Assembly (NCBI GenBank): GCA_022574205.1
Contig: JACZSL010000002.1
Location: forward strand, 11,965 to 75,964
DNA from: Patescibacteria group bacterium
GTDB lineage: Bacteria > Patescibacteriota > Minisyncoccia > Phycocordibacterales > JACZSL01
Length of the DNA: 64,000 nucleotides
Direction: 5' to 3'
Shown: piece after piece, positions 1 through 64,000 of the stretch
Position numbering within the stretch: position 1 is the stretch's first letter
Layout of the letters: each line of letters opens with the position of its first letter
Program-made: the position numbers and the translations under genes
Notes under the pieces: generated by a model
The model's database searches: none
The model's input: only the letters and a program-made list of their open reading frames with translations
What the model was told of the DNA's origin: nothing

Positions 1-3000
1 TTTCAATTCTTTATTAGCTGAAAATGCAACATGTCCATAGTCACTTGTTGCGAAATTTTGTTTCTTACGAAGACTTTGAATAAAACGAGTGACTTCGCGT
101 ACTGTTCCTTCTTCTATTAATTCAGGGGATAGGTGAGTGTTTAGTCCTACTTTATCTCCAAGTGATTTTTTAAACACAATCTCTTTTATATTTACTTCGC
201 TCAAAATAAGAGATAGGAGCTCTTCTTCTTTCTCTAGAGTTTTTTCTCCAATGAAAAGTGTCTGCAGTGGTTGCCGTACACGGGTTCCCGCTAGTTCACG
301 TGCTTCAAGACTTGCAGATACAACATTTCGAACATGTGTCATTTTTTCCAAAAGTTTTTTGTCTATCCTGCCCGCAATCGGCCAGCTTTCAAGATGAACG
401 CTTTCTTTTTCTTCTCCTTTGGATACGCCAAGATATATTATCTCTGCAATAAACGGCATAAACGGAGCAATGAGTTTTGACAACTCTATTAATACGAACC
501 GTGTTGTGGCAAGTGCATATTGCTTGTCTTCTTCATCATCACCCTTGAAGCGGTCGCGGGAACGACGGACATACCATGTTGAAAAGTCTGTGACAAATTC
601 CCTAATGGGACGAGACGCCTTGATCGTATTGAATCCTTCAAGGTTATTTGTTACTTCGTTATTAAGTTCTGCCAGCCGTGAGAGGATCCATTTATCAAGT
701 ACGTTCTTGCTATTATACGGCTTAACAGAGGCGTTATATTGGTCCTTATAGAGTCCGTAGAATTTAAAGATGTTGAAGAGAATTGTGACCAAACGATTTT
801 TAACTTCTTTAACATCATTGTCAGTAAACCGCATGTCTTCTGCTTGCATGACAACACTTCGCATCAAATAGTAGCGAAGTGCGTCAGAACCAAATTCGTT
901 TATTAACTCCATTGGGTCCGTGAAATTATTTTTTGATTTTGCTATTTTGCTGCCGTCCTCGGCCAAAATATTTCCTGTTGTAATAACATTTTTAAATGCT
1001 ATGTCACCAAAAAGTGCTGTTCCCAGTACGTGCAGATAATAAAACCATGTTCTGGTTTGTCCTATGTATTCCGCTATAAAGTCTCCGGGGCTTCTCTTTT
1101 CAAAAACCTTTTTGTTTTCAAATGGGTAATGATATTCTGCAAATGGCACTGACCCACTATCAACCCAACCGTCTAACACTTCTGGCACGCGTTCAAGTTC
1201 CTCTCCACCCTTACTAACAAGTTTTATGTTATCTATATACGGACGATGGAGATCGAGTTCAAAATTTTCGTTATGCGGTAGCGGAACAAAATCACATGAC
1301 TTAAATTTGCTTGTGTTTATATAATCTTCTTCATAACCGCGAAGATTTGCTACTTCTTTTTTAGTCGTAGCTCCTTTTGCAATAGCGTCAATCATCCACA
1401 CTCCGTATTCATGTGTAACAATCAAAATATTTTTATTAGTGTACTTCGCGTCAATTTCATAAAGAAACTCCGCTATACGTTTCTTCATGTCTAGGATATT
1501 CTCTCCATCTTTTGGTCGCTTAACCATCTTCTCTTCAATTGAAGAAAAGAAATCTCTGTACTCTTGGATTGGTCTTCCGTTATAAACTCCTGATTGTATT
1601 TCACGAATGCGTTCTTCTGTGATCAGCTTATTTTTCGGTAGCCCAAGCGTCTCTCTTACAATCTCGGCTGTTTCTTGTGTGCGAAAAAGCGGAGACGCAA
1701 AGATAAGATCTATCTTTTTCTTTGATAGTTTTCTGGCAGAGATCGATACATTTTTTCTGCCAAGCTCAGTTAGGTGTGAAGGTACAGAATTATCCGCGCT
1801 AATAATATTATTAACATTACTATCTGCCCCTCCATGTCGCATTATCGTGTACGTATTTAGGGATGACTTAATGTGACTCTTAAGTTCAGCGAGCGAACCT
1901 ATTACCACAATATCACCTCCTTTGGACTTCCAAATCGGAAGAGGTGAAGCCCAGTAACGGTTTCTAGAGATCGTCCAATCTGGCGCGCTCTTTAGATTGT
2001 GTAGAAATCTACCGTTCTTTAAATGCCCCGGGAACCAATTTATCTTTTTGTTATTTTTTATCAGTTTTCTCTTAATTTTCTGAATGTTTATAAACCAAGA
2101 AGACAATGCATTATATAAGAGAGCGGTTCCACACCGGTGACAGTGCGGATACGAGTGAGTGTAGTTGTCGCGACTAAACATAAGTCCCCGCTTTTCTAAA
2201 TCATCCTTTACCTTCTTTTCTGCCTTTTTAAAATATTCGCCGCGAATAAGTTTCGGAGCGAGATCGTTAAAGTGTCCATTTGGGTTTAAGAGTTGTACTT
2301 GTGGTAGATTGATTTTGAAGCCGAGGTCGTAGTCATCTTCTCCGTACATTACAGCTGTGTGCACTATCCCGGTGCCCTCGTCTGTCGTAACAAAGTCTGC
2401 TTCCGTAACATAGTGAGATTTCTTCTTTGTATCTTTTATCGCTAATACTTCAAAAAGCGGTTCGTATTCAATTCCAAGCAACTCTTTCCCTTTTATTTCT
2501 TTAACTTTTGTGTATTCTCCCGCTAAACCAGTTGCTAATATTTTTGTCGCTAATATTACATGCTCATCTCCTTTTGCGACAACGCCATAAACTATGTCCC
2601 TTCCAACCGCAAGCGCAACATTACCGGGAAGCGTCCATGGTGTTGTTGTCCAAGCAAGTAAAAATGTATTCTTTGGAAGATTATGCTTCTTCGGGTTCTT
2701 AACTTTAAACTTTACTGTAACGGCTTCCTCTGTAATGTCTTTGTAACTTCTATCCTGCGCAATCTCCGCTTTTGCCAGGGGTGTCTCGCAATGTGGACAA
2801 TACAAAAGCACCTTGCGTCCTTCGTACAACAACTTCTTGTCGTAGATTTGTTTTAATCCCCACCATACACTTTCGATAAACGAATTGTCCATTGTTTTGT
2901 ATGAATCATCAAAGTGAACCCAGCGCCCAATTCGATCAATGTATTTTTTCCATTGTTGCTCACAACGAAGTACGGCGTCGCGGCACGTTTGATTAAACTT

Positions 3001-3342
3001 CTCTACGCCTATTTCTTCAATTTCTTTTTTAGTTTTGAGACCGAGTTCCCCCTCGACCATGTTTTCGATTGGGAGACCGTGACAATCCCAACCCCACCTT
3101 CGACGCACATGGTACCCGCGCATGGTCTTGTATCGTGGAATAACGTCTTTAATAATTGAGCTTAAAAGGTTTCCGGCGTGCGGGAGACCGGTAGCAAACG
3201 GAGGGCCGTCGTAGAAGACAAATTCCCCTTTTGGGGCCCTTTTTTCAAGGCTTTTTTCGAAAATTTGGTTTTTTTGCCAAAAAGCTAGAATCTCTTCCTC
3301 TCGTTTCGCCGTTTCACTTATTTTACGCTTACTTTCCAGCAT
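1..3342 (-). CDS. ileS: Isoleucyl-tRNA synthetase (eukaryote-like type), 3'-partial at the window edge, with a ~200-aa histidine-phosphatase (PGAM-family) domain inserted
   Basis: Manual minus-strand translation from ATG at 3342: ...PPFATGLPHAGN (HIGH-region variant)... TTPWTLPGN and HTAVMYGEDDYDLG (CP1 editing)... DWTISRNRYWASPLPIW... [RHGGADSN... SPLFRTQETA... IVTHEYG]... DLHRPYID... VLDGWVDSGS... KIAKS. No minus-strand ORF in the supplied track terminates inside 1-3342, consistent with one continuous frame running off the window. Confidence 0.85.
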   Translation of the reverse strand, partial: MLESKRKISETAKREEEILAFWQKNQIFEKSLEKRAPKGEFVFYDGPPFATGLPHAGNLLSSIIKDVIPRYKTMRGYHVRRRWGWDCHGLPIENMVEGELGLKTKKEIEEIGVEKFNQTCRDAVLRCEQQWKKYIDRIGRWVHFDDSYKTMDNSFIESVWWGLKQIYDKKLLYEGRKVLLYCPHCETPLAKAEIAQDRSYKDITEEAVTVKFKVKNPKKHNLPKNTFLLAWTTTPWTLPGNVALAVGRDIVYGVVAKGDEHVILATKILATGLAGEYTKVKEIKGKELLGIEYEPLFEVLAIKDTKKKSHYVTEADFVTTDEGTGIVHTAVMYGEDDYDLGFKINLPQVQLLNPNGHFNDLAPKLIRGEYFKKAEKKVKDDLEKRGLMFSRDNYTHSYPHCHRCGTALLYNALSSWFINIQKIKRKLIKNNKKINWFPGHLKNGRFLHNLKSAPDWTISRNRYWASPLPIWKSKGGDIVVIGSLAELKSHIKSSLNTYTIMRHGGADSNVNNIISADNSVPSHLTELGRKNVSISARKLSKKKIDLIFASPLFRTQETAEIVRETLGLPKNKLITEERIREIQSGVYNGRPIQEYRDFFSSIEEKMVKRPKDGENILDMKKRIAEFLYEIDAKYTNKNILIVTHEYGVWMIDAIAKGATTKKEVANLRGYEEDYINTSKFKSCDFVPLPHNENFELDLHRPYIDNIKLVSKGGEELERVPEVLDGWVDSGSVPFAEYHYPFENKKVFEKRSPGDFIAEYIGQTRTWFYYLHVLGTALFGDIAFKNVITTGNILAEDGSKIAKSKNNFTDPMELINEFGSDALRYYLMRSVVMQAEDMRFTDNDVKEVKNRLVTILFNIFKFYGLYKDQYNASVKPYNSKNVLDKWILSRLAELNNEVTNNLEGFNTIKASRPIREFVTDFSTWYVRRSRDRFKGDDEEDKQYALATTRFVLIELSKLIAPFMPFIAEIIYLGVSKGEEKESVHLESWPIAGRIDKKLLEKMTHVRNVVSASLEARELAGTRVRQPLQTLFIGEKTLEKEEELLSLILSEVNIKEIVFKKSLGDKVGLNTHLSPELIEEGTVREVTRFIQSLRKKQNFATSDYGHVAFSANKELK

Positions 3343-3407
3343 ATAGAAGCTAATACTAGCACCATTACAATCTTGTGTAAAAATCGAAAGTAGGTCAAAG
3401 TGAAAGA

Positions 3408-4022
3408 GTGAAAGAGTGTGTTTTAAAACATTTTGAGAAAGTAGACAAAAAACTTTTCGAGGCAGTAAGTCCTGAAATGAAAAGGGTGACTCTTGATAAT
3501 GCCAAAAAAACACCCAATGAATATTTTATATCTCTCTGCAGAAGTATCGTCGGCCAACAACTTTCAAGAAAAGCCGCGCGAACTATTTATCTTCGGTTCA
3601 AAGCACTCTTTCCGAAAAACACGATTTCTCCTAAAAAATTACTCAAGTTTACAGAACACGACCTTCGTGGAGTCGGTATGTCATACGGAAAAGCTCGAGC
3701 CTTACGCGACTTAGCAGATAAAATATTAGAGAAGAAAATATCTTTTGCGTGCATTCATGAATATGACAACGAAAAAATTGAGGACATGCTTTTACAAATC
3801 CACGGGGTAGGTCCGTGGACAGTTGAGATGTTTATGATGTTTTCGCTTGGACGCGAAGACATATTTTCAACAAAAGACTTGGGTCTTCAAAAAGGTGTTC
3901 GGAAGATCTACAATCTCAAATCAAAACCAGACGAAAAGAAAATGGAGAAGATCAGCAAAAAATGGTCCCCTTATCAAACCTACGCCGCTCTTATTCTTTG
4001 GAATTCTGTAGATAATCAATAA
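3408..4022 (+). CDS. alkA: DNA-3-methyladenine glycosylase II / HhH-GPD base-excision glycosylase
   Basis: HhH-GPD motif ...LLQIHGVGPWTVEMFMMFSLGREDIFSTKDLGLQKG... Confidence 0.7.
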   Translation: MKECVLKHFEKVDKKLFEAVSPEMKRVTLDNAKKTPNEYFISLCRSIVGQQLSRKAARTIYLRFKALFPKNTISPKKLLKFTEHDLRGVGMSYGKARALRDLADKILEKKISFACIHEYDNEKIEDMLLQIHGVGPWTVEMFMMFSLGREDIFSTKDLGLQKGVRKIYNLKSKPDEKKMEKISKKWSPYQTYAALILWNSVDNQ

Positions 4023-4040
4023 AAAACAAAAAGCGCCCGT

Positions 4041-4295
4041 CTAAGCAACGGACGCACTTTTTGTCTTCGGGGCTTTTGGCATCTTAGTATGATAAACTCT
4101 GATGCTTTGGTCATCTCGAGCGCCCACTGATCCGACTGCCCGGTCGATTTCTTCTTCTCTTTCTGCAACAAATATTGCTCCATGGGGTTCGCCTGGAATG
4201 ACGAATGCCCATGGCTTCTGCACTATTCCGCAGGCAATTAGAATACTTTCTTCAGGACTCACCGTAACACTATTACGCTTAGGTGAAATATACAT
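4041..4295 (-). CDS. hypothetical small protein
   Basis: 84-aa ORF with protein-like composition, convergent with alkA; no recognisable family. Confidence 0.25.
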   Translation of the reverse strand: MYISPKRNSVTVSPEESILIACGIVQKPWAFVIPGEPHGAIFVAEREEEIDRAVGSVGARDDQSIRVYHTKMPKAPKTKSASVA

Positions 4296-4489
4296 ATTTT
4301 TCTCCCAAATAAAAGTTACATTGCGGTGTGACTCCTATCTTAATTATGCTCTTTAAAACAAGAGTTAAAAGAGTGCGGGTGTGGACAACTCAAAAATCTG
4401 TGGTTTTACCACAGATTTCATAAGATACCTAGCTTTGTAAAACGAAAACACCCAAGGGGTTTTCATTTACCCCTTGAGCGATTACTTTT

Positions 4490-4656
4490 TACTTGAGTGC
4501 TTCTCTAATCTGTTGCTTTGTCACCAAACTGCGATGACTCATCTGACCCCATATGAAAGAAACTCTCCGCGCTAAACTTTCGTTTGGCGACATACTCCGT
4601 CCTGCTGATTTGCGCAACGTTTCAAGCAATTCTGACGAAGTCTTAAGTTCATTCAT
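4490..4656 (-). CDS. hypothetical small protein (~55 aa), below the ORF-track length cutoff
   Basis: Manual translation MNELKTSSELLETLRKSAGRSMSPNESLARRVSFIWGQMSHRSLVTKQQIREALK. Two hairpins followed by T-runs lie downstream on the minus strand at about 4385-4410 and 4455-4485. Confidence 0.25.
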
Positions 4657-4712
4657 GCTAATTTACTCCTTGCAATCCACCTTGAGCGTAGCAAACGCGC
4701 ATGTGTTGTCAA

Positions 4713-6374
4713 TTACATATGCTCTGGTGTTTTAATACCTAAAAGCCACAGGCCGTTTTGCATTGTGATTTGGAATGCACGAGTCAGCGCAAGGCCGTAT
4801 TTCTCGTTTTTTCCACCAATGACCGGCACATTTGCATACCAACTGTTAAATGCGCTTGCTAACTCGGTTAAATACACCGTCACATGATGCGGCTCATACT
4901 CGACTTTTGCTCGCTTGGCTATTTCAGGAAAACGATAGAGTATCCGTTCAAGCTCTGTCACAACTTTCGGCGCATCTTTAACATCCCCTTCTCCTCCCTT
5001 AGAGAGGAGTGCGAGTGAGCGCGTATGCGCGTACTGAAGATACGGCCCAGAGTCGCCCTCAAAAGAAAGTGCTTTATCAAAATCAAATACAATGTCACGA
5101 CCCGTTGCTTGTTTAAGTATTGAAAACTTAAGCCCTCCTACTGAAATACTTTCCGCAACTGCTTCTTTATCTTTAATATCTCTGTCTTTCATTTTTTCCT
5201 CCACAGCCTTCTCCACCTCTGCCAAAAGCGATTCCGCAGAAATTACGTCTCCTTTTCGCGACGACATCTTGCCGCTTGGTAGCCTCATCATGCCATGTGT
5301 TATGTGCAACATCTTTTTCTCAAGCTTTGGATGCACTTCCCCAAATGCAGCACGCATTACTTTAAAGTATTCTTTTTGTTCTTCTGCAGTAATTGTGATT
5401 GAAAGATCAAGAGAATAATCATTAAATTTCTGCGTCGCAAGACCTAAATCTTTTGTCTCATATGTTGGAAGTCCCTCTGAAGTAATAAAAACCCTTGTAT
5501 GTAAGCCATGTTTTTCGCCGCGATACACAATCGCTCCATCGCTCTCCTCAAATACTTTTTTATTTTCTTCTACAAACTTTTTACCAACACCAACCATTTC
5601 ACTTTCAAAGTAATATTTGTCGAACTTTGTCCCAAGTTTTTTATAAATCTCCTCAAAATGTTCTAGGGAAACCTCGCGCCCACGTTTATACAGTTCGTCT
5701 ACAACAACATCTCCCTTGGAGTAAACTTTTTTATTAATCTCATCTATTGTTTCTTTTGCTTTTACATTATTCTCATATGCCTTAGCACCATATGCATACG
5801 CTTCTCCAAGATATTTTACTGTAACATTTTTCTCTTTCAGCTCCGTCATTCCATAAATCGCTTTTGCAACATGAAGTCCCACATCTCCTTGATAGTTTGC
5901 ACGAATCGTTTCCGCTCCGGAATTTTCTATAAGACGCGCGATGGATTCACCAATGGCGTTTGCCATTAAGTGACCAATGTGCATTTCTTTAAACGGATTG
6001 GGATCAGTGTATTCGACCATAACTTTCTTTCCCTTAAGTGTTTCGTTCTTACCCCATTTTTCCTTTTGATTTATGATCATTTCTGTTTGTGCTGTAAAAA
6101 ACTCTCGAGACAAATGGAAGTTAATAAATCCCGGCCCGGCGACTTCTATTTTTTCAATCTCATCTGTTTTTTTCTTATTTAAAATTTCAACAATCCTTTC
6201 CGCCAATTCTTTAGGGTTCTTGCCCTCATGTTTAGCGCACATCATAGCTATATTCGTCGAAAAATCCCCATTACTGAGCTCATTTGGGTGCTCGAGCAAA
6301 ACCTCCTCGGTTTTTATACCAAGCTTCTTAAGTGCTTTTTGTATTTGCTCCACAATTAACGTATATATGTTCAT
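4713..6374 (-). CDS. argS: Arginyl-tRNA synthetase
   Basis: Class I aaRS with HIGH-type motif (EMHIGHLMANAIGE) and ArgRS N-terminal and anticodon-binding architecture. Confidence 0.9.
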   Translation of the reverse strand: MNIYTLIVEQIQKALKKLGIKTEEVLLEHPNELSNGDFSTNIAMMCAKHEGKNPKELAERIVEILNKKKTDEIEKIEVAGPGFINFHLSREFFTAQTEMIINQKEKWGKNETLKGKKVMVEYTDPNPFKEMHIGHLMANAIGESIARLIENSGAETIRANYQGDVGLHVAKAIYGMTELKEKNVTVKYLGEAYAYGAKAYENNVKAKETIDEINKKVYSKGDVVVDELYKRGREVSLEHFEEIYKKLGTKFDKYYFESEMVGVGKKFVEENKKVFEESDGAIVYRGEKHGLHTRVFITSEGLPTYETKDLGLATQKFNDYSLDLSITITAEEQKEYFKVMRAAFGEVHPKLEKKMLHITHGMMRLPSGKMSSRKGDVISAESLLAEVEKAVEEKMKDRDIKDKEAVAESISVGGLKFSILKQATGRDIVFDFDKALSFEGDSGPYLQYAHTRSLALLSKGGEGDVKDAPKVVTELERILYRFPEIAKRAKVEYEPHHVTVYLTELASAFNSWYANVPVIGGKNEKYGLALTRAFQITMQNGLWLLGIKTPEHM

Positions 6375-6385
6375 ATGCTATAAGA

Positions 6386-7672
6386 TTACACAAACGAGTC
6401 AGGAATGGGAAAATTTTTGGAGAGTTCAAATATCTCGTACCTAATTTTCTTTTTCGTGTTTGCGTCGTCCATATTTTCTAGTGTGTCGATGATAAGTTCC
6501 GCAACACGTGCACATTCTTTTTCGCCAAACCCGCGAGTTGTAATAGCTGGCGTTCCAAATCTTATACCAGAAGGGTCCATAGGTTTGCGTGGATCGTTTG
6601 CAATCATGTTCATGTTGAGTGTTATGCCAACTTTGTCCAACACCGTTTGCGCGTCTTTACCACCCACATTAAGTGAGCCGAAAACATCTGCAAGAATAAG
6701 ATGGTTTGAAGTTCCGCCAGCAAGCATGCGAATATTTCGCGCATGAAAAACTTTTTCCATGGCTTTTGCGTTTTTCAATATCTGTTTGGTATATTTCTTG
6801 AAAGACGGTGATAATGCTTCTTTGAAACAAACTGCTTTGGCAGCAATTTGGCTCATGTGTGGACCTCCTTGAAGCCCTGGAAATACGGCTTTGTTGACCG
6901 CTTTTGCGAGATCTTCACTATTGCGAACAAGGATCATTCCACCTCGAGGTCCCCGAAGCGTCTTATGTGTTGTTGTAGTTATGACATCAAAACCGTAATC
7001 AAAAGGATTTTTATGAGATCCTCCTGCAATTAACCCTGCAACGTGCGCCATGTCTGCGACAGTGTATGCCCCTACTTCACGACCTATCTCTACAAACTTT
7101 TCATAATCAAGTTCTCGCGAATACGCAGAGTATCCTGCAAGTATTATTTTTGGTTTCTCTTTTTTTGCAGTTTTAAGTAATGCGTCGTAATCAATCTCTC
7201 CAGTTTCCAGATCTTTCATGCCATAGCGTACAAAGTTAAATACTTTTGTCATGACTGTCGCCGGGCTACCATGCGTTAAGTGTCCGCCGTGCGAAAGATC
7301 CATTCCGAGAACGGTATCTCCGGGTTTCATTAATGCAAAAAACATCGCGACATTTGCCGGCGCGCCTGAAAGCGGTTGAACGTTAGCGTATTTACAATTA
7401 AAGAGTTTGCGTGCTCTGTCGCGCGCAAGATTTTCTACATCATCAGTAAACTCTTGCCCACCGTAGTAACGCTTGCCGGGATATCCTTCAGAATATTTGT
7501 TGGTTAAAACGCTGCCAAGAGTCTCGAGCACGGCACGCGAGACGTAGTTTTCCGAAGGGATAAGTTCAAGCCCTTCAGCTTGTCGCTTTTCCTCTCCTTT
7601 TATAGCCTTGTAGATTGCTGCATCCTCGGTTTTTAATCTTGAATGTTCCATATTTATAGTAGTGTCGTCCAT
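6386..7672 (-). CDS. glyA: Serine hydroxymethyltransferase
   Basis: LELIPSENYVSRAVLETLGSVLTNKYSEGYPGKRYYGG...; PLP-lysine region THKTLRGPRGG. Confidence 0.95.
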   Translation of the reverse strand: MDDTTINMEHSRLKTEDAAIYKAIKGEEKRQAEGLELIPSENYVSRAVLETLGSVLTNKYSEGYPGKRYYGGQEFTDDVENLARDRARKLFNCKYANVQPLSGAPANVAMFFALMKPGDTVLGMDLSHGGHLTHGSPATVMTKVFNFVRYGMKDLETGEIDYDALLKTAKKEKPKIILAGYSAYSRELDYEKFVEIGREVGAYTVADMAHVAGLIAGGSHKNPFDYGFDVITTTTHKTLRGPRGGMILVRNSEDLAKAVNKAVFPGLQGGPHMSQIAAKAVCFKEALSPSFKKYTKQILKNAKAMEKVFHARNIRMLAGGTSNHLILADVFGSLNVGGKDAQTVLDKVGITLNMNMIANDPRKPMDPSGIRFGTPAITTRGFGEKECARVAELIIDTLENMDDANTKKKIRYEIFELSKNFPIPDSFV

Positions 7673-7749
7673 TGTACCATTTTATAAAAAAGTTAAAAAA
7701 TGAGTGATTTGATGGACGAACTCAAAGAAGGTATGATGAGCGTTATACT

Positions 7750-8217
7750 ATGAGTAAAAATAGCAAAAGCGAAAGAAATAATTTTGTTGACTTGCGTCAT
7801 GCTGCTAGAGACTCAGGATACCATGATGTAATTGCTGATATTTTAGATATTAAAAAATGTCCGTTTTGTCCTGAAAATTTTAAGTGGCACAAAAAACCCA
7901 CACTAGCCAAAGAGCGTGGGTGGTTTATAACTGAAAATACATGGCCATACGAGAATGCAAAACATCACTTCCTCATCATCCCAAAAAAACATATTGTAAC
8001 CATAGATGATGTGAGTGATGAAGATTTTAATGCAGTCAAAAAATTGACACGCGTGGTCAGTGAAAAACATAATATAACCGGAGGAGGCTTAACACTGAGA
8101 TTTGGAGACTCAACATTCACCGGATCAACAGTAACTCACTTACACTTTCATCTCATTGTCCCTGAGTTAGAAAGGGGGGAGAAGAATGCTAAACCTGTGT
8201 ATTTCCCCATTGGATAA
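7750..8217 (+). CDS. HIT-family nucleotide hydrolase/transferase with N-terminal CxxC
   Basis: Histidine triad HLHFHLIVP; CPFCP motif. Confidence 0.6.
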   Translation: MSKNSKSERNNFVDLRHAARDSGYHDVIADILDIKKCPFCPENFKWHKKPTLAKERGWFITENTWPYENAKHHFLIIPKKHIVTIDDVSDEDFNAVKKLTRVVSEKHNITGGGLTLRFGDSTFTGSTVTHLHFHLIVPELERGEKNAKPVYFPIG

Positions 8218-8271
8218 ATGTAAAAAAATACGCCGCAACAGCGGTGTATTATGTCTGACTTCTCGCAAATA

Positions 8272-9126
8272 CTAAAGCGCGACATCTACCTTTATAAATG
8301 GGTGTGGGTCGTATTCTTCGAGCGTGAAGTCGTTCATGGTGAAGTTAAATATGTCGGTAATTTCGGGGGTCAGTGTTACTTTCGGAAATGGCCGTGGTTC
8401 TCGTTTGAGCTGCTCTCTTGCTCCTTCTTTATGGCTTGCGTACAGATGGGCATCAAGAACGGTGTGTACAAACTCGCCGGGTTTATGCCCAGTAACTTGT
8501 GCTAGCATAAGGAGAAGTAATGAGTACATACCAATGTTGTAAGGTACTCCCACAAAAAAATCGCCACTTCTCTGCGACATATGGAGTGACAATACCCCAT
8601 CTTGGGCAAAGCACATAATGTCGCCGTGGCACGGGGCAAGAAAAGCTTTATCGAGATTCCCCGGATTCCATGTTGTTGCTTTCCATCTACGCCATTCGGG
8701 GTGCTTTTTAAGCCCGTTTACAATCCATTCGATTTGATTAATCTCACGTCCGTCTGCTGTCCGCCAATGAATCCAGTTTGGTCCGTATATGGGCCCAACA
8801 TCACCAGCCTCAAGACCAAGCGGTTCGGAAATCTCTTTGGTTGCCCATGGGTCCCACATGGTGACGCCTTGTTCGTGAAGAAAATCTAATTTGCTCTCGC
8901 CGCGCAAATTCCAAAGTAATTCTGCCACGACATTTTTCCAAAAAACCTTTTTCGTCGTAAGTAATGGAAACTTTCCGCCACTAAGATCAAAGCGCATTGT
9001 GCGAACAAATACTGCAGTGGTGGGGTCATCTTGTGGTCCTTTTTTGGGGGCTGCAGAAAGTAATTCCTCTAGAATCCTCAAGTACTGATATTCTGGATGT
9101 TGCGTTTTATTGGTTGAAGTTGCCAT
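8272..9126 (-). CDS. thyA: Thymidylate synthase (ThyA type)
   Basis: Near full-length similarity to ThyA: ...RRWKATTWNPGNLDKAFLAPCHGDIMCFA..., ...DAHLYASH... Confidence 0.95.
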   Translation of the reverse strand: MATSTNKTQHPEYQYLRILEELLSAAPKKGPQDDPTTAVFVRTMRFDLSGGKFPLLTTKKVFWKNVVAELLWNLRGESKLDFLHEQGVTMWDPWATKEISEPLGLEAGDVGPIYGPNWIHWRTADGREINQIEWIVNGLKKHPEWRRWKATTWNPGNLDKAFLAPCHGDIMCFAQDGVLSLHMSQRSGDFFVGVPYNIGMYSLLLLMLAQVTGHKPGEFVHTVLDAHLYASHKEGAREQLKREPRPFPKVTLTPEITDIFNFTMNDFTLEEYDPHPFIKVDVAL

Positions 9127-9198
9127 AAATCACCTTTTGTGGATATCTCCAATATCGTCTTAGCTCAAGATACCACGAATGGCAAGTTGTGTAAAAAT

Positions 9199-10029
9199 CT
9201 ATTTGGAAATTGGGATTAAAAATAAAGACACCCCCGCTTGTTTCAACACCATACCGCCATCGCAATTAGACGATCCTTGACTAAAATAACATGTATCGAT
9301 CCCAGAGTGTGCAATTAATTTGGCGCAAACTGAGCAAGGAAAATGCGTGACATATAGCTTGGTACCCCCCAAAGAGAATCCCTCTTTCGCTGCGCGAGCA
9401 ATAATCAGTTGTTCGGCGTGTATGGTTGTGGAGAATTCTTGAAGCTCTCCAACTTCTAAAAAATCACGTATTGCACCGTGCGTATAAGGTTCAGTGTCAT
9501 TTGGAACGCCTTCATTATAAGCCCTCAAAATACATTTACCGTTCTTCACTAGCACAGCTCCAACCTGGCGCCACCAATCACTGCTCTTTTCTGCTTCTTG
9601 ATACGCATTCTGCATAAAAGATTTGTCTTTAGAATATAGAGATTCAGGAGCATTAACAGGATTTGTTGTGATTACAGAATCTTTGTCCCAACGCAAAAAT
9701 ACTGATTTAAAAACCACATCGCTCTCTTTAAAATACTTTTTGTGTATAGATCGCGAGATCTTGTCGTTAATTAGCAAGAGTTTCTCATTAACTAAGCGTG
9801 TAACCGCATTTTCATGTAGGATATTTACTTTAACCCCAAGGGTTATCAATATTTTTCCTACTGTCTTCGTCTCAAGAGATGCTATGTCAGGTTCGTGCGG
9901 CGAAAGTTTTGAGACAAATTTTCTGTCGATAAGATAAACTGTACCAATGGTTTTTTTATACTTAGAAAAGAATTCAAGATACCCTTTATGAATAACGGGA
10001 ACATAAATAATAAGATCTCTCTTGTTCAT
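9199..10029 (-). CDS. dCMP deaminase (ComEB-like) with a ~130-aa N-terminal domain of unknown function
   Basis: C-terminal CMP/dCMP deaminase zinc motif HAEQLIIARAAK...PCSVCAKLI. Confidence 0.75.
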   Translation of the reverse strand: MNKRDLIIYVPVIHKGYLEFFSKYKKTIGTVYLIDRKFVSKLSPHEPDIASLETKTVGKILITLGVKVNILHENAVTRLVNEKLLLINDKISRSIHKKYFKESDVVFKSVFLRWDKDSVITTNPVNAPESLYSKDKSFMQNAYQEAEKSSDWWRQVGAVLVKNGKCILRAYNEGVPNDTEPYTHGAIRDFLEVGELQEFSTTIHAEQLIIARAAKEGFSLGGTKLYVTHFPCSVCAKLIAHSGIDTCYFSQGSSNCDGGMVLKQAGVSLFLIPISK

Positions 10030-10038
10030 TTTTATGAA

Positions 10039-10578
10039 TTAAGATTTTAGTTTGTTTATTGCGTCGAGCAAATGATCCTTCACAACGTTTTGTATTATGT
10101 CAGACGTAGAAGTGGTTTCTGCCTGACGAGGTAACGTGATTAATTCTCCGCAATGTTTTTTAATTTCTTTTTTTTGAGCAGCTGTATAAGATTCTCCTAC
10201 AACACTGACAAAAATATCTATAGGAACTTTTTTTATAAGACCAAATTTCCATTGCCCCTTTGGATCAATATCGTCAATAAGAACAATGTAGTCAATACAA
10301 TCCTGATATGAAAGCATCTCCATCCGTTCTTGTTCAGGAATAACTGGTCGTAAAGGATCTTTATATAATTTTATTCCCTTATCACTATCAACACCTACGA
10401 TAAGTATATCCCCTTGCTCCTTCGCTCTGTTTAAATATCGTAAATGACCAATATGAAGCATGTCCCACGACCCTATAGTGCACACAATCTTATGCCCGAG
10501 TTCTCTGTGCGCGCAAGCATATTTTTTAAGCTCTCGATAATTGGAAACTATTTTTTTGTTTATTTTCAGATTGTACAT
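10039..10578 (-). CDS. Cytidylyltransferase-like nucleotidyltransferase (RfaE domain II / TagD-like)
   Basis: GSWDMLHIGHLRYLNRAKEQGDILIVGVDSD, an (H/T)xGH nucleotidyltransferase motif. Confidence 0.6.
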   Translation of the reverse strand: MYNLKINKKIVSNYRELKKYACAHRELGHKIVCTIGSWDMLHIGHLRYLNRAKEQGDILIVGVDSDKGIKLYKDPLRPVIPEQERMEMLSYQDCIDYIVLIDDIDPKGQWKFGLIKKVPIDIFVSVVGESYTAAQKKEIKKHCGELITLPRQAETTSTSDIIQNVVKDHLLDAINKLKS

Positions 10579-10666
10579 ACAAGCATGTGAATATAAACAA
10601 GTATACTTGGTCGTAATGTTGATTCAAGGAGACAAAACTTTTTCGTAGTGGTATAAAATAGGGGAA

Positions 10667-11164
10667 ATGGATAAGCCAATCATCAGCATAATTGTAGCTA
10701 TTTCTAAGGCAAATCGCGGAATCGGTAAAGGACCGAGCCTTTTATGGCGTATTTCGGATGATCTCAAGCGTTTTAAGGCCCTAACTTTAGGACACCCTAT
10801 AATAATGGGGCAAACCACTTATGAGTCCATTGGCAAACCCCTGCCGGAAAGGACCAACATAATCGTGTCAAATGATGATAAATATGAAGCTCGGGGTACA
10901 ATAGTTACTCATTCAATAGAGGAGTCTCTGGAAAAAGCAAAAGAGGTTGAAGAAAATGAAATATTTATAATAGGTGGAGGACAAATATATAAACAGTTCT
11001 TACCATTAGTGGATAGGCTATATCTAACTATAATAGAAGGAGAGCGCGAAGCTGACGTTTTTTTCCCCGAATATGAAAAAGAATTTACAAAAAAAATATC
11101 CAAAGAAAATCGAGTTTCTCCAGATGGAATCAAATATAGTTGGGTTATATTAGAAAAAGAATAG
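10667..11164 (+). CDS. folA: Dihydrofolate reductase
   Basis: ISIIVAISKANRGIGKGPSLLWRISDDLKRFKALTLGHPIIMGQTTYESIG... Confidence 0.9.
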   Translation: MDKPIISIIVAISKANRGIGKGPSLLWRISDDLKRFKALTLGHPIIMGQTTYESIGKPLPERTNIIVSNDDKYEARGTIVTHSIEESLEKAKEVEENEIFIIGGGQIYKQFLPLVDRLYLTIIEGEREADVFFPEYEKEFTKKISKENRVSPDGIKYSWVILEKE

Positions 11165-11992
11165 TTATTTACTTAACAAAACAAGATTGTTTAACAGTGT
11201 CGCAATAGTAATAGGACCAATCCCCCCTGGAACTGGACTATAGAGTGAAGCTTTAGCGCTGCACGCCGAGCTCGTGTCTCCGACCAGGCTCCCTTCTAAC
11301 TCACTCGTCGCGGCATCTAACAATACGACACCGTATTTTATCATGTCTGGTTTGATTAAGTTTGGTACACCAGCGCCGGTTACAATAATGTCAGCTTTTT
11401 GAATTTCTTCCACAAAATTTTCGGATTTACTGTCGAGAGAAACAACGTCCGCTCCTTGGTTTGTAAGCCACACTGCCGCTGGCCTTCCTACTAGCGCTCC
11501 CTTACCAACAACTACTGCTCGCTTTCCGTTTACATTAACATTGCCTCGTATAAGAATTTCGTTAATTGAAGCGATGACTGGTGGAAGAATAGTATTTGTA
11601 CCCTTTTGAAATTTTTCATTGCTTGCGTTACCAAGCACATCAACGTCAAGCTCAATCGGTACAGTATTTAATACGGCTTGTTTGTCTATATGAGACGGAA
11701 GAGGTAGTTGTACAATAATGCCGTCGACGGTATCTGCTGCAGCTTTAATTGCCTGTATTAATGTTTCTGTTGTTACACTCTCTTTGAAGCGAGCTATCTC
11801 TACATTGATACCGATCTTCTTGGCTATCTTTTGTTTTAATGACACATAGCGCGCGGTTACATTGTTTTGTCCAACTAAAACCACAAAAAGCTTGGGGCTT
11901 CTTTCTAGTTTTTTTATTACTCGCTTAAGCTCAGAAATGATGTCTTGAGCTATTTTCTTGCCATCTACAATCATGATTTTAAAAACCCGCAA
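11165..11992 (-). CDS. folD: Bifunctional methylene-THF dehydrogenase/cyclohydrolase
   Basis: Full-length FolD similarity (…YSPVPGGIGPITIATLLNNL…). The true start is probably the internal Met at 11974 (MIVDGKKIAQDI), because a terminator hairpin overlaps the longer ORF. Confidence 0.9.
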   Translation of the reverse strand: MRVFKIMIVDGKKIAQDIISELKRVIKKLERSPKLFVVLVGQNNVTARYVSLKQKIAKKIGINVEIARFKESVTTETLIQAIKAAADTVDGIIVQLPLPSHIDKQAVLNTVPIELDVDVLGNASNEKFQKGTNTILPPVIASINEILIRGNVNVNGKRAVVVGKGALVGRPAAVWLTNQGADVVSLDSKSENFVEEIQKADIIVTGAGVPNLIKPDMIKYGVVLLDAATSELEGSLVGDTSSACSAKASLYSPVPGGIGPITIATLLNNLVLLSK

Positions 11993-12019
11993 TTGCGGGT
12001 TTCTTTTTGTCTTTCCTTA
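11992..12019. terminator. Bidirectional intrinsic terminator (hairpin acccgcaattgcgggt flanked by an A-run and a T-run)
   Basis: aaaaacccgcaattgcgggtttcttttt, downstream of rplK on the minus strand. Confidence 0.6.
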
Positions 12020-12110
12020 TTTCACTTCGATTCCTTACAGGAACTGTACACCTTTAGGGTATGTTATTCGCCCGCTCATAACATATCTCTAAAGGTCGAT
12101 CGAAGTTTCA

Positions 12111-12533
12111 TTACTTCACTTCGATCCCCATACTTCGCGCAGTGCCTTCTATAATCTTATCTGCCGCCTCTAGATCGTGGGCTGTTAAGTCGGGCATTTT
12201 CTTTTCCGAGATCTCTCGCACTTGTGCTTTAGTTATTGTTCCTGCTTTTTTTACAAGATTTTTCCCGGAGCCTTTTGGTTTTCCGAGCGCCTTCAAAAGA
12301 AGGCGGGATGCAGGTGGTGTTTTCAATATAAAATCAAAACTCCTATCCTCATATACTGAAATCTCAACGGGAATAATGTCTCCCATCATGTCCCTCGTTG
12401 CGTCATTAAAACGATTGACGAAATCGCCAATATTAATACCAGCCTGACCAAGAGCAGGACCGACAGGGGGCGCCGGCGTTGCTTTGCCCGCTGGAATTTG
12501 AAGTTTCATTTTTCTTTCTACTTTTTTTGCCAT
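12111..12533 (-). CDS. rplK: Ribosomal protein L11
   Basis: [35 protein letters not shown]... Confidence 0.95.
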
Positions 12534-12546
12534 GACGGAATAATAC

Positions 12547-13092
12547 TTATATTTTCTTTACTTGCAAGAAATCTAGTTCAACTGGTGTCTCGCGACCAAA
12601 CATAGAGACCATGATCTTGACTTTACCGCGTTCTTCGTCAATCTCTCCCACCTTACCTTCGAGTTCTTTAAATGGTCCATCTATAATACTAACTAGATCG
12701 TCAAGATTAAGATCAATCTTATGCTTAACAGTTTCGTCGTTCATCCGACGAAAGAGAGCTTCCACTTCTTCAGTGGCAAGTGGTACAGGGTGAATACCAC
12801 TTCCCACAAAACCAGTTACGCGGGGAGTGTTTCGAACTACGTACCACGAATCATCGTCAACAATCATATCGACTAGAATGTAACCAGGATATACTTTTTC
12901 CTCTTCGACGACTCGCTTGCCGCTTTTAATTTTGATCTTCTTTTCAGTTGGAACAACCACGTCAAAAATCTTTTCCTTCATGCCGAGGCTTTCAATGCGC
13001 TGTCTAAGATTTCGCATAACAGCATTTTCATATCCTGCGTATGTGTGGATTGCGTACCAATTCCGTTCCTGATGTGCCTCTTGTTTTACCAT
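12547..13092 (-). CDS. nusG: Transcription antitermination factor NusG
   Basis: NGN domain plus C-terminal KOW ([35 protein letters not shown]). Confidence 0.9.
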
Positions 13093-13287
13093 GTCTTAGA
13101 TTTTGTTAATTATTTTGAGTGTTAACGAAAATTGATGTTACAAAACATTAGACCGAGCACATAGTGTGTGCTGACTAGATGATCGGAAATGTTTGACAGT
13201 GGCCTGTAAATTTTTTGCATACTTGTTTGGTTCGTGCTATGTGCTCGGCTAATCAATTAATAGTCGTCCTCGCAAGCTCGGACTCCT

Positions 13288-13476
13288 TTAATTACTAAAG
13301 AAGAAAAAGTCTATGGCTGTTGTAAAAATAAAATCAAAAAGCCCAAGATATAAAGATACAGCGATTGAAATAGCGATAACAAGCACAGTGAAGACCAAGA
13401 CTTGTTTCTGTGTTGGCCAACTAACGTGTTTGAGTTCACCTTTGGTGTCTCGTAGATATTGTGTAAACCTGCCCAT
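13288..13476 (-). CDS. secE: Preprotein translocase subunit SecE
   Basis: MGRFTQYLRDTKGELKHVSWPTQKQVLVFTVLVIAISIAVSLYLGLFDF; the listed ORF extends further upstream through a terminator-like hairpin, so an internal start is preferred. Confidence 0.8.
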   Translation of the reverse strand: MGRFTQYLRDTKGELKHVSWPTQKQVLVFTVLVIAISIAVSLYLGLFDFIFTTAIDFFFFSN

Positions 13477-13594
13477 AGTTTCTCTTACTAAAAAACCCCC
13501 CGAGGGGCTATCAATGCGTCTATAGTATCGAATGCGAACCAAAAGTCAAGTTACACTGGATTGTCTTAGGTCCCGTTAAGACGTGTGAGACTAT

Positions 13595-13870
13595 TCACCT
13601 AGCGTGCCCAAGGAATACTTTCTCAAGAATGTCACTTTCCTCTAGCTTTTTTGTGTCTCCGTCCGCAACCACACGTCCTTTGTCTAGGATGTAACCTCGG
13701 TCTACAACAGAGAAGAGTGATTTTAAGTTGTGTTCCACGACAAATATAGCTGTGCCATGATGTTCGTTGATATTTCGGATGAGTGCGAATACTTCTTTCA
13801 CAACCTTGGGGGCAAGACCAAGTGATGGTTCGTCGAGCAGCAGCACTGGGTCGGATTTTGTGTTCTTATT
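13595..13870 (-). pseudogene. C-terminal fragment of a LivF/LivG-like ABC transporter ATPase (no Walker A or signature motif)
   Basis: Stop-bounded frame ...NKNTKSDPVLLLDEPSLGLAPKVVKEVFALIRNINEHHGTAIFVVEHNLKSLFSVVDRGYILDKGRVV... matches only the last ~90 aa of LivF-type ATPases. Confidence 0.6.
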
Positions 13871-13891
13871 TTATGGCTTAAAACAACAGTT

Positions 13892-14770
13892 TTAACGAAT
13901 TTCGTAGGTAATTGAGACGTTTGAGGTGATCTTATTTTCGCCAACTGGAATTTCCGGAGCTTCTAGGCCACCGGCACCAAACACCGTGCTTTCAATAGCT
14001 AAATCAAAACTTCTTGCGTAAACTGGGTATCCTCCGCCTTCACTGAAACTAACCACGCGTATAAGTTTGACGCCAAGATCTCGCGCGAGCTGTTTCGCTT
14101 TTGTCCTCGCGTCATCTATAGCTTCACGGCGTGCATCGCGCTTCAGCTCATCCTCGTCGTCAATAGTAAAGTTAAGCCCACTGACATTGGTGACTCCAAC
14201 AGAACCAATTTCTGCGAGGATCTCTCCTGCTTTATCTATGTCACGTATTTTTACAGAAATTGTTTGACTCACATTGTATCCAGTGAGCTCTCTCTTGCCT
14301 CCACCGCAAGGAAATCCTGGTTTACAAATTTCGCGTATATATGTGTACTGTGGGTAAACATTGTATGCAGTCGTCTTGATATCGCGCTCTTCAACGTTAG
14401 CCCCGCGTAAGAGCCCTAGTGCAACATTAATCTTTCTTGTCGCCTCAGCTTGTGCTTCTTTTACGGTTACTTTTTCTTCAGAGACCGAGAAAGAGAAGCT
14501 TCCGATATCAGGAACTGCAAAGACTTCGCCGACTCCACTTACAGTAATCGTGTTGGTTGCCGGGACTCCGCCGCCGATAAATCGGTATGATTTGATTTCG
14601 CCTACTGTCTTCACAAAAAGAAAAAGGGAGAGAAGGAGAAGCACTAAAATGATTGATCCTTTTATTTTGTCATGGCGCATATAATGCATTACGCTCTGTG
14701 CGTCGTTGTCCATATTGTTATAAATTATTCCATTATCAGTGGCCATAGAGTACCATGCTTCTCTCCACAA
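13892..14770 (-). CDS. SIMPL/DUF541 (BP26/OMP28-like) secreted or membrane-anchored protein
   Basis: N-terminal TM segment, then a DUF541-like region (…GYNVSQTISVKIRDIDKAGEIL…). Confidence 0.6.
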   Translation of the reverse strand: MWREAWYSMATDNGIIYNNMDNDAQSVMHYMRHDKIKGSIILVLLLLSLFLFVKTVGEIKSYRFIGGGVPATNTITVSGVGEVFAVPDIGSFSFSVSEEKVTVKEAQAEATRKINVALGLLRGANVEERDIKTTAYNVYPQYTYIREICKPGFPCGGGKRELTGYNVSQTISVKIRDIDKAGEILAEIGSVGVTNVSGLNFTIDDEDELKRDARREAIDDARTKAKQLARDLGVKLIRVVSFSEGGGYPVYARSFDLAIESTVFGAGGLEAPEIPVGENKITSNVSITYEIR

Positions 14771-14833
14771 TAGAAATCGCCCACAAGCTCTAGATAATAA
14801 GTTTTCTTTTATTCTTCATACACCCGTCTTATT

Positions 14834-15832
14834 TTAGAGATATTCGAATAAAAGTTCTTCAAACCCGCTTCCAAACAAAAGGAAACCGTATTGCACAAGA
14901 AGGCCGAAACTCCCAAGCACAAGGAGAGCACCGAGAGCAACAAGAAAGAGGCCGCCGCCCACTCCAAGCACGTCTATTTTTTCATGCCTTTTTGCTATAA
15001 GCGCCATTCCAATCCCGGATAGAGTCGGAATAATAAACGCCTGAAATCCTTGAAGTAAAGTTTCGGATATGTTCACTCCAAACTTGCTGAATATTGAAAC
15101 AACAACAAGATCGAGAATAAGGCCAAATAAAAATCCTACAACGCCGAGGATTCCTACGCGGTGTTTGGAAAGATATGCAAAGAAGTTGCTGATTTTTTCC
15201 ATTGCCTGTGAAAAGCCAAACGCAATCAAAAGAAACGGCACCGCCAACCCCATTGAAAAGATTGCAAGAAGGAGTGCGCCTTGCAGTATAGACCCCTCTG
15301 AAGATGCGAGCAGTAAAATTGAGCCCAAAATAGGTCCGACGCATGGCGTCCATCCAAACGCAAACGCACCACCGATGGTGAGTGAGGTTGTTGGTTTTCC
15401 TATCTTTAGGAATTTAGGCATCTTTATTCTCTTGTCTGCCTGCAAAAAGGGAATCTTGAAAAGGCCGAGCATAAAAGCACCGAAGAGGATGACCAAAAGA
15501 CCGCTGACTTGCCCTATACGTATTCGCAACAGTCCTTCTCCCTCAAGGGTTGTGGGGCCGATGCCAAAAAATTGCAAAATCTGTACAAGGCTGCCAAAGA
15601 GAGCTCCGAAAATAATGAATACGATTGAAAATCCCAAAATGAAGAACACTCCGTTTCGAAATACTTTTTTCTTTGCCTCGCGTGCGCTATCCGGATTTTC
15701 TAGATCACCTTTTGATACACCGCTTATAAAGCCGAGATACGCTGGCACGAGAGGGAGCGTACAGGGAGCGAGAAATGTTATAAGTCCTGCGATAAAGGCA
15801 GAGACGGCAATTCCTATGCTTATTTCAATCAC
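14834..15832 (-). CDS. ccdA: Cytochrome c-type biogenesis / thiol-disulfide transporter CcdA (DsbD family)
   Basis: Polytopic membrane protein with LAPCTLPLVPAYLGF and ...GWTPCVGPILGSIL... Cys motifs. Confidence 0.8.
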   Translation of the reverse strand: MIEISIGIAVSAFIAGLITFLAPCTLPLVPAYLGFISGVSKGDLENPDSAREAKKKVFRNGVFFILGFSIVFIIFGALFGSLVQILQFFGIGPTTLEGEGLLRIRIGQVSGLLVILFGAFMLGLFKIPFLQADKRIKMPKFLKIGKPTTSLTIGGAFAFGWTPCVGPILGSILLLASSEGSILQGALLLAIFSMGLAVPFLLIAFGFSQAMEKISNFFAYLSKHRVGILGVVGFLFGLILDLVVVSIFSKFGVNISETLLQGFQAFIIPTLSGIGMALIAKRHEKIDVLGVGGGLFLVALGALLVLGSFGLLVQYGFLLFGSGFEELLFEYL

Positions 15833-16042
15833 GATTTTTCTTAGATTTTGTTAGTGAACGGAGTGAGCTTAGAAAATCTTAGACCCCGCACTATTTTTGC
15901 TGTTAATTTACCTCGCAACATGCGTGCGCGAATAGCGCATCCCTTTATGGGCGAAGCGTGTTGCTTGAATGTATTCAGTTCTGGGTTGTTAATTAACATA
16001 TATATGTTTTTGTTTTGCAAAAATGGTGCTGGGGTGATTTTG

Positions 16043-16609
16043 CTAAGAGTTTAGTATTGAATTAACCTTTTCCACCATTTCCTTCAATTTCATTGGCCCG
16101 CGTTTATGAATGCGAACATTGCCTTCGCTGTCAACGAAAAGAGTTTCCGGCATAGAGAAGCCGCCGATTGATCGATAAAACGAGTCCTTTGGATCGAGCA
16201 AGAATGTGTATGCATCACTTATTCCTGCGTTGTCTGTGTAATTCTTCGCTGTGCTTAGAGACTCCTGTCTGTCTATGGCAATAACCGCTATGTCGTCAGG
16301 AAATAGCTCTTGCAAATCACGGAATGCTGGCAACTCTTCCACACAAAACGGACACCATGCTGCCCACGAGTTAATTACAAGTATCTTGCCAGGGAAATCA
16401 TTTACAGAGACTTGATTACCATCGTAATCAGAGAGTGTAAACTGTGGTACTTTATCGAACTGTTCTGATTCTGTAGAAACTTCAGAGGATGTCTCTGCGC
16501 CAGTTCCTTCACGAGTTATTTCTTCTGCGGGGTTTTCGCGAGAAGAGATAAAAGCAAACCCACCGACTCCAATAACGATTACTATGATCGCTATTATTAA
16601 TTTGTTCAT
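16043..16609 (-). CDS. TlpA/ResA-like thioredoxin-fold thiol-disulfide oxidoreductase
   Basis: N-terminal TM; WAAWCPFCVEELP CxxC motif. Confidence 0.8.
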   Translation of the reverse strand: MNKLIIAIIVIVIGVGGFAFISSRENPAEEITREGTGAETSSEVSTESEQFDKVPQFTLSDYDGNQVSVNDFPGKILVINSWAAWCPFCVEELPAFRDLQELFPDDIAVIAIDRQESLSTAKNYTDNAGISDAYTFLLDPKDSFYRSIGGFSMPETLFVDSEGNVRIHKRGPMKLKEMVEKVNSILNS

Positions 16610-16614
16610 ATTAG

Positions 16615-17337
16615 TTAGTTATTTAATGCTTGGATAATAATTTGATTTATTTGTTCATACGGAAGCGCCCCGCTAAATGGAAACACCTGTCCGTTTTCCG
16701 CTACTACTATGTTAAACGGTGTTCCTCTTCCGCCAGAAGCAATAGCGTTTTGTCCGTCCACCTGTACACGTTCATTATGACGGCCCGAATTAAGACACTC
16801 GGTAAAAGCCACTTTTTCAATCCCCAGACTTGAGGCGGTTTCAACATACAGACTCTCTCCAAGCGAAGACTGACTTTCAAAAAGCTTGCCAATAAATTTC
16901 CAAAAGGCATCGTTTCCTCCAAGTTCGGCTACACACTCCGAAGCAATACTTGCAATAAGCGCACGTGAGTGAATACTAGTAAGCGGGAAATGCCTGTATA
17001 CCCACCGCACCTCGCCATCTGATTCTTCCACTATGCGTGAAAGTGTTGGATGGAGTCTCCGACAAAACGGACATTCAAGGTCAGAGTATTCGACAATCGT
17101 CACAGAAGCATTTACGTTTCCAAAAATGTGATCGCTGTCATCAACGGGACGCAGGTTTTCTGCAGTCGATGAATTGTTGTTGCCAAACCCACCCCCGGAC
17201 GCGCTTCCTGCGTTAGCTGCATCTAGAGATGCTCCTCCTGATGAAAACATAAGAGCAGCTCCAATAAAAAGCCCTGCAAGTACAATTGAACCTGGAATAA
17301 TGTAAGGATTTTGTTGCTTTTTTTGGTTTACTGACAT
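16615..17337 (-). CDS. DsbA-like thioredoxin-domain protein
   Basis: N-terminal TM; YSDLECPFCRRLHP CxxC motif. Confidence 0.7.
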   Translation of the reverse strand: MSVNQKKQQNPYIIPGSIVLAGLFIGAALMFSSGGASLDAANAGSASGGGFGNNNSSTAENLRPVDDSDHIFGNVNASVTIVEYSDLECPFCRRLHPTLSRIVEESDGEVRWVYRHFPLTSIHSRALIASIASECVAELGGNDAFWKFIGKLFESQSSLGESLYVETASSLGIEKVAFTECLNSGRHNERVQVDGQNAIASGGRGTPFNIVVAENGQVFPFSGALPYEQINQIIIQALNN

Positions 17338-17353
17338 GTTTTTTTAGCGTAAC

Positions 17354-18001
17354 CTATCTTCGATGTCCTCCTATTGGAGCCTGTACACGCTCAGGACCTT
17401 TGTTTATGAATCGTGCAATGAAATCACTTATGCGAGACTCGAGCGCCTCCGCCTCAAGGCTTCCAAGATCAAAGCTGTCAACATGCCCCCACGCGACAAG
17501 TGCGACGTCGAGATCATTATCTGTCCTTGGTGTAATAATTACTTTTGACGCCGCAAACTCCCGAAGCAACTCCTTATCAGTTTCGGCAATATCAGGTTTG
17601 TACGCGATCCAAATGTCGCCGTGTTCAAGATTATGAACTATTTGTTCATCGGGTACATGTTCGTCAACATCATAAAACCCTGCACGTGCGGTGCTCGCGT
17701 AGTGCGAGCCACTCGAGGGAGGATTTGAGCTGTACGGTGGATGTTCCGACCCCACTTTGATGTGTTGGCGACCGTCTGATGGAAAAGATTCGCTAAAATC
17801 TTCACCTTGTGGCCCGCTCTTTTGTGAAATAACTACAAATCCCCACAAGGAAAGGGCTATAATAATGATTGTAATGCCCCACTTTGTGATTGATTTTTTT
17901 GCAGTTCCGCTCTTAGCTTCTTGTCTCTGCAACCCCCTCTTTTTAATCTGTTGTGCTTTCTTCTCTTTGTAAGAGAGCTCTTGATCTTTTTCTGTTTCCA
18001 T
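17354..18001 (-). CDS. DUF3105 membrane-anchored protein
   Basis: TM anchor; ...SNPPSSGSHY... HNLEHGDIWIAY. Confidence 0.55.
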   Translation of the reverse strand: METEKDQELSYKEKKAQQIKKRGLQRQEAKSGTAKKSITKWGITIIIIALSLWGFVVISQKSGPQGEDFSESFPSDGRQHIKVGSEHPPYSSNPPSSGSHYASTARAGFYDVDEHVPDEQIVHNLEHGDIWIAYKPDIAETDKELLREFAASKVIITPRTDNDLDVALVAWGHVDSFDLGSLEAEALESRISDFIARFINKGPERVQAPIGGHRR

Positions 18002-18017
18002 ATAACTAAATTAATAC

Positions 18018-19124
18018 TTAATTAAATAATTCTGTGTCTGGATGCACCGCAAGCCACGAGAACCAAAATGCTCCAATGTATGGAAGTGGTTGTCTTCTAG
18101 CGCCAATGAACATGCGTACTCCTCCAATATTACTCTTCTCAATGGTAATATCATTACCTAGAAATATATCTTTCGTTTCCCCAATAGGAAGCGCCTCGTT
18201 GTCATAAGCTTTAAACTTGCCGTCTATTTCAATACCAAGAACATATACTTTTGGATGTAGGCGGTCATCGTTGAAACTTGCTCCGAAGGAAACGTCACGG
18301 TTTGTGTAGTAGTTTCCATACGGATCTCTCCCATAATTTCTTGAAAAGCCGGTGTCTTGTGAAAGTATTTTTGTCTTTGGGTGTTTCCCTTTCCAATCGC
18401 CATAAAGAACAGCGTCTGACGGAATGATAGTAAGTTTACGGCCTGTGTGAATCCCGAGCACCGCCTCCCCCAAGACTTGTGACCATAGCGACTCATCGTC
18501 TTCGTTTGGGGTTCGATTATACATTAGAAGATTTGAACGCCATAGCCGCCCCGATACGCCAAACTCTGTCGGACTGCCATTAAGCTCTCTATCAAAAATA
18601 ATACCGGTAAGACACAGTGGGCAGTACGAAATAAGCAGTGGGTCTCCGGCCACAGTATCGTTTACAAGTTCGTGCCACACTAAAATGGAGTATGGGTAGA
18701 AACGTGTTTCTCCTTTGTAGGAGAGCCCGAGTCCAGGGTTGTCATCAGATAAATATTCATCTGCTTCGCTTATGTTTACAAACTTTGGATTATCAATTGA
18801 CGGAATCCCGTCTTTAGGAGGGCCGCCTGAAAGAATTTCATTGATTGGAATTGAGTGTTTTGTACCGTCAGTGACAAAAATCTCACGGGAACTTGTGCCG
18901 GGGATTTCTATCGTAGACCCATCGTTTACTCCGTCCAACACCTCCTCCTTCTCTGTGCCTTCGCTCGCTTTTATATTATTTAATTCAGCTTCTGTTGTTT
19001 CTTCAGTGTTAAGTGGTGTAGTCTCCCCTGTTGGTAATTCGAATCGCTCTCCTCTCGTAAAAATGAAAGCCGCTCCAAGAGCGATTGCAAGCAAAATAAT
19101 GATAATGACGGTGCTCGAACTCAT
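18018..19124 (-). CDS. DUF3179 secreted protein (CPLC motif)
   Basis: N-terminal TM/signal; ...LLISYCPLCLTG... WFSWLAVHPDTELF. Confidence 0.55.
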   Translation of the reverse strand: MSSSTVIIIILLAIALGAAFIFTRGERFELPTGETTPLNTEETTEAELNNIKASEGTEKEEVLDGVNDGSTIEIPGTSSREIFVTDGTKHSIPINEILSGGPPKDGIPSIDNPKFVNISEADEYLSDDNPGLGLSYKGETRFYPYSILVWHELVNDTVAGDPLLISYCPLCLTGIIFDRELNGSPTEFGVSGRLWRSNLLMYNRTPNEDDESLWSQVLGEAVLGIHTGRKLTIIPSDAVLYGDWKGKHPKTKILSQDTGFSRNYGRDPYGNYYTNRDVSFGASFNDDRLHPKVYVLGIEIDGKFKAYDNEALPIGETKDIFLGNDITIEKSNIGGVRMFIGARRQPLPYIGAFWFSWLAVHPDTELFN

Positions 19125-19230
19125 CCCATTAGATAATTATTCTTTTAATATTTGATGTTGGCATTGTGTTTTTCGTTTTATTTACATTTAAGAATATTTG
19201 GCGTAATCGTAATTACTAACGGGACAAGTA

Positions 19231-19524
19231 TTACGTATTGATTACATTCATAATTCGTCTAATGTCGTCCGACAATGCAGACTTGTGCACTTCATAACAC
19301 ACATTTTGTCCATCTCGGAAAGACTTGAGCACGCCTCGTGCCTCGAGATTTGAAAGCTGATGAGACGCAGCTGAGTGAGATATGCCGACAGCTTCTGCAA
19401 TTTCATAAACACACATGGCTTCCGATGAATATAGTAGCGAAAGAATACGAAAACGGGTCGCGTCAGCAAGAATTTTGAACGCGATGGTTGCTTTTGTTGT
19501 ATCGAATCTTAGCGTTTGAAGCAT
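19231..19524 (-). CDS. ArsR/SmtB-family metalloregulator
   Basis: wHTH: FRILSLLYSSEAMCVYEIAEAVGISHSAASHQLSNLEARGVL. Confidence 0.8.
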   Translation of the reverse strand: MLQTLRFDTTKATIAFKILADATRFRILSLLYSSEAMCVYEIAEAVGISHSAASHQLSNLEARGVLKSFRDGQNVCYEVHKSALSDDIRRIMNVINT

Positions 19525-19541
19525 GGATCTAGTATATGTAG

Positions 19542-19566
19542 ATATATGAATATATGCTCATATATC
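19542..19566. promoter_or_regulatory. Candidate ArsR operator in the divergent ArsR/ZIP promoter region (ATATATG half-sites ×3, one inverted)
   Basis: gatatatgaatatatgctcatatatcaa: imperfect palindrome aatatatg-ct-catatatc. Confidence 0.4.
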
Positions 19567-19624
19567 AATATACTATAACACCAAGTAACTAGCAAATGGA
19601 CACGACTTAGGCTACCATTTACTT

Positions 19625-20398
19625 ATGACGGAAGCTTTCCTATATTCGATTATAAGCGTGCTCATAGTAAGTACGATTTCGCTCATAGGTATTTTTACCC
19701 TTACTCTTAGCCCTAGATTGCTCAAAAAGTCTGTGTTTGTGCTTGTGAGTTTGGCTGTCGGTGCGCTCCTGGGGGATGCTCTGATTCATCTATTCCCTGA
19801 AGCGCTTGAGGAAACGGGAAGTGCACAAATAGCATCTTTCTATGCACTTCTTGGCATGCTCATATTTTTTGTACTCGAAAAGTTTCTTCACTGGCATCAC
19901 CATACAGAACATGTTGGTGAAGAGCTCCTTGCGCCGGGTGGAAAACAAAAAATAAATCCGCTCGGTTATCTTATATTGACGTCTGATAGTTTTCACAACC
20001 TTATTGACGGCATGATCATAGGCGCCAGTTTTATGGTAAATACCGAACTGGGTATTGCAACAACAATTGCCGTCGTCCTTCACGAAATTCCACAAGAGAT
20101 CGGAGATTTTGGAGTTCTCATACACTCTGGGTTTAGTAAACTTCGCGCATTGCTTGTTAATTTTGGTACAGCGTTGTTTTCATTTCTTGGTGTTGGTATT
20201 GTTTTTCTCCTTCAAAATGTAAGTGAAAATATCAGCGGCATTCTAGCGGCGTTTGCGGCGGGAACCTTCCTTTATATTGCAGGAAGTGATCTCGTTCCAG
20301 AGTTACAAAAAACTCGCAGAGTCGGCGAGTCAATTTTGCAGTTTGTTGCCATGTGCGTGGGGATGGGTATTATGTTTGCTCTGTTGTTGTTAGAGTAA
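19625..20398 (+). CDS. zupT: ZIP-family zinc/metal transporter (ZupT-like)
   Basis: Eight-TM protein with the HEIPQEIGDFGVL ZIP signature. Confidence 0.8.
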   Translation: MTEAFLYSIISVLIVSTISLIGIFTLTLSPRLLKKSVFVLVSLAVGALLGDALIHLFPEALEETGSAQIASFYALLGMLIFFVLEKFLHWHHHTEHVGEELLAPGGKQKINPLGYLILTSDSFHNLIDGMIIGASFMVNTELGIATTIAVVLHEIPQEIGDFGVLIHSGFSKLRALLVNFGTALFSFLGVGIVFLLQNVSENISGILAAFAAGTFLYIAGSDLVPELQKTRRVGESILQFVAMCVGMGIMFALLLLE

Positions 20399-20756
20399 TT
20401 TGGCACCTTTGTGTCTTTTGTCATAGGCTTTTGTTTTGTATTGAAAACACAAAACACCAGCCTTGACTGGTGTTTGTGTCGCAACCCGCAGTAACACCCC
20501 CTGTTCCTGTCCAGGTGTTACTTGGACTAGAACATGCGTTTGCAGATACATACATTGTAGTAAATACTGGCTTATTTTCAAGGGAATTTATCCACCTCTG
20601 TGTATAAACGAATATGTTAAAATCCTGTAAAAATGCGGGATTTTTGCTTGTTTATTAGAGTGTTTTTAGTATGGTCCAAAACCTTGTGCTGCAAGATATA
20701 CACCAATAAATCTACATAAAAAAAACAGCCCATAGAAATAGTTATTTTGAATCTTC

Positions 20757-20831
20757 TGGGCGACTAGAGAGAATCGAACTCTCATCGCGGGTTCCACAAA
20801 CCCGAGTGTTAACCGTTACACCATAGTCGCC
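20757..20831 (-). tRNA. tRNA-His (GTG) with encoded G-1
   Basis: Reverse complement GGCGACTATGGTGTAACGG...CGGGTTTGTGGAACCCG...TTCGATTCTCTCTAGTCGCCCA; cloverleaf with anticodon loop tTGTGga. Confidence 0.85.
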
Positions 20832-20873
20832 ATGTGTGCTTTTTATAGCAAATTAAAGCTAAAAAAGATACTC

Positions 20874-21293
20874 TTACTTCAACAAAAACTCTTTTGCTTT
20901 CCTCAACACCTCCCTCCTATTACTATATTGTATGAGCTTATTTGCTTCCTCAAATGTCGCCCACTTGTAGCTTTGTATTTCACTTTCTTGCGGCACTACT
21001 ACATTGTTTTCTACAAAACCCAGAAAATAATGCACTTCTTTTCTATACGACTTACCTTCATCTCGGACAACAATATATTCCTCTACTACTTTAAAGTCTT
21101 CAACGATGTCGATTTTATGTATTCCTGTTTCCTCGCTGAATTCACGCAGGGCTGTTTGTAGATCACTTTCGCCTTTTTCCTGCTCGCCCTTCGGGAAACT
21201 AAACGAGTCGTTTGTTTGTTGAACTATTAAGTAAAGATTATCACCTTCTACTTTATGGACGGGAATAATACCGCATGATTTTTTGTGTATCAT
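20874..21293 (-). CDS. NUDIX hydrolase
   Basis: Nudix box GEQEKGESDLQTALREFSEETGI. Confidence 0.8.
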   Translation of the reverse strand: MIHKKSCGIIPVHKVEGDNLYLIVQQTNDSFSFPKGEQEKGESDLQTALREFSEETGIHKIDIVEDFKVVEEYIVVRDEGKSYRKEVHYFLGFVENNVVVPQESEIQSYKWATFEEANKLIQYSNRREVLRKAKEFLLK

Positions 21294-21420
21294 CCCGATA
21301 GTAATAGGACACGGACACAGACTGTCCTTGCCACAAGATTAAACTTTCATTAATGTTCGACTTTTCCATTATATTTTGTCTCAGTGTCCGTCCTGCTTGC
21401 CGGCAGGCAGGGATTACTAT
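21294..21420 (-). repeat. ~130-bp repeated leader/MITE-like element, copy 1 (ends exactly at the NUDIX start codon)
   Basis: ~80% identical to 53081-53210; terminal inverted repeats cccgatagtaat/attactat(aagg); internal GC palindrome cctgcttgccggcaggcagg. Confidence 0.6.
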
Positions 21421-21431
21421 AAGGACTCATG

Positions 21432-21513
21432 TGCCCAGGGGGGGACTTGAACCCCCAAGCCGTGAAGCATACGCCCCTCAAGCGTACGAGTTTACCAATT
21501 TCTCCACCTGGGC
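21432..21513 (-). tRNA. tRNA-Leu (GAG), long variable arm
   Basis: Reverse complement GCCCAGGTGGAGAAATTGGTAAAC..TACGCTTGAGGGGCGTA..GGTTCAAGTCCCCCCCTGGGCA. Confidence 0.8.
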
Positions 21514-22188
21514 TTACAGTGTTTTATTTACGACACTTAATGCTTTTTCTATTTTTCTGCGTTTGCGAGATAAGCATATCACGTTTTTGTCGTAATACAT
21601 TTTTTTTAGGATCTTTAGTGATTCACTTTTTGCAAACCTTAATTGGTGTACGTTACCAAATTTGGAGCACACAATATGCCCTTTCACACTGATTAATTTC
21701 CCGAGCTCCTCTTTTATCCAATCTATGTGTTTTCTACTAGCAGAAGCAAAAACAACGTAAAACATGTAGCTTTTTTTCCAACGAGGATCCCAATACGAAT
21801 AAAAACACCCATCCCCATCATGATGACCTCTAAGAAAATCAAAGAAGTATGTTAGTGGAATTTCTATCTTGCCTATAATTTTTGTCTTGGCTGGACTAAA
21901 GCCAGCACCCAAAAGAAATTTGTACAACTTGACACTACCAAACTGAATTCTTGTGGTTCTTTTGCCAGTATGGGTAGAAATTTTGGTTCCAATTTTAACA
22001 TTAATGTTAAGACAACGCATAAAATTTAAAAGTTGTTCTTTGTCCTTGGAGGTTAAGTCAAAATGTCTTCCATCTATCGAGAGACTTCCATCAGTAGCTA
22101 AAAGCCCCATTGCATATGCAAAATTTGGACTCCACTTGGTACTTATTTCACTATTTCTCTTCACATTAGTCGTGCAATAATCATACAA
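21514..22188 (-). CDS. LAGLIDADG homing endonuclease (two-motif, single chain); its stop directly abuts the tRNA-Leu 5' end
   Basis: LLATDGSLSIDG and FLRGHHDGDGCF LAGLIDADG motifs. Confidence 0.75.
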   Translation of the reverse strand: MYDYCTTNVKRNSEISTKWSPNFAYAMGLLATDGSLSIDGRHFDLTSKDKEQLLNFMRCLNINVKIGTKISTHTGKRTTRIQFGSVKLYKFLLGAGFSPAKTKIIGKIEIPLTYFFDFLRGHHDGDGCFYSYWDPRWKKSYMFYVVFASASRKHIDWIKEELGKLISVKGHIVCSKFGNVHQLRFAKSESLKILKKMYYDKNVICLSRKRRKIEKALSVVNKTL

Positions 22189-22265
22189 AATATATCATTT
22201 CTGCTCAAGTATATAGCGTATACCACAGAAATTAAAATAAAAATCGTACCTATATGGTACAACTT

Positions 22266-22799
22266 TTATTTCTTCTCTTCTTTTTTTTGTTCAGCTTTCG
22301 GAGTCTCTTCAACTTTTGTATCCGTAGTAGAGCTCTCTTTTACCGGATCTTTCGTTTCTTTTTGTTCTTCTTTGGCTGATTCTGTATTTAGAGCATCTTC
22401 GGCTGCAGCTTTTGCTTTTTCTGCAATATCACTTTCTGTTGCAAGATCCATGAGTCTCATATGGCGCATCTGGCGACGGATTTCACGTGCAACTTTTTCG
22501 CGAATATAATACAGTTTCGATCTGCTGACTTTGCTTCTTCGGACGATTTCAATTTTATCAATCATCGGCGAGTAAAGTGGAAAAACCTTTTCAATGCCGA
22601 AGCCGTCCGAAACACGTCTGACTGTAAAAGTCGCGCCGGCCTCGTTACCGTGCTTCCTAGCAAGTACTAAACCCTCAAATGCCTGCAAGCGAGTCTTTCC
22701 TTTTTCCTGGATTTTTTGCCATACACGCACAGTGTCACCAGCACGAATACCGATGTCACGTCTACTTTTCATATTTACTTGCGATGTTGTGATTGCCAT
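22266..22799 (-). CDS. rplS: Ribosomal protein L19 with a Lys/Glu-rich C-terminal extension
   Basis: ...[58 protein letters not shown]...; start chosen at MAITTSQ by alignment to L19. Confidence 0.85.
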
Positions 22800-23004
22800 A
22801 CGCCTGAATAGGCCAAACTTTAGCACAAGAAGTGCGGTTGTGCAAGAATACGCTAGATTCTGAGCGCTTTTATGGAGCTAAAATCACAGACTATTTTTGA
22901 ATGTCCCAGAAACTGTTTACGAAACGGGTGGATTGTCGACAGCCTACGCTCTCCATCGCTACTTACCTTACCACCCACTACCTACTACGATCGGTTGTAG
23001 TACC

Positions 23005-23044
23005 CACTTCGACTCCCGCCTGCCGGCGGGCAGGAATCGAAGTG
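23005..23044. repeat. GC-rich 40-nt hairpin of the CCTGCCGGC(R)GGCAGG palindrome family (possible terminator of the rluA-like gene / start of the rplS leader)
   Basis: cacttcgactcccgcctgccggcgggcaggaatcgaagtg: 8-bp outer stem plus GC-rich inner stem. Confidence 0.5.
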
Positions 23045-23057
23045 TGTAAGCTGTATA

Positions 23058-23777
23058 TTAATTTCTTAATTCCTTTAACGCTCTTTCAAAATCTTTTGGC
23101 AAAGGTGCTTCGGCGCAAAGAGTTGCCCCACTTGATAGACTTAGAGTAAGCGAATACGCGTGAAGTGCTAAGCGCTCGAAACCAAGCGCACACTCTCGCT
23201 TAGGGGCGTAAAGTGGGTCGCACACAATTGGGTGGTGGAGTGCTTTAAAATGGACACGTAGTTGGTGTGTTCTTCCTGTCTTAGGGCGTGCTTCTACATA
23301 TGAAAATTCGCCGTTCTCTTCAAGCACATCGTATTTGGTCAAAGCTTCCCGAAGTTTGCCGCGCGCGGACTTTTCGGCAGAACGCAGTCGAAAATTTTTA
23401 TTGCTTCGACCAATTGTTAAAGTTATAATTCCTTCCCCATCTTTAGGTACACCATATAAAAAAGCCCTATAGACCTTTGCTACCTTACTTTCTTTAAACT
23501 GCTGTTTCAGATGTGTATAAGCTTTTTGGTTTTTAGCAACAATAAGTACCCCTGATGTGTCGCGGTCAATTCTGTGGACAATACCAGGGCGGTGTATCTC
23601 TTTGTCGTCCATAATTTGGGTCTCTCCGACGTCCTGAATGCCAGGGTACTTTGAAATAAGCCAGTCTGTAACTGAGGGCTCTTTTGTCTTTCCGTCGAAA
23701 TGCACCACAAGCCCTGAGGGTTTGTCGAGCACAAGAGTGTCTATGTCTTCGTAGATAATTTTTGGGCTTTTATTCAC
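23058..23777 (-). CDS. RluA-family pseudouridine synthase
   Basis: S4-like N-terminus; catalytic HRIDRDTSGVLIVAKN. Confidence 0.85.
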   Translation of the reverse strand: MNKSPKIIYEDIDTLVLDKPSGLVVHFDGKTKEPSVTDWLISKYPGIQDVGETQIMDDKEIHRPGIVHRIDRDTSGVLIVAKNQKAYTHLKQQFKESKVAKVYRAFLYGVPKDGEGIITLTIGRSNKNFRLRSAEKSARGKLREALTKYDVLEENGEFSYVEARPKTGRTHQLRVHFKALHHPIVCDPLYAPKRECALGFERLALHAYSLTLSLSSGATLCAEAPLPKDFERALKELRN

Positions 23778-24472
23778 TTTCCAATTCTTCGCTCTCGCTC
23801 TTTATATTCGTCGAGTACGTGATTAAATTCTTCTTCGTCAAAATCTGGCCAGAGTGTGCCTGTAAAGTAAAGCTCACTGTAGACCGACTGCCACGGAAGA
23901 AAGTTTGAAAGACGCATTGTGTTTCCAGTTCTGATAATTATATCTGGGTCCGGGAGACCGTTCGTCCATAATTCTTTTTCAAACTCTTTTTCGGTGACTT
24001 CTTTTTTTTGGCCTTTTTTTAGAATGGAGTTTACTGCATGCACGATTTCAGCCCGCCCTCCGTATGAAAGCGCAAACGCCACCGTCTTCTCTTTAAATGT
24101 TTTTGTTTCTTCTTCCACCTTGCTCATCAGCGCCTGCACTAGTTTAGGCCACCGCTCACGTTGCCCAATAAAGCGCACACTTGTTTTCTTTTTTTTGGCC
24201 TCATCGAGTATCTCATGTAGTCCAGACTTTAAGAACTTCGTAAGGTTTGTGACTTCTTCTTTGCTTCGTTTCCAATTTTCTGTTGAAAATGCATAGAATA
24301 TGAGGTTTTTAACACCTGCTTTTTCTGCCCACGAAATACACGCTTTGAGATTATCAAATCCCGCACGATGTCCTTTTGCGACTGTGAGGCCGTTATCCTT
24401 CGCCCATCTGCGATTGCCATCAATGATAATACCTATAGACAGTGGTGTTTTGTATTTCTTTTGTACTGACAT
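23774..24472 (-). CDS. uppS: Undecaprenyl-diphosphate synthase
   Basis: IIDGNRRWAK... cis-prenyltransferase motifs. Confidence 0.9.
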   Translation of the reverse strand: MSVQKKYKTPLSIGIIIDGNRRWAKDNGLTVAKGHRAGFDNLKACISWAEKAGVKNLIFYAFSTENWKRSKEEVTNLTKFLKSGLHEILDEAKKKKTSVRFIGQRERWPKLVQALMSKVEEETKTFKEKTVAFALSYGGRAEIVHAVNSILKKGQKKEVTEKEFEKELWTNGLPDPDIIIRTGNTMRLSNFLPWQSVYSELYFTGTLWPDFDEEEFNHVLDEYKERERRIGK

Positions 24473-24478
24473 GTTTGT

Positions 24479-24754
24479 TTAGAAAACAATCGAAAAGTCT
24501 CTAAATGTTCCCTCCGAATCCTTCCACACTACCTCAACGTTCTTGATCAACGCAAGCACAGGTCCTTTGTGTAAATACTTAATCAATTTTTTAAGTTCTA
24601 CTTCACCACCCTCAGCAACAACCATTACGCCGCCATCGTCACTATTTTGAACTGTGCCAGAAAGCCCAAGTTTCATCGCTTTGCGCCAGACAAAATCCCG
24701 AAACATAACCATTTGCACACTGCCTGTAATTTTAGCTTCTATTTGGTGATTCAT
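24479..24754 (-). CDS. acyP: Acylphosphatase
   Basis: ...VQMVMFRDFVWRKAMKLGLSGTVQNSDDGGV... Confidence 0.75.
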   Translation of the reverse strand: MNHQIEAKITGSVQMVMFRDFVWRKAMKLGLSGTVQNSDDGGVMVVAEGGEVELKKLIKYLHKGPVLALIKNVEVVWKDSEGTFRDFSIVF

Positions 24755-24762
24755 ATTTAGTG

Positions 24763-24835
24763 CGCGATGAGAGACTTGAACTCCCGACCTTCTCGGTGTA
24801 AACGAGCTGCTCTACCAACTGAGCTAATCGCGCAA
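24763..24835 (-). tRNA. tRNA-Val (TAC)
   Basis: Reverse complement GCGCGATTAGCTCAGTTGGTAGAGCAGCTCGTTTACACCGAGAAGGTCGGGAGTTCAAGTCTCTCATCGCGCA. Confidence 0.8.
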
Positions 24836-25018
24836 TATCGAAAGTATATAAAAATTCGATGATTTTTCAACCGTGCATGGAAGAATGGGCTTGGTCTCGC
24901 CCCAAGCTTAAAACAAGCTTTTGGAGAGCGTGTTTTTCCTCACGTTCGATCCTTACCTCTAAAACAAATTAAACAAAGTACACGTATCTGAGTCGGTGCG
25001 TGTACTTTGTTCAATGCG

Positions 25019-25090
25019 CCCCCGGGAGGAATCGAACCCCCATCCAAAGCTTAGAAGTCTCTTGTTCTATCCATTAAACTACGGGGGCAA
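25019..25090 (-). tRNA. tRNA-Arg (TCT)
   Basis: Reverse complement GCCCCCGTAGTTTAATGGATAGAACAAGAGACTTCTAAGCTTTGGATGGGGGTTCGATTCCTCCCGGGGGCG; anticodon loop CTTCTAA. Confidence 0.65.
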
Positions 25091-25127
25091 GATTCTGGAA
25101 TTGAAATCGTTATTATCCTAGCATAAT

Positions 25128-25451
25128 TCAACGCACATTAGGTGCTGGTGGCAGATTTTTCTTGAGTTCCAAGAATTTGGTTTCTTTTTCTTCAAAGAGG
25201 TTAAGTGTCTTGTCGAGTTGCTTCAAATTAAGAACTATTACTTTTGCCGTTTCGTCTCTTTGAACGACAAAAATAGAGCCCTTGTTAATTTGTAAAAAAA
25301 GATATGTACTAAACAAAACATTTATGAGATTTAATAAGAGAAAGAATCCGAATACTAAAATCCAGTCGCGTTCTACTCGAGTGCGGTCATGATCCCCGTA
25401 TCCGTTGATAAATGAATTGCCTATTTTGCTTTGTAGATTTTCCAAAAACAT
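25128..25451 (-). CDS. hypothetical single-TM protein, last gene of the pilMNO operon
   Basis: 107-aa ORF with one TM segment; position only. Confidence 0.35.
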   Translation of the reverse strand: MFLENLQSKIGNSFINGYGDHDRTRVERDWILVFGFFLLLNLINVLFSTYLFLQINKGSIFVVQRDETAKVIVLNLKQLDKTLNLFEEKETKFLELKKNLPPAPNVR

Positions 25452-25558
25452 ATCTATGCCGTTATAAATTAATCTTTAGTCTATTTTCTCTCGCAATGCT
25501 TTGTTGCAATGTAAACGTCTCTAAGAATTGTGCGTCATCTTTTAATTTCATATCTGTA

Positions 25559-26110
25559 TTATTTTGTCTTTGTTATCAAAAGTCTAAAATCGCCTCGCCA
25601 TGCATATGCGCTCGTCTCTGCCTCCAATGATTTATTAAACTGTAGTCGAGTAATCCTTACCTTATAAGGCAGTGTCTCAAGTAGAAGAAAAGTGTGGTAC
25701 ACACCTTCCCACGACCCTTCTACGTTAATATCAAGAGATAGTTCCTCAACAAATGCCGAATTCTCGTTGACTTCTTTTCCAATTGAACGAACCTCGATCA
25801 CGACACCTGTCTGTGTCTCCAATGATTCAATACCTTCTAGGAAAGCCACAATACTTCTATCTGTAAGAATACGTTTTTGTAGGGCGTCACGTTTCTCTTT
25901 CGTTTCCTCTACTGAAACAAGCAGGTCGTCCAATCTCAGCTCTTGTTCGGACGCCTGACTGATACTGTCTTCCTTGATAGATATGGCTCTGTTGGTCGCC
26001 CTAATCTCGCCGAATAAAAATATGTACGCAACAATAACAAAAACAAGTGTAAGTATGAAGACGGAGACGGAGACGGAGACGGAACTAATTATTTTTGAAA
26101 ATTTTCCCAT
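25559..26110 (-). CDS. pilO: Type IV pilus assembly protein PilO-like
   Basis: Single TM then coiled-coil, downstream of pilN; contains an in-frame (GACGGA)x4 repeat encoding SVSVSVSV. Confidence 0.55.
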   Translation of the reverse strand: MGKFSKIISSVSVSVSVFILTLVFVIVAYIFLFGEIRATNRAISIKEDSISQASEQELRLDDLLVSVEETKEKRDALQKRILTDRSIVAFLEGIESLETQTGVVIEVRSIGKEVNENSAFVEELSLDINVEGSWEGVYHTFLLLETLPYKVRITRLQFNKSLEAETSAYAWRGDFRLLITKTK

Positions 26111-26111
26111 A

Positions 26112-26648
26112 TTAAAAGTCTCCTTTCACTTTAATAGTGAAATCGATGTCACGATCTTTTGCTAAATTTGATACTGGAAATTCAACACTTGTAAACAAAG
26201 CATCACCTTCGATTGCGCTGGAAAAACTAGTTAGTTGGCCTCGGCTTTCGGCAGTGCCGCCAATGCTTAAGAGTGTGCCGTCCGGGGTTTTGTCTAGAAG
26301 CACTTGTTTAATGATGACACCGTTTGGTTTATGCGAGAGGGCTGTACTGATAACTAAAGACGGGGAGGTTTCTGTGATGTCTTCGCTTAAAGCGGTAAGA
26401 TGTCGTTTTGTGCTAATAAGTATGTTATTTAGCGTGTCCGCTGTCTCTTTGTCAGCTTTTTTCTCTAGTAAGCTTGCTTGATTACTAACAACACGCTCTT
26501 TTGCTTTTGAGAGAAGGAACGATGGCAGTAAAAGTACCGTGCCTATGACGGTTGTCATAATAAATCCCGATACAATAACCAGTACAAGTCGAAGGGTGTA
26601 CTCCCGGTGGAGTTTCTTTTTTTGTTCGAGGGGGAGAAGGTTAATCAT
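26112..26648 (-). CDS. pilN: Type IV pilus assembly protein PilN
   Basis: Hallmark N-terminus MINLLPLEQKKKL..., single TM. Confidence 0.7.
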   Translation of the reverse strand: MINLLPLEQKKKLHREYTLRLVLVIVSGFIMTTVIGTVLLLPSFLLSKAKERVVSNQASLLEKKADKETADTLNNILISTKRHLTALSEDITETSPSLVISTALSHKPNGVIIKQVLLDKTPDGTLLSIGGTAESRGQLTSFSSAIEGDALFTSVEFPVSNLAKDRDIDFTIKVKGDF

Positions 26649-27768
26649 GTCGTTCTAGTGTAAGGTTTTGAAGCGCCAACCCAATTGACGTGGCGTATGC
26701 TAATGAATGTCGCTTATCAATCGGAGGAATGGCGTCCTCAAAAGAGAGTACATTTCCCCACACGTTGGCGATTTCAACAGGAATTTTAATGCTGTTTGAC
26801 AGGTAGTCGGCAAGTCCTGCAAGGTTTGAACTTCCTCCGCAAAGAATTATTTTATCGATTGCCGGCGCTTTTTTCTTGTCTGGAGTTGATCGGGTATTCC
26901 AATAGATATAGCGTTTATCGATTTCATCCCGAAGAGATTTAACTTCTTTCATAAGATCCTCAAATAACGCTTTATTCGTATCAAACTGTGAAAGACCTTT
27001 TTTATTTTTTATCTCTATAATACCCGCCTCATCAAGATGTGGTAAATGCTTTTTTATTGCCGCAGTCAAACCCTCGCCACCAACCGACACGGTGGAGGCA
27101 AATCTTAATGTGCCGCGGCTGACAACGGCAACACCAGTCCTGGCGTGGCCAAAATCAACAATCATGTAAGTACCTTTGGAGTCCGGAACAACACTGCGGG
27201 CAGTAGATTGTGTCTCGATCTCAAGCGTATGTGGAGTAAGTCCGGCACTCTTAAAAATGAAGACATAGTCATTAATGATTTCGCGGGAATATGCGGCAAC
27301 ACTCAAAACCATGTTTCCTACTTGATCTTTCGTCAGGATTTCATAATCAAAGACAGCGTCTCTTGCGGAAATTGGTATGTGCTCCTCAAGTTTAAACTCG
27401 AGAACACTTCTTACGCTCTGCCCGGGGGCAATTTTAGAGATTGTGGTTTGAAATAGATATGATTTTTCTTCTGGGAGTGAAATATTTACAAAATCAAGGC
27501 TGTGTTCCTCTTTTAATTTCTTCAGCTCCTCAGTAAGACGTTTTGCATCCTTTATTTTTCCCTGTACAACAATCCCTTCTTCAATCATAGAGGTGCCGAA
27601 TCGCCCAACACGTATGTTATCATGTTTTGTGACAAGCTCGAGAAATCGAATCGACACGTCGGAGATATCAATACCGACTGTTGGCATTATGATGAGTTGT
27701 GGTGGAGGAAAAAATTTCAAAAACTGACCTTTGAGCCCTTTGTGTATGTTTCCATTGTGACTGTGCAT
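26641..27768 (-). CDS. pilM: Type IV pilus assembly protein PilM (actin-like ATPase fold)
   Basis: ...TVGIDISDVSIRFLEL... PilM/FtsA-like; 4-bp overlap with pilN. Confidence 0.75.
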   Translation of the reverse strand: MHSHNGNIHKGLKGQFLKFFPPPQLIIMPTVGIDISDVSIRFLELVTKHDNIRVGRFGTSMIEEGIVVQGKIKDAKRLTEELKKLKEEHSLDFVNISLPEEKSYLFQTTISKIAPGQSVRSVLEFKLEEHIPISARDAVFDYEILTKDQVGNMVLSVAAYSREIINDYVFIFKSAGLTPHTLEIETQSTARSVVPDSKGTYMIVDFGHARTGVAVVSRGTLRFASTVSVGGEGLTAAIKKHLPHLDEAGIIEIKNKKGLSQFDTNKALFEDLMKEVKSLRDEIDKRYIYWNTRSTPDKKKAPAIDKIILCGGSSNLAGLADYLSNSIKIPVEIANVWGNVLSFEDAIPPIDKRHSLAYATSIGLALQNLTLERHD

Positions 27769-27885
27769 GTATCTTTATTATACCCGTCACCATCAAAGCA
27801 AAAAAGTGCTTGGGGTGTTTGTATCCACACACCTTTAGTGTTTAGGGCGGTGCGTGTAGCCCATAGTTATGAAAATTGTAACGTA

Positions 27886-28473
27886 CTAAATGAGGAGAAT
27901 TAAAAGTATGAGAGCGATAAGCGTAAAAGTAATTATGGTGAAGTGCTTGAAAACAATTCGTGTGATGTTTTCGCCAAATACGTGGACAATATAGGCTGCT
28001 GCGTAAAGCTGGAGCGCTCTTCCAATAATACTTGCTACAAGAAATGTCAAAAATGGTGCTCCCAAAAAGCCCGCAGACAATGTAAATACCTTATACGGAA
28101 GGGGTGTGAATGCTCCTGCGAAAACCACAAGAAATACGCTTCCGGAATAAAGTATTTTAGCCTCCTCAAGCCCTTCAGTTAAGCCATAAAATTCGATTAT
28201 TTTAGACCCTATGGTGTCGAAGAAAAAGAATCCAATGATGTAGCCTAATATGCCTCCAAGAACAGAAAAAATGGTTGCGATCGATGCGTGTAGGACCCAA
28301 CGTTTTGCACCAAATGCGATGATGGCTACAAGAAAAAAAATAGTTGGTATGGGGAAAAATGATGATTCGCTGAAGGAAATTACGGCAAGCCACGTTTTAG
28401 CGTTGCGGCTATTGGCGCGCTCTTTAAGCCAGTGGTGAAGTCCTGTTTTTAACTTGTGCATATTCTCCAACAT
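27886..28473 (-). CDS. DedA/YqaA-family membrane protein
   Basis: Polytopic; ...AGAFTPLPYKVFTLSAGFLG... Confidence 0.55.
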   Translation of the reverse strand: MLENMHKLKTGLHHWLKERANSRNAKTWLAVISFSESSFFPIPTIFFLVAIIAFGAKRWVLHASIATIFSVLGGILGYIIGFFFFDTIGSKIIEFYGLTEGLEEAKILYSGSVFLVVFAGAFTPLPYKVFTLSAGFLGAPFLTFLVASIIGRALQLYAAAYIVHVFGENITRIVFKHFTIITFTLIALILLILLI

Positions 28474-28476
28474 ATT

Positions 28477-28854
28477 TTAAACACGATCTATATAACTTTG
28501 TAAAATAATAGCTGCTGCTGAAGCGTCTATTTTATCGTGTCGTTCTTGAATGTGTTCAGCTTCTTTGGTGCTTAGTGTTTCTGGCTCCAGATAAACCGGA
28601 ACATTTGCCTTTTTGGTGATTGTCTTATTGAAACGTTTAATGTCTTCCATTATAGGATTTTCTTCCCCTTTATAATCTGTTGACTCGCCCACTATAACAG
28701 CATCGACTCCCTCTTGTTTCACCAGATTAACAATATAGAGAATGGTGTGCACGTCATTTTTTATTACTTCCTTTGGAAAAGCCATTCTGCCGTCCGAGTC
28801 GGAGACAGCAATCCCTATTTTTTTCTTTCCATAATCAATACCAAGTAATTTCAT
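28477..28854 (-). CDS. ruvX: Holliday-junction resolvase-like YqgF/RuvX
   Basis: MKLLGIDYGKKKIGIAVSDSDGRMAFP... Confidence 0.85.
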   Translation of the reverse strand: MKLLGIDYGKKKIGIAVSDSDGRMAFPKEVIKNDVHTILYIVNLVKQEGVDAVIVGESTDYKGEENPIMEDIKRFNKTITKKANVPVYLEPETLSTKEAEHIQERHDKIDASAAAIILQSYIDRV

Positions 28855-28887
28855 ATGTTTTAATATGGCGTATATGATGTTAACCCG

Positions 28888-29574
28888 CTAAGTTTGAAGT
28901 TGTGCTACTTTGGTATAATTACACACGCAAGGTGCCAGGTGACACGTATGGCAACCTTTGTAGAACATCTCTTCAAGCTCTCTTCCAATGTCGATGCTTA
29001 ATGAATTTGCGACACCGAAAAAACAAGACACATAGTCTGCAAGCTCCTCTTTAATTTCATCGAGCTGTTTTTGTTGATGCTGTCCTAGATAATTAAGAAT
29101 GGCTTCACTAACTTCGCCCATCTCTTCTGCTAAGTGTACGCCGGCATCAGCTGCTGTTCGTTGATCACTTTGGTAAATCTCGTCAAACATCTTTTGTATT
29201 TCTGGTATGCTGTTTGGTTTTTGCGATTTTCTAGATACTACCTTGTGTCGTTTTGTTACCTTGCTCTCTTTACATGAACATGGTTTTTTACCGCAATATG
29301 AGCATAGAGCAGGAAACCGTTTCCACACCACCTCTTCAAGATTAATATGAAGTCTGTTTACAGTAGCCATTTGCCATGCAAAAGCTATCATTAGATTCAG
29401 TTTTGTCTTTTTTAAATCTTCTTTTCGTATTCCCTTAAGAGCTCGCATAGTGAACCGTTGCTGGTGTGTTACAAGATCCCACACAGAATATAGACGGTCA
29501 TCAGGAAGCGTATACACTTCAGCAATGAGCTCTTGAAATTTACTTAAATTTTGATTTCTACGAAAGCTTGCCAT
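28888..29574 (-). CDS. MazG-like nucleotide pyrophosphohydrolase with two Cys-rich (zinc-ribbon-like) motifs
   Basis: ...LAEEMGEVSEAILNY... EELADYVSCFFGVANSL (EExxE-type); CSYCGKKPCSC and CHTCHLAPCVCN. Start moved to MASFRRNQ (29574) because the longer ORF overlaps tRNA-Ser. Confidence 0.5.
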   Translation of the reverse strand: MASFRRNQNLSKFQELIAEVYTLPDDRLYSVWDLVTHQQRFTMRALKGIRKEDLKKTKLNLMIAFAWQMATVNRLHINLEEVVWKRFPALCSYCGKKPCSCKESKVTKRHKVVSRKSQKPNSIPEIQKMFDEIYQSDQRTAADAGVHLAEEMGEVSEAILNYLGQHQQKQLDEIKEELADYVSCFFGVANSLSIDIGRELEEMFYKGCHTCHLAPCVCNYTKVAQLQT

Positions 29575-29592
29575 GACGATAATAAAACGAAT

Positions 29593-29680
29593 TTGGCGGT
29601 GAGGGTGGGATTCGAACCCACGGTACCTTTCGGTACGCTTGTTTTCAAGACAAGTCCGTTCGACCACTCCGGCACCTCAC
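29593..29680 (-). tRNA. tRNA-Ser (TGA), long variable arm, CCA encoded
   Basis: Reverse complement GGTGAGGTGCCGGAGTGGTCGAACGGACTTGTCTTGAAAACAAGCGTACCGAAAGGTACCGTGGGTTCGAATCCCACCCTCACCGCCA. Confidence 0.85.
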
Positions 29681-29784
29681 CCTTTAACTGTGCTGTAATA
29701 CTACACAGTGCATGTTGTAAACGCAACATATTTTGATTATTTTGTGGTATCGGAATATCTGTGGAGATATCGAACTGATAAGCT

Positions 29785-29817
29785 ACGTGTACACGTCAGG
29801 ACGTACGTCCTGACGTG
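29785..29817. repeat. Perfect palindromes ACGTGTACACGT and CACGTCAGGACGTACGTCCTGACGTG (copy A)
   Basis: Sequence agctacgtgtacacgtcaggacgtacgtcctgacgtggg, between divergent tRNA-Ser and the ORF at 29886; the 26-bp core recurs at 36361. Confidence 0.6.
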
Positions 29818-29885
29818 GGTGTCTTGCGTCACTAATCACACGTTTTTGTTCCGCAAAATTAACTCATTGCGCTATACTTATAGTA

Positions 29886-30347
29886 ATGGAAGATTCAATC
29901 ACGTGGGAAGCTCCCGAATTTGAATATTTGGAAAAACGCGCCGATTGGTACTGGATTTTAGGTATTGTCGCTGTTTTCGGTGTTATTCTTGCGATACTCC
30001 TTAAAAACTATTTATTTGCGATTTTAGTGCTTATAGGTGCTGGAACGATGACGCTGTATGCAAAAAAGCTACCTGAGACAGTGGAGTTTGCTGTTAGCAA
30101 GCATGGTGTGCAAGTAAATAAAGTACTGTATCCATATGGTTCGCTTGAATCATTTTGGATTAGCGAATTCAATGGTGAAGAGCCGAAGTTACTTTTGACA
30201 TCCAAAAAAATTCTTGCTCTTCAAATTATCATTCCTCTAGCCGATACGCCGCCAGAGGAGGTGCGTAATATGCTTCTACATCATGTTGAGGAGGTCGAGC
30301 AAGGTGAAAGCGTTGTCGAACATCTCTCTCGTTTTGTGAGGTTTTAA
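29886..30347 (+). CDS. hypothetical membrane protein
   Basis: 153-aa ORF with two TM segments. Confidence 0.4.
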   Translation: MEDSITWEAPEFEYLEKRADWYWILGIVAVFGVILAILLKNYLFAILVLIGAGTMTLYAKKLPETVEFAVSKHGVQVNKVLYPYGSLESFWISEFNGEEPKLLLTSKKILALQIIIPLADTPPEEVRNMLLHHVEEVEQGESVVEHLSRFVRF

Positions 30348-30384
30348 AGCGCTTATATTATTGTTGTAGTGGTCTTGCGCTTAT

Positions 30385-30457
30385 GCCCTCATAGTTTAAT
30401 GGATAGAATACATCTTTGCGGAAGATGTGATCGAGGTTCGATTCCTCGTGAGGGCAC
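30385..30457 (+). tRNA. tRNA-Arg (GCG)
   Basis: GCCCTCATAGTTTAATGGATAGAATACATCTTTGCGGAAGATGTGATCGAGGTTCGATTCCTCGTGAGGGCA; anticodon loop TTGCGGA. Confidence 0.65.
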
Positions 30458-30614
30458 AAAATAAGAAACTGGCGCGCCGAAGGTGCGCTAGTTTCTTGTT
30501 TGCCCGGTAGGAATCGAACGACGGAGCCCCGCCACTGGTCCGAGGGGCAAGTCGTGTCCCGCGGCACTTAGTGAACGAGGAGCATGCGACGAAGTGAACT
30601 TAGTGACCGTCAGG

Positions 30615-30634
30615 ACGATTCCTCGTGAGGGCAC
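30615..30634 (+). repeat. Exact 20-bp direct repeat of the tRNA-Arg(GCG) 3' end (att-site-like scar), 177 bp downstream of the tRNA
   Basis: cgattcctcgtgagggcaca occurs at 30438-30457 and 30615-30634. Confidence 0.7.
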
Positions 30635-30637
30635 ATA

Positions 30638-30666
30638 TGAAAAAAGCCAGCTTTGTGCTGGTTTTT
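30638..30666. terminator. Bidirectional intrinsic terminator
   Basis: aaaaaagccagctttgtgctggttttttt. Confidence 0.6.
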
Positions 30667-30852
30667 TTCATGTGTAAACCACAAGGAGCCGTTCACACGG
30701 CTCCTTGTAAAAATAAAACACTACTTTGAGAAAACCCAGCCGAATGTTCGAGTTCTTACCTGAGACTATACCATTATTCTTGCCTGAACAGAGACTTGTT
30801 ATCAACAATGTGTCGTTTAGTGGCTTTTAAAAACAACATTATTTAGTGTCCT

Positions 30853-31116
30853 CTAGTTTTTTGTGTTCACCAAGCGGGCGAGGCGTGACTTTTTTCGTGA
30901 GGCGGTATTTTTCTTTATTAGACCGCGTTTTTTAGCTTTATCGATTGCTTTGTAGGCGTTTTTGAGGAGTTTCTCTGCCTCCTCTTTCTTTCCATCTTTT
31001 GTAAGTTTTAAAATTACCTTAACCTCACGCAGCATGGTGGTTTGTCTGCGCATATTAAAAACCCTCTTTCGTGAAGAGCTTCGATATGCTTTTTTTGCTC
31101 CAACTGTAACTGGCAT
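30853..31116 (-). CDS. rpsT: Ribosomal protein S20
   Basis: MPVTVGAKKAYRSSSRKRVFNMRRQTTMLREVK...KAKKRGLIKKNTASRKKSRLARLV; internal start preferred over the 119-aa ORF. Confidence 0.8.
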   Translation of the reverse strand: MPVTVGAKKAYRSSSRKRVFNMRRQTTMLREVKVILKLTKDGKKEEAEKLLKNAYKAIDKAKKRGLIKKNTASRKKSRLARLVNTKN

Positions 31117-31200
31117 GGAGACAATACTACCCCATCTTCTATAAAAAGGCAAAGAATATAGGTGCTTTGTGAGTACCTCCCTATGGGCTATTATTGATGT

Positions 31201-31779
31201 ATGATAGCTCACTTAAAAGGCAAGGTTATCGAACTCAAAGAGACTTCTGTTGTTGTGTCGGCAGGTGGTGTTGGTTATCGTGTTTTTATTTCACCACAAA
31301 CCTCCAAAAACATAGGTAAAATAAATGGGGGGGTTGTGTCGCTTTTTACTTATCTATTTATTCGGGAACACTCAATGGACCTTTATGGTTTTGTTAAACA
31401 GGAGGAAATTGACTTTTTTGAAATGCTTATCACCGTTTCGGGTGTAGGACCAAAATCCGCGCTTGGAATATTGGGTATAGCTGATGTTGTTACTATTAAA
31501 CGTGCCATTGTTTCTCGCGATACTACGTACTTAACAAAGGTATCTGGTATAGGAAAAAAGAGTGCGCAAAAAATTATTATTGAACTTGAAGAAAAAGTTA
31601 CTGCGCTTGGTGGGTCAATGCTCGGTGCTCAAAGTTCTGATGTAGATCTTATTGAAGCTCTTACGTCGCTTGGTTATACCTCAAAAGAAGCGCGCGACGC
31701 AATAAGCCTCATTCCACAAAAATTGGAGGGAACCAACGCTCGTCTAAAGGAAGCTCTAAAACGACTTGGGGGTAAATAG
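31201..31779 (+). CDS. ruvA: Holliday junction branch-migration protein RuvA
   Basis: MIAHLKGKVIELKETSVVVSAGGVGYRVFIS...; HhH pair ...VSGVGPKSALGIL... Confidence 0.9.
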   Translation: MIAHLKGKVIELKETSVVVSAGGVGYRVFISPQTSKNIGKINGGVVSLFTYLFIREHSMDLYGFVKQEEIDFFEMLITVSGVGPKSALGILGIADVVTIKRAIVSRDTTYLTKVSGIGKKSAQKIIIELEEKVTALGGSMLGAQSSDVDLIEALTSLGYTSKEARDAISLIPQKLEGTNARLKEALKRLGGK

Positions 31780-31901
31780 TGTCGTTACAATTACCGATAT
31801 AAATTAAAAATAACCGCACATGATTAAAAAACATCTATGTTGTAAAAGGCATATTATGAGACATTCCGGACTTATCATTAATTTGTAACGGCACAAGTAT
31901 T

Positions 31902-33173
31902 ATGGAAACTTTCTTTCGGCTCATTAAATTAGTTATTCCAAAACCAGTGCTTGGGATCATACAACCACCATACCATTTTCTTCTCGCGGTTATGGGTGTA
32001 GTTTTATATAAATTTCCATCAAGGAAAATCTATATTGTCGGCGTTACTGGTACAAAAGGAAAGACGAGCACAGTTGAACTCATAAATGCCATGCTTGAAG
32101 AGGCTGGTTTAAATACAGCTCTTGCAAACACTATACGATTTAAAATAGGGGATAAGGAGGAGCGTAACCTTTTTAAAATGACAATGCCTGGTCGTTTTTT
32201 TATGCAAAAGTTTTTGCGCGATGCGGTGGATGCGTGCTGTAGTCACGCAGTTATTGAAATGACTAGTGAGGGTGTGAAGCAGTTTCGACATAAGTTTATT
32301 GAACTCGACGCTCTTGTATTTACCAATATTTCACCAGAGCATATTGAATCGCACGGCACCTTTCAAAACTACGTTCAAGCCAAACTGAAGCTTAAAATAT
32401 TGCTTGAGAAATCATCAAAAAATAAAAAGACTATTGTCGCTAACATGGACGACAAGTTTGGTAAAAGTTTTCTGAACGCGCACGTTGAGCGCAAGGTTCC
32501 ATACTCTCTTCTTACTGCAGAGCCATACAATATTCGCATTGATGGTGTTGCGCTCACATTTCACGACGTATATATAAGCTCTCCGCTCAAAGGTCTTTTT
32601 TCAGTCTACAATATTATTGCGGCTGCTAGTTTTGCATGGACACGTGGTGTAAAAATTGAGCAGATTAAGCGTGCAGTAGAGAGCTTGGTGACAATTCCTG
32701 GGCGTGTTGAGCTGATTTACGAAGGGCAAGACTTTACCGCTGTTGTTGACTATGCGCACACTCCGGACTCACTTGAAAAAGTTTACAAAGCGTTTCCGGG
32801 GAGAAGGCTTGTTTGTGTTCTTGGGAATACAGGCGGTGGTAGAGATGTAAGGAAGCGTCCTCTGATGGGCAAACTTGCAGAGGAATACTGCGCAGAGACT
32901 ATATTAACTGATGAAGATCCCTACGATGAGGATCCTGTGAAAATTATCAATGATATGAAAAAAGGCTTTAAACATTATAAACCGATTGTAATTATGGACC
33001 GGAGACTTGCAATACGTGCTGCCCTCGAAAAAGCAAAAAAGAATGATGTTGTGCTTATAACAGGTAAGGGTACAGATCCATATATCATGCGAGCGCGTGG
33101 AAAAAAAGAAGTTTGGAGTGATGCGAATGTTGTGCGAGAGGAGTTAAATAGGATTAGCCCGAAGAAATATTAA
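31902..33173 (+). CDS. Mur ligase family protein (MurE/MurT-like)
   Basis: ATP-binding GVTGTKGKTST; DYAHTPDSL; no N-terminal MurE domain. Confidence 0.55.
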   Translation: METFFRLIKLVIPKPVLGIIQPPYHFLLAVMGVVLYKFPSRKIYIVGVTGTKGKTSTVELINAMLEEAGLNTALANTIRFKIGDKEERNLFKMTMPGRFFMQKFLRDAVDACCSHAVIEMTSEGVKQFRHKFIELDALVFTNISPEHIESHGTFQNYVQAKLKLKILLEKSSKNKKTIVANMDDKFGKSFLNAHVERKVPYSLLTAEPYNIRIDGVALTFHDVYISSPLKGLFSVYNIIAAASFAWTRGVKIEQIKRAVESLVTIPGRVELIYEGQDFTAVVDYAHTPDSLEKVYKAFPGRRLVCVLGNTGGGRDVRKRPLMGKLAEEYCAETILTDEDPYDEDPVKIINDMKKGFKHYKPIVIMDRRLAIRAALEKAKKNDVVLITGKGTDPYIMRARGKKEVWSDANVVREELNRISPKKY

Positions 33174-33211
33174 TACTTCACAAAAAGAGTAACGCACCGT
33201 ATCATAGCCAT

Positions 33212-34165
33212 ATGCAAAACAGTTCAATGAAAGACATAGCAATATTAATAGCTCTTATTATTGTTGTCATATTGTCTTGGATTACAGGGACAAATAAGGG
33301 GATTACGGGCCAGCCTACAATACCGGGTGTTTCCCTTGAGGTTACCAGTTCTAATACCTCTTTTTATGGAAGGACGTCGGCATCGAACGCATCAAACGAT
33401 ATAGAAGAAGCGGTTGTTATACGTACACAAACTGAAATTGATGCGGTAGAATATGCACTTCAGTCAATAGAGCTATTCAGTGAAAAATCTCCTTACGAGG
33501 GCATGGTGACTATAGACAAGAGGTCTTTGGGTCCCCGCAATACAACTCCAGAACAAGAATACATACGTTTTATAGCTTCAAGACAAAATTCACAGAAAAT
33601 TCCTATAAGCGGTTGGAGAATTGAGAGTGTAATTACTGGCCGCTCGCTTGCTATTCCTGAAGCGTCCTATCTTCCTAGGTCGGGAGTTGTAAACAATAAA
33701 CTTCCTGTGTGGTTAGAGCCTGGAGACACCGTAATCTTGAGTACGGGTCGTTCTCCTATAGGTGTATCGTTTAGAACTAATCTTTGTACGGGGTATTTTA
33801 CCCAGTTTCAAACATTTAATCCGCGTTTGGAGGAAAGGTGTCCAGATGCTGAAAATGAAATTCTCTTTTACACCGGAGATAGGAGTGTTTTAGTAGATAA
33901 TGCGTGTATGGATTTTGTTGAACGAATTGGTCGTTGTGATATAACAATAAAAGTGCCAATACTTCTTTCGTCCCTTTGCCACGATGCTATAGGGTTGGAA
34001 ATCAACTACAACAGTTGTGTGGATCACCACAAAGACAGCGCTTCTTTTGTTGGAAATGATTGGAGACTGTTTCTTAAGCGAGAGGAGGAGTTGTGGAGAT
34101 CAAAACGAGAATTATTAAAACTTGTTGATCAAAATGGTAAAGTGGTGGATGTATATTCATACTAA
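33212..34165 (+). CDS. hypothetical membrane-anchored protein (possible lamin-tail-like beta domain)
   Basis: N-terminal TM; ...IPISGWRIESVITGRSLAIPEASYLPRSGVVNNKLPVWLEPGDTVIL... Confidence 0.35.
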   Translation: MQNSSMKDIAILIALIIVVILSWITGTNKGITGQPTIPGVSLEVTSSNTSFYGRTSASNASNDIEEAVVIRTQTEIDAVEYALQSIELFSEKSPYEGMVTIDKRSLGPRNTTPEQEYIRFIASRQNSQKIPISGWRIESVITGRSLAIPEASYLPRSGVVNNKLPVWLEPGDTVILSTGRSPIGVSFRTNLCTGYFTQFQTFNPRLEERCPDAENEILFYTGDRSVLVDNACMDFVERIGRCDITIKVPILLSSLCHDAIGLEINYNSCVDHHKDSASFVGNDWRLFLKREEELWRSKRELLKLVDQNGKVVDVYSY

Positions 34166-34641
34166 CGATCGAGGGCACGATATAAAATAATGCCGGCGGT
34201 TGTTGCGACATTGAGTGATTCTTTTTTTCCATGCATGGGTATAAAAATTGTATGGTCGCACCTCTCTAAAAGGGCTTGTGACAGGCCTCGAACTTCATTT
34301 CCAAATACAAAGGCTGCTTTCTTTGGTGTGTTAAATTTTTTGTAGTCAGTTGCGTCTTTTCCCTGTTCAACCGCAACTACGACGAAATTGTCTTTCTTTA
34401 AACGACGCAAAAGGTTTCCTATGTTGGAAATGTGTTCCCAAAAAACATTTTTTTCCGTGCCGAGTGCCGTTTTGTGAAGATCACTCCGTATGCGTCCAAA
34501 CCTGTCACGTGGCGTGGGTGAATATCCCGAAAGATATATCGTATCAATACCGATTGCGTCAGCGACTCTAAAAATGGCGCCGACATTCTGGACGCTCCTC
34601 ACGTTGTGGAGCACGATGTATGAAATATGTTTCTTTTTCAT
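34162..34641 (-). CDS. SpoU/TrmH-family RNA 2'-O-methyltransferase (TrmL-sized)
   Basis: ...NVGAIFRVADAIGIDTIYL...; ...FVFGNEVRGLS... Confidence 0.75.
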   Translation of the reverse strand: MKKKHISYIVLHNVRSVQNVGAIFRVADAIGIDTIYLSGYSPTPRDRFGRIRSDLHKTALGTEKNVFWEHISNIGNLLRRLKKDNFVVVAVEQGKDATDYKKFNTPKKAAFVFGNEVRGLSQALLERCDHTIFIPMHGKKESLNVATTAGIILYRALDR

Positions 34642-34753
34642 CCCGATAGTGTCAGGTCGCGATCATCGCCTACCTACTGTTTAGTGTTTATATCGTTGTG
34701 GTTTCGACTTTTTGTATTCATATTATATCTTTACCTCGTGACCGCGGACACTA

Positions 34754-35200
34754 TTGGGATTCATCCTATATTTATACGAAATATGCTACTATGACGCCAT
34801 GCTTAATGTTTTTCCGGAACTGCTTTTCTTGTCATTTTTTGCGCCGTTAGTGTTGCGTGCCGTTTTAGGTTTCGTATTGTTGTCATATAGTTTGAATCGT
34901 CTCTATAGGCGTAAGCGTGAGTTTGAAGGTCTTTTTCTAAATCATTTTCCCTTAAATGGGAAAACACTGTTGTTAGCGGTAGGTATTCTTGAACTTGTGT
35001 TTGGCTTGGGATTGATTGCTGGCCTCTACACACAAATAATTGCGCTTGGCGTTATTCTTCTCTCACTAACGGCCATTCTTGGTAAAAATCCCGTACTTTT
35101 ATTTAGGAGTAGTCGGCTCATCTACTTTTTTATGTTAGGAATTTCGATTTCACTTCTATTGTCAGGGGCAGGGGGTTTTGCGTTTGACCTTCCACTTTAA
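34754..35200 (+). CDS. hypothetical polytopic membrane protein
   Basis: 148-aa ORF with four predicted TM helices. Confidence 0.35.
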   Translation: MGFILYLYEICYYDAMLNVFPELLFLSFFAPLVLRAVLGFVLLSYSLNRLYRRKREFEGLFLNHFPLNGKTLLLAVGILELVFGLGLIAGLYTQIIALGVILLSLTAILGKNPVLLFRSSRLIYFFMLGISISLLLSGAGGFAFDLPL

Positions 35201-35207
35201 CGTTGCT

Positions 35208-36029
35208 TTACTGATAAGAAGCGATTGCTCTTTCTAGTATCTCCCTTTTTTCAAGATTCTGTTTCCATATACTATTCGAGCGGTTTCCGTTTATGCACAC
35301 GCCGGGAGAGAAATTGATTTCTTTTTGGAATTTTTGTAGATTCTCTTTTCCAACAATAACAACCTCATTTGGCTTTTGAATAGACGAGCCAATATCAAAA
35401 TCGAGAAGGAGTATTTTAATAGTTTCCAAAACGGAGGTGTCTTTTTGGTAGCCGCGCACTCTGCGTGATCTATTATTAAAATTCATACATCCTTCATCGT
35501 CAAAAAATGCTCTTAAAAATTCGCGCTTAAGATGTTTTGGAAATGTATTTACGTTTGAAAAAAGCTCCTGGGATTTCTTTTTTATATGAGCGGCAAGTGC
35601 AACATTAAAATAACTAATTCGGAGTACTCCTGTAGACTTATTACAATAACGAGTGGGTTCAAAGTCGTATATTTCTTTCATAATAGTCTCAACTCTTTTA
35701 ATCAAACTCGTGCTTCTATTATTATAAATACAGCCATGGGTGTTTATTTCTCCATCAAACAAAAAATGAGAAATGAGAAGTACCATGTTCGTATTCCATG
35801 TTGAGAATTCTTTAAAACTTCTTGAACTTTTTCCTTTCCGGTTTTCAGACATCCTAATAATCCTTGTGCGTGACGCGTCCTGGATCATTCTCAATTTTTG
35901 AGTGCTTAGAGGAATGTCGCGTATGTGAAAATAGACTGATGTTTTCGGTCGGCCTGTGATTTTAACAATCTCAGGTAGGGTGTGATCCTGACTTCGTAAG
36001 ACAACGCATTGCTGTTTAAAATTATTCAT
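35208..36029 (-). CDS. LAGLIDADG homing endonuclease (two-motif); its start codon lies 2 nt after the tRNA-Lys 3' end
   Basis: LISHFLFDGEINTHGC and FLRAFFDDEGCMNF motifs. Confidence 0.7.
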   Translation of the reverse strand: MNNFKQQCVVLRSQDHTLPEIVKITGRPKTSVYFHIRDIPLSTQKLRMIQDASRTRIIRMSENRKGKSSRSFKEFSTWNTNMVLLISHFLFDGEINTHGCIYNNRSTSLIKRVETIMKEIYDFEPTRYCNKSTGVLRISYFNVALAAHIKKKSQELFSNVNTFPKHLKREFLRAFFDDEGCMNFNNRSRRVRGYQKDTSVLETIKILLLDFDIGSSIQKPNEVVIVGKENLQKFQKEINFSPGVCINGNRSNSIWKQNLEKREILERAIASYQ

Positions 36030-36030
36030 G

Positions 36031-36103
36031 TCCGCCCAGCAGGACTCGAACCTGCGACCTTGAAGTTAAAAGCTTCCTGCTCTACCAGCTGAGCTATGGG
36101 CGG
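36031..36103 (-). tRNA. tRNA-Lys (TTT)
   Basis: Reverse complement CCGCCCATAGCTCAGCTGGTAGAGCAGGAAGCTTTTAACTTCAAGGTCGCAGGTTCGAGTCCTGCTGGGCGGA; anticodon loop CTTTTAA; unusual C1:G72. Confidence 0.75.
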
Positions 36104-36285
36104 ATGTATTATTATCGCACGAGCTACCAAGACAGCTATGGGCGGATGTATTATTATCGCACGAGCTACCAAGACAGCTATGGGCGGATGTATTATTATC
36201 GCACGAGCTACCAAGACAGCTATGGGCGGATGTATTGTTCGACTGTTATTTACCAAAACAGCTATGGGCGGTTGCCTTTATATAG
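36094..36285. repeat. 42-bp tandem direct repeat array: 3 identical copies, a diverged 4th and a partial 5th; each copy begins with the first 10 nt of tRNA-Lys
   Basis: Unit ctatgggcggatgtattattatcgcacgagctaccaagacag at 36094, 36136, 36178, 36220 (diverged), 36262 (partial); each unit carries a TAATAAT -10-like box. Confidence 0.85.
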
Positions 36286-36355
36286 TAACATAGAGAGGTT
36301 CTACTTTCTAGTTTAAACTTACACGCAAACTTGCGCTAGTTATTATACACGCAAA

Positions 36356-36391
36356 ACCCACGTCAGGACGTACGTCCTGACGTGGGTTTCG
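36356..36391 (-). terminator. 36-bp perfect palindrome (copy B of the CACGTCAGGACGTACGTCCTGACGTG element), likely intrinsic terminator of the holA-like gene
   Basis: aaacccacgtcaggacgtacgtcctgacgtgggttt; on the minus strand the hairpin is followed by TTTT. Confidence 0.55.
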
Positions 36392-36459
36392 TGAACTTTG
36401 CGCGCCCTCCCATAACTCAAGCAGCTGTTTGAGTTATGGAATATTTTAAAAAAATACTT

Positions 36460-37191
36460 TTATAGCCTCAGAATAAACATTTCTAGAGCATTATCTAGAG
36501 CGTGTTTCCCTCTACGAGCATCATGGTATAGCGAGACAAGGTGCGAGGAAAGTTGCTTTAGTTCTTCGGTAGAATATTTGCGTGCCCCTTGTTTTGCTTT
36601 CCGGTAAACAAATGGATTAAGCCCTGCCTCATCGGCTGTATTCGACATGTGGGCTAACAGCATTGTTTTTGTACCCCAGGTCAAAATACCGTGCATCTCT
36701 TCAGCGCTCGTATTATAAAGCTTTCCTTTCTGATATAAGATCCACAACATTTTTTTATTCCTTGCTACAAGTGCGTTGCTTAAATCAAAGATTTTAAACG
36801 GCTTAATGGATTTTTGGCTTTTTACACTCACATGCTCTTCTACTTTTTCAGCGTGTTTAGAAAACTTGCTTACGGTTTTTTTGTCGATCTTTCCTTCAAG
36901 GAAAATAAAAATATTGTCTGACTCAGATATTGCTTTGAGGTTATCTTCGATCTCCTCTTTAGCAACCTCGTTTTCTAACACAGTGTCATAAAGAATTATC
37001 AGCTTCGTTTCAAAAAGTCCCGCGCTTTTGGCCTTCTCTAGTATTTCTCCCTTTTCGAAATGCCAAGCGTCAACACGGAGCGCTGTGACATTTGGCTTTT
37101 TCTTTATTAAGATATCTAAAAGATGGTTTGCTTTCTTTCGCGCTTTTTCGCCGTTTGTACCATAAATGAGATAAATCATAATTTTATTCAC
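36460..37191 (-). CDS. holA: DNA polymerase III delta subunit-like (short)
   Basis: N-terminal IYLIYGTNGEKARKKANHLL... LFETKLIILYD pattern typical of HolA; 4-bp overlap with polA. Confidence 0.45.
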   Translation of the reverse strand: MNKIMIYLIYGTNGEKARKKANHLLDILIKKKPNVTALRVDAWHFEKGEILEKAKSAGLFETKLIILYDTVLENEVAKEEIEDNLKAISESDNIFIFLEGKIDKKTVSKFSKHAEKVEEHVSVKSQKSIKPFKIFDLSNALVARNKKMLWILYQKGKLYNTSAEEMHGILTWGTKTMLLAHMSNTADEAGLNPFVYRKAKQGARKYSTEELKQLSSHLVSLYHDARRGKHALDNALEMFILRL

Positions 37192-39557
37192 ATGCTCTTA
37201 AGTTCTCCCCAATTCCCACCATATTTCACTTCAACGACAAGTGGTACGCCTTTTGCTTGTTTTTGCGATAAGATATTTTCCATAATTTTTTTGAGCTCTA
37301 GCGCCACTTTTTTAACAAGTGATGTTTTAATCTCAAAAACGAGTTCATCATGTACTTGTAGGAGAAGACGGACGTTTTCTTCTAGTTTGTTTTTTACAAT
37401 ATAATCCGCAACTTTTTTCATTGCAATCTTAATGACGTCTGCCGACGTTCCTTGAATAGGTGCGTTTATTGCCATGCGTTCTGCATGTGCACGAATGTGT
37501 GGTAAACGTGAACGAATGTCTTCAAAATAGCGCCGTCTGCCAAAAAGAGTCTCGGTATACCCAAGTTTTGCGGCACTTGCCTTTATGTTGTCAAGATATG
37601 ACGCAAGTCCTTCATATTGTCTAAAGTATTCGTTGTAAAATTCCTGCGCCTCTTTTCTGTCTGTCTGCAAATTAGCACGTAGCGCGTTTACACCCATACC
37701 ATAAAGAATCCCGAAGTTAATTATTTTAGCTTTACGTCTCATTTCAGCATCAACACGATCCCCTGCCACATTAAACACTGCTTTTGCAACCGCCTGGTGG
37801 ACATCACCCCCACTCTTAAATATGCCCATGAGTTTTTTGTCGCGAGAAAGGATTGAGGCAATACGTAGTTCGATTTGTGAGTAATCAAGCGACACAAGTT
37901 CATACCCGCCCTTTGCGACAAATGCTTTTCTTATGTTTCGTCCGAGCTCGCTTTTAATGGGTATATTTTGGAGATTTGGGTTCCTCGACGACATACGCCC
38001 CGTAGTTGTTCCAGCTTGTAATAACGTAGTGTGTATTCGACTTCGTTTGTCGACCAACTTTGGAAGGTTGTCGATATATGTTGATAGAAGTTTCTGAAGC
38101 TCTCGGTAAGCGAGAATCTCTTTTATGATTGGATGCTCTTCTTTCATCTTCTCAAGTTCTGATTCTCTGGTAGATTTCTGGCCTGTGCTTGTTTTTTTAT
38201 GATTTTTGATGGACAGGTCCATTTTTTCGAACAAAATGTTGCCGAGCTGGCGTGGTGAGTTAATGTTGAACTTTTCTCCTGCGTATTTATAAATTCGCCC
38301 TTCTATTTTCGATACTTTGCTGTGGTATTCTTTGGAAAGTTTTTTTATGTATTTAAGGTCAAGTTTGATTCCTTTCTTTTCCATTTCCTCAATTATAGGA
38401 ATGAGAGGTAATTCTATTTTCTCATAGACAGAAAAAGTCTTGTTTTTTTTGAGCTCTTGGAAAATGTAAGATCGCGCCTCGAGAATATCCTTCTTCCTTG
38501 TAAACTGCAATATGTCGTCGTGTTCGGGAAGCGATATGTCTGAGCGTAAAACCCAAAGAGCAAGTGCAAGCTCTTTTTCCTCTTTTGGAGAAAGGGTTTT
38601 TTCATTTACAGATATAAGTGTGGCTTGTTTGTATCCAAAAAAATTCCGGGCGCGGTTGGAAAGCGTTCGAAAATTAAGGTCAGCAAATAAGTCGATGATT
38701 GTTTCAACGTTAACACTTTCGTGCCATTTTTGTGTAGGTAAAGAAAAATTAATCGGTACGTCGCGTCTAATCTCGCCAAGCATTTTTGAGAAGAGCGCTT
38801 CCTCTTCGTTGTCTTTCAGAAGCCTTATTATTCGTGGTTTGATACCAGCTTTCTCAAATGGTTTTTCGCTTTTCTTTAAAATTTTATACATAGACTCAAT
38901 GGTACCGAAATTTTGTATGAGGATAGTTGCTGTTTTCTCGCCGATTCCACGAATTCCAATTATATTGTCGGACGGATCGCCCCTTAAGCCTTTGAAGTCT
39001 GGTAAAAGCTCTGGCGGAAAGCCAAAGCGATCAATCACTGCTTCTTCATCGTATAAAATAGTGTCTGTTATCCCCTTTCGTAGTGTGTACACTTGTACTT
39101 TTTTCTTGTCAACAAGCTGTAATGTGTCCATGTCGCCAGAAGCTATGATGATTTCTATGTTTTTGTTATTCTTTTGTTTTTCTACAATTGTTCCTAATAC
39201 GTCGTCGGCCTCAAACCCTTCGTGCTCGTATATTGGAATGTTAAATACTTCAAATATGTCCCGGGATCTGTCTAGTTGACTGGATAATTCGTCGTCTGTT
39301 TCTCTTCGGCCAGCTTTATAGTCTTTGTATACTTCGTGGCGATACGTAGGCTTAGGAAGGTCATAGCAAGCAACAATATAATCCGGTTTTAAGTCACCCG
39401 CAATTTTAAAAAGCATTGCAGAAAGACCATACAGCGCACCCGTAGGCTCGCCGCTGGTCGATGAAAAGTCCGGAAGCGCGTGGTACGCGCGATGAATAAT
39501 AGCATGTGCGTCCAAGAGAATAAGTCGTGTTTTCTTTCTGTGTGTAGCTTTTGTCAT
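37188..39557 (-). CDS. polA: DNA polymerase I (5'-3' exonuclease plus polymerase domains)
   Basis: N-terminal 5'-nuclease (LILLDAHAIIHRAYHAL); polymerase motif A DYSQIELRI, motif B ...RRKAKIINFGILYG..., motif C QVHDELVFE. Confidence 0.9.
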   Translation of the reverse strand: MTKATHRKKTRLILLDAHAIIHRAYHALPDFSSTSGEPTGALYGLSAMLFKIAGDLKPDYIVACYDLPKPTYRHEVYKDYKAGRRETDDELSSQLDRSRDIFEVFNIPIYEHEGFEADDVLGTIVEKQKNNKNIEIIIASGDMDTLQLVDKKKVQVYTLRKGITDTILYDEEAVIDRFGFPPELLPDFKGLRGDPSDNIIGIRGIGEKTATILIQNFGTIESMYKILKKSEKPFEKAGIKPRIIRLLKDNEEEALFSKMLGEIRRDVPINFSLPTQKWHESVNVETIIDLFADLNFRTLSNRARNFFGYKQATLISVNEKTLSPKEEKELALALWVLRSDISLPEHDDILQFTRKKDILEARSYIFQELKKNKTFSVYEKIELPLIPIIEEMEKKGIKLDLKYIKKLSKEYHSKVSKIEGRIYKYAGEKFNINSPRQLGNILFEKMDLSIKNHKKTSTGQKSTRESELEKMKEEHPIIKEILAYRELQKLLSTYIDNLPKLVDKRSRIHTTLLQAGTTTGRMSSRNPNLQNIPIKSELGRNIRKAFVAKGGYELVSLDYSQIELRIASILSRDKKLMGIFKSGGDVHQAVAKAVFNVAGDRVDAEMRRKAKIINFGILYGMGVNALRANLQTDRKEAQEFYNEYFRQYEGLASYLDNIKASAAKLGYTETLFGRRRYFEDIRSRLPHIRAHAERMAINAPIQGTSADVIKIAMKKVADYIVKNKLEENVRLLLQVHDELVFEIKTSLVKKVALELKKIMENILSQKQAKGVPLVVEVKYGGNWGELKSM

Positions 39558-39558
39558 T

Positions 39559-40017
39559 TTATAAAAGGTTCAGCGTAATGTCTCTTGTTGTTTCGTCTAT
39601 GGTTTCAAACATAACTGTGTTGATGCTTGCGGGGAGGGCGCTTGAAATAAATTCGGGCCATTCAATAAAAATGATGTTTTTGGGATCACCTAAAACTCGT
39701 TCCCATCCAAGCGTTAAAAGATCGTCTCCGCTTGTCAGGCGGTATGCGTCTATGTGGTACAAATTTGAAAAACGTTTGTTTTTTAGTGGGTAGCTTTTTT
39801 GAATTACAAATGTTGGGCTTGTGACGATTTCTTCAACACCAAATGCGCGTGCAACACTTTTCATAAACGTTGTTTTCCCTGAGCCGAGTTCTCCATATAG
39901 ACCGACAACTGTTGCTTGTTCTTGATCCTTGCTCTTTTCGAGCGAAGCCACAAAATCGTGTGCTACTTTTTCTGTGTCTTTAGAGCTTCTTGAGTGGATT
40001 TTCTTCATCTCGGTCAT
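39559..40017 (-). CDS. tsaE: tRNA t6A biosynthesis ATPase TsaE
   Basis: GELGSGKTTFMKSVARAFGV. Confidence 0.8.
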   Translation of the reverse strand: MTEMKKIHSRSSKDTEKVAHDFVASLEKSKDQEQATVVGLYGELGSGKTTFMKSVARAFGVEEIVTSPTFVIQKSYPLKNKRFSNLYHIDAYRLTSGDDLLTLGWERVLGDPKNIIFIEWPEFISSALPASINTVMFETIDETTRDITLNLL

Positions 40018-40109
40018 TGTACCATTTCATAATTAAAAAAAGAGAGAGGGTAGAAACGTGTGTGTGTTTCTCTCCTCTCTCGTTGTTCATCTGGGCGCCA
40101 AACGCACCG

Positions 40110-40541
40110 CTAGTGGCGTCGTATTACGGGGTCGTGATACATGATGTACGGCTGGATGTAGTACGGCTGGATGTTGTGGTAGCCGAATTGATAGCCGAGA
40201 TGTCTGCCGCCGTAGCCGAAAAAGCGTTCTGGGTTTAATGCCCTATTGACACTTTCTGCTGCTCCAGCAAGTCCTTTTATTGTTGCGATGGTGTTGTCAA
40301 AAGGTTGTGCCGGCCCAAGCCCTTGCCATATTGCGAAGCGAGGAAGTGTCTGTTGTTGCTGAACAACCATTACTGGTTGTTGTTGCGCGGCAACAACTGT
40401 TCTATCAACCTGCTGTTGTGGTGCGGTGGTGCTATTCTGGGTGGAATGCGTGTGTGATGTAACTGATGGATACGGTGTGCTTGTGGCGCATCCGCCCGCA
40501 AACACCACACTGATGAAAAGGACCAAAATTCGAATGTTCAT
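40110..40541 (-). CDS. hypothetical Gln-rich lipoprotein
   Basis: Signal peptide plus lipobox-like VVFAGGCATS. Confidence 0.4.
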   Translation of the reverse strand: MNIRILVLFISVVFAGGCATSTPYPSVTSHTHSTQNSTTAPQQQVDRTVVAAQQQPVMVVQQQQTLPRFAIWQGLGPAQPFDNTIATIKGLAGAAESVNRALNPERFFGYGGRHLGYQFGYHNIQPYYIQPYIMYHDPVIRRH

Positions 40542-40709
40542 GTCTACCTCCTTCGGTAGTGGTTATGTTCGTTTAACTTACTGTCTTAATCTACCCCTAT
40601 TGTATCATATTTGAGCTCTTTGTCAAGTGCGTGTGTATGCGTTGCTTGGGTTTTGGTTTGTCGCACTCGATTTGTAGGTGGTTTAATATCAGGCTATTAT
40701 TAAAGACAA

Positions 40710-42461
40710 ATGATTAAATTTGATGAAGAACGGCAAAATAAAAAGCTAGCCCAGCTCCGCCACAGGGAGGAGGAGGATCTTGCTCGCACTCTTTCTGTGA
40801 AATATGGGGTTAAGTATGTCGACCTCTCACGTGTTGCTATTAACACAAACGCACTGATCCACCTTTCAGAGGAAAAGTCCCGAGCCGCTGAGGTTGCTAT
40901 TTTCAATCAAGTAAGTAAAAAGTTGTCTATTGCTGTGCGATCGCCTAAAAAAATTGAGGTGGGTGCTATTGTACAGGGGCTAGAGAAGCGTGGGTACACC
41001 ACAGAACTCTATATGGTTTCTGTGGCAAGTCTCGAGCGAGCGTGGGTAATGTATAAAGAAATCTCGCATGCTGCTGAGGTTAAACGTGGTTCTGTAGATA
41101 TTTCAAGCGATGAACTGCAGTCAACGGTGGCAAAACTTAAAACATTCGAGGATGTGCGGGCGCTTATAAAAGAGGTGTTGAACATGGACAAAGCACATCG
41201 TGTGTCGCGCTTCGTTGAAACAATTCTGGCTGGTGCAATCGCTATTGATGCTTCGGATATACACATCGAACCGGAGGAAAAATATGTTCGTTTGCGTTAT
41301 CGCCTGAATGGCGTGCTCACTGATGTGGTTAATTTTGACATAGATATTTATAATTTAGTACTTTCCCGTATAAAACTCGTCTCTGGCTTAAAACTTAATG
41401 TTAGAGATTCAGCCCAAGATGGTAGGTTTAGTGTGGGCATTGATAATGTTGACACCGAGATTAGAACATCCATACTTCCTGATGCGTATGGAGAAAGTAT
41501 TGTCATGCGTATTTTGAATCCACAGTCAATTAAGATTTCTATTGATGATATTGGAATGAATCCTAAGCTCCTTGCGATTGTCAAAAGAGAGTTAAAAAAA
41601 CCAAACGGCATGATTCTTACAACAGGGCCAACAGGAAGTGGAAAGACAACAACTCTTTACACTTTCCTTTCAAAAATTCACACTTCTGAGATTAAAATAA
41701 TCACTATTGAGGACCCTGTTGAATATCATCTTCCTGGGATTGTGCAAAGTCAGGTAGACGGTAAGGATTATACGTTCGCCACAGGACTTCGAGCGGCACT
41801 TCGACAAGATCCGGACGTAATTATGGTTGGGGAGATTCGTGACGAAGAAGTTGCGAGAACTGCAATACACTCTGCGCTTACTGGTCACCTTGTTCTTTCA
41901 ACACTTCACACAAATACAGCTGCTGGTGCGTTTCCAAGGCTTATTGACTTAGGTGTGGTGCCAAACGTTATAGGTTCTGCGGTCAATATGGTGATGGCAC
42001 AACGACTTGTTCGCACGCTCTGTGAGCACTGTAAGAAAGAGGTGCCTCTACAGGGTGAACAAAAAAAACTTGTTGAGTACATCCTAGGTACTATTGAAAT
42101 TAAAGAGCAAATACCAGAAAAAATAGACACGGTATGGGAACCTGGGCAGTGTAGCAAGTGCAATCACTTGGGGTATGGAAAGCGTGTAAGTATTTATGAA
42201 GCTATTCTTATGGACAAAAAGATTGAGCAAGCGGTTGAAAGAAAAGCAAGTGAGCGCGAGATAGCAGAAATTGCTAGGAGTCAAGGTATTCTCACGCTTC
42301 GACAAGACGGTATTCTGAAAGTCATTCGTGGCATAACTTCCATAAGAGAGCTTGGACGTGTGGTATCTCTTAATGATAGTATTGACCAAGCTGAGCTTGA
42401 TAAGGTCTTTGAAGAGAGGGTAGCGGAAAATCCGATCCATAACCCTCTAAGCAACACTTGA
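40710..42461 (+). CDS. pilB: Type IV pilus assembly ATPase PilB (GspE family)
   Basis: N-terminal GspE_N-like domain; Walker A ILTTGPTGSGKTTTLY; Asp and His boxes; tetracysteine CEHC...CSKC. Confidence 0.9.
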   Translation: MIKFDEERQNKKLAQLRHREEEDLARTLSVKYGVKYVDLSRVAINTNALIHLSEEKSRAAEVAIFNQVSKKLSIAVRSPKKIEVGAIVQGLEKRGYTTELYMVSVASLERAWVMYKEISHAAEVKRGSVDISSDELQSTVAKLKTFEDVRALIKEVLNMDKAHRVSRFVETILAGAIAIDASDIHIEPEEKYVRLRYRLNGVLTDVVNFDIDIYNLVLSRIKLVSGLKLNVRDSAQDGRFSVGIDNVDTEIRTSILPDAYGESIVMRILNPQSIKISIDDIGMNPKLLAIVKRELKKPNGMILTTGPTGSGKTTTLYTFLSKIHTSEIKIITIEDPVEYHLPGIVQSQVDGKDYTFATGLRAALRQDPDVIMVGEIRDEEVARTAIHSALTGHLVLSTLHTNTAAGAFPRLIDLGVVPNVIGSAVNMVMAQRLVRTLCEHCKKEVPLQGEQKKLVEYILGTIEIKEQIPEKIDTVWEPGQCSKCNHLGYGKRVSIYEAILMDKKIEQAVERKASEREIAEIARSQGILTLRQDGILKVIRGITSIRELGRVVSLNDSIDQAELDKVFEERVAENPIHNPLSNT

Positions 42462-42641
42462 GTAAACAAATGCTTGGTGTTTCGTCTAAGGATGACCACA
42501 GATGAGAGCAAGCTCCGTCCACGGCGTCCTCGTCGGACAGCCAATTGCTTAGAGGGCTATGAACCGGATTTGGTTCAGAGCCTTTCTTTATCAAAACAGC
42601 CTCGTTTGAGACTGCCTTCAATTTATCATAAAAATTTACTT

Positions 42642-43652
42642 ATGTCAAGTGGTACTTCAAAAAACAGGGATGCCTTGCTTTTGGACCAAACACTCCGCCC
42701 GATTGGTTGGGATGAGTATGTTGGTCAGCAAAAAATAAAAGAAAATTTAAAAATCCTTTTAACCGCAGCGTGTGAACGCTCACAGCCTCCAGAGCATCTT
42801 CTTTTTTATGGTCCGCCTGGACTGGGGAAAACAACATTAGCACATTTAATTGCACGAGAGCTTGGCGCACAAATGAAAATAACAAGTGGTCCTGCAATTG
42901 AGCGTGTTGGAGATCTCGCGTCAATTCTTACAAACTTAAGTAGTGGTGATATATTATTTATCGACGAGGTGCACCGACTCAATAAAACAATTGAAGAAGT
43001 ACTCTACCCCGCCATGGAAAGTGGTGTACTAGATATTATTATTGGAAAAGGGCCGTCTGCGCGAACTATTCAGTTGGAATTACCGCCATTTACATTAATT
43101 GCAGCCACAACTCGTATTGCACTTCTTTCTTCTCCGCTTCGTTCTAGGTTTTCAGGCGGCACGTTTAGATTAAACTTCTATTCAAATCAGGAGATTGAGA
43201 AAATAATAAAACGATCTGCTGGGATTCTTAACGTGTCTATACAGGATGATGCGTGTAAAGAAATAGCTAAAAGGAGCCGTTTTACGCCAAGAACAGCAAA
43301 CTACCTTCTAAAGCGTTCGAGAGACTTTGCTCAGGTAAATAAATCCGACCTTACACGCCGAATGGTTGATGGCGCGCTTTCGCTACTTGAGATTGATAAC
43401 TTGGGTTTGACTGCTTCTGATAAATATTTACTTTTAACTATTATTCATAAATTTAATGGTGGTCCTGTTGGATTAAACACGCTTTCGGCCGCAACAAGTG
43501 AAGAGATGGCAACAATTGAAGAAGTGTCAGAACCATATTTGATTCAGCTTGGACTTATTGAACGGACGCCGCGTGGGCGTGTTACGACAGAGCGTGCTTA
43601 TGAGCACTTTGGTGTAAAAACCCCGGTAAATAAACAAAGTGAACTTTTGTAA
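42642..43652 (+). CDS. ruvB: Holliday junction helicase RuvB
   Basis: LRPIGWDEYVGQQKIKENL...LFYGPPGLGKTTLAHLIA...DEVHRL; start set at MSSGTSKNRD; the listed ORF has a 56-aa basic extension that is probably spurious. Confidence 0.9.
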   Translation: MSSGTSKNRDALLLDQTLRPIGWDEYVGQQKIKENLKILLTAACERSQPPEHLLFYGPPGLGKTTLAHLIARELGAQMKITSGPAIERVGDLASILTNLSSGDILFIDEVHRLNKTIEEVLYPAMESGVLDIIIGKGPSARTIQLELPPFTLIAATTRIALLSSPLRSRFSGGTFRLNFYSNQEIEKIIKRSAGILNVSIQDDACKEIAKRSRFTPRTANYLLKRSRDFAQVNKSDLTRRMVDGALSLLEIDNLGLTASDKYLLLTIIHKFNGGPVGLNTLSAATSEEMATIEEVSEPYLIQLGLIERTPRGRVTTERAYEHFGVKTPVNKQSELL

Positions 43653-43877
43653 ATGAGATTCCGTATTCTATGAGCTCGCGAAATAGAATGCGGCAAAGCG
43701 AATTTACCCACCTAAATTTTTGAACAAACATTATGACAAGAGCAAACACATTAAGAAAACAAAACGCGTATGTTACACTAGTGCATTATTTTGGTGTGTA
43801 TTCAAAAACTTGGGCGAGTCTAAGATTCTGTAACGTAAATTTTCGCTTCGCTCAAACTTACTAACAAAATCTAAGAT

Positions 43878-44408
43878 ATGTCTGGGCATAATAAGTGGTC
43901 AAAAATTAAACATAAGAAAGCGGCGACTGATGCTGAAAAAAGTCGGGTTTTTTCAAAACATGCCCGCTTAATTATTATGGAAAGTCAAAAGGTTAATGGG
44001 GATGTGAATAGTCCACAACTAAAAACAGTTATAGAAAAAGCAAAAAAGGACAACATGCCACAGGATAATATAAAGCGTGCTGTGAGTAAGGGTGTTGGCA
44101 CTAATATTGAACAAATTGAGGAAGTAACATACGAAGTATATGGGCCAGGTGGTTCTGCGCTTATTATATCTGGTGTTACTGATAATAAAAACCGCACCGC
44201 TGCAGAAATAAAACACATTCTCTCTCAAAAGAATTTGTCTTTAGCCCAACCAGGTGCCGCTTTGTGGGCGTTTGAAAAAAAAGATGGGAAGTGGGAGGCA
44301 AAAACAAAAATACATTTAAACGATGAAGATGGGGATGTTCTGAAGGATGTGCTTGACCTACTCGAAGATCACGTTGATGTAAAAAGTGTGTACACTAATG
44401 TAGACTAG
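43878..44408 (+). CDS. yebC: YebC/PmpR-family regulator, compact variant
   Basis: MSGHNKWSKIKHKKAATDAEKSRVFSKHARLI...; ~70 aa shorter than typical YebC. Confidence 0.75.
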   Translation: MSGHNKWSKIKHKKAATDAEKSRVFSKHARLIIMESQKVNGDVNSPQLKTVIEKAKKDNMPQDNIKRAVSKGVGTNIEQIEEVTYEVYGPGGSALIISGVTDNKNRTAAEIKHILSQKNLSLAQPGAALWAFEKKDGKWEAKTKIHLNDEDGDVLKDVLDLLEDHVDVKSVYTNVD

Positions 44409-44411
44409 TAT

Positions 44412-44936
44412 ATGACAAAGACACATAAAGACTTTGTGCGTGAACAAACAAAAGGTATTCGCGTTTGCTCAATTGATCCAGGGTATAGTCGACTTGGTGT
44501 TGCGGTACTGGAAAAAAATAAAGGTAGAGAGGTTTTGTTGTTCTCTGACTGCATCACAACGCCAAAATCAAAATTATTTGAAGAACGCCTTGTACTGATT
44601 GGAGATAAAATAAATAATATCTTAGACACTTATACACCAAATGCTATTGCGGTTGAAACCCTGTTTCTTACAAAAAATCAAAAGACGGTTATGTATGTTG
44701 CTGGTGTACGTGGTGTCATAGCCTATATTGCGGCTCAGCGTAAGATTCCATTGTATGAATATTCCCCTCCACAAATCAAAGTTGCTGTAACGGGTTATGG
44801 GAAGAGCGATAAGGAGCAAGTCACCAGTATGGTGAAGCGTCTAATTCCTATCTCAAAGAAGAAAGCGCTTGACGACGAATACGACGCTATTGCTGTCGGT
44901 CTTACATGTTTTGCTATTGAGAAAACACTTAAGTAA
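44412..44936 (+). CDS. ruvC: Holliday junction resolvase RuvC
   Basis: IRVCSIDPGYSRLGVAVLE...; conserved yebC-ruvC adjacency. Confidence 0.85.
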   Translation: MTKTHKDFVREQTKGIRVCSIDPGYSRLGVAVLEKNKGREVLLFSDCITTPKSKLFEERLVLIGDKINNILDTYTPNAIAVETLFLTKNQKTVMYVAGVRGVIAYIAAQRKIPLYEYSPPQIKVAVTGYGKSDKEQVTSMVKRLIPISKKKALDDEYDAIAVGLTCFAIEKTLK

Positions 44937-45017
44937 GGTTCGCTTACCGGTATGGGTGGTTTTAATGGTTATATTATGGTCCGATAGGATTATTTACTCA
45001 CCTGTTCGGTTACTACT

Positions 45018-46238
45018 CTATGTTTTTACACGTATACGAACGAAGCGTTTCTTCCCAACCCTAAGATCGGTGTTGTTATCTACTTGGTGTTTTATGTCGC
45101 TAATTTTTTCTCTCGTACTGATAACAGTTATGGCTCCTGACTCGATCAATCTTCGGTAATCGTTTTTAGATCTAACCACACCAGCTTCAACAAGAGCGTT
45201 TATAAGCAATGTTCCTTTTTTAACTAAAATTTTTAGTCCTTCCTCTGGCATTGTTCCATCATGGAATGCTTCTTTAAAGCTCTTTTCTGCTTTGTTTGAT
45301 TTTTTGTTCCCGTGATACATCTCTACAATTTCTCGAGCTAGATTACTTTTTGCGTCTTTATGGTGAAGGCTTCCTTCAAGAAGTCCTTGACGTATTTTTT
45401 GTATTTCTTTAAGTGGTACGCGTGTACATAGTGTGAGATAAGAAATGATTAAGTCGTCTTTAATGCTCATAATCTTACCGTACATATTATCTGGAGCGTC
45501 GTTTATATTAACGTCGTTCCCCCAGCTGGAGCTCATTTTGCGCCCGTCTAGACCTTCGAGTATTGGTGTTGTTAGTATGTTTTGTGGTCTTTGGTTGTAA
45601 TGTTCTTGGAGTTTTCTTCCGGAGAGAAGATTAAACCATTGGTCTGTTCCTCCAATTTCTACGTCAGCCCTAACCACAACACTATCGTACCCCTGCATGA
45701 CTGGATACAAAGTTTCGCGTAGCGAAACGCGTGTTCCGCCTCTTAAGCGTTTTTTTATATTATCGCGCGCAATAAAATCAGCTACTGAAAATTGGTTTGT
45801 TTGTTCGCAAATTTCTTGGTATGTAAGTTTCCTCAGCCATTTTGAGTTTAGATATCGCTCTGTTTTTCTAAGATTTAGAATTTTTCCTGCTTGTTTAAAA
45901 TATGTTTTCCTGTTTTCCTCGATTTGTTTGTGTGTAAGTTGTGGTCTTTCACTTTCCTTGTCTGAAGTATCCCCAATAACTCCTGTGAAATCACCAACAA
46001 TAAAAATAATGGTATGACCAAGTTTTTGAAAATCACGAAGCTTTAGGAGTGGGACACTTCGTCCTAGATGAATATTAGGACTCGTTGGATCAATGCCAAA
46101 TTTAATTCGAAGCTTGCGACCGCTCTCTAACTCATTTTTCAAGTGTTCCTCGACAACAATTCTATCAACGCCACGCTCGAGAACTTCATTGAAGCCCTCG
46201 GTTGTTATATGATCGTTCTTTTTGTTTGTAAAAAACAT
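45018..46238 (-). CDS. tyrS: Tyrosyl-tRNA synthetase
   Basis: HIGH-type GIDPTSPNIHLG; KMSKS-type GRKMSSSWGN; C-terminal S4 domain. Confidence 0.9.
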   Translation of the reverse strand: MFFTNKKNDHITTEGFNEVLERGVDRIVVEEHLKNELESGRKLRIKFGIDPTSPNIHLGRSVPLLKLRDFQKLGHTIIFIVGDFTGVIGDTSDKESERPQLTHKQIEENRKTYFKQAGKILNLRKTERYLNSKWLRKLTYQEICEQTNQFSVADFIARDNIKKRLRGGTRVSLRETLYPVMQGYDSVVVRADVEIGGTDQWFNLLSGRKLQEHYNQRPQNILTTPILEGLDGRKMSSSWGNDVNINDAPDNMYGKIMSIKDDLIISYLTLCTRVPLKEIQKIRQGLLEGSLHHKDAKSNLAREIVEMYHGNKKSNKAEKSFKEAFHDGTMPEEGLKILVKKGTLLINALVEAGVVRSKNDYRRLIESGAITVISTREKISDIKHQVDNNTDLRVGKKRFVRIRVKT

Positions 46239-46378
46239 GTACCAACTTTATCATAATTACCGCTCTTCTGAAATTCACTACTCGTCGTTTTTCTGTTGCG
46301 GAAAATGGTGTTTTATTCGTATAGCTTACTTACGCACCAGTGTTGTTGTCGTTGCTGTTTTAGGCTACCATTTACCAC

Positions 46379-48580
46379 ATGCGACGTAATAGAAAGCGGG
46401 TTCGTGCTCACATAAATGGCTTTTTTAGGAATATTCTCCTTTTGGGTTTTGTTGGGGGTTTTTTTCTTGCTGGAGCGTTTCTTTTGTGGGCATCTACTTT
46501 AAAAATCCCAGATCTTGACAGTCTCTACCAAAGAAAGGTCGCCCAATCTACTAAAATTTACGACCGCACTGGGGAAATTCTACTTTTTAATGTTCATGAA
46601 GATATACGTAGGACAATTGTTCCTTTAAGTGATATTTCTAGAAACATAGAAAATGCGACTATCGCGATAGAGGATGTAGAGTTTTATGAGCACCGGGGTG
46701 TTAAACCGCAAGCAATTCTTCGTGCGTTATTTGTAAATATTGGTGAGTTGAATTTTAGTCAAGGTGGATCAACGATTACACAGCAAGTGGTAAAAAATTC
46801 GATTTTAACAAAAGAGAAAAAACTTTCCCGTAAACTAAAAGAGTTGATTTTAGCTCTTAAGGTTGAACAGCAGTTAACAAAAGAACAAATTTTAGAGCTA
46901 TATCTAAATGAAACACCTTATGGTGGAAGTGTGTATGGTGTTGAAGAAGCAAGTAAGACCTTTTTTGGGAAATCATCAAGTGATGTAACGCTTGCAGAAG
47001 CTGCGTTTCTTGCGGCACTCCCAAAAGCTCCAACATTTTATTCTCCATACGGAAATAATCGCGACGAATTGGAGGAGCGTAAAAATCTTGTGCTTGAGAG
47101 AATGTTTAATAACGGCTTTATTTCGCGTGGAGAATATGAATTTGCACAAAAAGAGCAGATAGAATTTCAAGGGCAGGCTGTTTTAGGAATAAGAGCTCCA
47201 CATTTTGTTATGTTTGTACGTGAGTATTTATCTAGGACTTATGGCGATCGTGCTATTGAAGAGCGTGGTTTTAGGGTTATAACAACGTTAGATTATGAAC
47301 TACAAGAAAAGGGTGAGGAGATTGTTGCGCGCTTTGTTGAAACAAACGTTGAAAACTTCAACGCGTCGAATGCTGGTCTCGTTGCGGTTGATCCAAAAAC
47401 TGGACAGATTCTAGTAATGGTTGGGTCTAGAAACTATTTTGATGAAGAGATTGATGGAAATTTTAATATAACACTTGCAGAACGTCAGCCAGGATCAGCG
47501 TTTAAGCCATTCGTTTACGCAACAGCGTTATTTAAAGGATACACAACAGAAACTGTAGTGTTTGATACACAAACACAATTCTCAACACTATGTGACTTTG
47601 ATGACTTAGAAAATGAAAATACGGAGTGTTATTCGCCTAGAAATTATGATAATATATTTCGCGGTCCGGTAACTTTTCGTGATGCGCTTGCACAATCCAT
47701 TAATGTACCGTCTGTAAAAGTGTTGTATCTTGCTGGGATACAAGATTCCATTAAAACAGCGAGTAGTATGGGTATTACAACATTAAGTGATGCAGGTCGG
47801 TATGGGCTAACTCTTGTGCTTGGTGGTGGTGAAGTAACTCTTCTTGATATGACAAGTGCATATGGTGTTTTTGCGAATGAAGGGAAAAGAAATCCATATG
47901 TAGGTATTCTTCGTATAGAGGATAGTAATGGTGTTGTTGTTGAAGAATTTTCACACAACCCAATAAAAGTGATATCAGAGGAAGTTGCTCTTCGGATATC
48001 TGATATTCTTTCGGATAATAAAGCGCGTACACCGGCATTTGGTAGTCGATCGGATTTATATTTTCCAGGATACGATGTTGCTGTTAAAACAGGGACAACA
48101 AATGATTCTCGCGACGCATGGATTATTGGATATTCTCCAACAATTGCTGTTGGAGCGTGGGCTGGAAATAACGACAATTCACCTATGGAAAAGAAAGTTG
48201 CTGGGTTTATTATTGCGCCATTGTGGAATGCTTTTATGCAGGAAATATTAGTTAAGGTACCAAACGAGCGTTTTAGATCTGCACCACAGGAATATAATGA
48301 AAATATAAAACCAGTATTACGGGGTGTGTGGGAAGGTGGAGATTTATACTTTATAGATGATAGAACTGGAAGTCCTGCGACAGAAAACACACCTATGGAG
48401 AACATGAAAGAAATTATAGTAAAGAATGTACACTCAATACTCTACTGGGTAGATAAAAATGACCCTCGTGGGGAGAAACCAGATAGCCCAGAAGATAGTT
48501 CACAGTTTAATGCTTGGGAGTATGGGGTTTTTGAGTGGAAAAAAACCAACGGTATTGTTGATGATGTATTACCTTATTAG
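46379..48580 (+). CDS. Class A penicillin-binding protein (glycosyltransferase plus transpeptidase)
   Basis: GT51 motifs IEDVEFYEHRGV and GGSTITQQVVKN; transpeptidase SAFKPFVYATAL, SxN, KTGT. Confidence 0.9.
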   Translation: MRRNRKRVRAHINGFFRNILLLGFVGGFFLAGAFLLWASTLKIPDLDSLYQRKVAQSTKIYDRTGEILLFNVHEDIRRTIVPLSDISRNIENATIAIEDVEFYEHRGVKPQAILRALFVNIGELNFSQGGSTITQQVVKNSILTKEKKLSRKLKELILALKVEQQLTKEQILELYLNETPYGGSVYGVEEASKTFFGKSSSDVTLAEAAFLAALPKAPTFYSPYGNNRDELEERKNLVLERMFNNGFISRGEYEFAQKEQIEFQGQAVLGIRAPHFVMFVREYLSRTYGDRAIEERGFRVITTLDYELQEKGEEIVARFVETNVENFNASNAGLVAVDPKTGQILVMVGSRNYFDEEIDGNFNITLAERQPGSAFKPFVYATALFKGYTTETVVFDTQTQFSTLCDFDDLENENTECYSPRNYDNIFRGPVTFRDALAQSINVPSVKVLYLAGIQDSIKTASSMGITTLSDAGRYGLTLVLGGGEVTLLDMTSAYGVFANEGKRNPYVGILRIEDSNGVVVEEFSHNPIKVISEEVALRISDILSDNKARTPAFGSRSDLYFPGYDVAVKTGTTNDSRDAWIIGYSPTIAVGAWAGNNDNSPMEKKVAGFIIAPLWNAFMQEILVKVPNERFRSAPQEYNENIKPVLRGVWEGGDLYFIDDRTGSPATENTPMENMKEIIVKNVHSILYWVDKNDPRGEKPDSPEDSSQFNAWEYGVFEWKKTNGIVDDVLPY

Positions 48581-48587
48581 TATTGTT

Positions 48588-48857
48588 CTATAAAACATTT
48601 TTAATAAATTCCTTTTTTTTGCTAAGTTTTTTGTTTAATCGTCTGATAATGTCTTGTTTATTTAGATATATTTCGTGTTTTAGTGTTGGATGGGTTTTAA
48701 TATAAAGAATGTTTCTAGTTATTGAAATGTTTTTAGTAGAAATTGCATTGTTGAATATTTCTTTTATAACTTCACAAAAGGCCTCTTTAATAATTTTATC
48801 CCTTGGTGTTGCGAGTGTGTACTTGCGTAAAATATCCTTAATTTTACTTAAGCCCAT
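48588..48857 (-). CDS. DUF721/DciA-like small protein downstream of dnaN
   Basis: Position after dnaA-dnaN; basic C-terminus; size typical of DUF721. Confidence 0.4.
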   Translation of the reverse strand: MGLSKIKDILRKYTLATPRDKIIKEAFCEVIKEIFNNAISTKNISITRNILYIKTHPTLKHEIYLNKQDIIRRLNKKLSKKKEFIKNVL

Positions 48858-48858
48858 A

Positions 48859-49962
48859 TTACTTATTCATTGGCATAACAAGATAAAGGTATGATGGGTC
48901 GCTCACACCTTCCATAACCATTGGTTTCCCAAGGCCACTAAAAGACAGGGAAACACTATCTGATGGGATAATTTGTAGTGCGTCAGTAATATATCGGTGA
49001 TTAAAGTTAATATCTAAATCTTCTCCATCAACAGCTGCTTGGAGTTGTTCTGTTGTCTCTCCTACATCTTGATTACTTGAAGTTAGGGTACATTTTCTTT
49101 GTTTTGATGAAATATGAAAACAAACCTGATTAAACTTATCAGAGAAAATATTTATTTTCTTTAAACTATTAATAAGGTCTTGTTTTAGTGTAATAATTTT
49201 TGTTGTGACTTTTTTAGGAATAATTTGGTGGTAATCTGGGTAAATACCGTCAATTAGCCTTGATGTTATGTATATGTTGTCAGATGAGAAAGATATTTGA
49301 TTTTTAGTAAAAGTTACTATAACTTCTCCAATATTTGAGTGTTCTAGTGCTTTTATTATTTCTGGTATGTTTTTAATAGGTATAATAAGTGGGTTAAAAT
49401 TTGGAACATTTTTATTTATTATAACTTTCTCAGATAGACGGAATGAGTCTGTTGCTGTAAATGTTATTTTTTTGTTTTGTATAGATATATATACACTTGC
49501 AAGTTCTGGTTTAATTGATAAGTTGGATGAACTAAACCATACTGAATTTAGGCCATTAAGAAAATCCTTAATGTCTATTGTAAATGAATTATTACTTTTA
49601 ACTTTAGGTAGTAATGGAAAATCTTCATGTGGTAGTGATTTTATAAGTGTTGAACTTGTGTGTGTTATTATTGAAAGGTTGTCATTTTTACTTAATAATT
49701 TAATTGATACACCATTATATATAGAATTTATAACGTTATAAAAAACTGAACCAGAAACTGCCATTATACCATCTTCTATTATTTTTGCTGGAATATTAAC
49801 TTCAACACCTAAATCAAGATTTGTTGCTTTTAGTTTTAAACTTGATCCTTTTGCCTCTATTAAAATACATCCAAGAACAGGAAGATTAAGATTTTTTCCA
49901 ACAGCCCTTTCAACAATATAAATATTATCAACGAGATTTTCTTTTAAACATTCAACCTTCAT
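48859..49962 (-). CDS. dnaN: DNA polymerase III beta sliding clamp
   Basis: MKVECLKENLVDNIYIVERAVGKNLNLPVLGCILIEA... three-domain clamp. Confidence 0.9.
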   Translation of the reverse strand: MKVECLKENLVDNIYIVERAVGKNLNLPVLGCILIEAKGSSLKLKATNLDLGVEVNIPAKIIEDGIMAVSGSVFYNVINSIYNGVSIKLLSKNDNLSIITHTSSTLIKSLPHEDFPLLPKVKSNNSFTIDIKDFLNGLNSVWFSSSNLSIKPELASVYISIQNKKITFTATDSFRLSEKVIINKNVPNFNPLIIPIKNIPEIIKALEHSNIGEVIVTFTKNQISFSSDNIYITSRLIDGIYPDYHQIIPKKVTTKIITLKQDLINSLKKINIFSDKFNQVCFHISSKQRKCTLTSSNQDVGETTEQLQAAVDGEDLDINFNHRYITDALQIIPSDSVSLSFSGLGKPMVMEGVSDPSYLYLVMPMNK

Positions 49963-50179
49963 ATTCTATATATTATTTATTTTTACTATTAACACTGTGT
50001 ATATGTATAAAACTTAATAAACCCTTATAATAAGCTCTTTTCTAAAACATCTACATAAACAACATGTGATTAACTTATAATAATATGTGGACTATTTTAC
50101 ATTAAATAAACTAAAATACATTTTTACACCAACTTATTAACAAATCATCCACATAATAAAATACGTTTTCCACAAATTG
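49963..50179. promoter_or_regulatory. Candidate oriC segment / DnaA-box cluster in the AT-rich dnaA-dnaN intergenic region
   Basis: tcatccaca (50145-50153) and ttttccaca (50166-50174) are each 8/9 to TTATCCACA; tgtggacta (50087-50095); region about 80% AT. Confidence 0.4.
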
Positions 50180-51538
50180 TTATTTTAGAATCATACGAAT
50201 TTGATTTATTTCCTGTTCAAGAACACTATCAACTTTTAAATTTTTTCTAATTTTTTCACATGAATGTATAACTGTTGTGTGATCTCTACCACCAAGTTTT
50301 TGTCCAATACTCGGATAAGAAATACCAAAATCTTCCCGTAAAATATACATAATAAGCTGACGAGGCTTAACTATTTCTTTCCGTCGAGTTTTCTCATAAA
50401 TATTTTGCTCAGTAATATCATAAAATTCCGCAATTTTCCTCACAACTTCCTTTGCAGATATAAGTTTTTTTGTTCTTGTATTATTTTTTATTAAGCTTTC
50501 AATTTCAGGAAGTGTTAGGGTTGTATCTTGAAGTTGAGATTGACATATAATAGTGTTAAGTGCTCCCTCAAGATCACGAATATTCCCTTGTATTGTTGAA
50601 GCAAGGTAGTCAATAATTTTATCTGAAAGTAATAAATTATTATGTAGTGCTTTAGATTTTAAAATAGCAACACGCGAGTCGTGATCTGGGGCTGGTATAT
50701 CAACAATCATACCAGCGCCAAAACGGCTCTTCAGACGACTTTCAAGATCTGGGATATAGTTTGGGTGCTTATCTGATGTTAATATAATCTGTTTATTATT
50801 ATCATAAAGAGCATTAAATAGATGAAAAAGCTCCTCCTGAGTCTTTTCCTTCTTAGAAAGAAATTGAATATCGTCCATAATAAGAACATCATACTGACGA
50901 TACTTCTCTTTAAACACATTAACTTTAGCCTCCTGAACAGCGTTCACATAATCAACAGTAAATTTCTCACTCGTTAAATAGAATACTTTTCTAGCAGGAT
51001 TTATTTTCTTTAATTGATTACCAACAGCTTGTGCAAGGTGTGTTTTTCCATGACCTGTTGGACTATAAAGAAAAAGAGGATTATATGCAATTCCAGGTTT
51101 TTTAATAACAGCCTGGCTTGCTGCATGAGCCAACTCATTAAATGAACCAACAACAAAATTTTCAAATGTATATCGTGGATTTAAATTATCATTTTTATTG
51201 ATATAAAAATCCTTAAGTGGTAACTCATATGTTGGTGTTGGTTTTTTAGCCACACCACCAACCAACTCCTTTATCACACTATTATCACGATTTTTTACAA
51301 TATTATATTCAAGTCCACGAACCCCGTCAGAAAAACCCCTAAGTGTTTTAAGAATAAATCTATGATATTTTTGCACCATCCAATCCTTAACAAACTGGTT
51401 CGGCACACCAAGGAAAATAACCCCACTCTCCTGTTTAATAATGTACGTATCCTTAAACCATGTGCTGAAATTTGCTCGTGATATATTAAGTTCAATATCA
51501 ACAAGTGTATTTTCCCATAATTGTTTATTACCAAGCAT
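50180..51538 (-). CDS. dnaA: Chromosomal replication initiator DnaA
   Basis: LFLYSPTGHGKTHLAQAVGN (Walker A); C-terminal HTH ...GGRDHTTVIHSCEKI... Confidence 0.95.
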   Translation of the reverse strand: MLGNKQLWENTLVDIELNISRANFSTWFKDTYIIKQESGVIFLGVPNQFVKDWMVQKYHRFILKTLRGFSDGVRGLEYNIVKNRDNSVIKELVGGVAKKPTPTYELPLKDFYINKNDNLNPRYTFENFVVGSFNELAHAASQAVIKKPGIAYNPLFLYSPTGHGKTHLAQAVGNQLKKINPARKVFYLTSEKFTVDYVNAVQEAKVNVFKEKYRQYDVLIMDDIQFLSKKEKTQEELFHLFNALYDNNKQIILTSDKHPNYIPDLESRLKSRFGAGMIVDIPAPDHDSRVAILKSKALHNNLLLSDKIIDYLASTIQGNIRDLEGALNTIICQSQLQDTTLTLPEIESLIKNNTRTKKLISAKEVVRKIAEFYDITEQNIYEKTRRKEIVKPRQLIMYILREDFGISYPSIGQKLGGRDHTTVIHSCEKIRKNLKVDSVLEQEINQIRMILK

Positions 51539-51723
51539 GTGGTGAAATGTAATGCTAATAAGCCGAATAAGATATGTATGATTATCAAATTATACTCTTC
51601 TCGTGGAAAAGTAAATCTTGAAAAACTTGAATAAGTATGTTAATAAAATGTGCATAAGACATAATTGTTACTGTACTAAATAAAAGTAGTCAGGCTTTAA
51701 TTATTCTGTTATAATGTTAAATA
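51539..51723. promoter_or_regulatory. Divergent dnaA/rpmH promoter region with DnaA-box-like sites (second oriC candidate)
   Basis: tgtgcataa (51649-51657) is 8/9 to TGTGGATAA; cgtggaaaa; AT-rich. Confidence 0.35.
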
Positions 51724-51858
51724 ATGTCTATTACATACAAACCAAAGAGGCGAAAAAGGGCTAAAACTCACGGTTTTTTAAGCCGCAAAAAGACACCAGG
51801 TGGACGTAAAGTCCTTAAAAGACGAGCACGAAAAGGAAGAACGCACTTGTCTGTGTAG
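51724..51858 (+). CDS. rpmH: Ribosomal protein L34 (44 aa; below the ORF-track cutoff)
   Basis: Manual translation [44 protein letters not shown]. Confidence 0.9.
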
Positions 51859-51890
51859 AATTATGCCTGTGTATAACACACTCTAGAATT

Positions 51891-52220
51891 GTGAATAAAA
51901 GAAAACCGGTAACTAGAAAAATTTTCGACCGCATTTTAAAAACCGGAAAAACATACCATCAACCACTATTTAGTTTTCACACACTACACACACTTGAAAA
52001 TGTATACAGGATTGTGTGTGTTGTACCAAAGAGCACGGAAAAGTCTGCTGTTGTTAGAAACAAGTTACGACGTCGTTGTTACTATGCGATTTATAAACTA
52101 CTCAACAATAATAAGTATTTTTTAGCAATCCTATTTATTAAATCAGGCGCGAAACGCCTTCCATATAAATTATTTGAGGAAAAGATAGCCGTTCTTCTCA
52201 AAAGATCCGGCATACTGTAA
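51891..52220 (+). CDS. rnpA: RNase P protein component
   Basis: Basic protein ...VVRNKLRRRCYYAIYKLL...; canonical rpmH-rnpA order. Confidence 0.85.
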   Translation: MNKRKPVTRKIFDRILKTGKTYHQPLFSFHTLHTLENVYRIVCVVPKSTEKSAVVRNKLRRRCYYAIYKLLNNNKYFLAILFIKSGAKRLPYKLFEEKIAVLLKRSGIL

Positions 52221-52331
52221 ACACTTACCACCGCATCAATAATTACAACACCACATTAACTGCACGTAAAGAACATTTGTAAAATACATCAAAACTTGAA
52301 CCTTAATACAAACTACGCTAGGATTATGTGA

Positions 52332-53063
52332 ATGATATCAGGATTATTTCACACATTCTTCTACAACCCTATATACAACGGGCTTGTTTTTTTGATAGAC
52401 ATCGTTCCACTTGCTGATGTTGGTGTAGCAATTATTCTTATTACTGTTTTAGTTAAGCTTCTCCTCTTCCCTATTTCACAAAAGGCTGTGCGCACACAGT
52501 TCATCATGAGGGGGTTACAGCCACAACTCGAAAAGATTAAAGAAAAGTATGCAAAGGACAAGCAGGCGCAAGCGCGCAAAACAATGGACCTTTATAAGGA
52601 GAAAGGAATTAATCCATTTTCTGGAATTCTTCTTATTTTCATCCAAATCCCGATTATTTTGGCACTCTACTGGGTATTTTTCCGTGGCGGACTACCAGAA
52701 ATAGATCTAAGCATTCTATATTCTTTTATAAACGAACCAAGTAAAATTAATATGAATTTTCTCGGGTTGATTCCTATGGATGGCCGCAGTATCGTTCTTG
52801 CGTTTCTTGCAGGACTGTCACAATATTTCCAGATTAAACTTTCATTGCCAGACCTCAAAAAAAGAGACGACAAAGCAAGCCTTAAGGATGATTTTGCACG
52901 GAGCTTCCAACTTCAAATGCGTTACATGCTCCCGCTATTTATATTCGGTTTTTCATATTTCGTTTCAGCAGCAGTTGCATTATATTGGTTTACAAGTAAT
53001 ATATTTGCCATTGGGCAAGAGATTTTCTTAAGAGGAAGGCTGGCTAAAGAAAAGAAAGACTAA
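52332..53063 (+). CDS. yidC: Membrane protein insertase YidC/Oxa1 (short form)
   Basis: ...LYKEKGINPFSGILLIFIQIPIILALYWVF... Confidence 0.9.
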   Translation: MISGLFHTFFYNPIYNGLVFLIDIVPLADVGVAIILITVLVKLLLFPISQKAVRTQFIMRGLQPQLEKIKEKYAKDKQAQARKTMDLYKEKGINPFSGILLIFIQIPIILALYWVFFRGGLPEIDLSILYSFINEPSKINMNFLGLIPMDGRSIVLAFLAGLSQYFQIKLSLPDLKKRDDKASLKDDFARSFQLQMRYMLPLFIFGFSYFVSAAVALYWFTSNIFAIGQEIFLRGRLAKEKKD

Positions 53064-53080
53064 CTAAAAACAAAATAAAT

Positions 53081-53210
53081 CCCGATAGTAATCCCTGCCT
53101 GCCGGCAGGCAGGATGGACACTAAGACAATATATTATGAGAAAGTCGATTATCAAAAAAACTTAATCTTGTGGCAAGGATAATTTCAGTTCGTGTCCTAT
53201 TACTATCGGG
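53081..53210 (+). repeat. ~130-bp repeated leader/MITE-like element, copy 2, with perfect 12-bp terminal inverted repeats and a perfect 20-bp GC palindrome; ends exactly at the jag start codon
   Basis: cccgatagtaat ... attactatcggg|ATG; cctgcctgccggcaggcagg at 53094-53113; ~80% identical to the 21294-21420 copy in the same orientation relative to the downstream gene. Confidence 0.65.
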
Positions 53211-53690
53211 ATGAAAAACGAGGAAATAAAAAATACCATCGAAACGTTTTTGGAAAAAATGACAATACCATTTGACGATGTTGAGTGTATAGAAACCAAC
53301 CTCCACAGTACATTTTTAGTACATTCAAGCGACGCCGGTATCTTAATAGGAGTAAAGGGAGAAACGCTAGAGGCATTAGGTTATCTTATCAGGCGAGTAG
53401 TCGAGAAAAACAACACCGAAGACGATAGAAGTGTTTTTATTGTTGATGTAAACAACTACCAAACAAAAAAAATCCAAGAGCTTATCGACAGTGCGCAGGC
53501 ATCAGCACGCAGGGTAAAATTATTTAAACAAAGCGTCGAGCTTTCCCCCATGACCAGCTACGAACGCATGCTAATACATTCACTTTTCACAGACGACAAA
53601 GAAATTACCACCACCTCCTACGGCGACGGAAAATTTCGTCGCATTGTACTCCAACTTCAGGGAGTGGAAAACTCTGAAGAAGTAGTCTAA
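53211..53690 (+). CDS. Jag/KhpB-like R3H RNA-binding protein
   Basis: KH-like ...GILIGVKGETLEALGYLIRRVV...; R3H ...SYERMLIHSLF...; canonical position after yidC. Confidence 0.8.
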   Translation: MKNEEIKNTIETFLEKMTIPFDDVECIETNLHSTFLVHSSDAGILIGVKGETLEALGYLIRRVVEKNNTEDDRSVFIVDVNNYQTKKIQELIDSAQASARRVKLFKQSVELSPMTSYERMLIHSLFTDDKEITTTSYGDGKFRRIVLQLQGVENSEEVV

Positions 53691-53706
53691 TATAGAATAA
53701 ACGACA

Positions 53707-54966
53707 CTATTTACCTAAGCGCAGGCTCCAAAGAGAGGAGTCTCTTTTGTTTATGAAAAAGAGGTATTCTCCAGACTCACTTACAGCAAGATTAACCATA
53801 TCAATAGTGAAATCTCTCTCTTGCCTAAGGTCAACGAGCAGGCGTGTAACATCTCTCGACACATCAATTTCCCAAATACTGTCGGAGAAAGAAATTTTTC
53901 CCTGATACCAACTATCAGGGTATAAGTCCTCTGAAACCACGAATGGCACACCACAGTAGACAATATTCCTATTAACGGGGCTCCACCCACACTTTTCTGG
54001 GAGTGTTTTAACAGAGAATAAACGCATATCGCGCGTTTTTAGTTCGAATAAGAAAAGACCAAAATCACCACTAGTGCTTTTAGACAATAGAATACGGTCT
54101 CCATACGGGCTTGTGTTTACTGTTAATCCCAAAATACCATCCAGGAGCTTTTCTGGAACAGCACCACCCCCCTCCTCAAGAGAGTATACTAAGCCAGCTA
54201 CTAGACCAGAAGCTTTTGTGGTAAAGAAGATTTTTCCACTATTTGTTATCTCGTAGAGGAGTTCGTGGAGGAATGAACGATATACCGTTTCCACACCAGA
54301 GCCGTTGAAAGAAGATTTTTTAAGCAAAGTCTCGCGATCTCCACGAATAGTATAGAAAATATTTTCACCAACATCATCAGTTGTGAAGAAATCTATGTCA
54401 TCCGGAAGAAAACGTCCATCGATCGTAGAGACAGACGTGCCACTAACAATGTGAGCATTAAACGTCTTTATAACATCGTTTTCATCCAGATAACGAAGTA
54501 CAACCCGTGTAGCATTTTTATTCCAAATCGCCTCATAAACACCTGGAATTGTGGTGTTTGTAACGCGTACAGACTCAATTTTTTCCGGATCAACTTGGTA
54601 TATATTCCCTGTTATACGCTCAACGAAGCGCACAGACGGAGCTCCGTCGCTTGTTGTTGTGGCAACAAATCCAGCCACAGGTGTTGTTGTTAGTTGCTGT
54701 AGCACACTTTCTCCAAACTGACGCCTTTTTAACACAAGATTATCATCAAAACCAAAACCAACAAACCCACCCTCATTTTCAAATGTGAGTGGTGGGCGCT
54801 CTTCGTCTAAACCAAGTACAGAATCATCAGAAAAGAGACCACCAAAAAAACCAACATTTTCTTGACTATCGCCAGATGACCCCCCACCATCCCTTTGTAT
54901 TAGAAAAAACCAACCCAAAATTCCAAGGATCAATGTGATAATAAATATAATTAGTATTTTTTTCAT
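53707..54966 (-). CDS. hypothetical membrane-anchored extracellular protein (first listed gene of the T4SS-like cluster region)
   Basis: Start moved to MKKILIIFIITLIL (TM anchor); Gly/Ser-rich linker; beta-rich body. Confidence 0.4.
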   Translation of the reverse strand: MKKILIIFIITLILGILGWFFLIQRDGGGSSGDSQENVGFFGGLFSDDSVLGLDEERPPLTFENEGGFVGFGFDDNLVLKRRQFGESVLQQLTTTPVAGFVATTTSDGAPSVRFVERITGNIYQVDPEKIESVRVTNTTIPGVYEAIWNKNATRVVLRYLDENDVIKTFNAHIVSGTSVSTIDGRFLPDDIDFFTTDDVGENIFYTIRGDRETLLKKSSFNGSGVETVYRSFLHELLYEITNSGKIFFTTKASGLVAGLVYSLEEGGGAVPEKLLDGILGLTVNTSPYGDRILLSKSTSGDFGLFLFELKTRDMRLFSVKTLPEKCGWSPVNRNIVYCGVPFVVSEDLYPDSWYQGKISFSDSIWEIDVSRDVTRLLVDLRQERDFTIDMVNLAVSESGEYLFFINKRDSSLWSLRLGK

Positions 54967-55007
54967 GATGTAAATAAATACAGAATGTACATATAATACA
55001 ATGAAAC

Positions 55008-55919
55008 TTAGCCGCCAGCACCAGGACGATAGCACGGGGTGGCCGACACAAACAACGGTCTCGAGGACGCGTCTCTCCGTGCTTGTTCACAAAGCAGAGA
55101 ATCGTTAACAGGTACGGGACACTGCTGTTGTGTTAGACGTCTGTCGTCAGACCCCACCGACGTAGTGATATCATAACAAAATTCCCTACCTATTCCTCTA
55201 GAGCCGTCGGCTGTCGAGAAGCACCCTTCTTCTATACCATAAGAGATAAAAACTTGTCTTGGACGGGCCTTATACTCTTCTTCCCCAGCAAGGCATTGTT
55301 CCAAGGTAGTCCATATGGTTTCTTCACCAGAAAAAAATCCAAAACTACCACATTCTATATCAGCAAATCCACCAGCATCGTCGCCAACAAAACAAAAACC
55401 TTGATCTATTATTACTCTGTTGGCATATCCTGTCAGCGCCGCGGCTTCCTCAGCACGACTACGATCATCAAGTTCTATTCCAGAAACTACACCACCAACC
55501 TTGTCTTGAAGTGTGCCAAAAAAGTCGAAACTAAGAATCTTTGGGTTAATTGTTTGCAGAACCAGAACGGAAAGAAGAACAATTAGGAGTCCCCCAAACA
55601 CACCAGTCATACATTTTTTCGCCGCCTCTTTTGAGCTTATTGCTTCGCTCATCATATACTGAAAACCACAAATCATTAACTTGATTACTGCAAGAACTGC
55701 AATTATAGAAATGAAAAGAACAAAAATATTGTTAAAATATTGCACCAATCCGGAAGGACCCCCAGTATTCACAGAACTCCCAACACCAGGAAGCGGGGAA
55801 ATAGGCGTATACGATTGCGCAAACACAGTGTCTACAAACAACAACATTAGAATACAACACAACGCAAACGTTAATATGTAAGTGGTTTGTGCGGACTTGA
55901 ATTTACTTGGAAAAAACAT
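55008..55919 (-). CDS. VirB2/TrbC-like pilin candidate with a ~170-aa Cys-rich C-terminal domain
   Basis: Signal peptide (…VFA|QS), two hydrophobic helices separated by a short charged loop (LVQYFNNIFVLFISIIAVLAVIKLMICG / MTGVFGGLLIVLLSVLVL), then a domain with ≥9 Cys. Confidence 0.35.
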   Translation of the reverse strand: MFFPSKFKSAQTTYILTFALCCILMLLFVDTVFAQSYTPISPLPGVGSSVNTGGPSGLVQYFNNIFVLFISIIAVLAVIKLMICGFQYMMSEAISSKEAAKKCMTGVFGGLLIVLLSVLVLQTINPKILSFDFFGTLQDKVGGVVSGIELDDRSRAEEAAALTGYANRVIIDQGFCFVGDDAGGFADIECGSFGFFSGEETIWTTLEQCLAGEEEYKARPRQVFISYGIEEGCFSTADGSRGIGREFCYDITTSVGSDDRRLTQQQCPVPVNDSLLCEQARRDASSRPLFVSATPCYRPGAGG

Positions 55920-56965
55920 TATTCAAATAAAACATTAAACGAGGTCTCCGCTTCTTGCAAAACTTTAAACGGAAGGTTGTTGTTTATTACTTTTAATAAT
56001 ACCTCTGCCTGACCCGTTTCTACACCCTCACGACGAAACGTAATTTCGTTTCCCTGTTCTTCTCTGGGGATATCAATATCTTTTCTGTCTACACGCCATC
56101 TATAATTTAATAGCCTCCCAAAAACATCCTCAAGGGAAAAGAAATAAGGTTCTGCGCGAAAAACAACTTCGTCTTCTGTAAAATTATACAAACCCTTTAT
56201 TACAGAACCGTACACCACACCCTCAAGAGGCCGCTTTTCATAGATTAGAATCTCTTGTGCGTATACCGGGACAACAGCAGTACTCTGCGCGCGCACAGAG
56301 CCATTTGGTGACGAAACGGAAACAGACACAATAAGCGGCACTTCACGAAGAATCTCGTTTTGGAGCACAATACTTTGCCTGCCAACTCCGGACGCTTTCC
56401 CCAAAACAACACCGCTCTGACTCCACGTATAAACAAGCTTTTTTGGATCTATCTTCTTTCCGGCACTATCTGCAATTTCAGGCATAGCAACAAACGTTAT
56501 TAGACCCGCGGACGGAGCAAGAGCTTTCCCTCTATAAAAAGGGGGTGTATACGAGAATGCTTCCCATACAAGATTTATTTCACTAGGAATTACCTCAACC
56601 TCACGAACAAAAAGTTCTCCTTTATCCGTTTCGATCACAACACTCACCCTACTGGAACTTCCAAGTCCTCGTGTGGTGAAACGAGCACGACTCTCCCCAA
56701 CACCAACAAGCCGCACAGTTCCGTTTAGTGTCCACGTTATATTAGAAAGTCCCAGATCAATCGTTTCACTTTCCAAAGTAACAACAACCATTTCGTATAA
56801 CCCCGGGGTTTTTGGTGAGAGAGTTATGGATATTGAGCCAGTTGCCGCTTGCGCATGCGTCTCTAAGGCAAGCATGAGCACAAAAAGTAAGCTAAAAACC
56901 ACAATAACCGCCACACAATAGACTCGAATTGGATTATATGTATTAATCGGGAGAATATGTTTCAT
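55919..56965 (-). CDS. hypothetical secreted protein
   Basis: N-terminal signal/TM; beta-rich; start overlaps the upstream stop (operon packing). Confidence 0.4.
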   Translation of the reverse strand: MKHILPINTYNPIRVYCVAVIVVFSLLFVLMLALETHAQAATGSISITLSPKTPGLYEMVVVTLESETIDLGLSNITWTLNGTVRLVGVGESRARFTTRGLGSSSRVSVVIETDKGELFVREVEVIPSEINLVWEAFSYTPPFYRGKALAPSAGLITFVAMPEIADSAGKKIDPKKLVYTWSQSGVVLGKASGVGRQSIVLQNEILREVPLIVSVSVSSPNGSVRAQSTAVVPVYAQEILIYEKRPLEGVVYGSVIKGLYNFTEDEVVFRAEPYFFSLEDVFGRLLNYRWRVDRKDIDIPREEQGNEITFRREGVETGQAEVLLKVINNNLPFKVLQEAETSFNVLFE

Positions 56966-56976
56966 AGAATAATATA

Positions 56977-57555
56977 CTATATACCTTGTACAAAAGCATT
57001 AAAACCAGCTTTCTTGCTTGCCATTTTTCTAAAGCGTTCATTATTCTCTAGGACGCGCACTAACACAAGACTTACGGACGCCATGGGGAGTATTCCTGTG
57101 AAAGGCAGAATCTCGAGAACCATACTTACAACGAAAACTACAAGTTTGCGTGAGGTGAGTTTAACGTCATTCATCATATAATATATAAGGAGAGTAAACG
57201 TAATCATCAGACCAAAAATCACACTAAAAATGATTAAAATAACCGAAAACGTAAACACAATATCTAACATATCTTTCAACAACGTAAGAAACAACATCGC
57301 TATAAATAAAGGGCCGGTTAATTTTTTTTGTGATTGTTGCGGTTTTCTTTGTTTCTCCGCTTCACGTCCTTTTCGTTTTTTCAGTCTTTGTTGCGCGATA
57401 CGCGCAACCTTTTCAGCACCCACAACCATTGCCTCCACACTCGCCTGCTCAGGGGCTCTCTGCGCCGCACGCGCAGGTCTGTGCATTGAACCGTAAGCAG
57501 CTGCTCGCGTCCCGATTCTTCGAACCCTTTGCAAATTTTCATTTTTATCTGCCAT
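56977..57555 (-). CDS. hypothetical membrane protein (basic N-terminus plus 3-4 TM)
   Basis: Composition and hydropathy only. Confidence 0.35.
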   Translation of the reverse strand: MADKNENLQRVRRIGTRAAAYGSMHRPARAAQRAPEQASVEAMVVGAEKVARIAQQRLKKRKGREAEKQRKPQQSQKKLTGPLFIAMLFLTLLKDMLDIVFTFSVILIIFSVIFGLMITFTLLIYYMMNDVKLTSRKLVVFVVSMVLEILPFTGILPMASVSLVLVRVLENNERFRKMASKKAGFNAFVQGI

Positions 57556-57556
57556 A

Positions 57557-59401
57557 TTACTTATCTATATTTTGTGGTGCGTTTTGAGCGTCCCCATGTT
57601 CTGCTTTCAGCTCCTCTTTAGCTTTTTTAATAGCAAGCAGTTGTGATGGGTCTGAGGTAATAATCTGGTCTTCAGTGTACGAGGCAATAATCTTAATTGC
57701 GACGTGTTTCAGCCCGGCAAAGAAGATTCCCTCACCCACACCACTCTCAAGTAAAAGATATTTTTCCTCATCAGTCAAATGGAATGTTTTTTGGAGTAAG
57801 TCAACAGATGTTGGAGACTGTTTCATAAGAAGCTGAATCGAGGAGTTTGTAAGCATCGGTGTTCCGTACGGACTTCGTAAGAAGTCCTCAACGTCTTGAG
57901 TAATAGTCGCAAGGCCAAGATAATATTTTCTTCCGCGTTTCGCCATACTATAAAGGAAACTTGCGGTATCTTCTGATTTCATCATCCACCACGCCTCGTC
58001 AATAACTAAAAGTCTTTTACGAAGATCACGCCTCACCGCGTTCCAGATAAAGTGTGTCACGATATACATCGCAATACTTTTGAGGTCATCCTCCATATCT
58101 CGTACTGAAAAAACAACGAATTTTTTATTAATATCAACATTGGTTGGCCTATTAATAAAGTCAGACCACGAGCCTTTAGTATATTTCTCAAGACGCTGAA
58201 CCAGACTTTCAGCCCCCTCCATTCCAGCAAGCACAAGCTCGAAATCGGACAGTAAAGGAGGCTCAACCCCTTCAAAATTCGAATCAGCAGTAATATCTTT
58301 CAAAGCATATGTTTCCGTGATTGCACGGTCCACAATAGAATCTTCCTCAGGAGTAAGACCACCAAACATCATACGAAATAGACCAACAAGATTTATTACC
58401 TGTGAGCGAAGTACATCAGTAGGAGCTTCGTCCTCTCGAGGTATTGGTAAATCAAATGGGTTAATGTGGTGTTCCGAAGAAAGGGAAATTTTAAAGTATC
58501 TTCCACCGGTTGCATTCGAAAGATACTCGTATTCACGCTCTGGGTCAATTACGATGACGTCAATATCGAACATAAGCGATCTCAGAATCTCAAGCTTCAT
58601 TGCATAACTCTTGCCAGAACCACTTTTTGCGAACACCACAGAGTTGTAATTCTCAAGAGAAAAACGATCAAAGAGCACTAAACCGGAATTATGCCTGTTC
58701 ACTCCGTATAGAATTCCTCGATCTGAAGTTAAGTCAAATGAAATAAACGGAAAAATACTAGAAAGCGGAGACGAATTCAATTTAGAGTGAACGCTTAAAA
58801 GATCGATCCCAAGGGGGATAACACTCATAAAACCCTGTTCTTGTTGGAAAAGCGCAGGCTTTATGTAAATAAGTTTCGAGTCAAGAAGTCCTTTTAGCTC
58901 CGACTCCAACTTGTCTAGATCTTCAGTCGAATTTCCATATATAGTTATATATACACCAACATCAAACAATTTTTCCTTCGCCTGCATAAGATCATCACGT
59001 AATTGCTCTAGGTCTTGATGCGCGGTATCAAGTTTTGGATCGCGAACAAGACCTTTATCCTGCCGCATATGGATCTGACTTTGCACTTCAGCAACTTTTT
59101 TCTGAAAACGTTTTAAGGCAACTGTTGTATCAACAGGGTGTATAAAAATCGAAATGTCTATCACACGATCAAGATTTATCACAGGAGAGAACCAGCTTTG
59201 GTTTAGAAATCTTGGATATGAAATAACAAAGAAAGTGCGGGCTATTTTCTCACCCAAATGAAGCTCGCGTGGCGACACCCTAAGCGCACTAGGAGCAATA
59301 ACATCTTTCAACTGAAGCACTCCGGCTTCATAAATTTGTTGAGGCAACACCGGTGCGCCCATCCCTTTCTTTTTTGGTTTAAATATATCTAAGAGACCCA
59401 T
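57557..59401 (-). CDS. virB4: VirB4/TrbE/CagE-family type IV secretion ATPase
   Basis: N-terminal ...LGEKIARTFFVISYPRFLNQSWFSPVINL..SIFIHP; Walker A VVFAKSGSGKSYAMK; Walker B/arginine-finger region LLVIDEAWWMM...GRKYYLGLATITQ. Confidence 0.85.
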   Translation of the reverse strand: MGLLDIFKPKKKGMGAPVLPQQIYEAGVLQLKDVIAPSALRVSPRELHLGEKIARTFFVISYPRFLNQSWFSPVINLDRVIDISIFIHPVDTTVALKRFQKKVAEVQSQIHMRQDKGLVRDPKLDTAHQDLEQLRDDLMQAKEKLFDVGVYITIYGNSTEDLDKLESELKGLLDSKLIYIKPALFQQEQGFMSVIPLGIDLLSVHSKLNSSPLSSIFPFISFDLTSDRGILYGVNRHNSGLVLFDRFSLENYNSVVFAKSGSGKSYAMKLEILRSLMFDIDVIVIDPEREYEYLSNATGGRYFKISLSSEHHINPFDLPIPREDEAPTDVLRSQVINLVGLFRMMFGGLTPEEDSIVDRAITETYALKDITADSNFEGVEPPLLSDFELVLAGMEGAESLVQRLEKYTKGSWSDFINRPTNVDINKKFVVFSVRDMEDDLKSIAMYIVTHFIWNAVRRDLRKRLLVIDEAWWMMKSEDTASFLYSMAKRGRKYYLGLATITQDVEDFLRSPYGTPMLTNSSIQLLMKQSPTSVDLLQKTFHLTDEEKYLLLESGVGEGIFFAGLKHVAIKIIASYTEDQIITSDPSQLLAIKKAKEELKAEHGDAQNAPQNIDK

Positions 59402-59650
59402 GTTTGTACCGTTATAAACTAATATTAAATTTAATCTCCTTCATAATATTCTTTTTATAATATTGATGTATTTTAATAATATATGATAAATTTTTAATTT
59501 CTATCGGCACCTGTACCGCCTGCCCCGTTGTGAGCTCTACTCTACTTTGGGTTATAAATTAATGATAAGTCTAACTTCTCTAATAAGATATCTTTTGTAA
59601 TGTGGATGTTTATTGGTAATATCTTGTCAGTATTTAATTTCATATCGGTA

Positions 59651-60313
59651 CTATTTTTCAAGTGGAATTGGTTTTGATAACTCACCAGGGTTAAAGAGCC
59701 TGTAAAATAATTCAATAATTTCTTCCGTGCCGAGACTTACAACCCGAATACCTGTTCGAGCAAGACCCTGCTCTACAACCGACACCCTCTGCTCTATTTG
59801 AGAACGGCTTTTCTCGAAAGCCACGGCTTTAGCCTCACTTTTTGTTTTCTTCCCCTCCCCTTTTTTCTCTACAAGTTCGAGTAGAGAAAACAGTCCTTTT
59901 TTTGCCTGCACAACAGAAGCAGAATATGGAATTACAATAAAAAAGTGTTTTGACATAATATTTGTATCTTCCACAAACTTCTTCACGAACTCAATATATT
60001 CACGTGTCTGGATCTGCATTAAATCATTTGTTTGCGCCTTATACCGCTCTTCAAGGAGCGCGATATAAGGGCGAATATCAAGATCGCGTGACTGAATGAA
60101 GATCTGCACCGGAAACTCAAGGGAATTAAGAAAGTTTTGGAATTGGGAAAGAATTGCTTCTTGCTCGTCGGCACCTTTAAGCGCAAAGTTTAATGAACTC
60201 GTCATAACTATAGCTCGCATCGAACCATCTTTCAGTATTACGATTCCATCACGCACCTCTTCAATTGGTACGAAGTCCTGTGTCGCCCTTGCATCTTTAA
60301 TTGATATTGCCAT
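59651..60313 (-). CDS. hypothetical soluble T4SS-cluster protein (weak resemblance to VirB4 N-terminal domain)
   Basis: ...DFVPIEEVRDGIVILKDGSMRAIVMTSSLNFALKGADEQEAILSQFQNFLNSL...; no TM. Confidence 0.3.
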   Translation of the reverse strand: MAISIKDARATQDFVPIEEVRDGIVILKDGSMRAIVMTSSLNFALKGADEQEAILSQFQNFLNSLEFPVQIFIQSRDLDIRPYIALLEERYKAQTNDLMQIQTREYIEFVKKFVEDTNIMSKHFFIVIPYSASVVQAKKGLFSLLELVEKKGEGKKTKSEAKAVAFEKSRSQIEQRVSVVEQGLARTGIRVVSLGTEEIIELFYRLFNPGELSKPIPLEK

Positions 60314-60731
60314 CGTCCTGTTTGTTATTAATATCTAAACTCTCTTGAATATCTAAACTCCATGATAAATCTTTTAATTTACTGTCAGAAAGCCTTGGAA
60401 CAAACAAACCGAGATCCTCCTCCCCTCCCTCATCCCTCTTCTTAATTTTTCGGTCTTGTTTTTTCCACACATATAAGCGTTTTCTTCCGGCATAATGGAA
60501 AGCAGCCTCCAACACTTCTATAAAAGGTCTATCGTTTACCTTATAGAATGCGAGGGCCGCACCAAGAGCAACAATGGGCGCAGCAAGAAGCACAGCGAGC
60601 ACGAGCGGAAGAAATGAATACAAAACAAAAACAATACCGGCTGAGCCGACAATGTAGACAAACTGCTTCACGGTGAGCGGTCCGAAAATTTTATCTTCAA
60701 CATCAATATATTGTGGTACTTGAAAACGCAT
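60297..60731 (-). CDS. PrgI/VirB3-like small membrane protein
   Basis: MRFQVPQYIDVEDKIFGPLTVKQFVYIVGSAGIVFVLY... two TM; PrgI-family N-terminal pattern; overlaps neighbouring genes. Confidence 0.5.
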   Translation of the reverse strand: MRFQVPQYIDVEDKIFGPLTVKQFVYIVGSAGIVFVLYSFLPLVLAVLLAAPIVALGAALAFYKVNDRPFIEVLEAAFHYAGRKRLYVWKKQDRKIKKRDEGGEEDLGLFVPRLSDSKLKDLSWSLDIQESLDINNKQDDGNIN

Positions 60732-60743
60732 ATATTTATTCTA

Positions 60744-61169
60744 CTATATTGGCTCGCGATATGGATCCACGGCGTATTCGTGACTCGGTCTCTTTTTGTC
60801 TTCAATTACAGACCCGACATCTTTATTTGACTCACGCTCTTTATCCCTATTCAAAAACGCCTCTTCTAAAAGCTCTCTATTTGGAATCAAGATATTTTCA
60901 TTAATTACCTTAACAATTTTTTCTGTTCGATCTCGCGAGATTTGTGCCCTATGTCTGATGTTTGTAACTAAACCATTAGGATTTTCAAGGCCCAATAGAA
61001 CAAGCATTATTTCATTTTCCACAGCAATTCGTTGGTGATCTTGAAGCGGGTGACCCTCTGCCACCCTAGATAACACACCCTCAAAGTGACTAGAAACAAA
61101 TAAATCCCGTAGCGCTTGTGGCAACTCTAAAAATGTTTTTTGCAATGTATTACTTAATTCCTCGTTCAT
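60744..61169 (-). CDS. hypothetical protein, paralog B of a tandem pair
   Basis: Shares the LPxxL...ExxLLxLLGxE N-terminal pattern with the 61182-61745 product. Confidence 0.35.
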   Translation of the reverse strand: MNEELSNTLQKTFLELPQALRDLFVSSHFEGVLSRVAEGHPLQDHQRIAVENEIMLVLLGLENPNGLVTNIRHRAQISRDRTEKIVKVINENILIPNRELLEEAFLNRDKERESNKDVGSVIEDKKRPSHEYAVDPYREPI

Positions 61170-61181
61170 TTTACTTGTTAG

Positions 61182-61745
61182 TTATTGGTTTGGCGTTTGA
61201 GGTTGTTGGTCGTTCGCCGACCCATTAAAGTTTCTCACCAACACTATTAACCTTTCTGTTTTATCTAACTTTTCACGCAATTGATTAGCAATATCCTGTC
61301 GTTCTCTGGACACAAACCACGCCGGCGAGTAGGATCTTTTAGCTTGCGGCATAGATTTCTCTAAAGTATCGACAACACCCCCTTCCTTTTCAGCCATATT
61401 GCTTCCTGTTTCTCCAGCAAGAGCTTTTTGTATTTTACCAATTTCTTCTAACGATTCATCAATCGAACGAAAAACTTCCATATGTACATGTCCTGCGATT
61501 GTGCTTGCTAAATCACTGTCCAGACCTGGAACACTTTTCAGATTAAACTCGTAATTAGACATATGTTCAATACCTAACAATATTAACAACGTTTCTTCTG
61601 TGATTGCTTCAAGCTGTTCTTTTGGAATTTTGTATTGCGCTAGTACTTGTGAAAGTCTCCCCCTTTGCACGATTGATCCTACCACTTGTTGTAAATCAGC
61701 AGGCAATCTCTTGTAATTATCTATTAGTATTTGTTGTTCGTCCAT
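61182..61745 (-). CDS. hypothetical protein, paralog A of a tandem pair
   Basis: LPADLQQVVGSIVQRGRLSQVLAQYKIPKEQLEAITEETLLILLGIEHMSNY... Confidence 0.35.
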   Translation of the reverse strand: MDEQQILIDNYKRLPADLQQVVGSIVQRGRLSQVLAQYKIPKEQLEAITEETLLILLGIEHMSNYEFNLKSVPGLDSDLASTIAGHVHMEVFRSIDESLEEIGKIQKALAGETGSNMAEKEGGVVDTLEKSMPQAKRSYSPAWFVSRERQDIANQLREKLDKTERLIVLVRNFNGSANDQQPQTPNQ

Positions 61746-61754
61746 AAAATTTTT

Positions 61755-63656
61755 CTAGGTGTCTTTGCCCGTGTCTATTGGATTTTTAGCAAAATAATCC
61801 TTCAAACCATCATCGATGCCTTTTTCCTTTCTTTTTATGCTTTTTCTTTGCGCTTTAAGTTCTTTGATTTCGTTATCAAGCAATGTCAGATCTTTCTCTT
61901 TCTCACTTAGGACTTTCTGTGCATTATCCAGTTCGTATTGAATCTCGTTAGCATTTGAGTGATTTCCATCAGAGCGCGCTTGAATGTAAGCTTTTCTTTT
62001 TGTGTCAACATCCTGCTCAGCTTTGGATTTAGCGTCTTTCTTGTCTTTATAATCTTCTTTTGTTTTAAAGTCGTCGATTTGTTTTACAATCCCCCTGTTA
62101 TGCTCTCTTTCTTTTAATTTCCCTATCTTTTGCGCCGCTTCTTTGTCTCTACGAGAAGTCCACAGTCCTAAACGAGATGGAGACTTTTTATCTCTCAAAT
62201 TTTCGGCATATTTTTCCCTTTCTGTGTCTGTCATACCTAAGCTATCAGCAAATTTCTCATCTTTCTTTGTTTTATCATCCATCTTTTTTGCAAAACCTCC
62301 TTTTCCTCCACCCTTAACCCCCTTAATTCCAACAAGCCCTAGCGCTTTTGATACCCCTTTTACATTTCTTATATCTCCACTTGACCCCGCAATACCCTGA
62401 AAAGCTTTTAATTGCACTCTAGCAAATCTGCCACCTTCAGCCGCGCGTTTTTGCAAACTTTCATTTTGAGCCACTCTACTCGCTATCCGTCCGGCAGTTT
62501 GTCTATAAGCAAGAGCTGCTGCTCCAGCTCCTCCAGCTCCCACAGCAACTCCCACAGCAACCCCACCTTTCGCAAATCTTTTGGTAATTTTTGCAGCTGT
62601 AGCACCCGCTTCTCCAGCCGCAGCCTTGGCAATGTTAAGCGCGGCAATCAAAAGACCAATGATTATGGCAAAATTCATTAATATTCCGGCAGATTCAGAA
62701 AGCAACGAGTTATTATTCTTCCCCACACCAGAGCTTATTGCGGTTCCTAACTCTTGTTCAGGCGTAATCCAGCCAGCGAGAAAATTAGCGTCCAGAGTGA
62801 TAACCATAATCGCCGCTATTAGTACAAGAAATACAGGAACCACCAAGACATTTCCGATAAGCGCCGCAACCCACTTTTTCCAAAACGCCTGAGCTGCGCC
62901 GGTAGGAAGAATTGCCGCGACAAAAGCAACAGGGGAAGCAATAAGAACAATAATAAGAACAACCGTCCTCTGTACGAAAAGAAGTCCAGCTGATAAAAAT
63001 ACAAACCCGGAAATAAGAAGAAAGATTGTTCCCATAAGGTAAAAAGTAAACGTTTTCCGCGCTTCAATTTCTACACCTTCGTAGATGGAAGATGTTTTCA
63101 AGCTTGTAGACAATATCTCACCAATCGATGCCTTTCTTGTTAAGGTCCCCGAGTCGGTTGTAACCGTAACTTCAGGCGTAAGTGTTTCATAAATAAAACT
63201 CCCCGTTATATTTCCAGCATCAATCACCGCGCCAGTTAGGAAAAAACTAAAGTTTACAAGAAGTGCCGCTATAATAACATGAGTCACCAACCGCTTTGTT
63301 TGTACCCCGCCAATCTGAAGCACTGTCATGAAAGCGATGTAAAGGAGAATAAAAATGAATGCCATATTGGCAAGGTCGCGAAACACTTCCCATCCAACCC
63401 TTATCCCGCCAAGCTGATAGAATGAAGAATCAAGCGTTACTCGGAGAGCTATATCAAGGAAAGCCGCTCCAGCGCCGGAAATCCAACTACCGAACGTAAG
63501 CATAGCATCGCCAACAGCTTCTATTACGTCATTATGTACGATAGCGTAAACTGGTTCCGGCGTAAAAAATCCTCCAAAAGAAAGACTTAAAATAAGAACA
63601 ATAAACACTTTCGCAAGAGCCTTTTGTGCTTTTGTGCTTTTTTGAAAAATGTACAT
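61755..63656 (-). CDS. VirB6/TrbL-like polytopic membrane protein with a long charged C-terminal tail
   Basis: Signal/TM, then ≥6 TM helices, Gly/Ala-rich segment, ~200-aa Lys/Glu-rich coiled-coil tail. Confidence 0.6.
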   Translation of the reverse strand: MYIFQKSTKAQKALAKVFIVLILSLSFGGFFTPEPVYAIVHNDVIEAVGDAMLTFGSWISGAGAAFLDIALRVTLDSSFYQLGGIRVGWEVFRDLANMAFIFILLYIAFMTVLQIGGVQTKRLVTHVIIAALLVNFSFFLTGAVIDAGNITGSFIYETLTPEVTVTTDSGTLTRKASIGEILSTSLKTSSIYEGVEIEARKTFTFYLMGTIFLLISGFVFLSAGLLFVQRTVVLIIVLIASPVAFVAAILPTGAAQAFWKKWVAALIGNVLVVPVFLVLIAAIMVITLDANFLAGWITPEQELGTAISSGVGKNNNSLLSESAGILMNFAIIIGLLIAALNIAKAAAGEAGATAAKITKRFAKGGVAVGVAVGAGGAGAAALAYRQTAGRIASRVAQNESLQKRAAEGGRFARVQLKAFQGIAGSSGDIRNVKGVSKALGLVGIKGVKGGGKGGFAKKMDDKTKKDEKFADSLGMTDTEREKYAENLRDKKSPSRLGLWTSRRDKEAAQKIGKLKEREHNRGIVKQIDDFKTKEDYKDKKDAKSKAEQDVDTKRKAYIQARSDGNHSNANEIQYELDNAQKVLSEKEKDLTLLDNEIKELKAQRKSIKRKEKGIDDGLKDYFAKNPIDTGKDT

Positions 63657-63695
63657 TATGTTGTATTCAAGCCGGAAAAATTATCTGCTCTAAAA

Positions 63696-64000
<305 letters not shown>

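Follow-up and report, generated by a model that had tools for sequence, protein, structure and literature searches.

The minus-strand open reading frame at positions 1-3342 of the window (the whole 64-kb stretch of DNA that was analysed) encodes a type-2 ('eukaryote-type') isoleucyl-tRNA synthetase (IleRS) with a branch-1 histidine-phosphatase (HP) domain of about 200 residues nested within CP3. The fusion is genuine, keeps the reading frame, and extends across the clade. On balance, the gene probably represents a housekeeping-type type-2 IleRS of a Parcubacteria-type bacterium, in which an autonomous phosphomonoesterase of the PhoE/PspA/CobC kind sits at the tip of CP3 and is functionally coupled to class Ia aminoacylation.

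The frame is open from position 3342 to position 1, as had been read from the nucleotides alone, and translates as 1114 uninterrupted codons before running off the window start. It is 100% identical to the first 1114 residues of a 1157-aa NCBI protein (P0001), annotated as 'class I tRNA ligase family protein [Patescibacteria group bacterium]', and the remaining 43 C-terminal residues lie past the window start. The whole protein scored 821.5 bits against the NCBIfam ileS model TIGR00392 (equivalog cut-off 621.4 bits), despite the splitting of the model by the insert. Pfam searches broke tRNA-synt_1 into two stretches, the first at aa 18-491, and detected PF19302 (DUF5915), which marks the type-2 C-terminal organisation. 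Comparisons using phmmer gave E-values of 1e-185 to 1e-218 with PDB entries 1ILE and 8C8U and the yeast enzyme, and only 1e-92 with Staphylococcus aureus IleRS1; the type-2 likeness was also recovered by Foldseek (E 1e-71 to 1e-84). The alignments with the PDB IleRS sequences were interrupted at query residue ~491. The solved type-2 enzymes (Thermus thermophilus, 1ILE; P. megaterium IleRS2, 8C8U/8C8V; yeast, 8WND) share with the present protein the Rossmann core, CP1, CP2, CP3, the anticodon-binding domain, and DUF5915, but at the CP3 position of its approximately 200 extra residues they carry a short loop or a zinc knuckle (the latter in T. thermophilus).

The N-terminal part of the synthetase (aa 1-492; 1867-3342, minus strand) comprises the first Rossmann half, the CP core with a Cys knuckle, the CP1 editing domain with its WTTTPWT and GTGIVH motifs, CP2, and the first half of CP3. 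The C-terminal part (from aa 696; 1-1257, minus strand) comprises the rest of CP3, starting with the LDLHRPYID segment (1228-1257, minus strand), the second Rossmann half (DGWVDSG), the KMSKS loop, the anticodon-binding domain, and DUF5915. The CP1 editing residues (WTTTPWT at 231-237, G323/G325, V327-H328, and D337) were invariant in 118 sequences. By motif and by homology to the yeast segment, RNRYWASPLPIW (1930-1965, minus strand) was assigned to the CP2-CP3 linker and the strand immediately ahead of the insertion point. In yeast IleRS, the CP2-3 linker is 453-ARDWNVSRNRYWG-465 and forms part of the wall of the pocket that receives the tRNA 3' end and reveromycin, and CP3 spans residues 459-526 (PMC7955072). 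Query residue 488 pairs with yeast residue 489 in the alignment.

The nested domain spans aa 493-695 (1258-1866, minus strand), so that the position first proposed for it, 1270-1900, was essentially right. Its Pfam core, His_Phos_1 (PF00300), lies at aa 500-651 (1390-1845, minus strand; E=1.4e-26, 93.8 bits against a gathering cut-off of 21.7) between the split tRNA-synt_1 stretches, which bears out the sequence-only reading that a histidine phosphatase is located inside the IleRS. The insert takes the place of a CP3 loop between '...IGS.eELk' and 'DLHRPYID', for which 8-30 residues were counted in uninserted relatives (about 25 had been estimated). The three phosphatase hallmarks noticed at the outset, RHG, SPLFRTQETA, and IVTHEYG, are all present, and so is E581. 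The RHG motif (R502-H503-G504; 1831-1839, minus strand) supplies the phosphate-binding Arg and the nucleophilic His; R502 and H503 are invariant and G504 is 99% conserved in 257 nested copies, and the three are 94-97% conserved in 31 free-standing copies. The second catalytic Arg, R554 (1681-1683, minus strand), falls in the SPLxRxxET motif and is found in 100% of the nested and 100% of the free-standing copies, and the second catalytic His, H644 (1411-1413, minus strand), is found in 100% of the nested copies. The putative proton donor is E581 (1600-1602, minus strand); its column holds 117 Glu and 3 Asp in the 120 nearest homologues and Glu in 87% of all 257 nested copies, so that conservation lies between 87 and 98% depending on the set.

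Whether related IleRS genes carry the insert had been posed as a check, and they do: it was present in 120 of the 120 best homologues and in about 140 further cluster representatives. HP-bearing IleRS proteins were found in at least 257 distinct cluster representatives from Patescibacteria, mostly Parcubacteria/Paceibacteria with some Peregrinibacteria, and hundreds of clusters with the nested architecture came independently from assemblies of NCBI, JGI, ENA, and Logan. Judged by these sequences, much of the Patescibacteria appears to have the HP-bearing form as its normal IleRS. Identity within the domain is only 35-50% across the 257 copies, with R502, H503, R554, and H644 invariant, and purifying selection acts on the motifs of the IleRS as well as on the active site of the phosphatase.

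In sister lineages whose IleRS lacks the insert, the same phosphatase is a stand-alone gene product of 190 aa. All seven free copies examined adjoin a gene for arginyl-tRNA synthetase (ArgRS) and/or the uninserted IleRS, with IleRS adjoining wherever the contig reaches far enough (6/7), and the order ArgRS, HP, IleRS was observed at loci L002-5, L009, L013, and L031. Within the window, an ArgRS gene identified by Pfam (4713-6374, minus strand) is the upstream neighbour of the IleRS gene, and ArgRS stands immediately upstream of the nested form in 8 of 11 nested GTDB loci. Nested and free HP were mutually exclusive at all loci examined. The free copies aligned with the HMM of the insert over nearly its full length at 170-200 bits, and the conserved columns were the same in the 257 nested and 31 free copies; on this conservation profile, the nested domain appears to be the same enzyme as the free-standing 190-aa phosphatase.

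If the two activities are coupled, the polypeptide would be bifunctional, its IleRS part charging tRNA-Ile as usual and its HP domain acting as an autonomous phosphomonoesterase with a phospho-His503 intermediate and E581 as the proton donor, and the domain would be more than a passenger. Its substrate would most likely be a small nucleotide-type phosphomonoester made or needed at the synthetase; AMP and 2'/3'-phosphorylated adenosine, including phosphorylated A76 at the tRNA 3' end, are offered as guesses. The series of free gene, fused domain, and nested domain provides an unusually clean 'Rosetta stone' argument for a functional link of a phosphomonoesterase to class Ia synthetases, and the linker bordering the pocket of the tRNA 3' end is where CP3 begins (PMC7955072; PMC7191050), which also speaks for coupling. 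Exact placement beside the active site is not required, since HP also occurs free and at the far C-terminus of ArgRS. An editing, regulatory, or moonlighting module had been suggested on first inspection. Editing was rejected as chemically unlikely because the HP fold hydrolyses phosphomonoesters, not aminoacyl esters; a moonlighting or coupled second enzyme is the form of the suggestion that is favoured.

The main rival, possible but on the doubtful side, is that HP is an ordinary metabolic phosphatase or mutase (for example, a short phosphoglycerate mutase, a phosphoserine phosphatase, or a vitamin-pathway phosphatase) that was an ancestral neighbour of ileS and was fused into a permissive loop by genome streamlining, the two enzymes merely sharing a polypeptide. 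The occurrence of HP as a free gene in sister lineages is in keeping with this, as are the structural neighbours. In support of the nested architecture, AlphaFold modelled the whole protein with a pLDDT of 91.5 and a pTM of 0.84 (insert blocks 84-97) and the insert alone, as the expected histidine-phosphatase fold, with a pLDDT of 94.7 and a pTM of 0.92. The best Foldseek matches of the insert model were PspA, PhoE, and Rv2419c (TM 0.70-0.78, probability 1.00), and its fold neighbours, which also include the riboflavin-pathway HFP, CobC, and TIGAR, are all small-substrate phosphatases or mutases, an observation that suits the coupled reading as well; the closest sequence and structure neighbours, among them Schizosaccharomyces pombe PGM, are likewise metabolic. 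The small branch-1 phosphatases PspA (4IJ5; phosphoserine phosphatase), PhoE (1H2E/1EBB), Rv2419c (glucosyl-3-phosphoglycerate phosphatase), CobC, and HFP (9MMH) share with HP the fold, a length of about 200 aa, and the RHG...R...E...H arrangement, but identity is just 18-24% and those enzymes are free-standing, whereas HP is nested in a synthetase. No NCBIfam equivalog cut-off was reached by the HP domain or its free-standing relatives; the domain scored 63 bits against 350 for PspA (NF045917), 61.8 against 162.9 for CobC (TIGR03162), 79.2 against 225 for archaeal dPGM (NF038349), and 42.6 against 261 for GpmB (NF002901). A search of the insert alone against a word-indexed protein database returned only three fragments, which were uninformative. 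The mean pI of the insert is 6.1, equal to that of the rest of the protein; the insert is thus not basic and gives no support for RNA binding, which again suits a metabolic enzyme. CP3 topology varies among IleRS enzymes (PMC7191050; bioRxiv 10.64898/2026.02.03.703510), and the region is evidently permissive. In addition, the wider synteny SmpB-IF3-L35-L20-ArgRS is likewise conserved, so that the adjacency of HP to synthetase genes may be inherited and not selected; inherited synteny alone could account for both the gene adjacency and the ArgRS fusion.

Several observations are difficult to reconcile with mere sharing of a polypeptide and argue for coupling instead. A nested insertion cannot arise by simple stop-codon loss. 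In the complete valyl-tRNA synthetase (ValRS) P0349, HP lies within the CP3 Cys knuckle, at a site equivalent to the IleRS insertion, although ValRS was not seen beside an HP gene. The domain has also been amplified in tandem within synthetases, with two copies in the IleRS proteins P0250, P0261, and L025 and between one and four in ValRS (four in P0166). On a rough neighbour-joining IleRS tree computed without support values, nested and adjacent forms interleave and nested proteins occur in several places, and the C-terminal junctions of the nested domain are of at least two different types; the neighbour-joining tree of the phosphatase itself was star-like and unresolved. Finally, the fusion partners found in CPR contexts (IleRS, ValRS, ArgRS, and Sua5) all act on tRNA or make adenylates. 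On the other side, the ArgRS, Sua5, and ValRS fusions are rare, at one or two clusters each, with HP at the C-terminus of ArgRS in P0244 and P0280. The Sua5 fusion, met once and on a contig of 3.7 kb, was given little weight. A protein combining His_Phos with a 2OG-oxygenase (P0264) was considered as a further nucleic-acid link and discounted because its context, with LRR and weak Mito_carr matches as neighbours, is not CPR-like.

A more specific role as a tRNA 3'-end phosphatase in class Ia synthetases (enzymes that acylate A76 at its 2'-OH) is unlikely. In that case, the domain would remove the 2'/3'-phosphate or pyrophosphate that ribotoxins or toxSAS-type tRNA pyrophosphokinases leave on A76, and the synthetase would repair its own tRNA as well as recharge it. 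For the candidate phyla radiation, this would amount to a novel form of translation quality control or immunity. The start of CP3 at the 3'-end pocket, the capture of HP by IleRS, ValRS, and ArgRS, and the conservation of the active site are compatible with such a role; the neutral pI and the small-molecule phosphatases among the nearest folds lend it no direct support. The analogy behind the idea is the E. coli CCA-adding enzyme, whose HD domain has phosphatase and 2',3'-cyclic phosphodiesterase activities; this built-in phosphohydrolase on a tRNA 3'-end enzyme could clear blocked tRNA ends, but its HD fold and metal-dependent chemistry are unrelated to HP.

No description of HP nested in IleRS was found in the literature searched, and the insert is unmentioned in two recent papers on IleRS evolution (bioRxiv 10.64898/2026.02.03.703510; PMC10485003). 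The architecture had been thought undescribed, which is true for the literature only: ever since the groundwater genomes of 2015, the sequences have been publicly available with Pfam labels. For an additional enzymatic domain on an IleRS, NF040702 ('isoleucine--tRNA ligase, N-acetyltransferase domain-containing') is a curated precedent, but the extra domain there is a GNAT, and the present protein scored 308.8 bits against a cut-off of 1999 and is not a member. In the bifunctional RNase H/acid phosphatase (PRK07238; M. tuberculosis Rv2228c type), a CobC/PhoE-like phosphatase is joined to a nucleic-acid enzyme. The insert matched the phosphatase half of PRK07238 at 71.8 bits, far under the cut-off of 326; that fusion is end to end and not nested, and the partner enzyme differs. 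Insertion modules of class Ia synthetases (the T. thermophilus IleRS CP3 zinc knuckle, the LeuRS leucine-specific domain, and the IleRS ARD2 INS) follow the same principle, in that surface loops accept nested modules, but they are small, non-enzymatic, and tRNA-contacting or structural, whereas HP is a complete additional enzyme that has an active site of its own. Few enzymes have been studied as thoroughly as the aminoacyl-tRNA synthetases, and their known nested modules (editing domains, zinc knuckles, and tRNA binders) have all been connected with the aminoacylation cycle. In the present protein, the catalytic core houses a second and apparently active enzyme of another chemical class, which ValRS and ArgRS have acquired independently. 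If the coupling is real, it would point to an unrecognised step in the translation or tRNA/nucleotide housekeeping of minimal-genome organisms, such as product clearance, tRNA-end repair, or regulation. If it is not, the case still shows that an intact IleRS gene can be kept over the long term with an enzyme of about 200 aa in CP3, a tolerance that matters for synthetase engineering.

It is quite improbable that HP is a regulatory protein phosphatase acting on the synthetase itself or on a partner, for example by reversing HipA-type inhibition of synthetase active-site loops. The superfamily does contain protein phosphatases (SixA, PGAM5, and Sts-1), and self-protection would suit fusion with three different synthetases. 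However, the match to SixA (TIGR00249) was weak, at 32.8 bits under a cut-off of 74.5, no protein phosphatase was present among the top 50 structural matches of the insert, all of which are small-substrate enzymes, and no kinase was seen in the conserved neighbourhood. The known targets of HipA-type kinases are GltX, TrpS, and LysS, not IleRS, ValRS, or ArgRS.

The signature motifs bear on a further alternative, which is very improbable, namely that the gene encodes not the housekeeping enzyme but a specialised paralogue whose synthetase chemistry is weakened, such as a resistance copy or an SbzA-like aminoacyl-transferase. The HIGH and KMSKS regions had been called atypical, and their sequences are as given then: the HIGH equivalent is H55-A-G-N58 (3169-3180, minus strand), with the fourth His replaced, and the KMSKS-equivalent loop is K799-I-A-K-S803 (934-948, minus strand). 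The loss of the fourth HIGH His and the Ser-to-Ala change in KMSKS are consistent with a paralogue, and IleRS-like paralogues with altered signatures are known, for example SbzA with AMSKA (PMC12945691). HAGN, however, proved to be a subclade-wide variant, and only the Ala of KIAKS is peculiar to this gene. The 120 nearest homologues have HxGS (108), HxGN (7), or HxGH (4) at the HIGH position, with Ser or Asn in the fourth place in 115 of the 120 and the first His and Gly invariant in the clade; HAGN thus falls within an HxG(S/N) variant and is probably no sign of decay. Relative to the solved type-2 enzymes, the fourth His is replaced by Asn in this gene and by Ser in the subclade. In the KMSKS loop, K799, K802, and S803 are invariant, and A801 is Ser in 119 of the 120 homologues. 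A connection between the loss of the fourth His and the insertion was considered and rejected, because nested IleRS proteins bear HxGH, GxHH, HxGS/N, or HxGL; HxGS/N is therefore a trait of the subclade. The HIGH variants described for IleRS2 are G/AXHH forms, and HxGS/N is not among them (PMC10485003). The HxGS variant would widen the known tolerance of IleRS2 active sites. Further evidence against a paralogue is provided by the score above the ileS equivalog cut-off, the conservation of the first His and Gly of HIGH, both Lys of KMSKS, the editing motifs, and the anticodon domain, the canonical HxGH or known active GxHH of many nested IleRS proteins, and the housekeeping ArgRS-IleRS context. 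The scores against the mupirocin-resistance enzymes MupA and MupB (NF000257 and NF000258) were 706 and 709 bits, below the cut-off of 1900. No second IleRS is encoded within the 64-kb window, and the genomes of such bacteria are generally thought to be small. The HP-bearing gene is presumably the housekeeping copy.

A catalytically dead structural or tRNA-binding appendage, for which non-catalytic appended synthetase domains offer only a general precedent, is effectively refuted by catalytic residues that stay invariant at such low domain identity and by the acidic to neutral pI, and an assembly artefact or pseudogene by the intact frame and the recovery of the architecture from all four assembly sources. 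An intein or mobile element was also considered and rejected; the insert lacks such motifs and is a complete enzyme fold. PADLOC returned nothing for the insert or for P0175, and PADLOC gave one weak match (E=4.6e-4, to Aga_Cas4-like_Nuc) for the free copy P0152. The sole match in PHROGs was to a phage family with no assigned function.

Translation of the minus strand from position 3342 to the window start gave a single, unbroken open frame of 1114 codons. The product was 100% identical to P0001, the full-length public protein (1157 aa), whose final 43 residues fall outside the window and whose annotation is just 'class I tRNA ligase family protein [Patescibacteria group bacterium]'. It was assigned to the isoleucyl-tRNA synthetases (IleRS) by NCBIfam TIGR00392 (821.5 bits, cut-off 621.4). 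In Pfam, tRNA-synt_1 was matched in two separate stretches flanking His_Phos_1 (aa 500-651, E=1.4e-26, 93.8 bits, cut-off 21.7), followed by Anticodon_1 and the type-2 C-terminal domain DUF5915, which bears out the proposal, made in a sequence-only reading, of a histidine phosphatase (HP) inserted within the IleRS frame. The motifs quoted in that reading were all located in their places, and the proton-donor glutamate (E581) was found as well. The insert spans aa 493-695 (nt 1258-1866, minus strand); in uninserted relatives '...IGS.eELk' and 'DLHRPYID' are just 8-30 residues apart.

PF00300 was present in all 120 best homologues of the window protein (55-73% identical), and a later search yielded about 115 further IleRS clusters with HP, named as Nealsonbacteria, Yonathbacteria, Azambacteria, Wolfebacteria, Pacebacteria, and Minisyncoccia. 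Related IleRS genes do carry the insert: in a search with the insert alone, IleRS proteins or fragments made up the majority of the best 150 library representatives. Homologue comparison establishes the fusion (IleRS::HP) as real and conserved. A scan of GTDB species genomes gave at least 80 loci; among those listed, 11 had the nested form, all from the candidate phyla radiation (CPR), namely Paceibacteria, Yanofskybacteria, Spechtbacterales, Peregrinibacteria, and one Peribacteria locus with two tandem copies. Among the same listed loci, the nested form was not found in Saccharibacteria, Gottesmanbacteria, Magasanikiibacteriota, or other Peribacteria, nor in any non-CPR bacterium or archaeon.

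The insert was modeled confidently with AlphaFold, both in the full-length protein (pLDDT 91.5, pTM 0.84; insert blocks 84-97) and alone (pLDDT 94.7, pTM 0.92). Its nearest solved relatives by sequence and fold were small branch-1 histidine phosphatases/mutases (TM 0.70-0.78, 18-24% identity), namely PspA phosphoserine phosphatase, PhoE, S. pombe PGM, Rv2419c, a riboflavin-pathway phosphatase, CobC, and TIGAR. Residues R502, H503, R554, and H644 were 100% conserved in 257 nested copies, G504 99%, and E581 87%; of the 120 nearest homologues, 117 have E at position 581 and 3 have D. Conservation in the homologue alignment extends to the editing and synthetic motifs of IleRS, and by residue conservation both active sites of IleRS::HP appear intact. 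The phosphatase part passed none of the NCBIfam equivalog cut-offs tested on the window protein, so homology does not name the HP substrate.

The HIGH and KMSKS signatures had been described as atypical. HAGN (window 3169-3180, minus strand) and KIAKS are indeed present, but HAGN is not peculiar to this gene and only A801 of KIAKS is unique, Ser being found there in 119 of 120 homologues. The nearest 120 homologues have HxGS (108), HxGN (7, window gene included), or HxGH (4), and in more distant nested IleRS the signature reads HxGH or G-x-H-H, a known variant. On this distribution, loss of the fourth His is a subclade trait and HAGN no isolated defect. All 64 uninserted IleRS proteins of the GTDB sample retain this His, and the HxGS/HxGN forms differ from the G/AXHH variants described for IleRS2 (PMC10485003). 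In one uninserted IleRS gene (L007:2682-5609, minus strand), a lone in-frame TGA occupies the exact position of the expected Trp of the conserved C-W-R-C knuckle (PHC*RCHTPLIY). The adjacent ArgRS and phosphatase genes have TAG and TAA as stop codons. Possible readings of the TGA are a sequencing error, a pseudogene, or a UGA decoded as Trp.

The solved structures nearest to the window IleRS were type-2 enzymes (T. thermophilus 1ILE, P. megaterium IleRS2 8C8U/V, and yeast), with IleRS1 enzymes far more distant in the PDB comparison. All PDB alignments were interrupted at query residue ~491, query 488 corresponding to yeast 489. CP3, a subdomain of the catalytic core, covers residues 459-526 in yeast and 473-534 in C. 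albicans, varies in topology among IleRS enzymes, and has a zinc motif in T. thermophilus; the CP2-CP3 linker (453-ARDWNVSRNRYWG-465) lines the tRNA 3'-end and reveromycin pocket (PMC7955072, PMC7191050). The alignment break and these boundaries place nested HP at the CP3 tip, in a variable subdomain whose root lies at the tRNA 3'-end pocket.

Free-standing ~190-aa proteins were among the best insert matches (170-200 bits, nearly the whole insert HMM covered), with the same conserved columns as nested copies. Each of the seven free copies examined sits in an ArgRS-HP-IleRS cluster: P0175 and P0152 have ArgRS directly before and an uninserted IleRS directly downstream; P0201 (locus L013) and P0155 also have the latter, with ArgRS a few genes upstream and a few genes off, respectively; P0143 and P0177 follow ArgRS, and the adjoining uninserted IleRS is convergent; P0181, at a contig end, comes after ArgRS. 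A Staskawiczbacteria locus (L031) is arranged similarly. ArgRS lies directly upstream of IleRS::HP, with no free HP nearby, in 8 of the 11 nested GTDB loci; in the window it lies upstream on the same strand (4713-6374, minus), and the 64 kb contain no further HP or IleRS. Given the matching columns, the shared ArgRS/IleRS setting, and the lack of free HP near nested loci, the two forms are alternative states of one gene, and these comparisons show that nested HP has as its ortholog a free enzyme whose gene is linked to those of ArgRS and IleRS. Between ArgRS and IleRS in the window lies a gene for an HhH-GPD base-excision glycosylase (3408-4022, plus strand), in the place held by the free HP gene in sister lineages.

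HP was also found at the C-terminus of ArgRS (P0280, and P0244, where the synteny is the same and the fusion forms one ORF), within the CP3 Cys knuckle of a complete ValRS (P0349, straight after SRQIWFGHRIPVWY), in four copies in another ValRS (P0166, three at that site and one elsewhere), in two tandem copies in some IleRS proteins (P0250, P0261, and L025:6001-9774 from Peribacteria), and in one Sua5::HP fusion. Domain comparisons thereby show repeated uptake of HP by class Ia synthetases. More than one insertion event is hinted at because nested and adjacent IleRS proteins interleave on rough neighbor-joining trees without support values, and because the C-terminal junction of L025 differs, lacking the usual PLPHN..ELDLHRPYID segment; such a junction points to a separate insertion or to rearrangement afterwards. 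The HP neighbor-joining tree gave no resolution. An IleRS-like protein (P0207, 1066 aa, JGI, 11.3-kb contig) has nested HP, an IS200-type Y1 transposase match within the CP1 region, and a GNAT acetyltransferase replacing KMSKS and the anticodon-binding part. Possibly this is a paralogue that is aberrant or has been repurposed, or else the assembly is chimeric.

IleRS::HP would be bifunctional, with HP working autonomously through a phospho-H503 intermediate and E581 as acid, and with the phosphatase coupled functionally to aminoacylation. We lean toward such coupling because a nested insertion is not obtainable by stop-codon loss, because ValRS gained HP in the homologous loop though no adjacency is known, and because the CPR-context partners found are all tRNA-acting or adenylate-forming. 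The main rival, for which we see a smaller though appreciable chance, is that a metabolic phosphatase hitch-hiked from a neighboring gene into a permissive loop. The substrate might be guessed to be a nucleotide-type phosphomonoester, perhaps a tRNA whose 3' end is phosphorylated; the neutral pI of the insert, its nearest folds being metabolic enzymes, and the occurrence of HP free or at the ArgRS C-terminus count against this guess. Weaker explanations are regulation by a protein phosphatase (none was among the best 50 structural matches of the insert), a specialised IleRS paralogue (no second IleRS was found within the 64-kb window), and a dead structural domain or assembly artefact.

No literature linking a synthetase to a histidine phosphatase, or on IleRS insertions in CPR, was found among open-access papers and preprints, and recent, broad IleRS evolution studies (PMC10485003 among them) mention neither. 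The earlier claim of an undescribed architecture thus holds for publications, although the sequences were already public and Pfam-annotated. There is a precedent for an IleRS with a further enzyme domain, the GNAT-domain IleRS curated by NCBIfam; IleRS::HP is an undescribed case of a synthetase with a nested module, no new category, and of real interest to specialists.

Elsewhere in the window, two LAGLIDADG_3 ORFs on the minus strand (21514-22188, E=7e-7; 35208-36029, E=1.4e-10) adjoin tRNA-Leu (21431-21513) and tRNA-Lys (36030-36103), respectively, on the same strand, and look like tRNA-gene-associated homing-endonuclease ORFs. A MazG-like ORF, as mechanically listed (28888-29667, minus strand), overlaps tRNA-Ser (29594-29681, minus strand) by ~70 nt; its true start probably lies further downstream. 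Chromosomal origin-region genes occupy 48859-53690, comprising dnaN (48859-49962, minus), dnaA (50180-51538, minus), yidC (52332-53063, plus), and a KH/R3H Jag-like gene (53211-53690, plus), with a cluster of TraG-like P-loop ATPase and T4SS-pilin-like genes downstream (55008-59401).

Follow-up and report, generated by a model that had tools for sequence, protein, structure and literature searches.

How does one and the same unit of about 130 bp come to stand, without any spacer, in front of the start codons of unrelated genes? For the DNA analysed here, a 64-kb stretch of a Patescibacteria genome (the whole of which is referred to as the window), the original prediction had offered two answers, a mobile, MITE-like element with gene starts as its landing sites or a shared cis-regulatory leader or riboswitch-like RNA. 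The window matches the MAG GCA_022565145.1 and several ENA and Logan assemblies, and its genes include the dnaA/dnaN region, yidC, polA, ruvABC, tRNA synthetases, seven tRNAs and two LAGLIDADG ORFs.

The two elements first noticed, which had been put at about 80% identity, were found where they had been placed and are 84% identical from end to end over 131-132 nt (mean column identity 86% with flanks counted in). Their direct fusion to a start codon was likewise borne out, as both end with GTGTCCTATTACTATCGGG followed by ATG, that of a NUDIX gene at 21293 (minus strand) and that of jag/khpB at 53211. A third copy, 61-64% identical to the others, was detected in the window using a repeat finder and an nhmmer profile, and it ends with ACTATCGGG directly before the ATG of spoU/trmH. 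The three downstream genes were assigned by Pfam to a NUDIX hydrolase, a KH/R3H protein (jag/khpB) and a SpoU/TrmH methyltransferase. When the 64-kb window was searched using nhmmer with a profile of the three copies, exactly three full copies were obtained (E = 3e-45, 3e-44 and 3e-30), and the terminal 19-mer and the GC palindrome had 0 matches in 100 shuffles, which places them far above chance. Given that copy 1 recurs in five independent assemblies (L118-L122), identical or with 1 SNP, it is not an assembly artefact. The three copies are as follows.

21294..21425, minus strand: copy 1, 132 nt, between tRNA-Leu(GAG) and the NUDIX gene
53080..53210, plus strand: copy 2, 131 nt, between yidC and jag/khpB
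34642..34759, minus strand: copy 3, 118 nt, a diverged subfamily without the GC palindrome, between the divergent doxX and spoU/trmH

Each copy is bounded by terminal inverted repeats. Their consensus is TCCCGATAGTAAT / ATTACTATCGGGA, with 13/13 positions matching in copy 2, 11/13 in copy 1 and 12/13 in copy 3, where the inner triplet is different. The original prediction had given these repeats a length of 12 bp; they are present, and measure 13 nt when the outer T/A pair is counted. It had also described a start sequence common to copies 1 and 2, which holds only in part since copy 1 begins with TCCTTATAGTAAT and not with CCCGATAGTAAT, having two mismatches in its left repeat. The outer 10 nt of the repeats are common to all three copies and the inner three positions covary within each copy, being AAT/ATT in copies 1 and 2 and GTC/GAC in copy 3. 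That both ends of each copy change together is what would be expected if one transposase binds both ends.

21413-21425 and 21294-21306, minus strand: terminal inverted repeats of copy 1
53080..53092, plus strand: left terminal inverted repeat of copy 2, TCCCGATAGTAAT, with its partner at 53198-53210 (plus the A of ATG)
Two ends of copy 3: terminal inverted repeats TCCCAATAGTGTC / GACACTATCGGG
53094..53113, plus strand (copy 2), and 21392-21411 (copy 1): GC palindrome CCTGCCTGCCGGCAGGCAGG, which copy 3 does not have
53132-53137 and 53141-53148, plus strand: conserved core of copy 2, TATTAT and AAAGTCGA, facing the downstream gene
21368-21373 and 21357-21364, minus strand: conserved core of copy 1, TATAAT and AAAGTCGA
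34722-34727 and 34704-34711, minus strand: conserved core of copy 3, TATAAT and AAAGTCGA

Besides the ends, the sole features common to both subfamilies are the TATAAT/TATTAT box and the octamer AAAGTCGA, which keeps a constant distance from the right end, the spacing from the octamer to ACTATCGGG being 53-54 nt in 3/3 copies. Within the core there is in addition a motif similar to ATGAR, which has the form ATGAG in copy 2, ATGAA in copy 3 and ATGGA in copy 1. The coding capacity of the element is nil, as the frames entered from the left ATG give unrelated short peptides with stops within the element, and a small ORF starting at the internal ATG was rejected as a conserved feature because frame and peptide vary between the copies.

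A palindrome related to that of copies 1 and 2 stands isolated at 23015-23034. It lies in the interval 22827-23057, between an rluA-like gene (23058-23777) and rplS (22266-22826, minus strand), where the window has an insertion of about 205 nt relative to three related contigs (L134, L136 and L128) in which the gap between the two genes is about 26-53 nt. Through this insertion the pseudouridine synthase has received a replacement C-terminus, and the ancestral 3' terminus of the rluA-like gene persists downstream as a remnant. The inserted DNA also contains a long hairpin formed around the palindrome CCCGCCTGCCGGCGGGCAGG, akin to the one in copies 1 and 2, and may represent a distinct mobile unit that has this palindrome in common with them. 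Another short repeat family is represented by a perfect 29-nt palindrome, CACGTCAGGACGTACGTCCTGACGTGGGT, which is found in identical form at 29792-29820 and 36356-36384, in both cases intergenic and near tRNA-Ser/tRNA-Lys.

The history of the three junctions could be followed in relatives, which were found by protein searches with the three downstream proteins and whose contigs were compared at the orthologous junctions. All three loci are without the element in close relatives (91-97% amino acid identity of the flanking gene) and have a single ATGAA or ATGAG there; the element-free orthologous junctions are 0-34 nt long. The element was absent from the orthologous positions at all three loci in every relative compared with the exception of L133, which is treated below. 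In the window the same 5-mer stands on both sides of the element, with a match of 5/5 in copy 3 (ATGAA), 4/5 in copy 1 (ATGAG/ATGAT) and 4/5 in copy 2 (ATAAA/ATGAA), and the empty sites hold one copy of it each. The empty sites are decisive evidence that each copy is an insertion. The boundaries are ambiguous by one base, so that a 4-bp duplication TGAR around a fully symmetric TCCC...GGGA element is an equally valid description. The duplications are the following.

21426..21430, minus strand: left duplication of copy 1, ATGAG, beginning 2 nt past the tRNA-Leu discriminator base
21289..21293, minus strand: right duplication of copy 1, ATGAT (4/5 match), including the NUDIX start codon
53075..53079, plus strand: left duplication of copy 2, ATAAA, degenerate from ATGAA
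53211..53215, plus strand: right duplication of copy 2, ATGAA, including the jag start codon
34760..34764, minus strand: left duplication of copy 3, ATGAA, with the leaderless-type promoter TATAAA-N6 of the ancestral site retained ahead of it
34637..34641, minus strand: right duplication of copy 3, ATGAA, including the spoU start codon

At the site of copy 2, the relatives without the element (L124, L125 and L126/L127, with Jag identities of 91, 86 and 79%) have yidC and jag overlapping by ATGA (...AAACAAC-ATGA-AAAAC...), while the window reads ...AAACAAA-ATAAA/TCCCGATAGT...ACTATCGGG/ATGAA-AAAC, the slashes marking the ends of the element. The left ATAAA contains a TAA that is in frame with yidC, at the position of the former TGA stop, and the present yidC stop is a newer TAA (53061-53063) located 12 nt upstream of it. 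At the site of copy 3, the element-free relatives (L145, L132 and L144, with spoU orthologues 91, 77 and 76% identical) have a doxX-spoU spacer of 34 nt with the end TATAAATA(T/G)AGG-ATGAA-AA. The sequence of the 91% relative L145, ...cgtataaatataggATGAAAAAGAAA, corresponds exactly to the left flank plus the right flank of the window, where ...TATAGG-ATGAA/TCCCAATAGT...CGGG/ATGAA-AAAG is found. The left ATGAA of copy 3 now opens a 13-codon ORF with its stop within the element.

At the site of copy 1, NUDIX orthologues without the element were found at 97% amino acid identity (95% at the nucleotide level) in ten contigs (L134-L143), and at 85% and 65% among the others (L128, L130 and L131). In these empty sites the ATG lies two bases past tRNA-Leu, ...CCTGGGCAC-ATGAG-ACAC... 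(tRNA-Leu...GGGCAC-ATGAG-ACAC), and the window has ...GGGCAC-ATGAG/TCCTTATAGT...CGGG/ATGAT-ACAC. An ATG 1-2 nt after a tRNA 3' end is recurrent, being seen for tRNA-Leu/NUDIX in relatives (L128, L130 and L134) and for tRNA-Lys/LAGLIDADG in the window (21426-21432 and 36027-36031). It is a speculative possibility that tRNA 3' processing could yield near-leaderless mRNAs at such places.

Several other features were observed around these tRNA genes and next to jag. The two LAGLIDADG ORFs (21514-22188 and 35208-36029, minus strand) are free-standing and each abuts a tRNA gene; the first ends right before tRNA-Leu (21431-21513) and the second starts 1-2 nt past tRNA-Lys (36030-36103) with cATGAA. 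Since L128 has rplS followed by tRNA-Leu without a LAGLIDADG ORF, these ORFs look like insertions. That they might be part of the element was rejected, given that L134 has the ORF without the element and L128 has neither. Compared with L134, tRNA-Leu(GAG) (21432-21513) is 85% identical, the adjacent NUDIX gene 95% at the nucleotide level and the LAGLIDADG ORF 89%; the differences in the tRNA are concentrated in the stems, and there could be a recombination tract around it. The intact tRNA-Lys is immediately preceded by four 42-nt repeats in tandem (36082-36281), each consisting of a GATAAT-type promoter stretch and the first ~10-25 nt of tRNA-Lys. The region 53707-63656 next to jag is a mostly Pfam-less cluster with a VirB4/TraG-type P-loop ATPase (57557-59401) and a PrgI-family protein (60297-60731), which from its gene content looks like a type-IV-secretion or conjugation-like module. 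At the end of the window there is a GGC/GGT-rich repeat with a period of 18-21 nt (63688-63896), which in the sense of the minus strand is located just upstream of the 633-aa ORF 61755-63656.

In L133, whose spoU is 78% identical at the amino acid level, an element terminus (...AAGGATAATTTTCTATCGGG/ATGAAAAAG) occupies the same spoU junction. The contig breaks inside the repeat and starts 27 nt before ATGAAAAAG, so that 27 nt are visible. This terminus resembles the interior of copy 2 and not that of copy 3, and relatives that are closer as well as equally distant have empty sites. The likeliest reading of these sequences is an independent second insertion at the same spoU site.

A dispersed repeat of this type could also have arisen if a promoter region had been copied from one paralogous locus to another, by segmental duplication or by gene conversion, the repeat having no mobility of its own. 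Copies 1 and 2, the most alike, are indeed similar over their whole length, as would be expected from such copying, but the similarity stops precisely where the inverted repeats end, and no relationship exists between the flanks (tRNA-Leu/NUDIX, yidC/jag and doxX/spoU). Moreover, the bracketing 5-mer is duplicated here and single in relatives. The original prediction had been set against the case of only two copies lying in paralogous surroundings; a third copy was found and the flanking genes are not related, and we regard this explanation as practically untenable.

We conclude, with a probability of roughly 85%, that this repeat of a Patescibacteria (CPR) genome is a MITE-type, non-autonomous transposable element, non-coding and 118-132 bp long. 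This assignment follows from its small size, its lack of coding capacity, its dispersal, its inverted repeats and target duplication, and its polymorphism between close relatives. In particular, its size is below ~400 bp, there is neither a transposase nor a conserved ORF within it, and three copies are present per 64 kb in unrelated contexts, with presence/absence polymorphism and a partial copy in L133. The mobile alternative of the original prediction, an element landing at gene starts, is thus supported by the inverted repeats, the ATGAR duplication and the empty sites at three loci. Regarding the source of the mobility, no transposase was identified within the window using Pfam and no parent IS with matching ends was found. 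A scan of genome contigs with the pattern AAAGTCGAN{45,62}ACTATCGGG was too permissive, returning 117 loci that were all due to chance according to nhmmer, and a scan of metagenome contigs with AAAGTCGAN{53,54}ACTATCGGGATG gave one match, a chance match within a coding region. Viral contigs scanned with both inverted repeats gave no match, and neither did plasmids searched using blastn with copy 2.

Two other kinds of small element were considered and rejected. Elements of the PATE type, derived from IS200/IS605, lack both terminal inverted repeats and a target duplication and have subterminal hairpins at both ends; here inverted repeats and a duplication are present, and the GC hairpin is near the left end only, in copies 1 and 2. 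Integron attC sites have R''/R' core sites, RYYYAAC...GTTRRRY, at their ends. The present element ends with TCCCGATAGT / ACTATCGGGA and its junctions are without GTTRRRY.

On this reading the element integrates at 5'-ATGAR-3' and duplicates this target, and a transposase from elsewhere in the genome, acting in trans, would move it. The right copy of the duplication rebuilds an intact ATG straight after the element, and the left copy keeps the prior context, i.e. the yidC stop, the tRNA-Leu end or the old spoU promoter. Given that the target includes an ATG and an overlapping TGA, insertions that hit start codons can survive, and given that the right duplication restores the ATG, the element gives the impression of a leader that is joined to the start codons of unrelated genes. 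As the ATGAR duplication copies both start and stop, the ATGA overlap of yidC and jag was split with neither gene being destroyed.

A mobile cassette could be moved otherwise than by a DDE transposase, e.g. by a site-specific recombinase of the tyrosine or serine type for which ATGAR would be the recognised core. The apparent duplication would then be the crossover core, and the asymmetry of this core would fix the orientation. Compatible with this are the 5-nt core at both junctions, the orientation relative to ATGAR that the three copies share with the partial one in L133, the ATGAR-like motif in the internal core, and the presence of a variant of different structure at the spoU site of a second lineage, suggestive of high site specificity. 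However, 13-nt inverted repeats that change together between subfamilies are a hallmark of transposase-bound ends, Pfam revealed no recombinase gene near any copy in the window, and the common orientation of three copies has a chance probability of 0.25. We therefore consider movement by such a recombinase unlikely and retain the MITE interpretation.

The other alternative of the original prediction was that of a shared cis-regulatory 5' leader or riboswitch-like RNA, controlling translation by sequestration of the start codon. An ATG directly follows every copy, the RNA of the whole element folds with a long terminal stem in which the A of AUG is paired, and the fold z-scores relative to shuffled sequences were -6.0 for copy 2 and -3.5 for copy 3. 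These properties would suit a regulatory leader, but the antisense strand folds similarly (sense/antisense z-scores of -6.0/-5.0, -1.9/-2.6 and -3.5/-4.2), and about equal folding of both strands is expected of DNA inverted repeats and not of a selected RNA. Nor do the mismatches in the stem favour either strand, as copy 1 has a sense U-G wobble and copy 3 a sense A-C mismatch that is G-U in the antisense. The orthologous genes in relatives (76-97% amino acid identity) do not have the element upstream, and NUDIX, jag and spoU belong to no common pathway. The Rfam search that had been proposed as a check (Rfam 15) returned nothing for any copy at the gathering score or at E <= 1. Taken together, the lack of an Rfam match, the equal folding of the strands and the orthologues without the element indicate that the unit is not a riboswitch or conserved leader, and we assign this reading a very low likelihood. 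The long stem over the start codon, which had also been predicted, does form in silico on a read-through transcript, as a by-product of the inverted repeats of the MITE-type element.

The position of the copies at start codons was compared with the distribution of potential targets. Among the 280 ATGAR sites in the window, 13 are at annotated starts and 43 are non-coding sites outside starts. The probability of 3/3 copies at starts is then p ~ (13/56)^3 = 0.013 among non-coding or start-codon ATGAR sites, a value that applies if selection removes coding insertions. With ATGAR as the sole requirement, it is somewhat unexpected that all three copies have the same orientation and are all on start codons. 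The bias may be due to selection, to a longer target or to a different, orientation-specific integration mechanism, and three events cannot separate selection from a longer target. It is conceivable, although we would put it forward only tentatively, that the element, beyond being a passive MITE, is a portable 5' expression cassette that seeks start codons in a host whose translation starts are mostly leaderless or coupled, its integration machinery recognising gene starts (ATGAR plus further context). Such recognition would explain why all insertions, including the apparent second one at spoU, are at starts in one orientation. If this were true, the TATAAT-AAAGTCGA core would replace the native signal, and leaderless, tRNA-linked or coupled genes would become independently transcribed and leadered.

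An insertion at the ATG also has consequences for expression. A Shine-Dalgarno-like motif precedes 3/48 genes in the window, and a TANNNT hexamer, often with GGC ahead of it, is present 6-8 nt before the ATG in 19/48 genes. This pattern suggests that leaderless transcription is widespread in the host Patescibacterium. As native signals are rarely of the Shine-Dalgarno type and often consist of TANNNT near the ATG, a gene loses its native expression signal when the element inserts at its ATG. Depending on the locus, the gene would be cut off from translational coupling with yidC, from co-transcription with tRNA-Leu or from a leaderless promoter. Given that the three genes are intact and that copy 1 persists across assemblies, their expression presumably continues.

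Judging from motifs, the genes are probably expressed from the gene-facing -10-like box (TATAAT/TATTAT) in the element, with a leader of ~65-75 nt. Viewed as a promoter-carrying upstream repeat, the element has this box in all copies and no -35 or RBS, and the ATG comes from the target duplication. No -35 was found for the internal TATAAT and a consensus promoter scan made no call on the box, which is also without the GGC context found before many native -10 boxes. A leader starting from the internal box would lack the left arm, so that the long stem could not form; in read-through transcripts the 13-bp terminal stem would form, pair the A of AUG and partly occlude the AUG. Other candidate signals were set aside. 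The TACTAT of the right repeat (TACTAT-CGGG-ATG) is unlikely to be a leaderless promoter, being 4 nt before the ATG compared with the native peak at 6-8 nt, and so is TATTAC at 7 nt, which is without the final T and absent from copy 3. The one strong promoter-like match of the consensus scan, antisense in copy 2 (TTGCCA-17-GATAAT), was dropped because it is not conserved in copies 1 and 3. A consensus terminator scan called no terminator at the GC hairpin. If the internal box is a promoter, the element would be a natural case of promoter delivery to leaderless, tRNA-co-transcribed or coupled genes.

How does the element relate to known repeats? Correia elements make a TA duplication and have 26-bp inverted repeats. 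The present element has an ATGAR duplication, 13-nt repeats and the termini TCCCGATAGT, and no sequence similarity to them; furthermore, every copy found here is exactly on a start codon, in a host Patescibacterium that is almost without Shine-Dalgarno motifs. It resembles the Correia elements (CREE/NEMIS), Neisseria MITEs of ~100-160 bp (PMC3184786, Table 1), in size, in being non-coding with inverted repeats, a target duplication and long hairpins, and in its frequent location 5' of genes. Outward promoters that are functional are also described for Correia elements (Siddique et al. 2011, cited in PMC3184786). ERIC/IRU, RUP, Nezha and MITEAba12 are dispersed, intergenic, imperfect palindromes of 107-170 bp (PMC3184786; PMC6382973), and share with the present element the small size and the presence/absence polymorphism between strains (PMC3184786; PMC6382973). 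They differ from it in termini and duplications, that of MITEAba12 being 9 bp (PMC6382973), and targeting of a motif containing the start codon is not described for those MITEs in PMC3184786 and PMC6382973.

Repeats located directly at the ATG of the downstream gene, as here, are also known from Neisseria (REP2) and Borrelia (IR repeats), where they stand immediately upstream of genes and bring the promoter, RBS and ATG (PMC3184786, sections 3 and 12). In contrast to the present element, whose ATG comes from the duplicated target and which has no RBS, REP2 and the Borrelia IR repeats have their own RBS and ATG and internal stem-loops instead of terminal inverted repeats, and no target duplication or empty sites are described for them in PMC3184786. 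Putative mobile promoters are upstream sequences of 50-100 nt, copies of which have spread in front of unrelated genes of one genome (Matus-Garcia et al. 2012, PMC3488235). Those were defined by similarity alone, whereas here the insertion events and the vehicle, made up of the inverted repeats and the target duplication, are resolved and the promoter is putative. A full-text search of the literature, the coverage of which is incomplete, found no description of MITEs in Patescibacteria (CPR). The element is best described as a new MITE family of a known kind, distinguished by its sequence, its ATGAR duplication, its position at start codons and its host.

For annotation, these results mean that such an element can wrongly be taken for a riboswitch or a conserved leader, and for assembly that it can break contigs, as in L133 where the contig ends inside the repeat. 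Patescibacteria (CPR) genomes are small and streamlined. The duplication of ATGAR provides a way for insertions to stay harmless at overlaps of stop and start codons, and the three recent insertions in 64 kb, absent from close relatives and located at the first codon of housekeeping genes, show mobile DNA to be actively reshaping gene starts in this lineage.

What the first reader, a model, noticed from the sequence alone, without database searches (positions are those of the whole stretch)
21514..22188. Free-standing LAGLIDADG homing endonuclease abutting tRNA-Leu
A two-motif LAGLIDADG endonuclease gene ends with its stop codon immediately adjacent to the 5' end of tRNA-Leu(GAG); the tRNA 5' end is at 21513. 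It is not inside an intron or intein: the tRNA is intact, and no rRNA or host ORF surrounds it. A second, different LAGLIDADG gene is similarly fused to tRNA-Lys at 35208-36029. Two tRNA-flanking, intron-less LAGLIDADG genes suggest a tRNA-targeting homing or selfish system, or domesticated tRNA-processing nucleases.
Basis: seen in the sequence. Interest (0 to 1): 0.55.

Follow-up and report, generated by a model that had tools for sequence, protein, structure and literature searches.

The report
Homing endonuclease cassette at tRNA-Leu gene
A conserved LAGLIDADG endonuclease gene of Patescibacteria sits between a leftover 5' half of tRNA-Leu(GAG) and an intact copy of that tRNA, which looks like a selfish gene that broke a tRNA gene, restored it by duplication, and so needs no intron.

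Summary
A 224-aa two-motif LAGLIDADG ORF (21514-22188, minus strand) ends with its stop codon touching an intact tRNA-Leu(GAG). This is not chance: in 72 of 72 informative genomes the homologous ORF ends -36 to +13 nt (one +46) from that tRNA.

New anatomy: just upstream of the ORF (22204-22227) lies a conserved relic of the tRNA-Leu 5' half, running from the D-loop to the anticodon GAG. It is present in 69 of 77 occupied loci and in none of 48 empty ones. The relic overlaps the cassette's promoter-like site.

Relatives often have the empty site, rplS directly followed by tRNA-Leu(GAG). Empty-site tRNAs match the relic sequence, while tRNAs in occupied genomes have diverged from it. The protein is intact in 89 of 90 copies, keeps both catalytic Asp residues, has dN/dS of 0.05-0.15, and folds like I-Tsp061I. 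No group I intron is detectable.

Best reading: a free-standing homing endonuclease cassette that targets the tRNA-Leu(GAG) gene. It is inherited mostly vertically and is co-transcribed with the tRNA. Cleavage and mobility are inferred, not shown.

A second family (35208-36029) always starts 0-2 nt after tRNA-Lys(UUU). This is a new variant of a known kind.

The parts
21431..21513 (-). Intact tRNA-Leu(GAG), class II with a long variable arm and no encoded CCA. It is the downstream partner of the endonuclease gene.
   Evidence: ARAGORN. Rfam tRNA 53.4 bits, E=1.8e-10. Orthologous tRNAs show compensatory stem changes across loci.
21514..22188 (-). LAGLIDADG endonuclease ORF: 224 aa from TTG at 22188, or 216 aa from GTG at 22164 as called in public assemblies. 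The TAA stop at 21514-21516 abuts tRNA position +1.
   Evidence: both catalytic Asp invariant. (AF2 pLDDT 88; best PDB match I-Tsp061I, 2dch). (start call). (dN/dS 0.05-0.15).
22204..22227 (-). Relic of the tRNA-Leu(GAG) 5' half, TGTGGTATACGCTATATACTTGAG: D-loop/D-stem, 5' strand of the anticodon stem, and the anticodon loop up to GAG. Family consensus is aTTGGTAkACGCTAynnnCTTGAG.
   Evidence: Seen in sequence. The motif occurs in 69/77 occupied loci and gave only 3 weak, displaced pattern matches (judged spurious) in 48 empty loci. An HMM of tRNA-Leu hits these regions at model positions 1-14 to 37-40, with none in shuffles. All relics share a 1-nt T insertion.
22180..22208 (-). Promoter-like site for the endonuclease-tRNA unit. 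The -35 TTGAGC is the anticodon-loop part of the relic, followed by a 17-nt spacer and the -10 TATGAT.
   Evidence: Consensus scan. In 42/77 occupied loci a -10-like hexamer ends 4-9 nt before an in-frame ATG. Function is inferred.
22234..22272 (-). Terminator-like hairpin plus T-run just after the rplS stop. It separates rplS from the cassette.
   Evidence: T-rich runs precede the relic in most loci.
22266..22826 (-). rplS (ribosomal protein L19), the conserved upstream neighbour. In empty-site relatives its stop codon abuts tRNA-Leu(GAG) instead.
   Evidence: rplS upstream in 75/80 loci. (empty-site spacers of -15 to +12 nt in 24/48).
35208..36029 (-). Second, unrelated LAGLIDADG_3 gene (273 aa, N-terminal HTH-like region). 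Its ATG lies 1-2 nt after the tRNA-Lys discriminator base.
   Evidence: Same junction in 10/10 distinct loci.
36031..36103 (-). tRNA-Lys(UUU), the upstream partner of the second endonuclease gene.
   Evidence: 68.4 bits.
36092..36236 (-). 3.5 perfect tandem copies of a 42-nt unit. Each unit starts with a degenerate copy of the tRNA-Lys 5' end, and the last copy runs into the tRNA itself.

Best explanation
This is a free-standing LAGLIDADG homing-endonuclease cassette whose home and probable target is the tRNA-Leu(GAG) gene of Paceibacteria-type Patescibacteria. The order on the coding strand is: rplS, terminator, relic of the tRNA-Leu 5' half (D-loop to anticodon), promoter, endonuclease ORF, intact tRNA-Leu(GAG).

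Shown:
- The cassette occupies one fixed site.
- Relatives carry the empty site, rplS directly followed by the tRNA.
- The relic is tRNA-Leu-derived and has a single origin.
- The protein is an intact, strongly constrained two-domain LAGLIDADG enzyme.
- No intron ribozyme is detectable.

Inferred:
- An ancestral insertion broke tRNA-Leu(GAG) near anticodon-loop position 36/37, a classic tRNA intron site. Gene function was restored by having a complete tRNA copy downstream rather than by splicing. This parallels the fungal mitochondrial 'mobile ORFs' that carry a replacement gene end.
- The enzyme recognises roughly 22 bp of the D-arm and anticodon arm, preserved in the relic and still present in many empty-site tRNAs. 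The functional tRNA in occupied genomes has diverged there and is immune.
- The relic now supplies promoter elements, and possibly an operator or a break-proximal homology arm.
- The ORF is transcribed, often as a leaderless mRNA, together with the tRNA, and RNase P releases the tRNA. The insertion is therefore phenotypically silent without an intron.
- Inheritance is mostly vertical, with gain by homing or loss producing the patchy distribution.
For: Fixed ORF-tRNA junction in 72/72 loci. Empty sites in 48 of 56 resolved loci from an L19-selected metagenome sample, against 8 of 56 occupied; every occupied locus has an empty nearest neighbour. The syntenic pair L001 (occupied) and L091 (empty) shows homology resuming exactly at tRNA +1. 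The relic is in 69/77 occupied and 0/48 empty loci. Full 5' halves survive in L017 and L154, with nhmmer E=1.4e-7 and 2e-6 and no hits in shuffles. All relics share one T insertion. Empty-site tRNAs match the relic core with <=2 mismatches in 28/48, against 9/77 for tRNAs of occupied genomes (Fisher p=5e-8); in unique nearest-neighbour pairs the count is 17 against 5 (sign test p=0.017). Both DG motifs are invariant. 89/90 copies are uninterrupted. dN/dS is 0.05-0.15. The model has a LAGLIDADG fold at pLDDT 88, with best match I-Tsp061I. No group I intron at E<=10. Promoter-like sites overlap the relic, and -10 boxes end 6-7 nt before the ATG. Precedent for endonuclease ORFs with duplicated target-gene ends: PMC3630166.
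Against: No cleavage or homing event is demonstrated. LAGLIDADG relationships track host genes at short range as well as two host genes track each other, and there is no pair with endonuclease identity far above host-gene identity, so recent horizontal movement is not visible. Almost no decayed copies were found (1 of 90), which is unusual for the classic invasion-decay-loss cycle and fits a host-level benefit equally well. The contrast between 'susceptible' and 'immune' tRNAs is phylogenetically confounded: the empty-site sample is narrower than the occupied sample. 9/77 occupied genomes have tRNAs within 2 mismatches of the relic core. The strong conservation of the relic is not fully explained by a promoter role.
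Confidence: 0.6

Rival explanations
1. The endonuclease is domesticated. The cassette arose once by insertion into tRNA-Leu and is now kept for a host function. One option is binding the relic as an operator to control tRNA-Leu(GAG) and its own expression. Another is cutting foreign or competitor DNA that carries the ancestral tRNA-Leu sequence. Under this reading the patchy distribution reflects repeated loss only.
For: Strong long-term purifying selection (dN/dS 0.05-0.15 with saturated dS; 89/90 copies intact). Shallow-level congruence with host genes. A single origin for the relic. The relic is conserved more strongly than a promoter would require. The gene is fixed in 5/5 population samples of the window's species. 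WhiA and the I-AniI/bI3 maturases show that the fold can be co-opted.
Against: Most close relatives lack the gene yet keep rplS-tRNA-Leu(GAG), so any function is dispensable. Both catalytic aspartates are invariant, unlike WhiA-type domesticated proteins. No defence-system or NCBIfam family match. The divergence of resident tRNAs away from the relic sequence is what a self-targeting nuclease would select for.
Confidence: 0.22
2. It is a stranded relic kept by operon constraint. The nuclease no longer homes. The ORF stays open only because the essential tRNA-Leu(GAG) now depends on the cassette's promoter and on uninterrupted transcription and translation through the ORF, so nonsense mutations would be polar.
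For: There is no room for a separate tRNA promoter: the stop-to-tRNA gap is -36..+13 nt. A terminator lies upstream of the cassette, so the tRNA must be transcribed from the cassette promoter. Inheritance looks vertical.
Against: Polarity would preserve an open frame, not about 50% invariant residues that include both catalytic motifs, nor a dN/dS of 0.05-0.15.
Confidence: 0.1
3. The ORF is intron-encoded. It sits in a degenerate group I (or other) intron of tRNA-Leu(GAG), whose 5' exon is the relic.
For: The relic ends at the anticodon (position 36/37), a known tRNA group I intron site. Patescibacteria are rich in tRNA group I introns (PMC13011429).
Against: No RF00028 or other intron hit even at E<=10. 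The downstream tRNA is complete, with its own 5' half. Most relics lack the acceptor-stem strand. There are only about 20-100 nt between the relic and the ORF and 0-13 nt between the ORF and the tRNA, which leaves no room for a ribozyme core.
Confidence: 0.03

Closest known systems
Mobile endonuclease ORFs (mORFs) of fungal mitochondria that carry a replacement gene terminus (Allomyces macrogynus atp6; Glomus atp6/atp9/cox2/nad3; PMC3630166)
   Same: An intron-less LAGLIDADG or GIY-YIG ORF is inserted into a conserved gene. Function is kept because a duplicate of the interrupted part is present, and a displaced non-functional fragment of the gene remains beside the ORF.
   Different: Here the target is a bacterial chromosomal tRNA gene, not a mitochondrial protein gene. 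The geometry is mirrored: a 5' fragment upstream and the complete gene downstream. The displaced fragment is the conserved, cassette-like part with a shared T insertion, while the working gene copy is the variable one. The fragment has been recruited as promoter sequence.
Free-standing homing endonucleases of T4-like phages, especially SegB in the T4 tRNA gene cluster (own knowledge; SegB is mentioned in PMC13096335 and PMC2988022, listed)
   Same: Both are intron-less homing endonuclease genes lying between conserved genes and cutting a neighbouring tRNA-region target. Immunity of the carrier comes from sequence divergence of the target.
   Different: SegB is a GIY-YIG enzyme in a phage. No partial tRNA duplication is known there, and it acts during co-infection, not in cellular chromosomes.
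Group I intron-encoded homing endonucleases in bacterial tRNA anticodon loops (e.g. LAGLIDADG in cyanobacterial tRNA-Arg(CCU) at 36/37; HNH in Patescibacteria tRNA-Asn at 35/36; PMC13011429)
   Same: The same kind of target (the tRNA anticodon loop) and the same host phylum for some cases. The relic breakpoint at about 36/37 coincides with known intron sites.
   Different: There is no ribozyme and no split exons, and the tRNA is restored by duplication. That paper reports no tRNA-Leu(GAG) case and no LAGLIDADG in Patescibacteria tRNA genes.
LAGLIDADG endonucleases in rRNA insertion sequences of CPR bacteria (PMC11270868) and archaeal I-Tsp061I (PDB 2dch)
   Same: The same protein superfamily and host group. 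I-Tsp061I is the nearest solved structure.
   Different: Those enzymes sit inside rRNA introns or insertions. That study looked only at rRNA genes and does not mention tRNA at all.
Integrase-type elements that insert into tRNA genes and carry a replacement tRNA end
   Same: The logic is the same: break a tRNA gene but regenerate it from a copy carried by the element, leaving a partial tRNA repeat at the other end.
   Different: Those elements use tyrosine integrases and att sites and duplicate the 3' end. Here there is no integrase, the insert is a single endonuclease gene, and the 5' half is duplicated (own knowledge; not tested here).

Membership tests
LAGLIDADG endonuclease protein superfamily | Domain model match above the curated threshold | tested here: met
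   Pfam LAGLIDADG_3 at 29.8 bits against a 22.5 cut-off for ORF1, and 41.7 bits for ORF2.
LAGLIDADG endonuclease protein superfamily | Two LAGLIDADG helices, each ending in a conserved acidic residue (single-chain, pseudo-dimeric enzyme) | tested here: met
   T32-D33-G34 and D124-G125-D126-G127 are invariant in 21 diverse homologues.
LAGLIDADG endonuclease protein superfamily | Tandem alpha-beta-beta-alpha-beta-beta-alpha fold | tested here: met
   AF2 model with pLDDT 88 and pTM 0.86. Foldseek top hits are I-Tsp061I, an intein endonuclease, I-AniI, WhiA and I-DmoI, at probability 1.00. phmmer hit to 2dch at E=4.9e-5.
LAGLIDADG endonuclease protein superfamily | Site-specific double-strand DNA cleavage leaving 4-nt 3' overhangs | not testable with these tools
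   Needs biochemistry.
Free-standing (intron-less, intein-less) homing endonuclease gene | Not embedded in a self-splicing intron or an intein | tested here: met
   No intron family hit at E<=10. The ORF is stand-alone with its own start and stop.
Free-standing (intron-less, intein-less) homing endonuclease gene | Presence/absence polymorphism at one homologous site among related genomes | tested here: met
   48 empty and 8 occupied rplS-tRNA-Leu junctions in the L19-selected sample. The pair L001/L091 shows the same.
Free-standing (intron-less, intein-less) homing endonuclease gene | Recognition site intact in empty alleles and absent or diverged in carriers | tested here: inconclusive
   A candidate site was inferred from the relic. 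It matches with <=2 mismatches in 28/48 empty-site tRNAs against 9/77 carrier tRNAs; paired sign test p=0.017. The true site is unknown and the samples are phylogenetically uneven.
Free-standing (intron-less, intein-less) homing endonuclease gene | Evidence of horizontal spread (gene tree discordant with host tree) | tested here: inconclusive
   Shallow relationships are as congruent as those of host genes: nearest-neighbour agreement is 14/48 against 13/48. Deep distance correlation is weaker (0.40-0.50 against 0.63-0.70) but the sequences are saturated.
Group I intron-encoded tRNA homing endonuclease | Group I ribozyme core flanking the ORF | tested here: not met
   No RF00028 hit in 21350-22350 at E<=10 and none in the whole window.
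Group I intron-encoded tRNA homing endonuclease | The tRNA is split into a 5' exon and a 3' exon that are complete only after splicing | tested here: not met
   The downstream tRNA is complete on its own. Upstream there is only a 5' fragment, usually lacking the acceptor strand.
Fungal-type mORF with duplicated gene terminus | An endonuclease ORF flanked by a working copy and a displaced partial copy of the same gene segment | tested here: met
   Relic (tRNA positions about 14-36, or 1-37 in L017 and L154), then the ORF, then the intact tRNA.
Fungal-type mORF with duplicated gene terminus | The displaced fragment is the native, host-like one and the working segment is the imported one | tested here: not met
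   Relics resemble each other (shared T insertion, >90% conserved positions) rather than the resident tRNA, and the resident tRNAs are the variable part.
Domesticated LAGLIDADG protein (WhiA-like regulator or maturase) | Catalytic residues lost, and/or the gene is universal in its clade | tested here: not met
   Catalytic Asp residues are invariant. The gene is absent from most close relatives.

The most novel reading that the evidence does not exclude
Patescibacteria may harbour a previously undescribed class of intron-less homing elements that use tRNA gene ends as safe harbours, with tRNA processing doing the job of splicing. Two unrelated LAGLIDADG families fit this idea. The tRNA-Leu family breaks the gene in the anticodon arm, carries a full replacement tRNA, and keeps a disarmed copy of its own target as promoter and perhaps operator. 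The tRNA-Lys family starts translation 1-2 nt after the tRNA 3' end, so that RNase Z-type cleavage would create a leaderless mRNA. Under this reading the elements drive an arms race that diversifies the D-arm and anticodon stem of the resident tRNA.
Probability: 0.35. Interest if true: 0.75.

Novelty: new variant of a known kind. Interest (0 to 1): 0.62.

Why it matters
Free-standing homing endonucleases in cellular bacterial chromosomes are poorly documented. The known ways for a homing gene to avoid harming its host are introns, inteins, or insertion between genes.

This locus suggests another route, found in hundreds of species: cut a tRNA gene, supply a complete replacement, and rely on RNase P to separate the mRNA from the tRNA.

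It also gives a concrete, testable target prediction: the roughly 22-bp D-arm/anticodon-arm sequence preserved in the relic. It offers a possible example of a selfish nuclease shaping tRNA sequence evolution. It provides a large natural set of compact (about 215-aa), single-chain LAGLIDADG enzymes with co-varying candidate targets, which could be useful for meganuclease engineering.

It also bears on annotation. These genes are labelled 'hypothetical' or 'intein-containing', and the relic is a pseudo-tRNA fragment that annotators miss.

Tried and rejected
1. Group I intron around the ORF. Rfam searches, at gathering threshold on the whole window and at E<=10 on 21350-22350, found none.

2. Essential domesticated tRNA-processing factor. 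Rejected because 48 of 56 resolved loci in an L19-selected metagenome sample (close and more distant relatives of the window's organism) lack the gene but keep the tRNA.

3. Recent horizontal sweeps. I looked for genome pairs with endonuclease identity far above rplS or rluD identity and found none.

4. Near-isogenic occupied/empty pairs to define exact insertion boundaries. The closest pair, L001/L091, has 94% L19 identity but only about 75% DNA identity, so the boundaries are known only to the rplS stop and tRNA +1. All 5 contigs carrying the window's exact NUDIX neighbour carry the gene.

5. Decayed copies or relic-only scars in empty sites. None were found. The only defect is one in-frame stop in L039.

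6. A mirror-image 3' tRNA-Lys relic downstream of the second endonuclease. It is not general; only L166 shows a tRNA-3'-end-like stretch.

7. Contigs ending inside the tRNA as evidence of population polymorphism. Discarded because empty-site contigs also break at the tRNA.

8. Defence-system and NCBIfam assignment. No hits for ORF1.

9. Literature. No description of tRNA-flanking LAGLIDADG genes in Patescibacteria was found in the searchable library.

Full report
**1.
On the minus strand, ORF 21514..22188 encodes 224 aa from a TTG start. Public gene calls use the GTG at 22164, giving 216 aa. The protein matches Pfam LAGLIDADG_3 above threshold, at 29.8 bits against 22.5. Its TAA stop (21514-21516) touches base +1 of an intact tRNA-Leu(GAG) at 21431..21513. 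That tRNA scores 53.4 bits against Rfam tRNA in a local search, although the whole-window gathering scan missed it.

The neighbouring genes are uppS, an rluD-like pseudouridine synthase, rplS, a NUDIX gene and several tRNAs. Together with the names attached to homologues, they place the window in a Paceibacteria-type member of the Patescibacteria (CPR).

**2. The protein is a bona fide, constrained LAGLIDADG enzyme.**
- 1,475 homologous clusters were found. The best 120 are 58-88% identical and 209-271 aa long, nearly all 214-243.
- In a 21-sequence alignment both motifs, including the catalytic aspartates (D33, D126), are invariant.
- An AlphaFold model (pLDDT 88, pTM 0.86) has the tandem LAGLIDADG fold. 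Its best PDB matches are I-Tsp061I, an intein endonuclease, I-AniI, WhiA and I-DmoI.
- Across 90 genomic copies, 89 give one uninterrupted full-length match. One copy (L039) has a single in-frame stop.
- Close pairs give dN/dS of 0.05-0.15 with synonymous sites near saturation.
- There is no NCBIfam or defence-system assignment.

**3. The link to tRNA-Leu(GAG) is a family property.**
A scan of one genome per species found 395 loci, and the best 80 were examined. In all 72 loci where sequence continues past the gene, a tRNA-Leu(GAG) follows on the same strand. The gap from stop codon to tRNA is -36 to +13 nt, with one case at +46; in 13 loci the ORF reads into the tRNA. The other 8 contigs end within about 90 nt of the gene.

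rplS lies immediately upstream in 75 of 80 loci. In five loci without rplS the gene-tRNA pair is still intact.

**4. Relatives have the empty site.**
An L19-based scan of metagenome contigs is unbiased with respect to the endonuclease. It gave 48 loci where rplS is followed directly by tRNA-Leu(GAG), and 8 fully resolved loci with the endonuclease between them. Each occupied locus in this sample has empty loci as its nearest L19 neighbours.

In half of the empty sites the rplS stop codon itself abuts the tRNA, with a spacer of -15 to +12 nt. So an ORF ending at the tRNA 5' end is the native style of this locus.

The syntenic pair L001 (occupied) and L091 (empty) has 94% L19 identity. Homology runs through rplS and resumes exactly at tRNA +1, and the downstream flank is conserved.

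**5. The key new feature is a tRNA-Leu relic upstream of the ORF.**
In 69 of 77 occupied loci, a motif with consensus aTTGGTAkACGCTAynnnCTTGAG lies 20-100 nt (occasionally more) before the start codon. The 48 empty loci gave only three weak, displaced pattern matches, which I judged spurious. In the window it is TGTGGTATACGCTATATACTTGAG at 22204-22227.

The motif is the D-loop/D-stem, the 5' strand of the anticodon stem, and the anticodon loop up to GAG of tRNA-Leu(GAG). L017 and L154 retain the entire 5' half, including the acceptor strand.

An HMM built only from empty-site tRNAs hits these upstream regions at model positions 1-14 to 37-40. There were 31 hits at E<=10 and 8 at E<=0.01, with L017 at 1.4e-7. 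Shuffled controls gave no hits.

All relics share a one-base T insertion relative to real tRNAs, and they resemble each other rather than the resident tRNA. This indicates a single origin and selection on the relic.

A small subclade lacks the relic: L024, L029, L032, L037, L039 and L072.

**6. Candidate target and immunity.**
With the extra T removed, the relic core matches the tRNA of empty sites within 2 mismatches in 28 of 48 cases. For the functional tRNA of occupied genomes the figure is only 9 of 77, and 0 of 8 within the unbiased sample (Fisher p=5e-8).

I paired each occupied locus with its nearest empty relative and used each empty locus once. The carrier's tRNA is further from the core in 17 pairs and closer in 5 (sign test p=0.017).

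Carrier tRNAs keep their pairing through compensatory changes in the D-stem and anticodon stem. This is the pattern expected if the enzyme recognises the D-arm/anticodon-arm DNA and carriers hold resistant alleles. The comparison is phylogenetically uneven, and the site is inferred, not measured.

**7. Expression (inferred).**
In the window a terminator-like hairpin follows rplS at 22234-22272. A promoter-like site overlaps the relic, with -35 TTGAGC (the anticodon-loop part of the relic) and -10 TATGAT at 22180-22208.

Across loci, TATAAT-like boxes follow the relic, some with a TGn extension. In 42 of 77 loci such a box ends 4-9 nt, mostly 6-7 nt, before an in-frame ATG. That spacing implies leaderless or near-leaderless mRNAs.

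There is no room for a promoter or terminator between the ORF and the tRNA. The tRNA must therefore be made from the same transcript and released by RNase P (established tRNA biology; not tested here).

**8. No intron.**
No group I or other intron family is detectable at E<=10. The spacers are too short for a ribozyme, and the downstream tRNA is complete. The relic breakpoint at about position 36/37 coincides with known tRNA intron sites (PMC13011429), so descent from an intron-borne ancestor remains possible.

**9. Mode of inheritance.**
Mean pairwise identity of the endonuclease is 0.59, which exceeds rplS (0.50) and rluD (0.44). The closest endonuclease pairs are the closest host-gene pairs.

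Nearest-neighbour agreement with rluD is as good for the endonuclease (14/48) as for rplS (13/48). Deep distance correlations are weaker, at 0.40-0.50 against 0.63-0.70 for the two host genes.

Descent is thus mainly vertical, and recent horizontal movement is not visible. The patchy distribution needs either repeated homing gains or repeated clean losses.

**10. The second gene.**
ORF 35208..36029 (273 aa; LAGLIDADG_3 at 41.7 bits) is unrelated to the first beyond the motifs. Its own family has 965 clusters.

In 10 of 10 distinct loci, tRNA-Lys(UUU) ends 0-2 nt before its ATG. This is the opposite geometry to the tRNA-Leu family. Cleavage at the tRNA 3' end would leave an almost leaderless mRNA (inference).

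In the window, 3.5 perfect 42-nt tandem units precede the tRNA, each beginning with a degenerate tRNA-Lys 5' end.

**11. Comparison with what is known.**
The closest mechanistic precedent is the fungal mitochondrial mobile endonuclease ORFs. These carry a replacement gene terminus and leave the displaced terminus beside them (Allomyces atp6 and Glomus genes; PMC3630166).

Phage T4 SegB is a free-standing endonuclease acting in a tRNA gene cluster (own knowledge; papers listed).

CPR LAGLIDADG genes have been described in rRNA insertions (PMC11270868), and tRNA group I introns in Patescibacteria (PMC13011429). Neither paper describes this arrangement, and my searches found no other description.

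**12. Verdict.**
What is actually there is richer: a single-origin cassette made of a tRNA-half relic and promoter, an endonuclease gene, and an intact tRNA. It is widespread but patchy in Paceibacteria.

It is most likely a free-standing homing element that targets tRNA-Leu(GAG) (confidence about 0.6). A host-beneficial, domesticated role is the main rival. It is a new variant of a known kind.

Noticed in passing
window 36092-36236 (minus strand, upstream of and running into tRNA-Lys 36031-36103): There are 3.5 perfectly identical 42-nt tandem units. Each starts with the first ~12 nt of tRNA-Lys followed by a degenerate D-arm-like stretch. They may be repair or homing footprints, or decoy sites. 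L168 has a single degenerate tRNA-Lys 5' copy at a similar position.
   Followed up: partly
L166 2332-2365 (just after the stop of the tRNA-Lys-linked endonuclease gene): The sequence GATTCCTGCTGGGCGCACCA looks like the T-stem, acceptor 3' strand and CCA of a tRNA. It may be a displaced tRNA-Lys 3' end. It was not seen in the other nine loci examined.
   Followed up: partly
L081-L160, the empty rplS-tRNA-Leu(GAG) junctions: In about half of the genomes without the endonuclease, the rplS stop codon lies -15 to +12 nt from the tRNA-Leu(GAG) 5' end. This implies an rplS-tRNA co-transcript processed by RNase P, an mRNA-tRNA 'punctuation' arrangement in these reduced genomes.
   Followed up: partly
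L039 1221-1685 and 3983-4640: A second, unrelated LAGLIDADG-like ORF (motif LVDGEGSF) lies upstream in the same locus. The tRNA-Leu-linked endonuclease here has a single in-frame TAA, the only defective copy among 90.
   Followed up: partly
L024, L029, L032, L037, L039, L072 (upstream of the endonuclease ORF): This subclade lacks the tRNA-Leu relic. Most of these loci instead carry a TAGGGT-like motif (GCTAGGGT in L029, L037 and L072) a few nucleotides before the start codon. It may be a replacement promoter.
   Followed up: no
window 21431-21513: The whole-window Rfam scan at gathering threshold missed this tRNA-Leu, although it scores 53.4 bits in a local search. This is a speed-filter artefact worth remembering for class II tRNAs.
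   Followed up: yes
window 49000-52000: G+C drops to 0.27-0.33 against about 0.40 elsewhere in the window. This could be a foreign or fast-evolving segment.
   Followed up: no
window 36250-36320 and the corresponding regions of L161-L167: A conserved promoter-like block (GTAGAACC ... TATAAT-like ... AAGG) lies directly before tRNA-Lys(UUU). In the window the tandem partial tRNA copies are inserted between this block and the tRNA.
   Followed up: no
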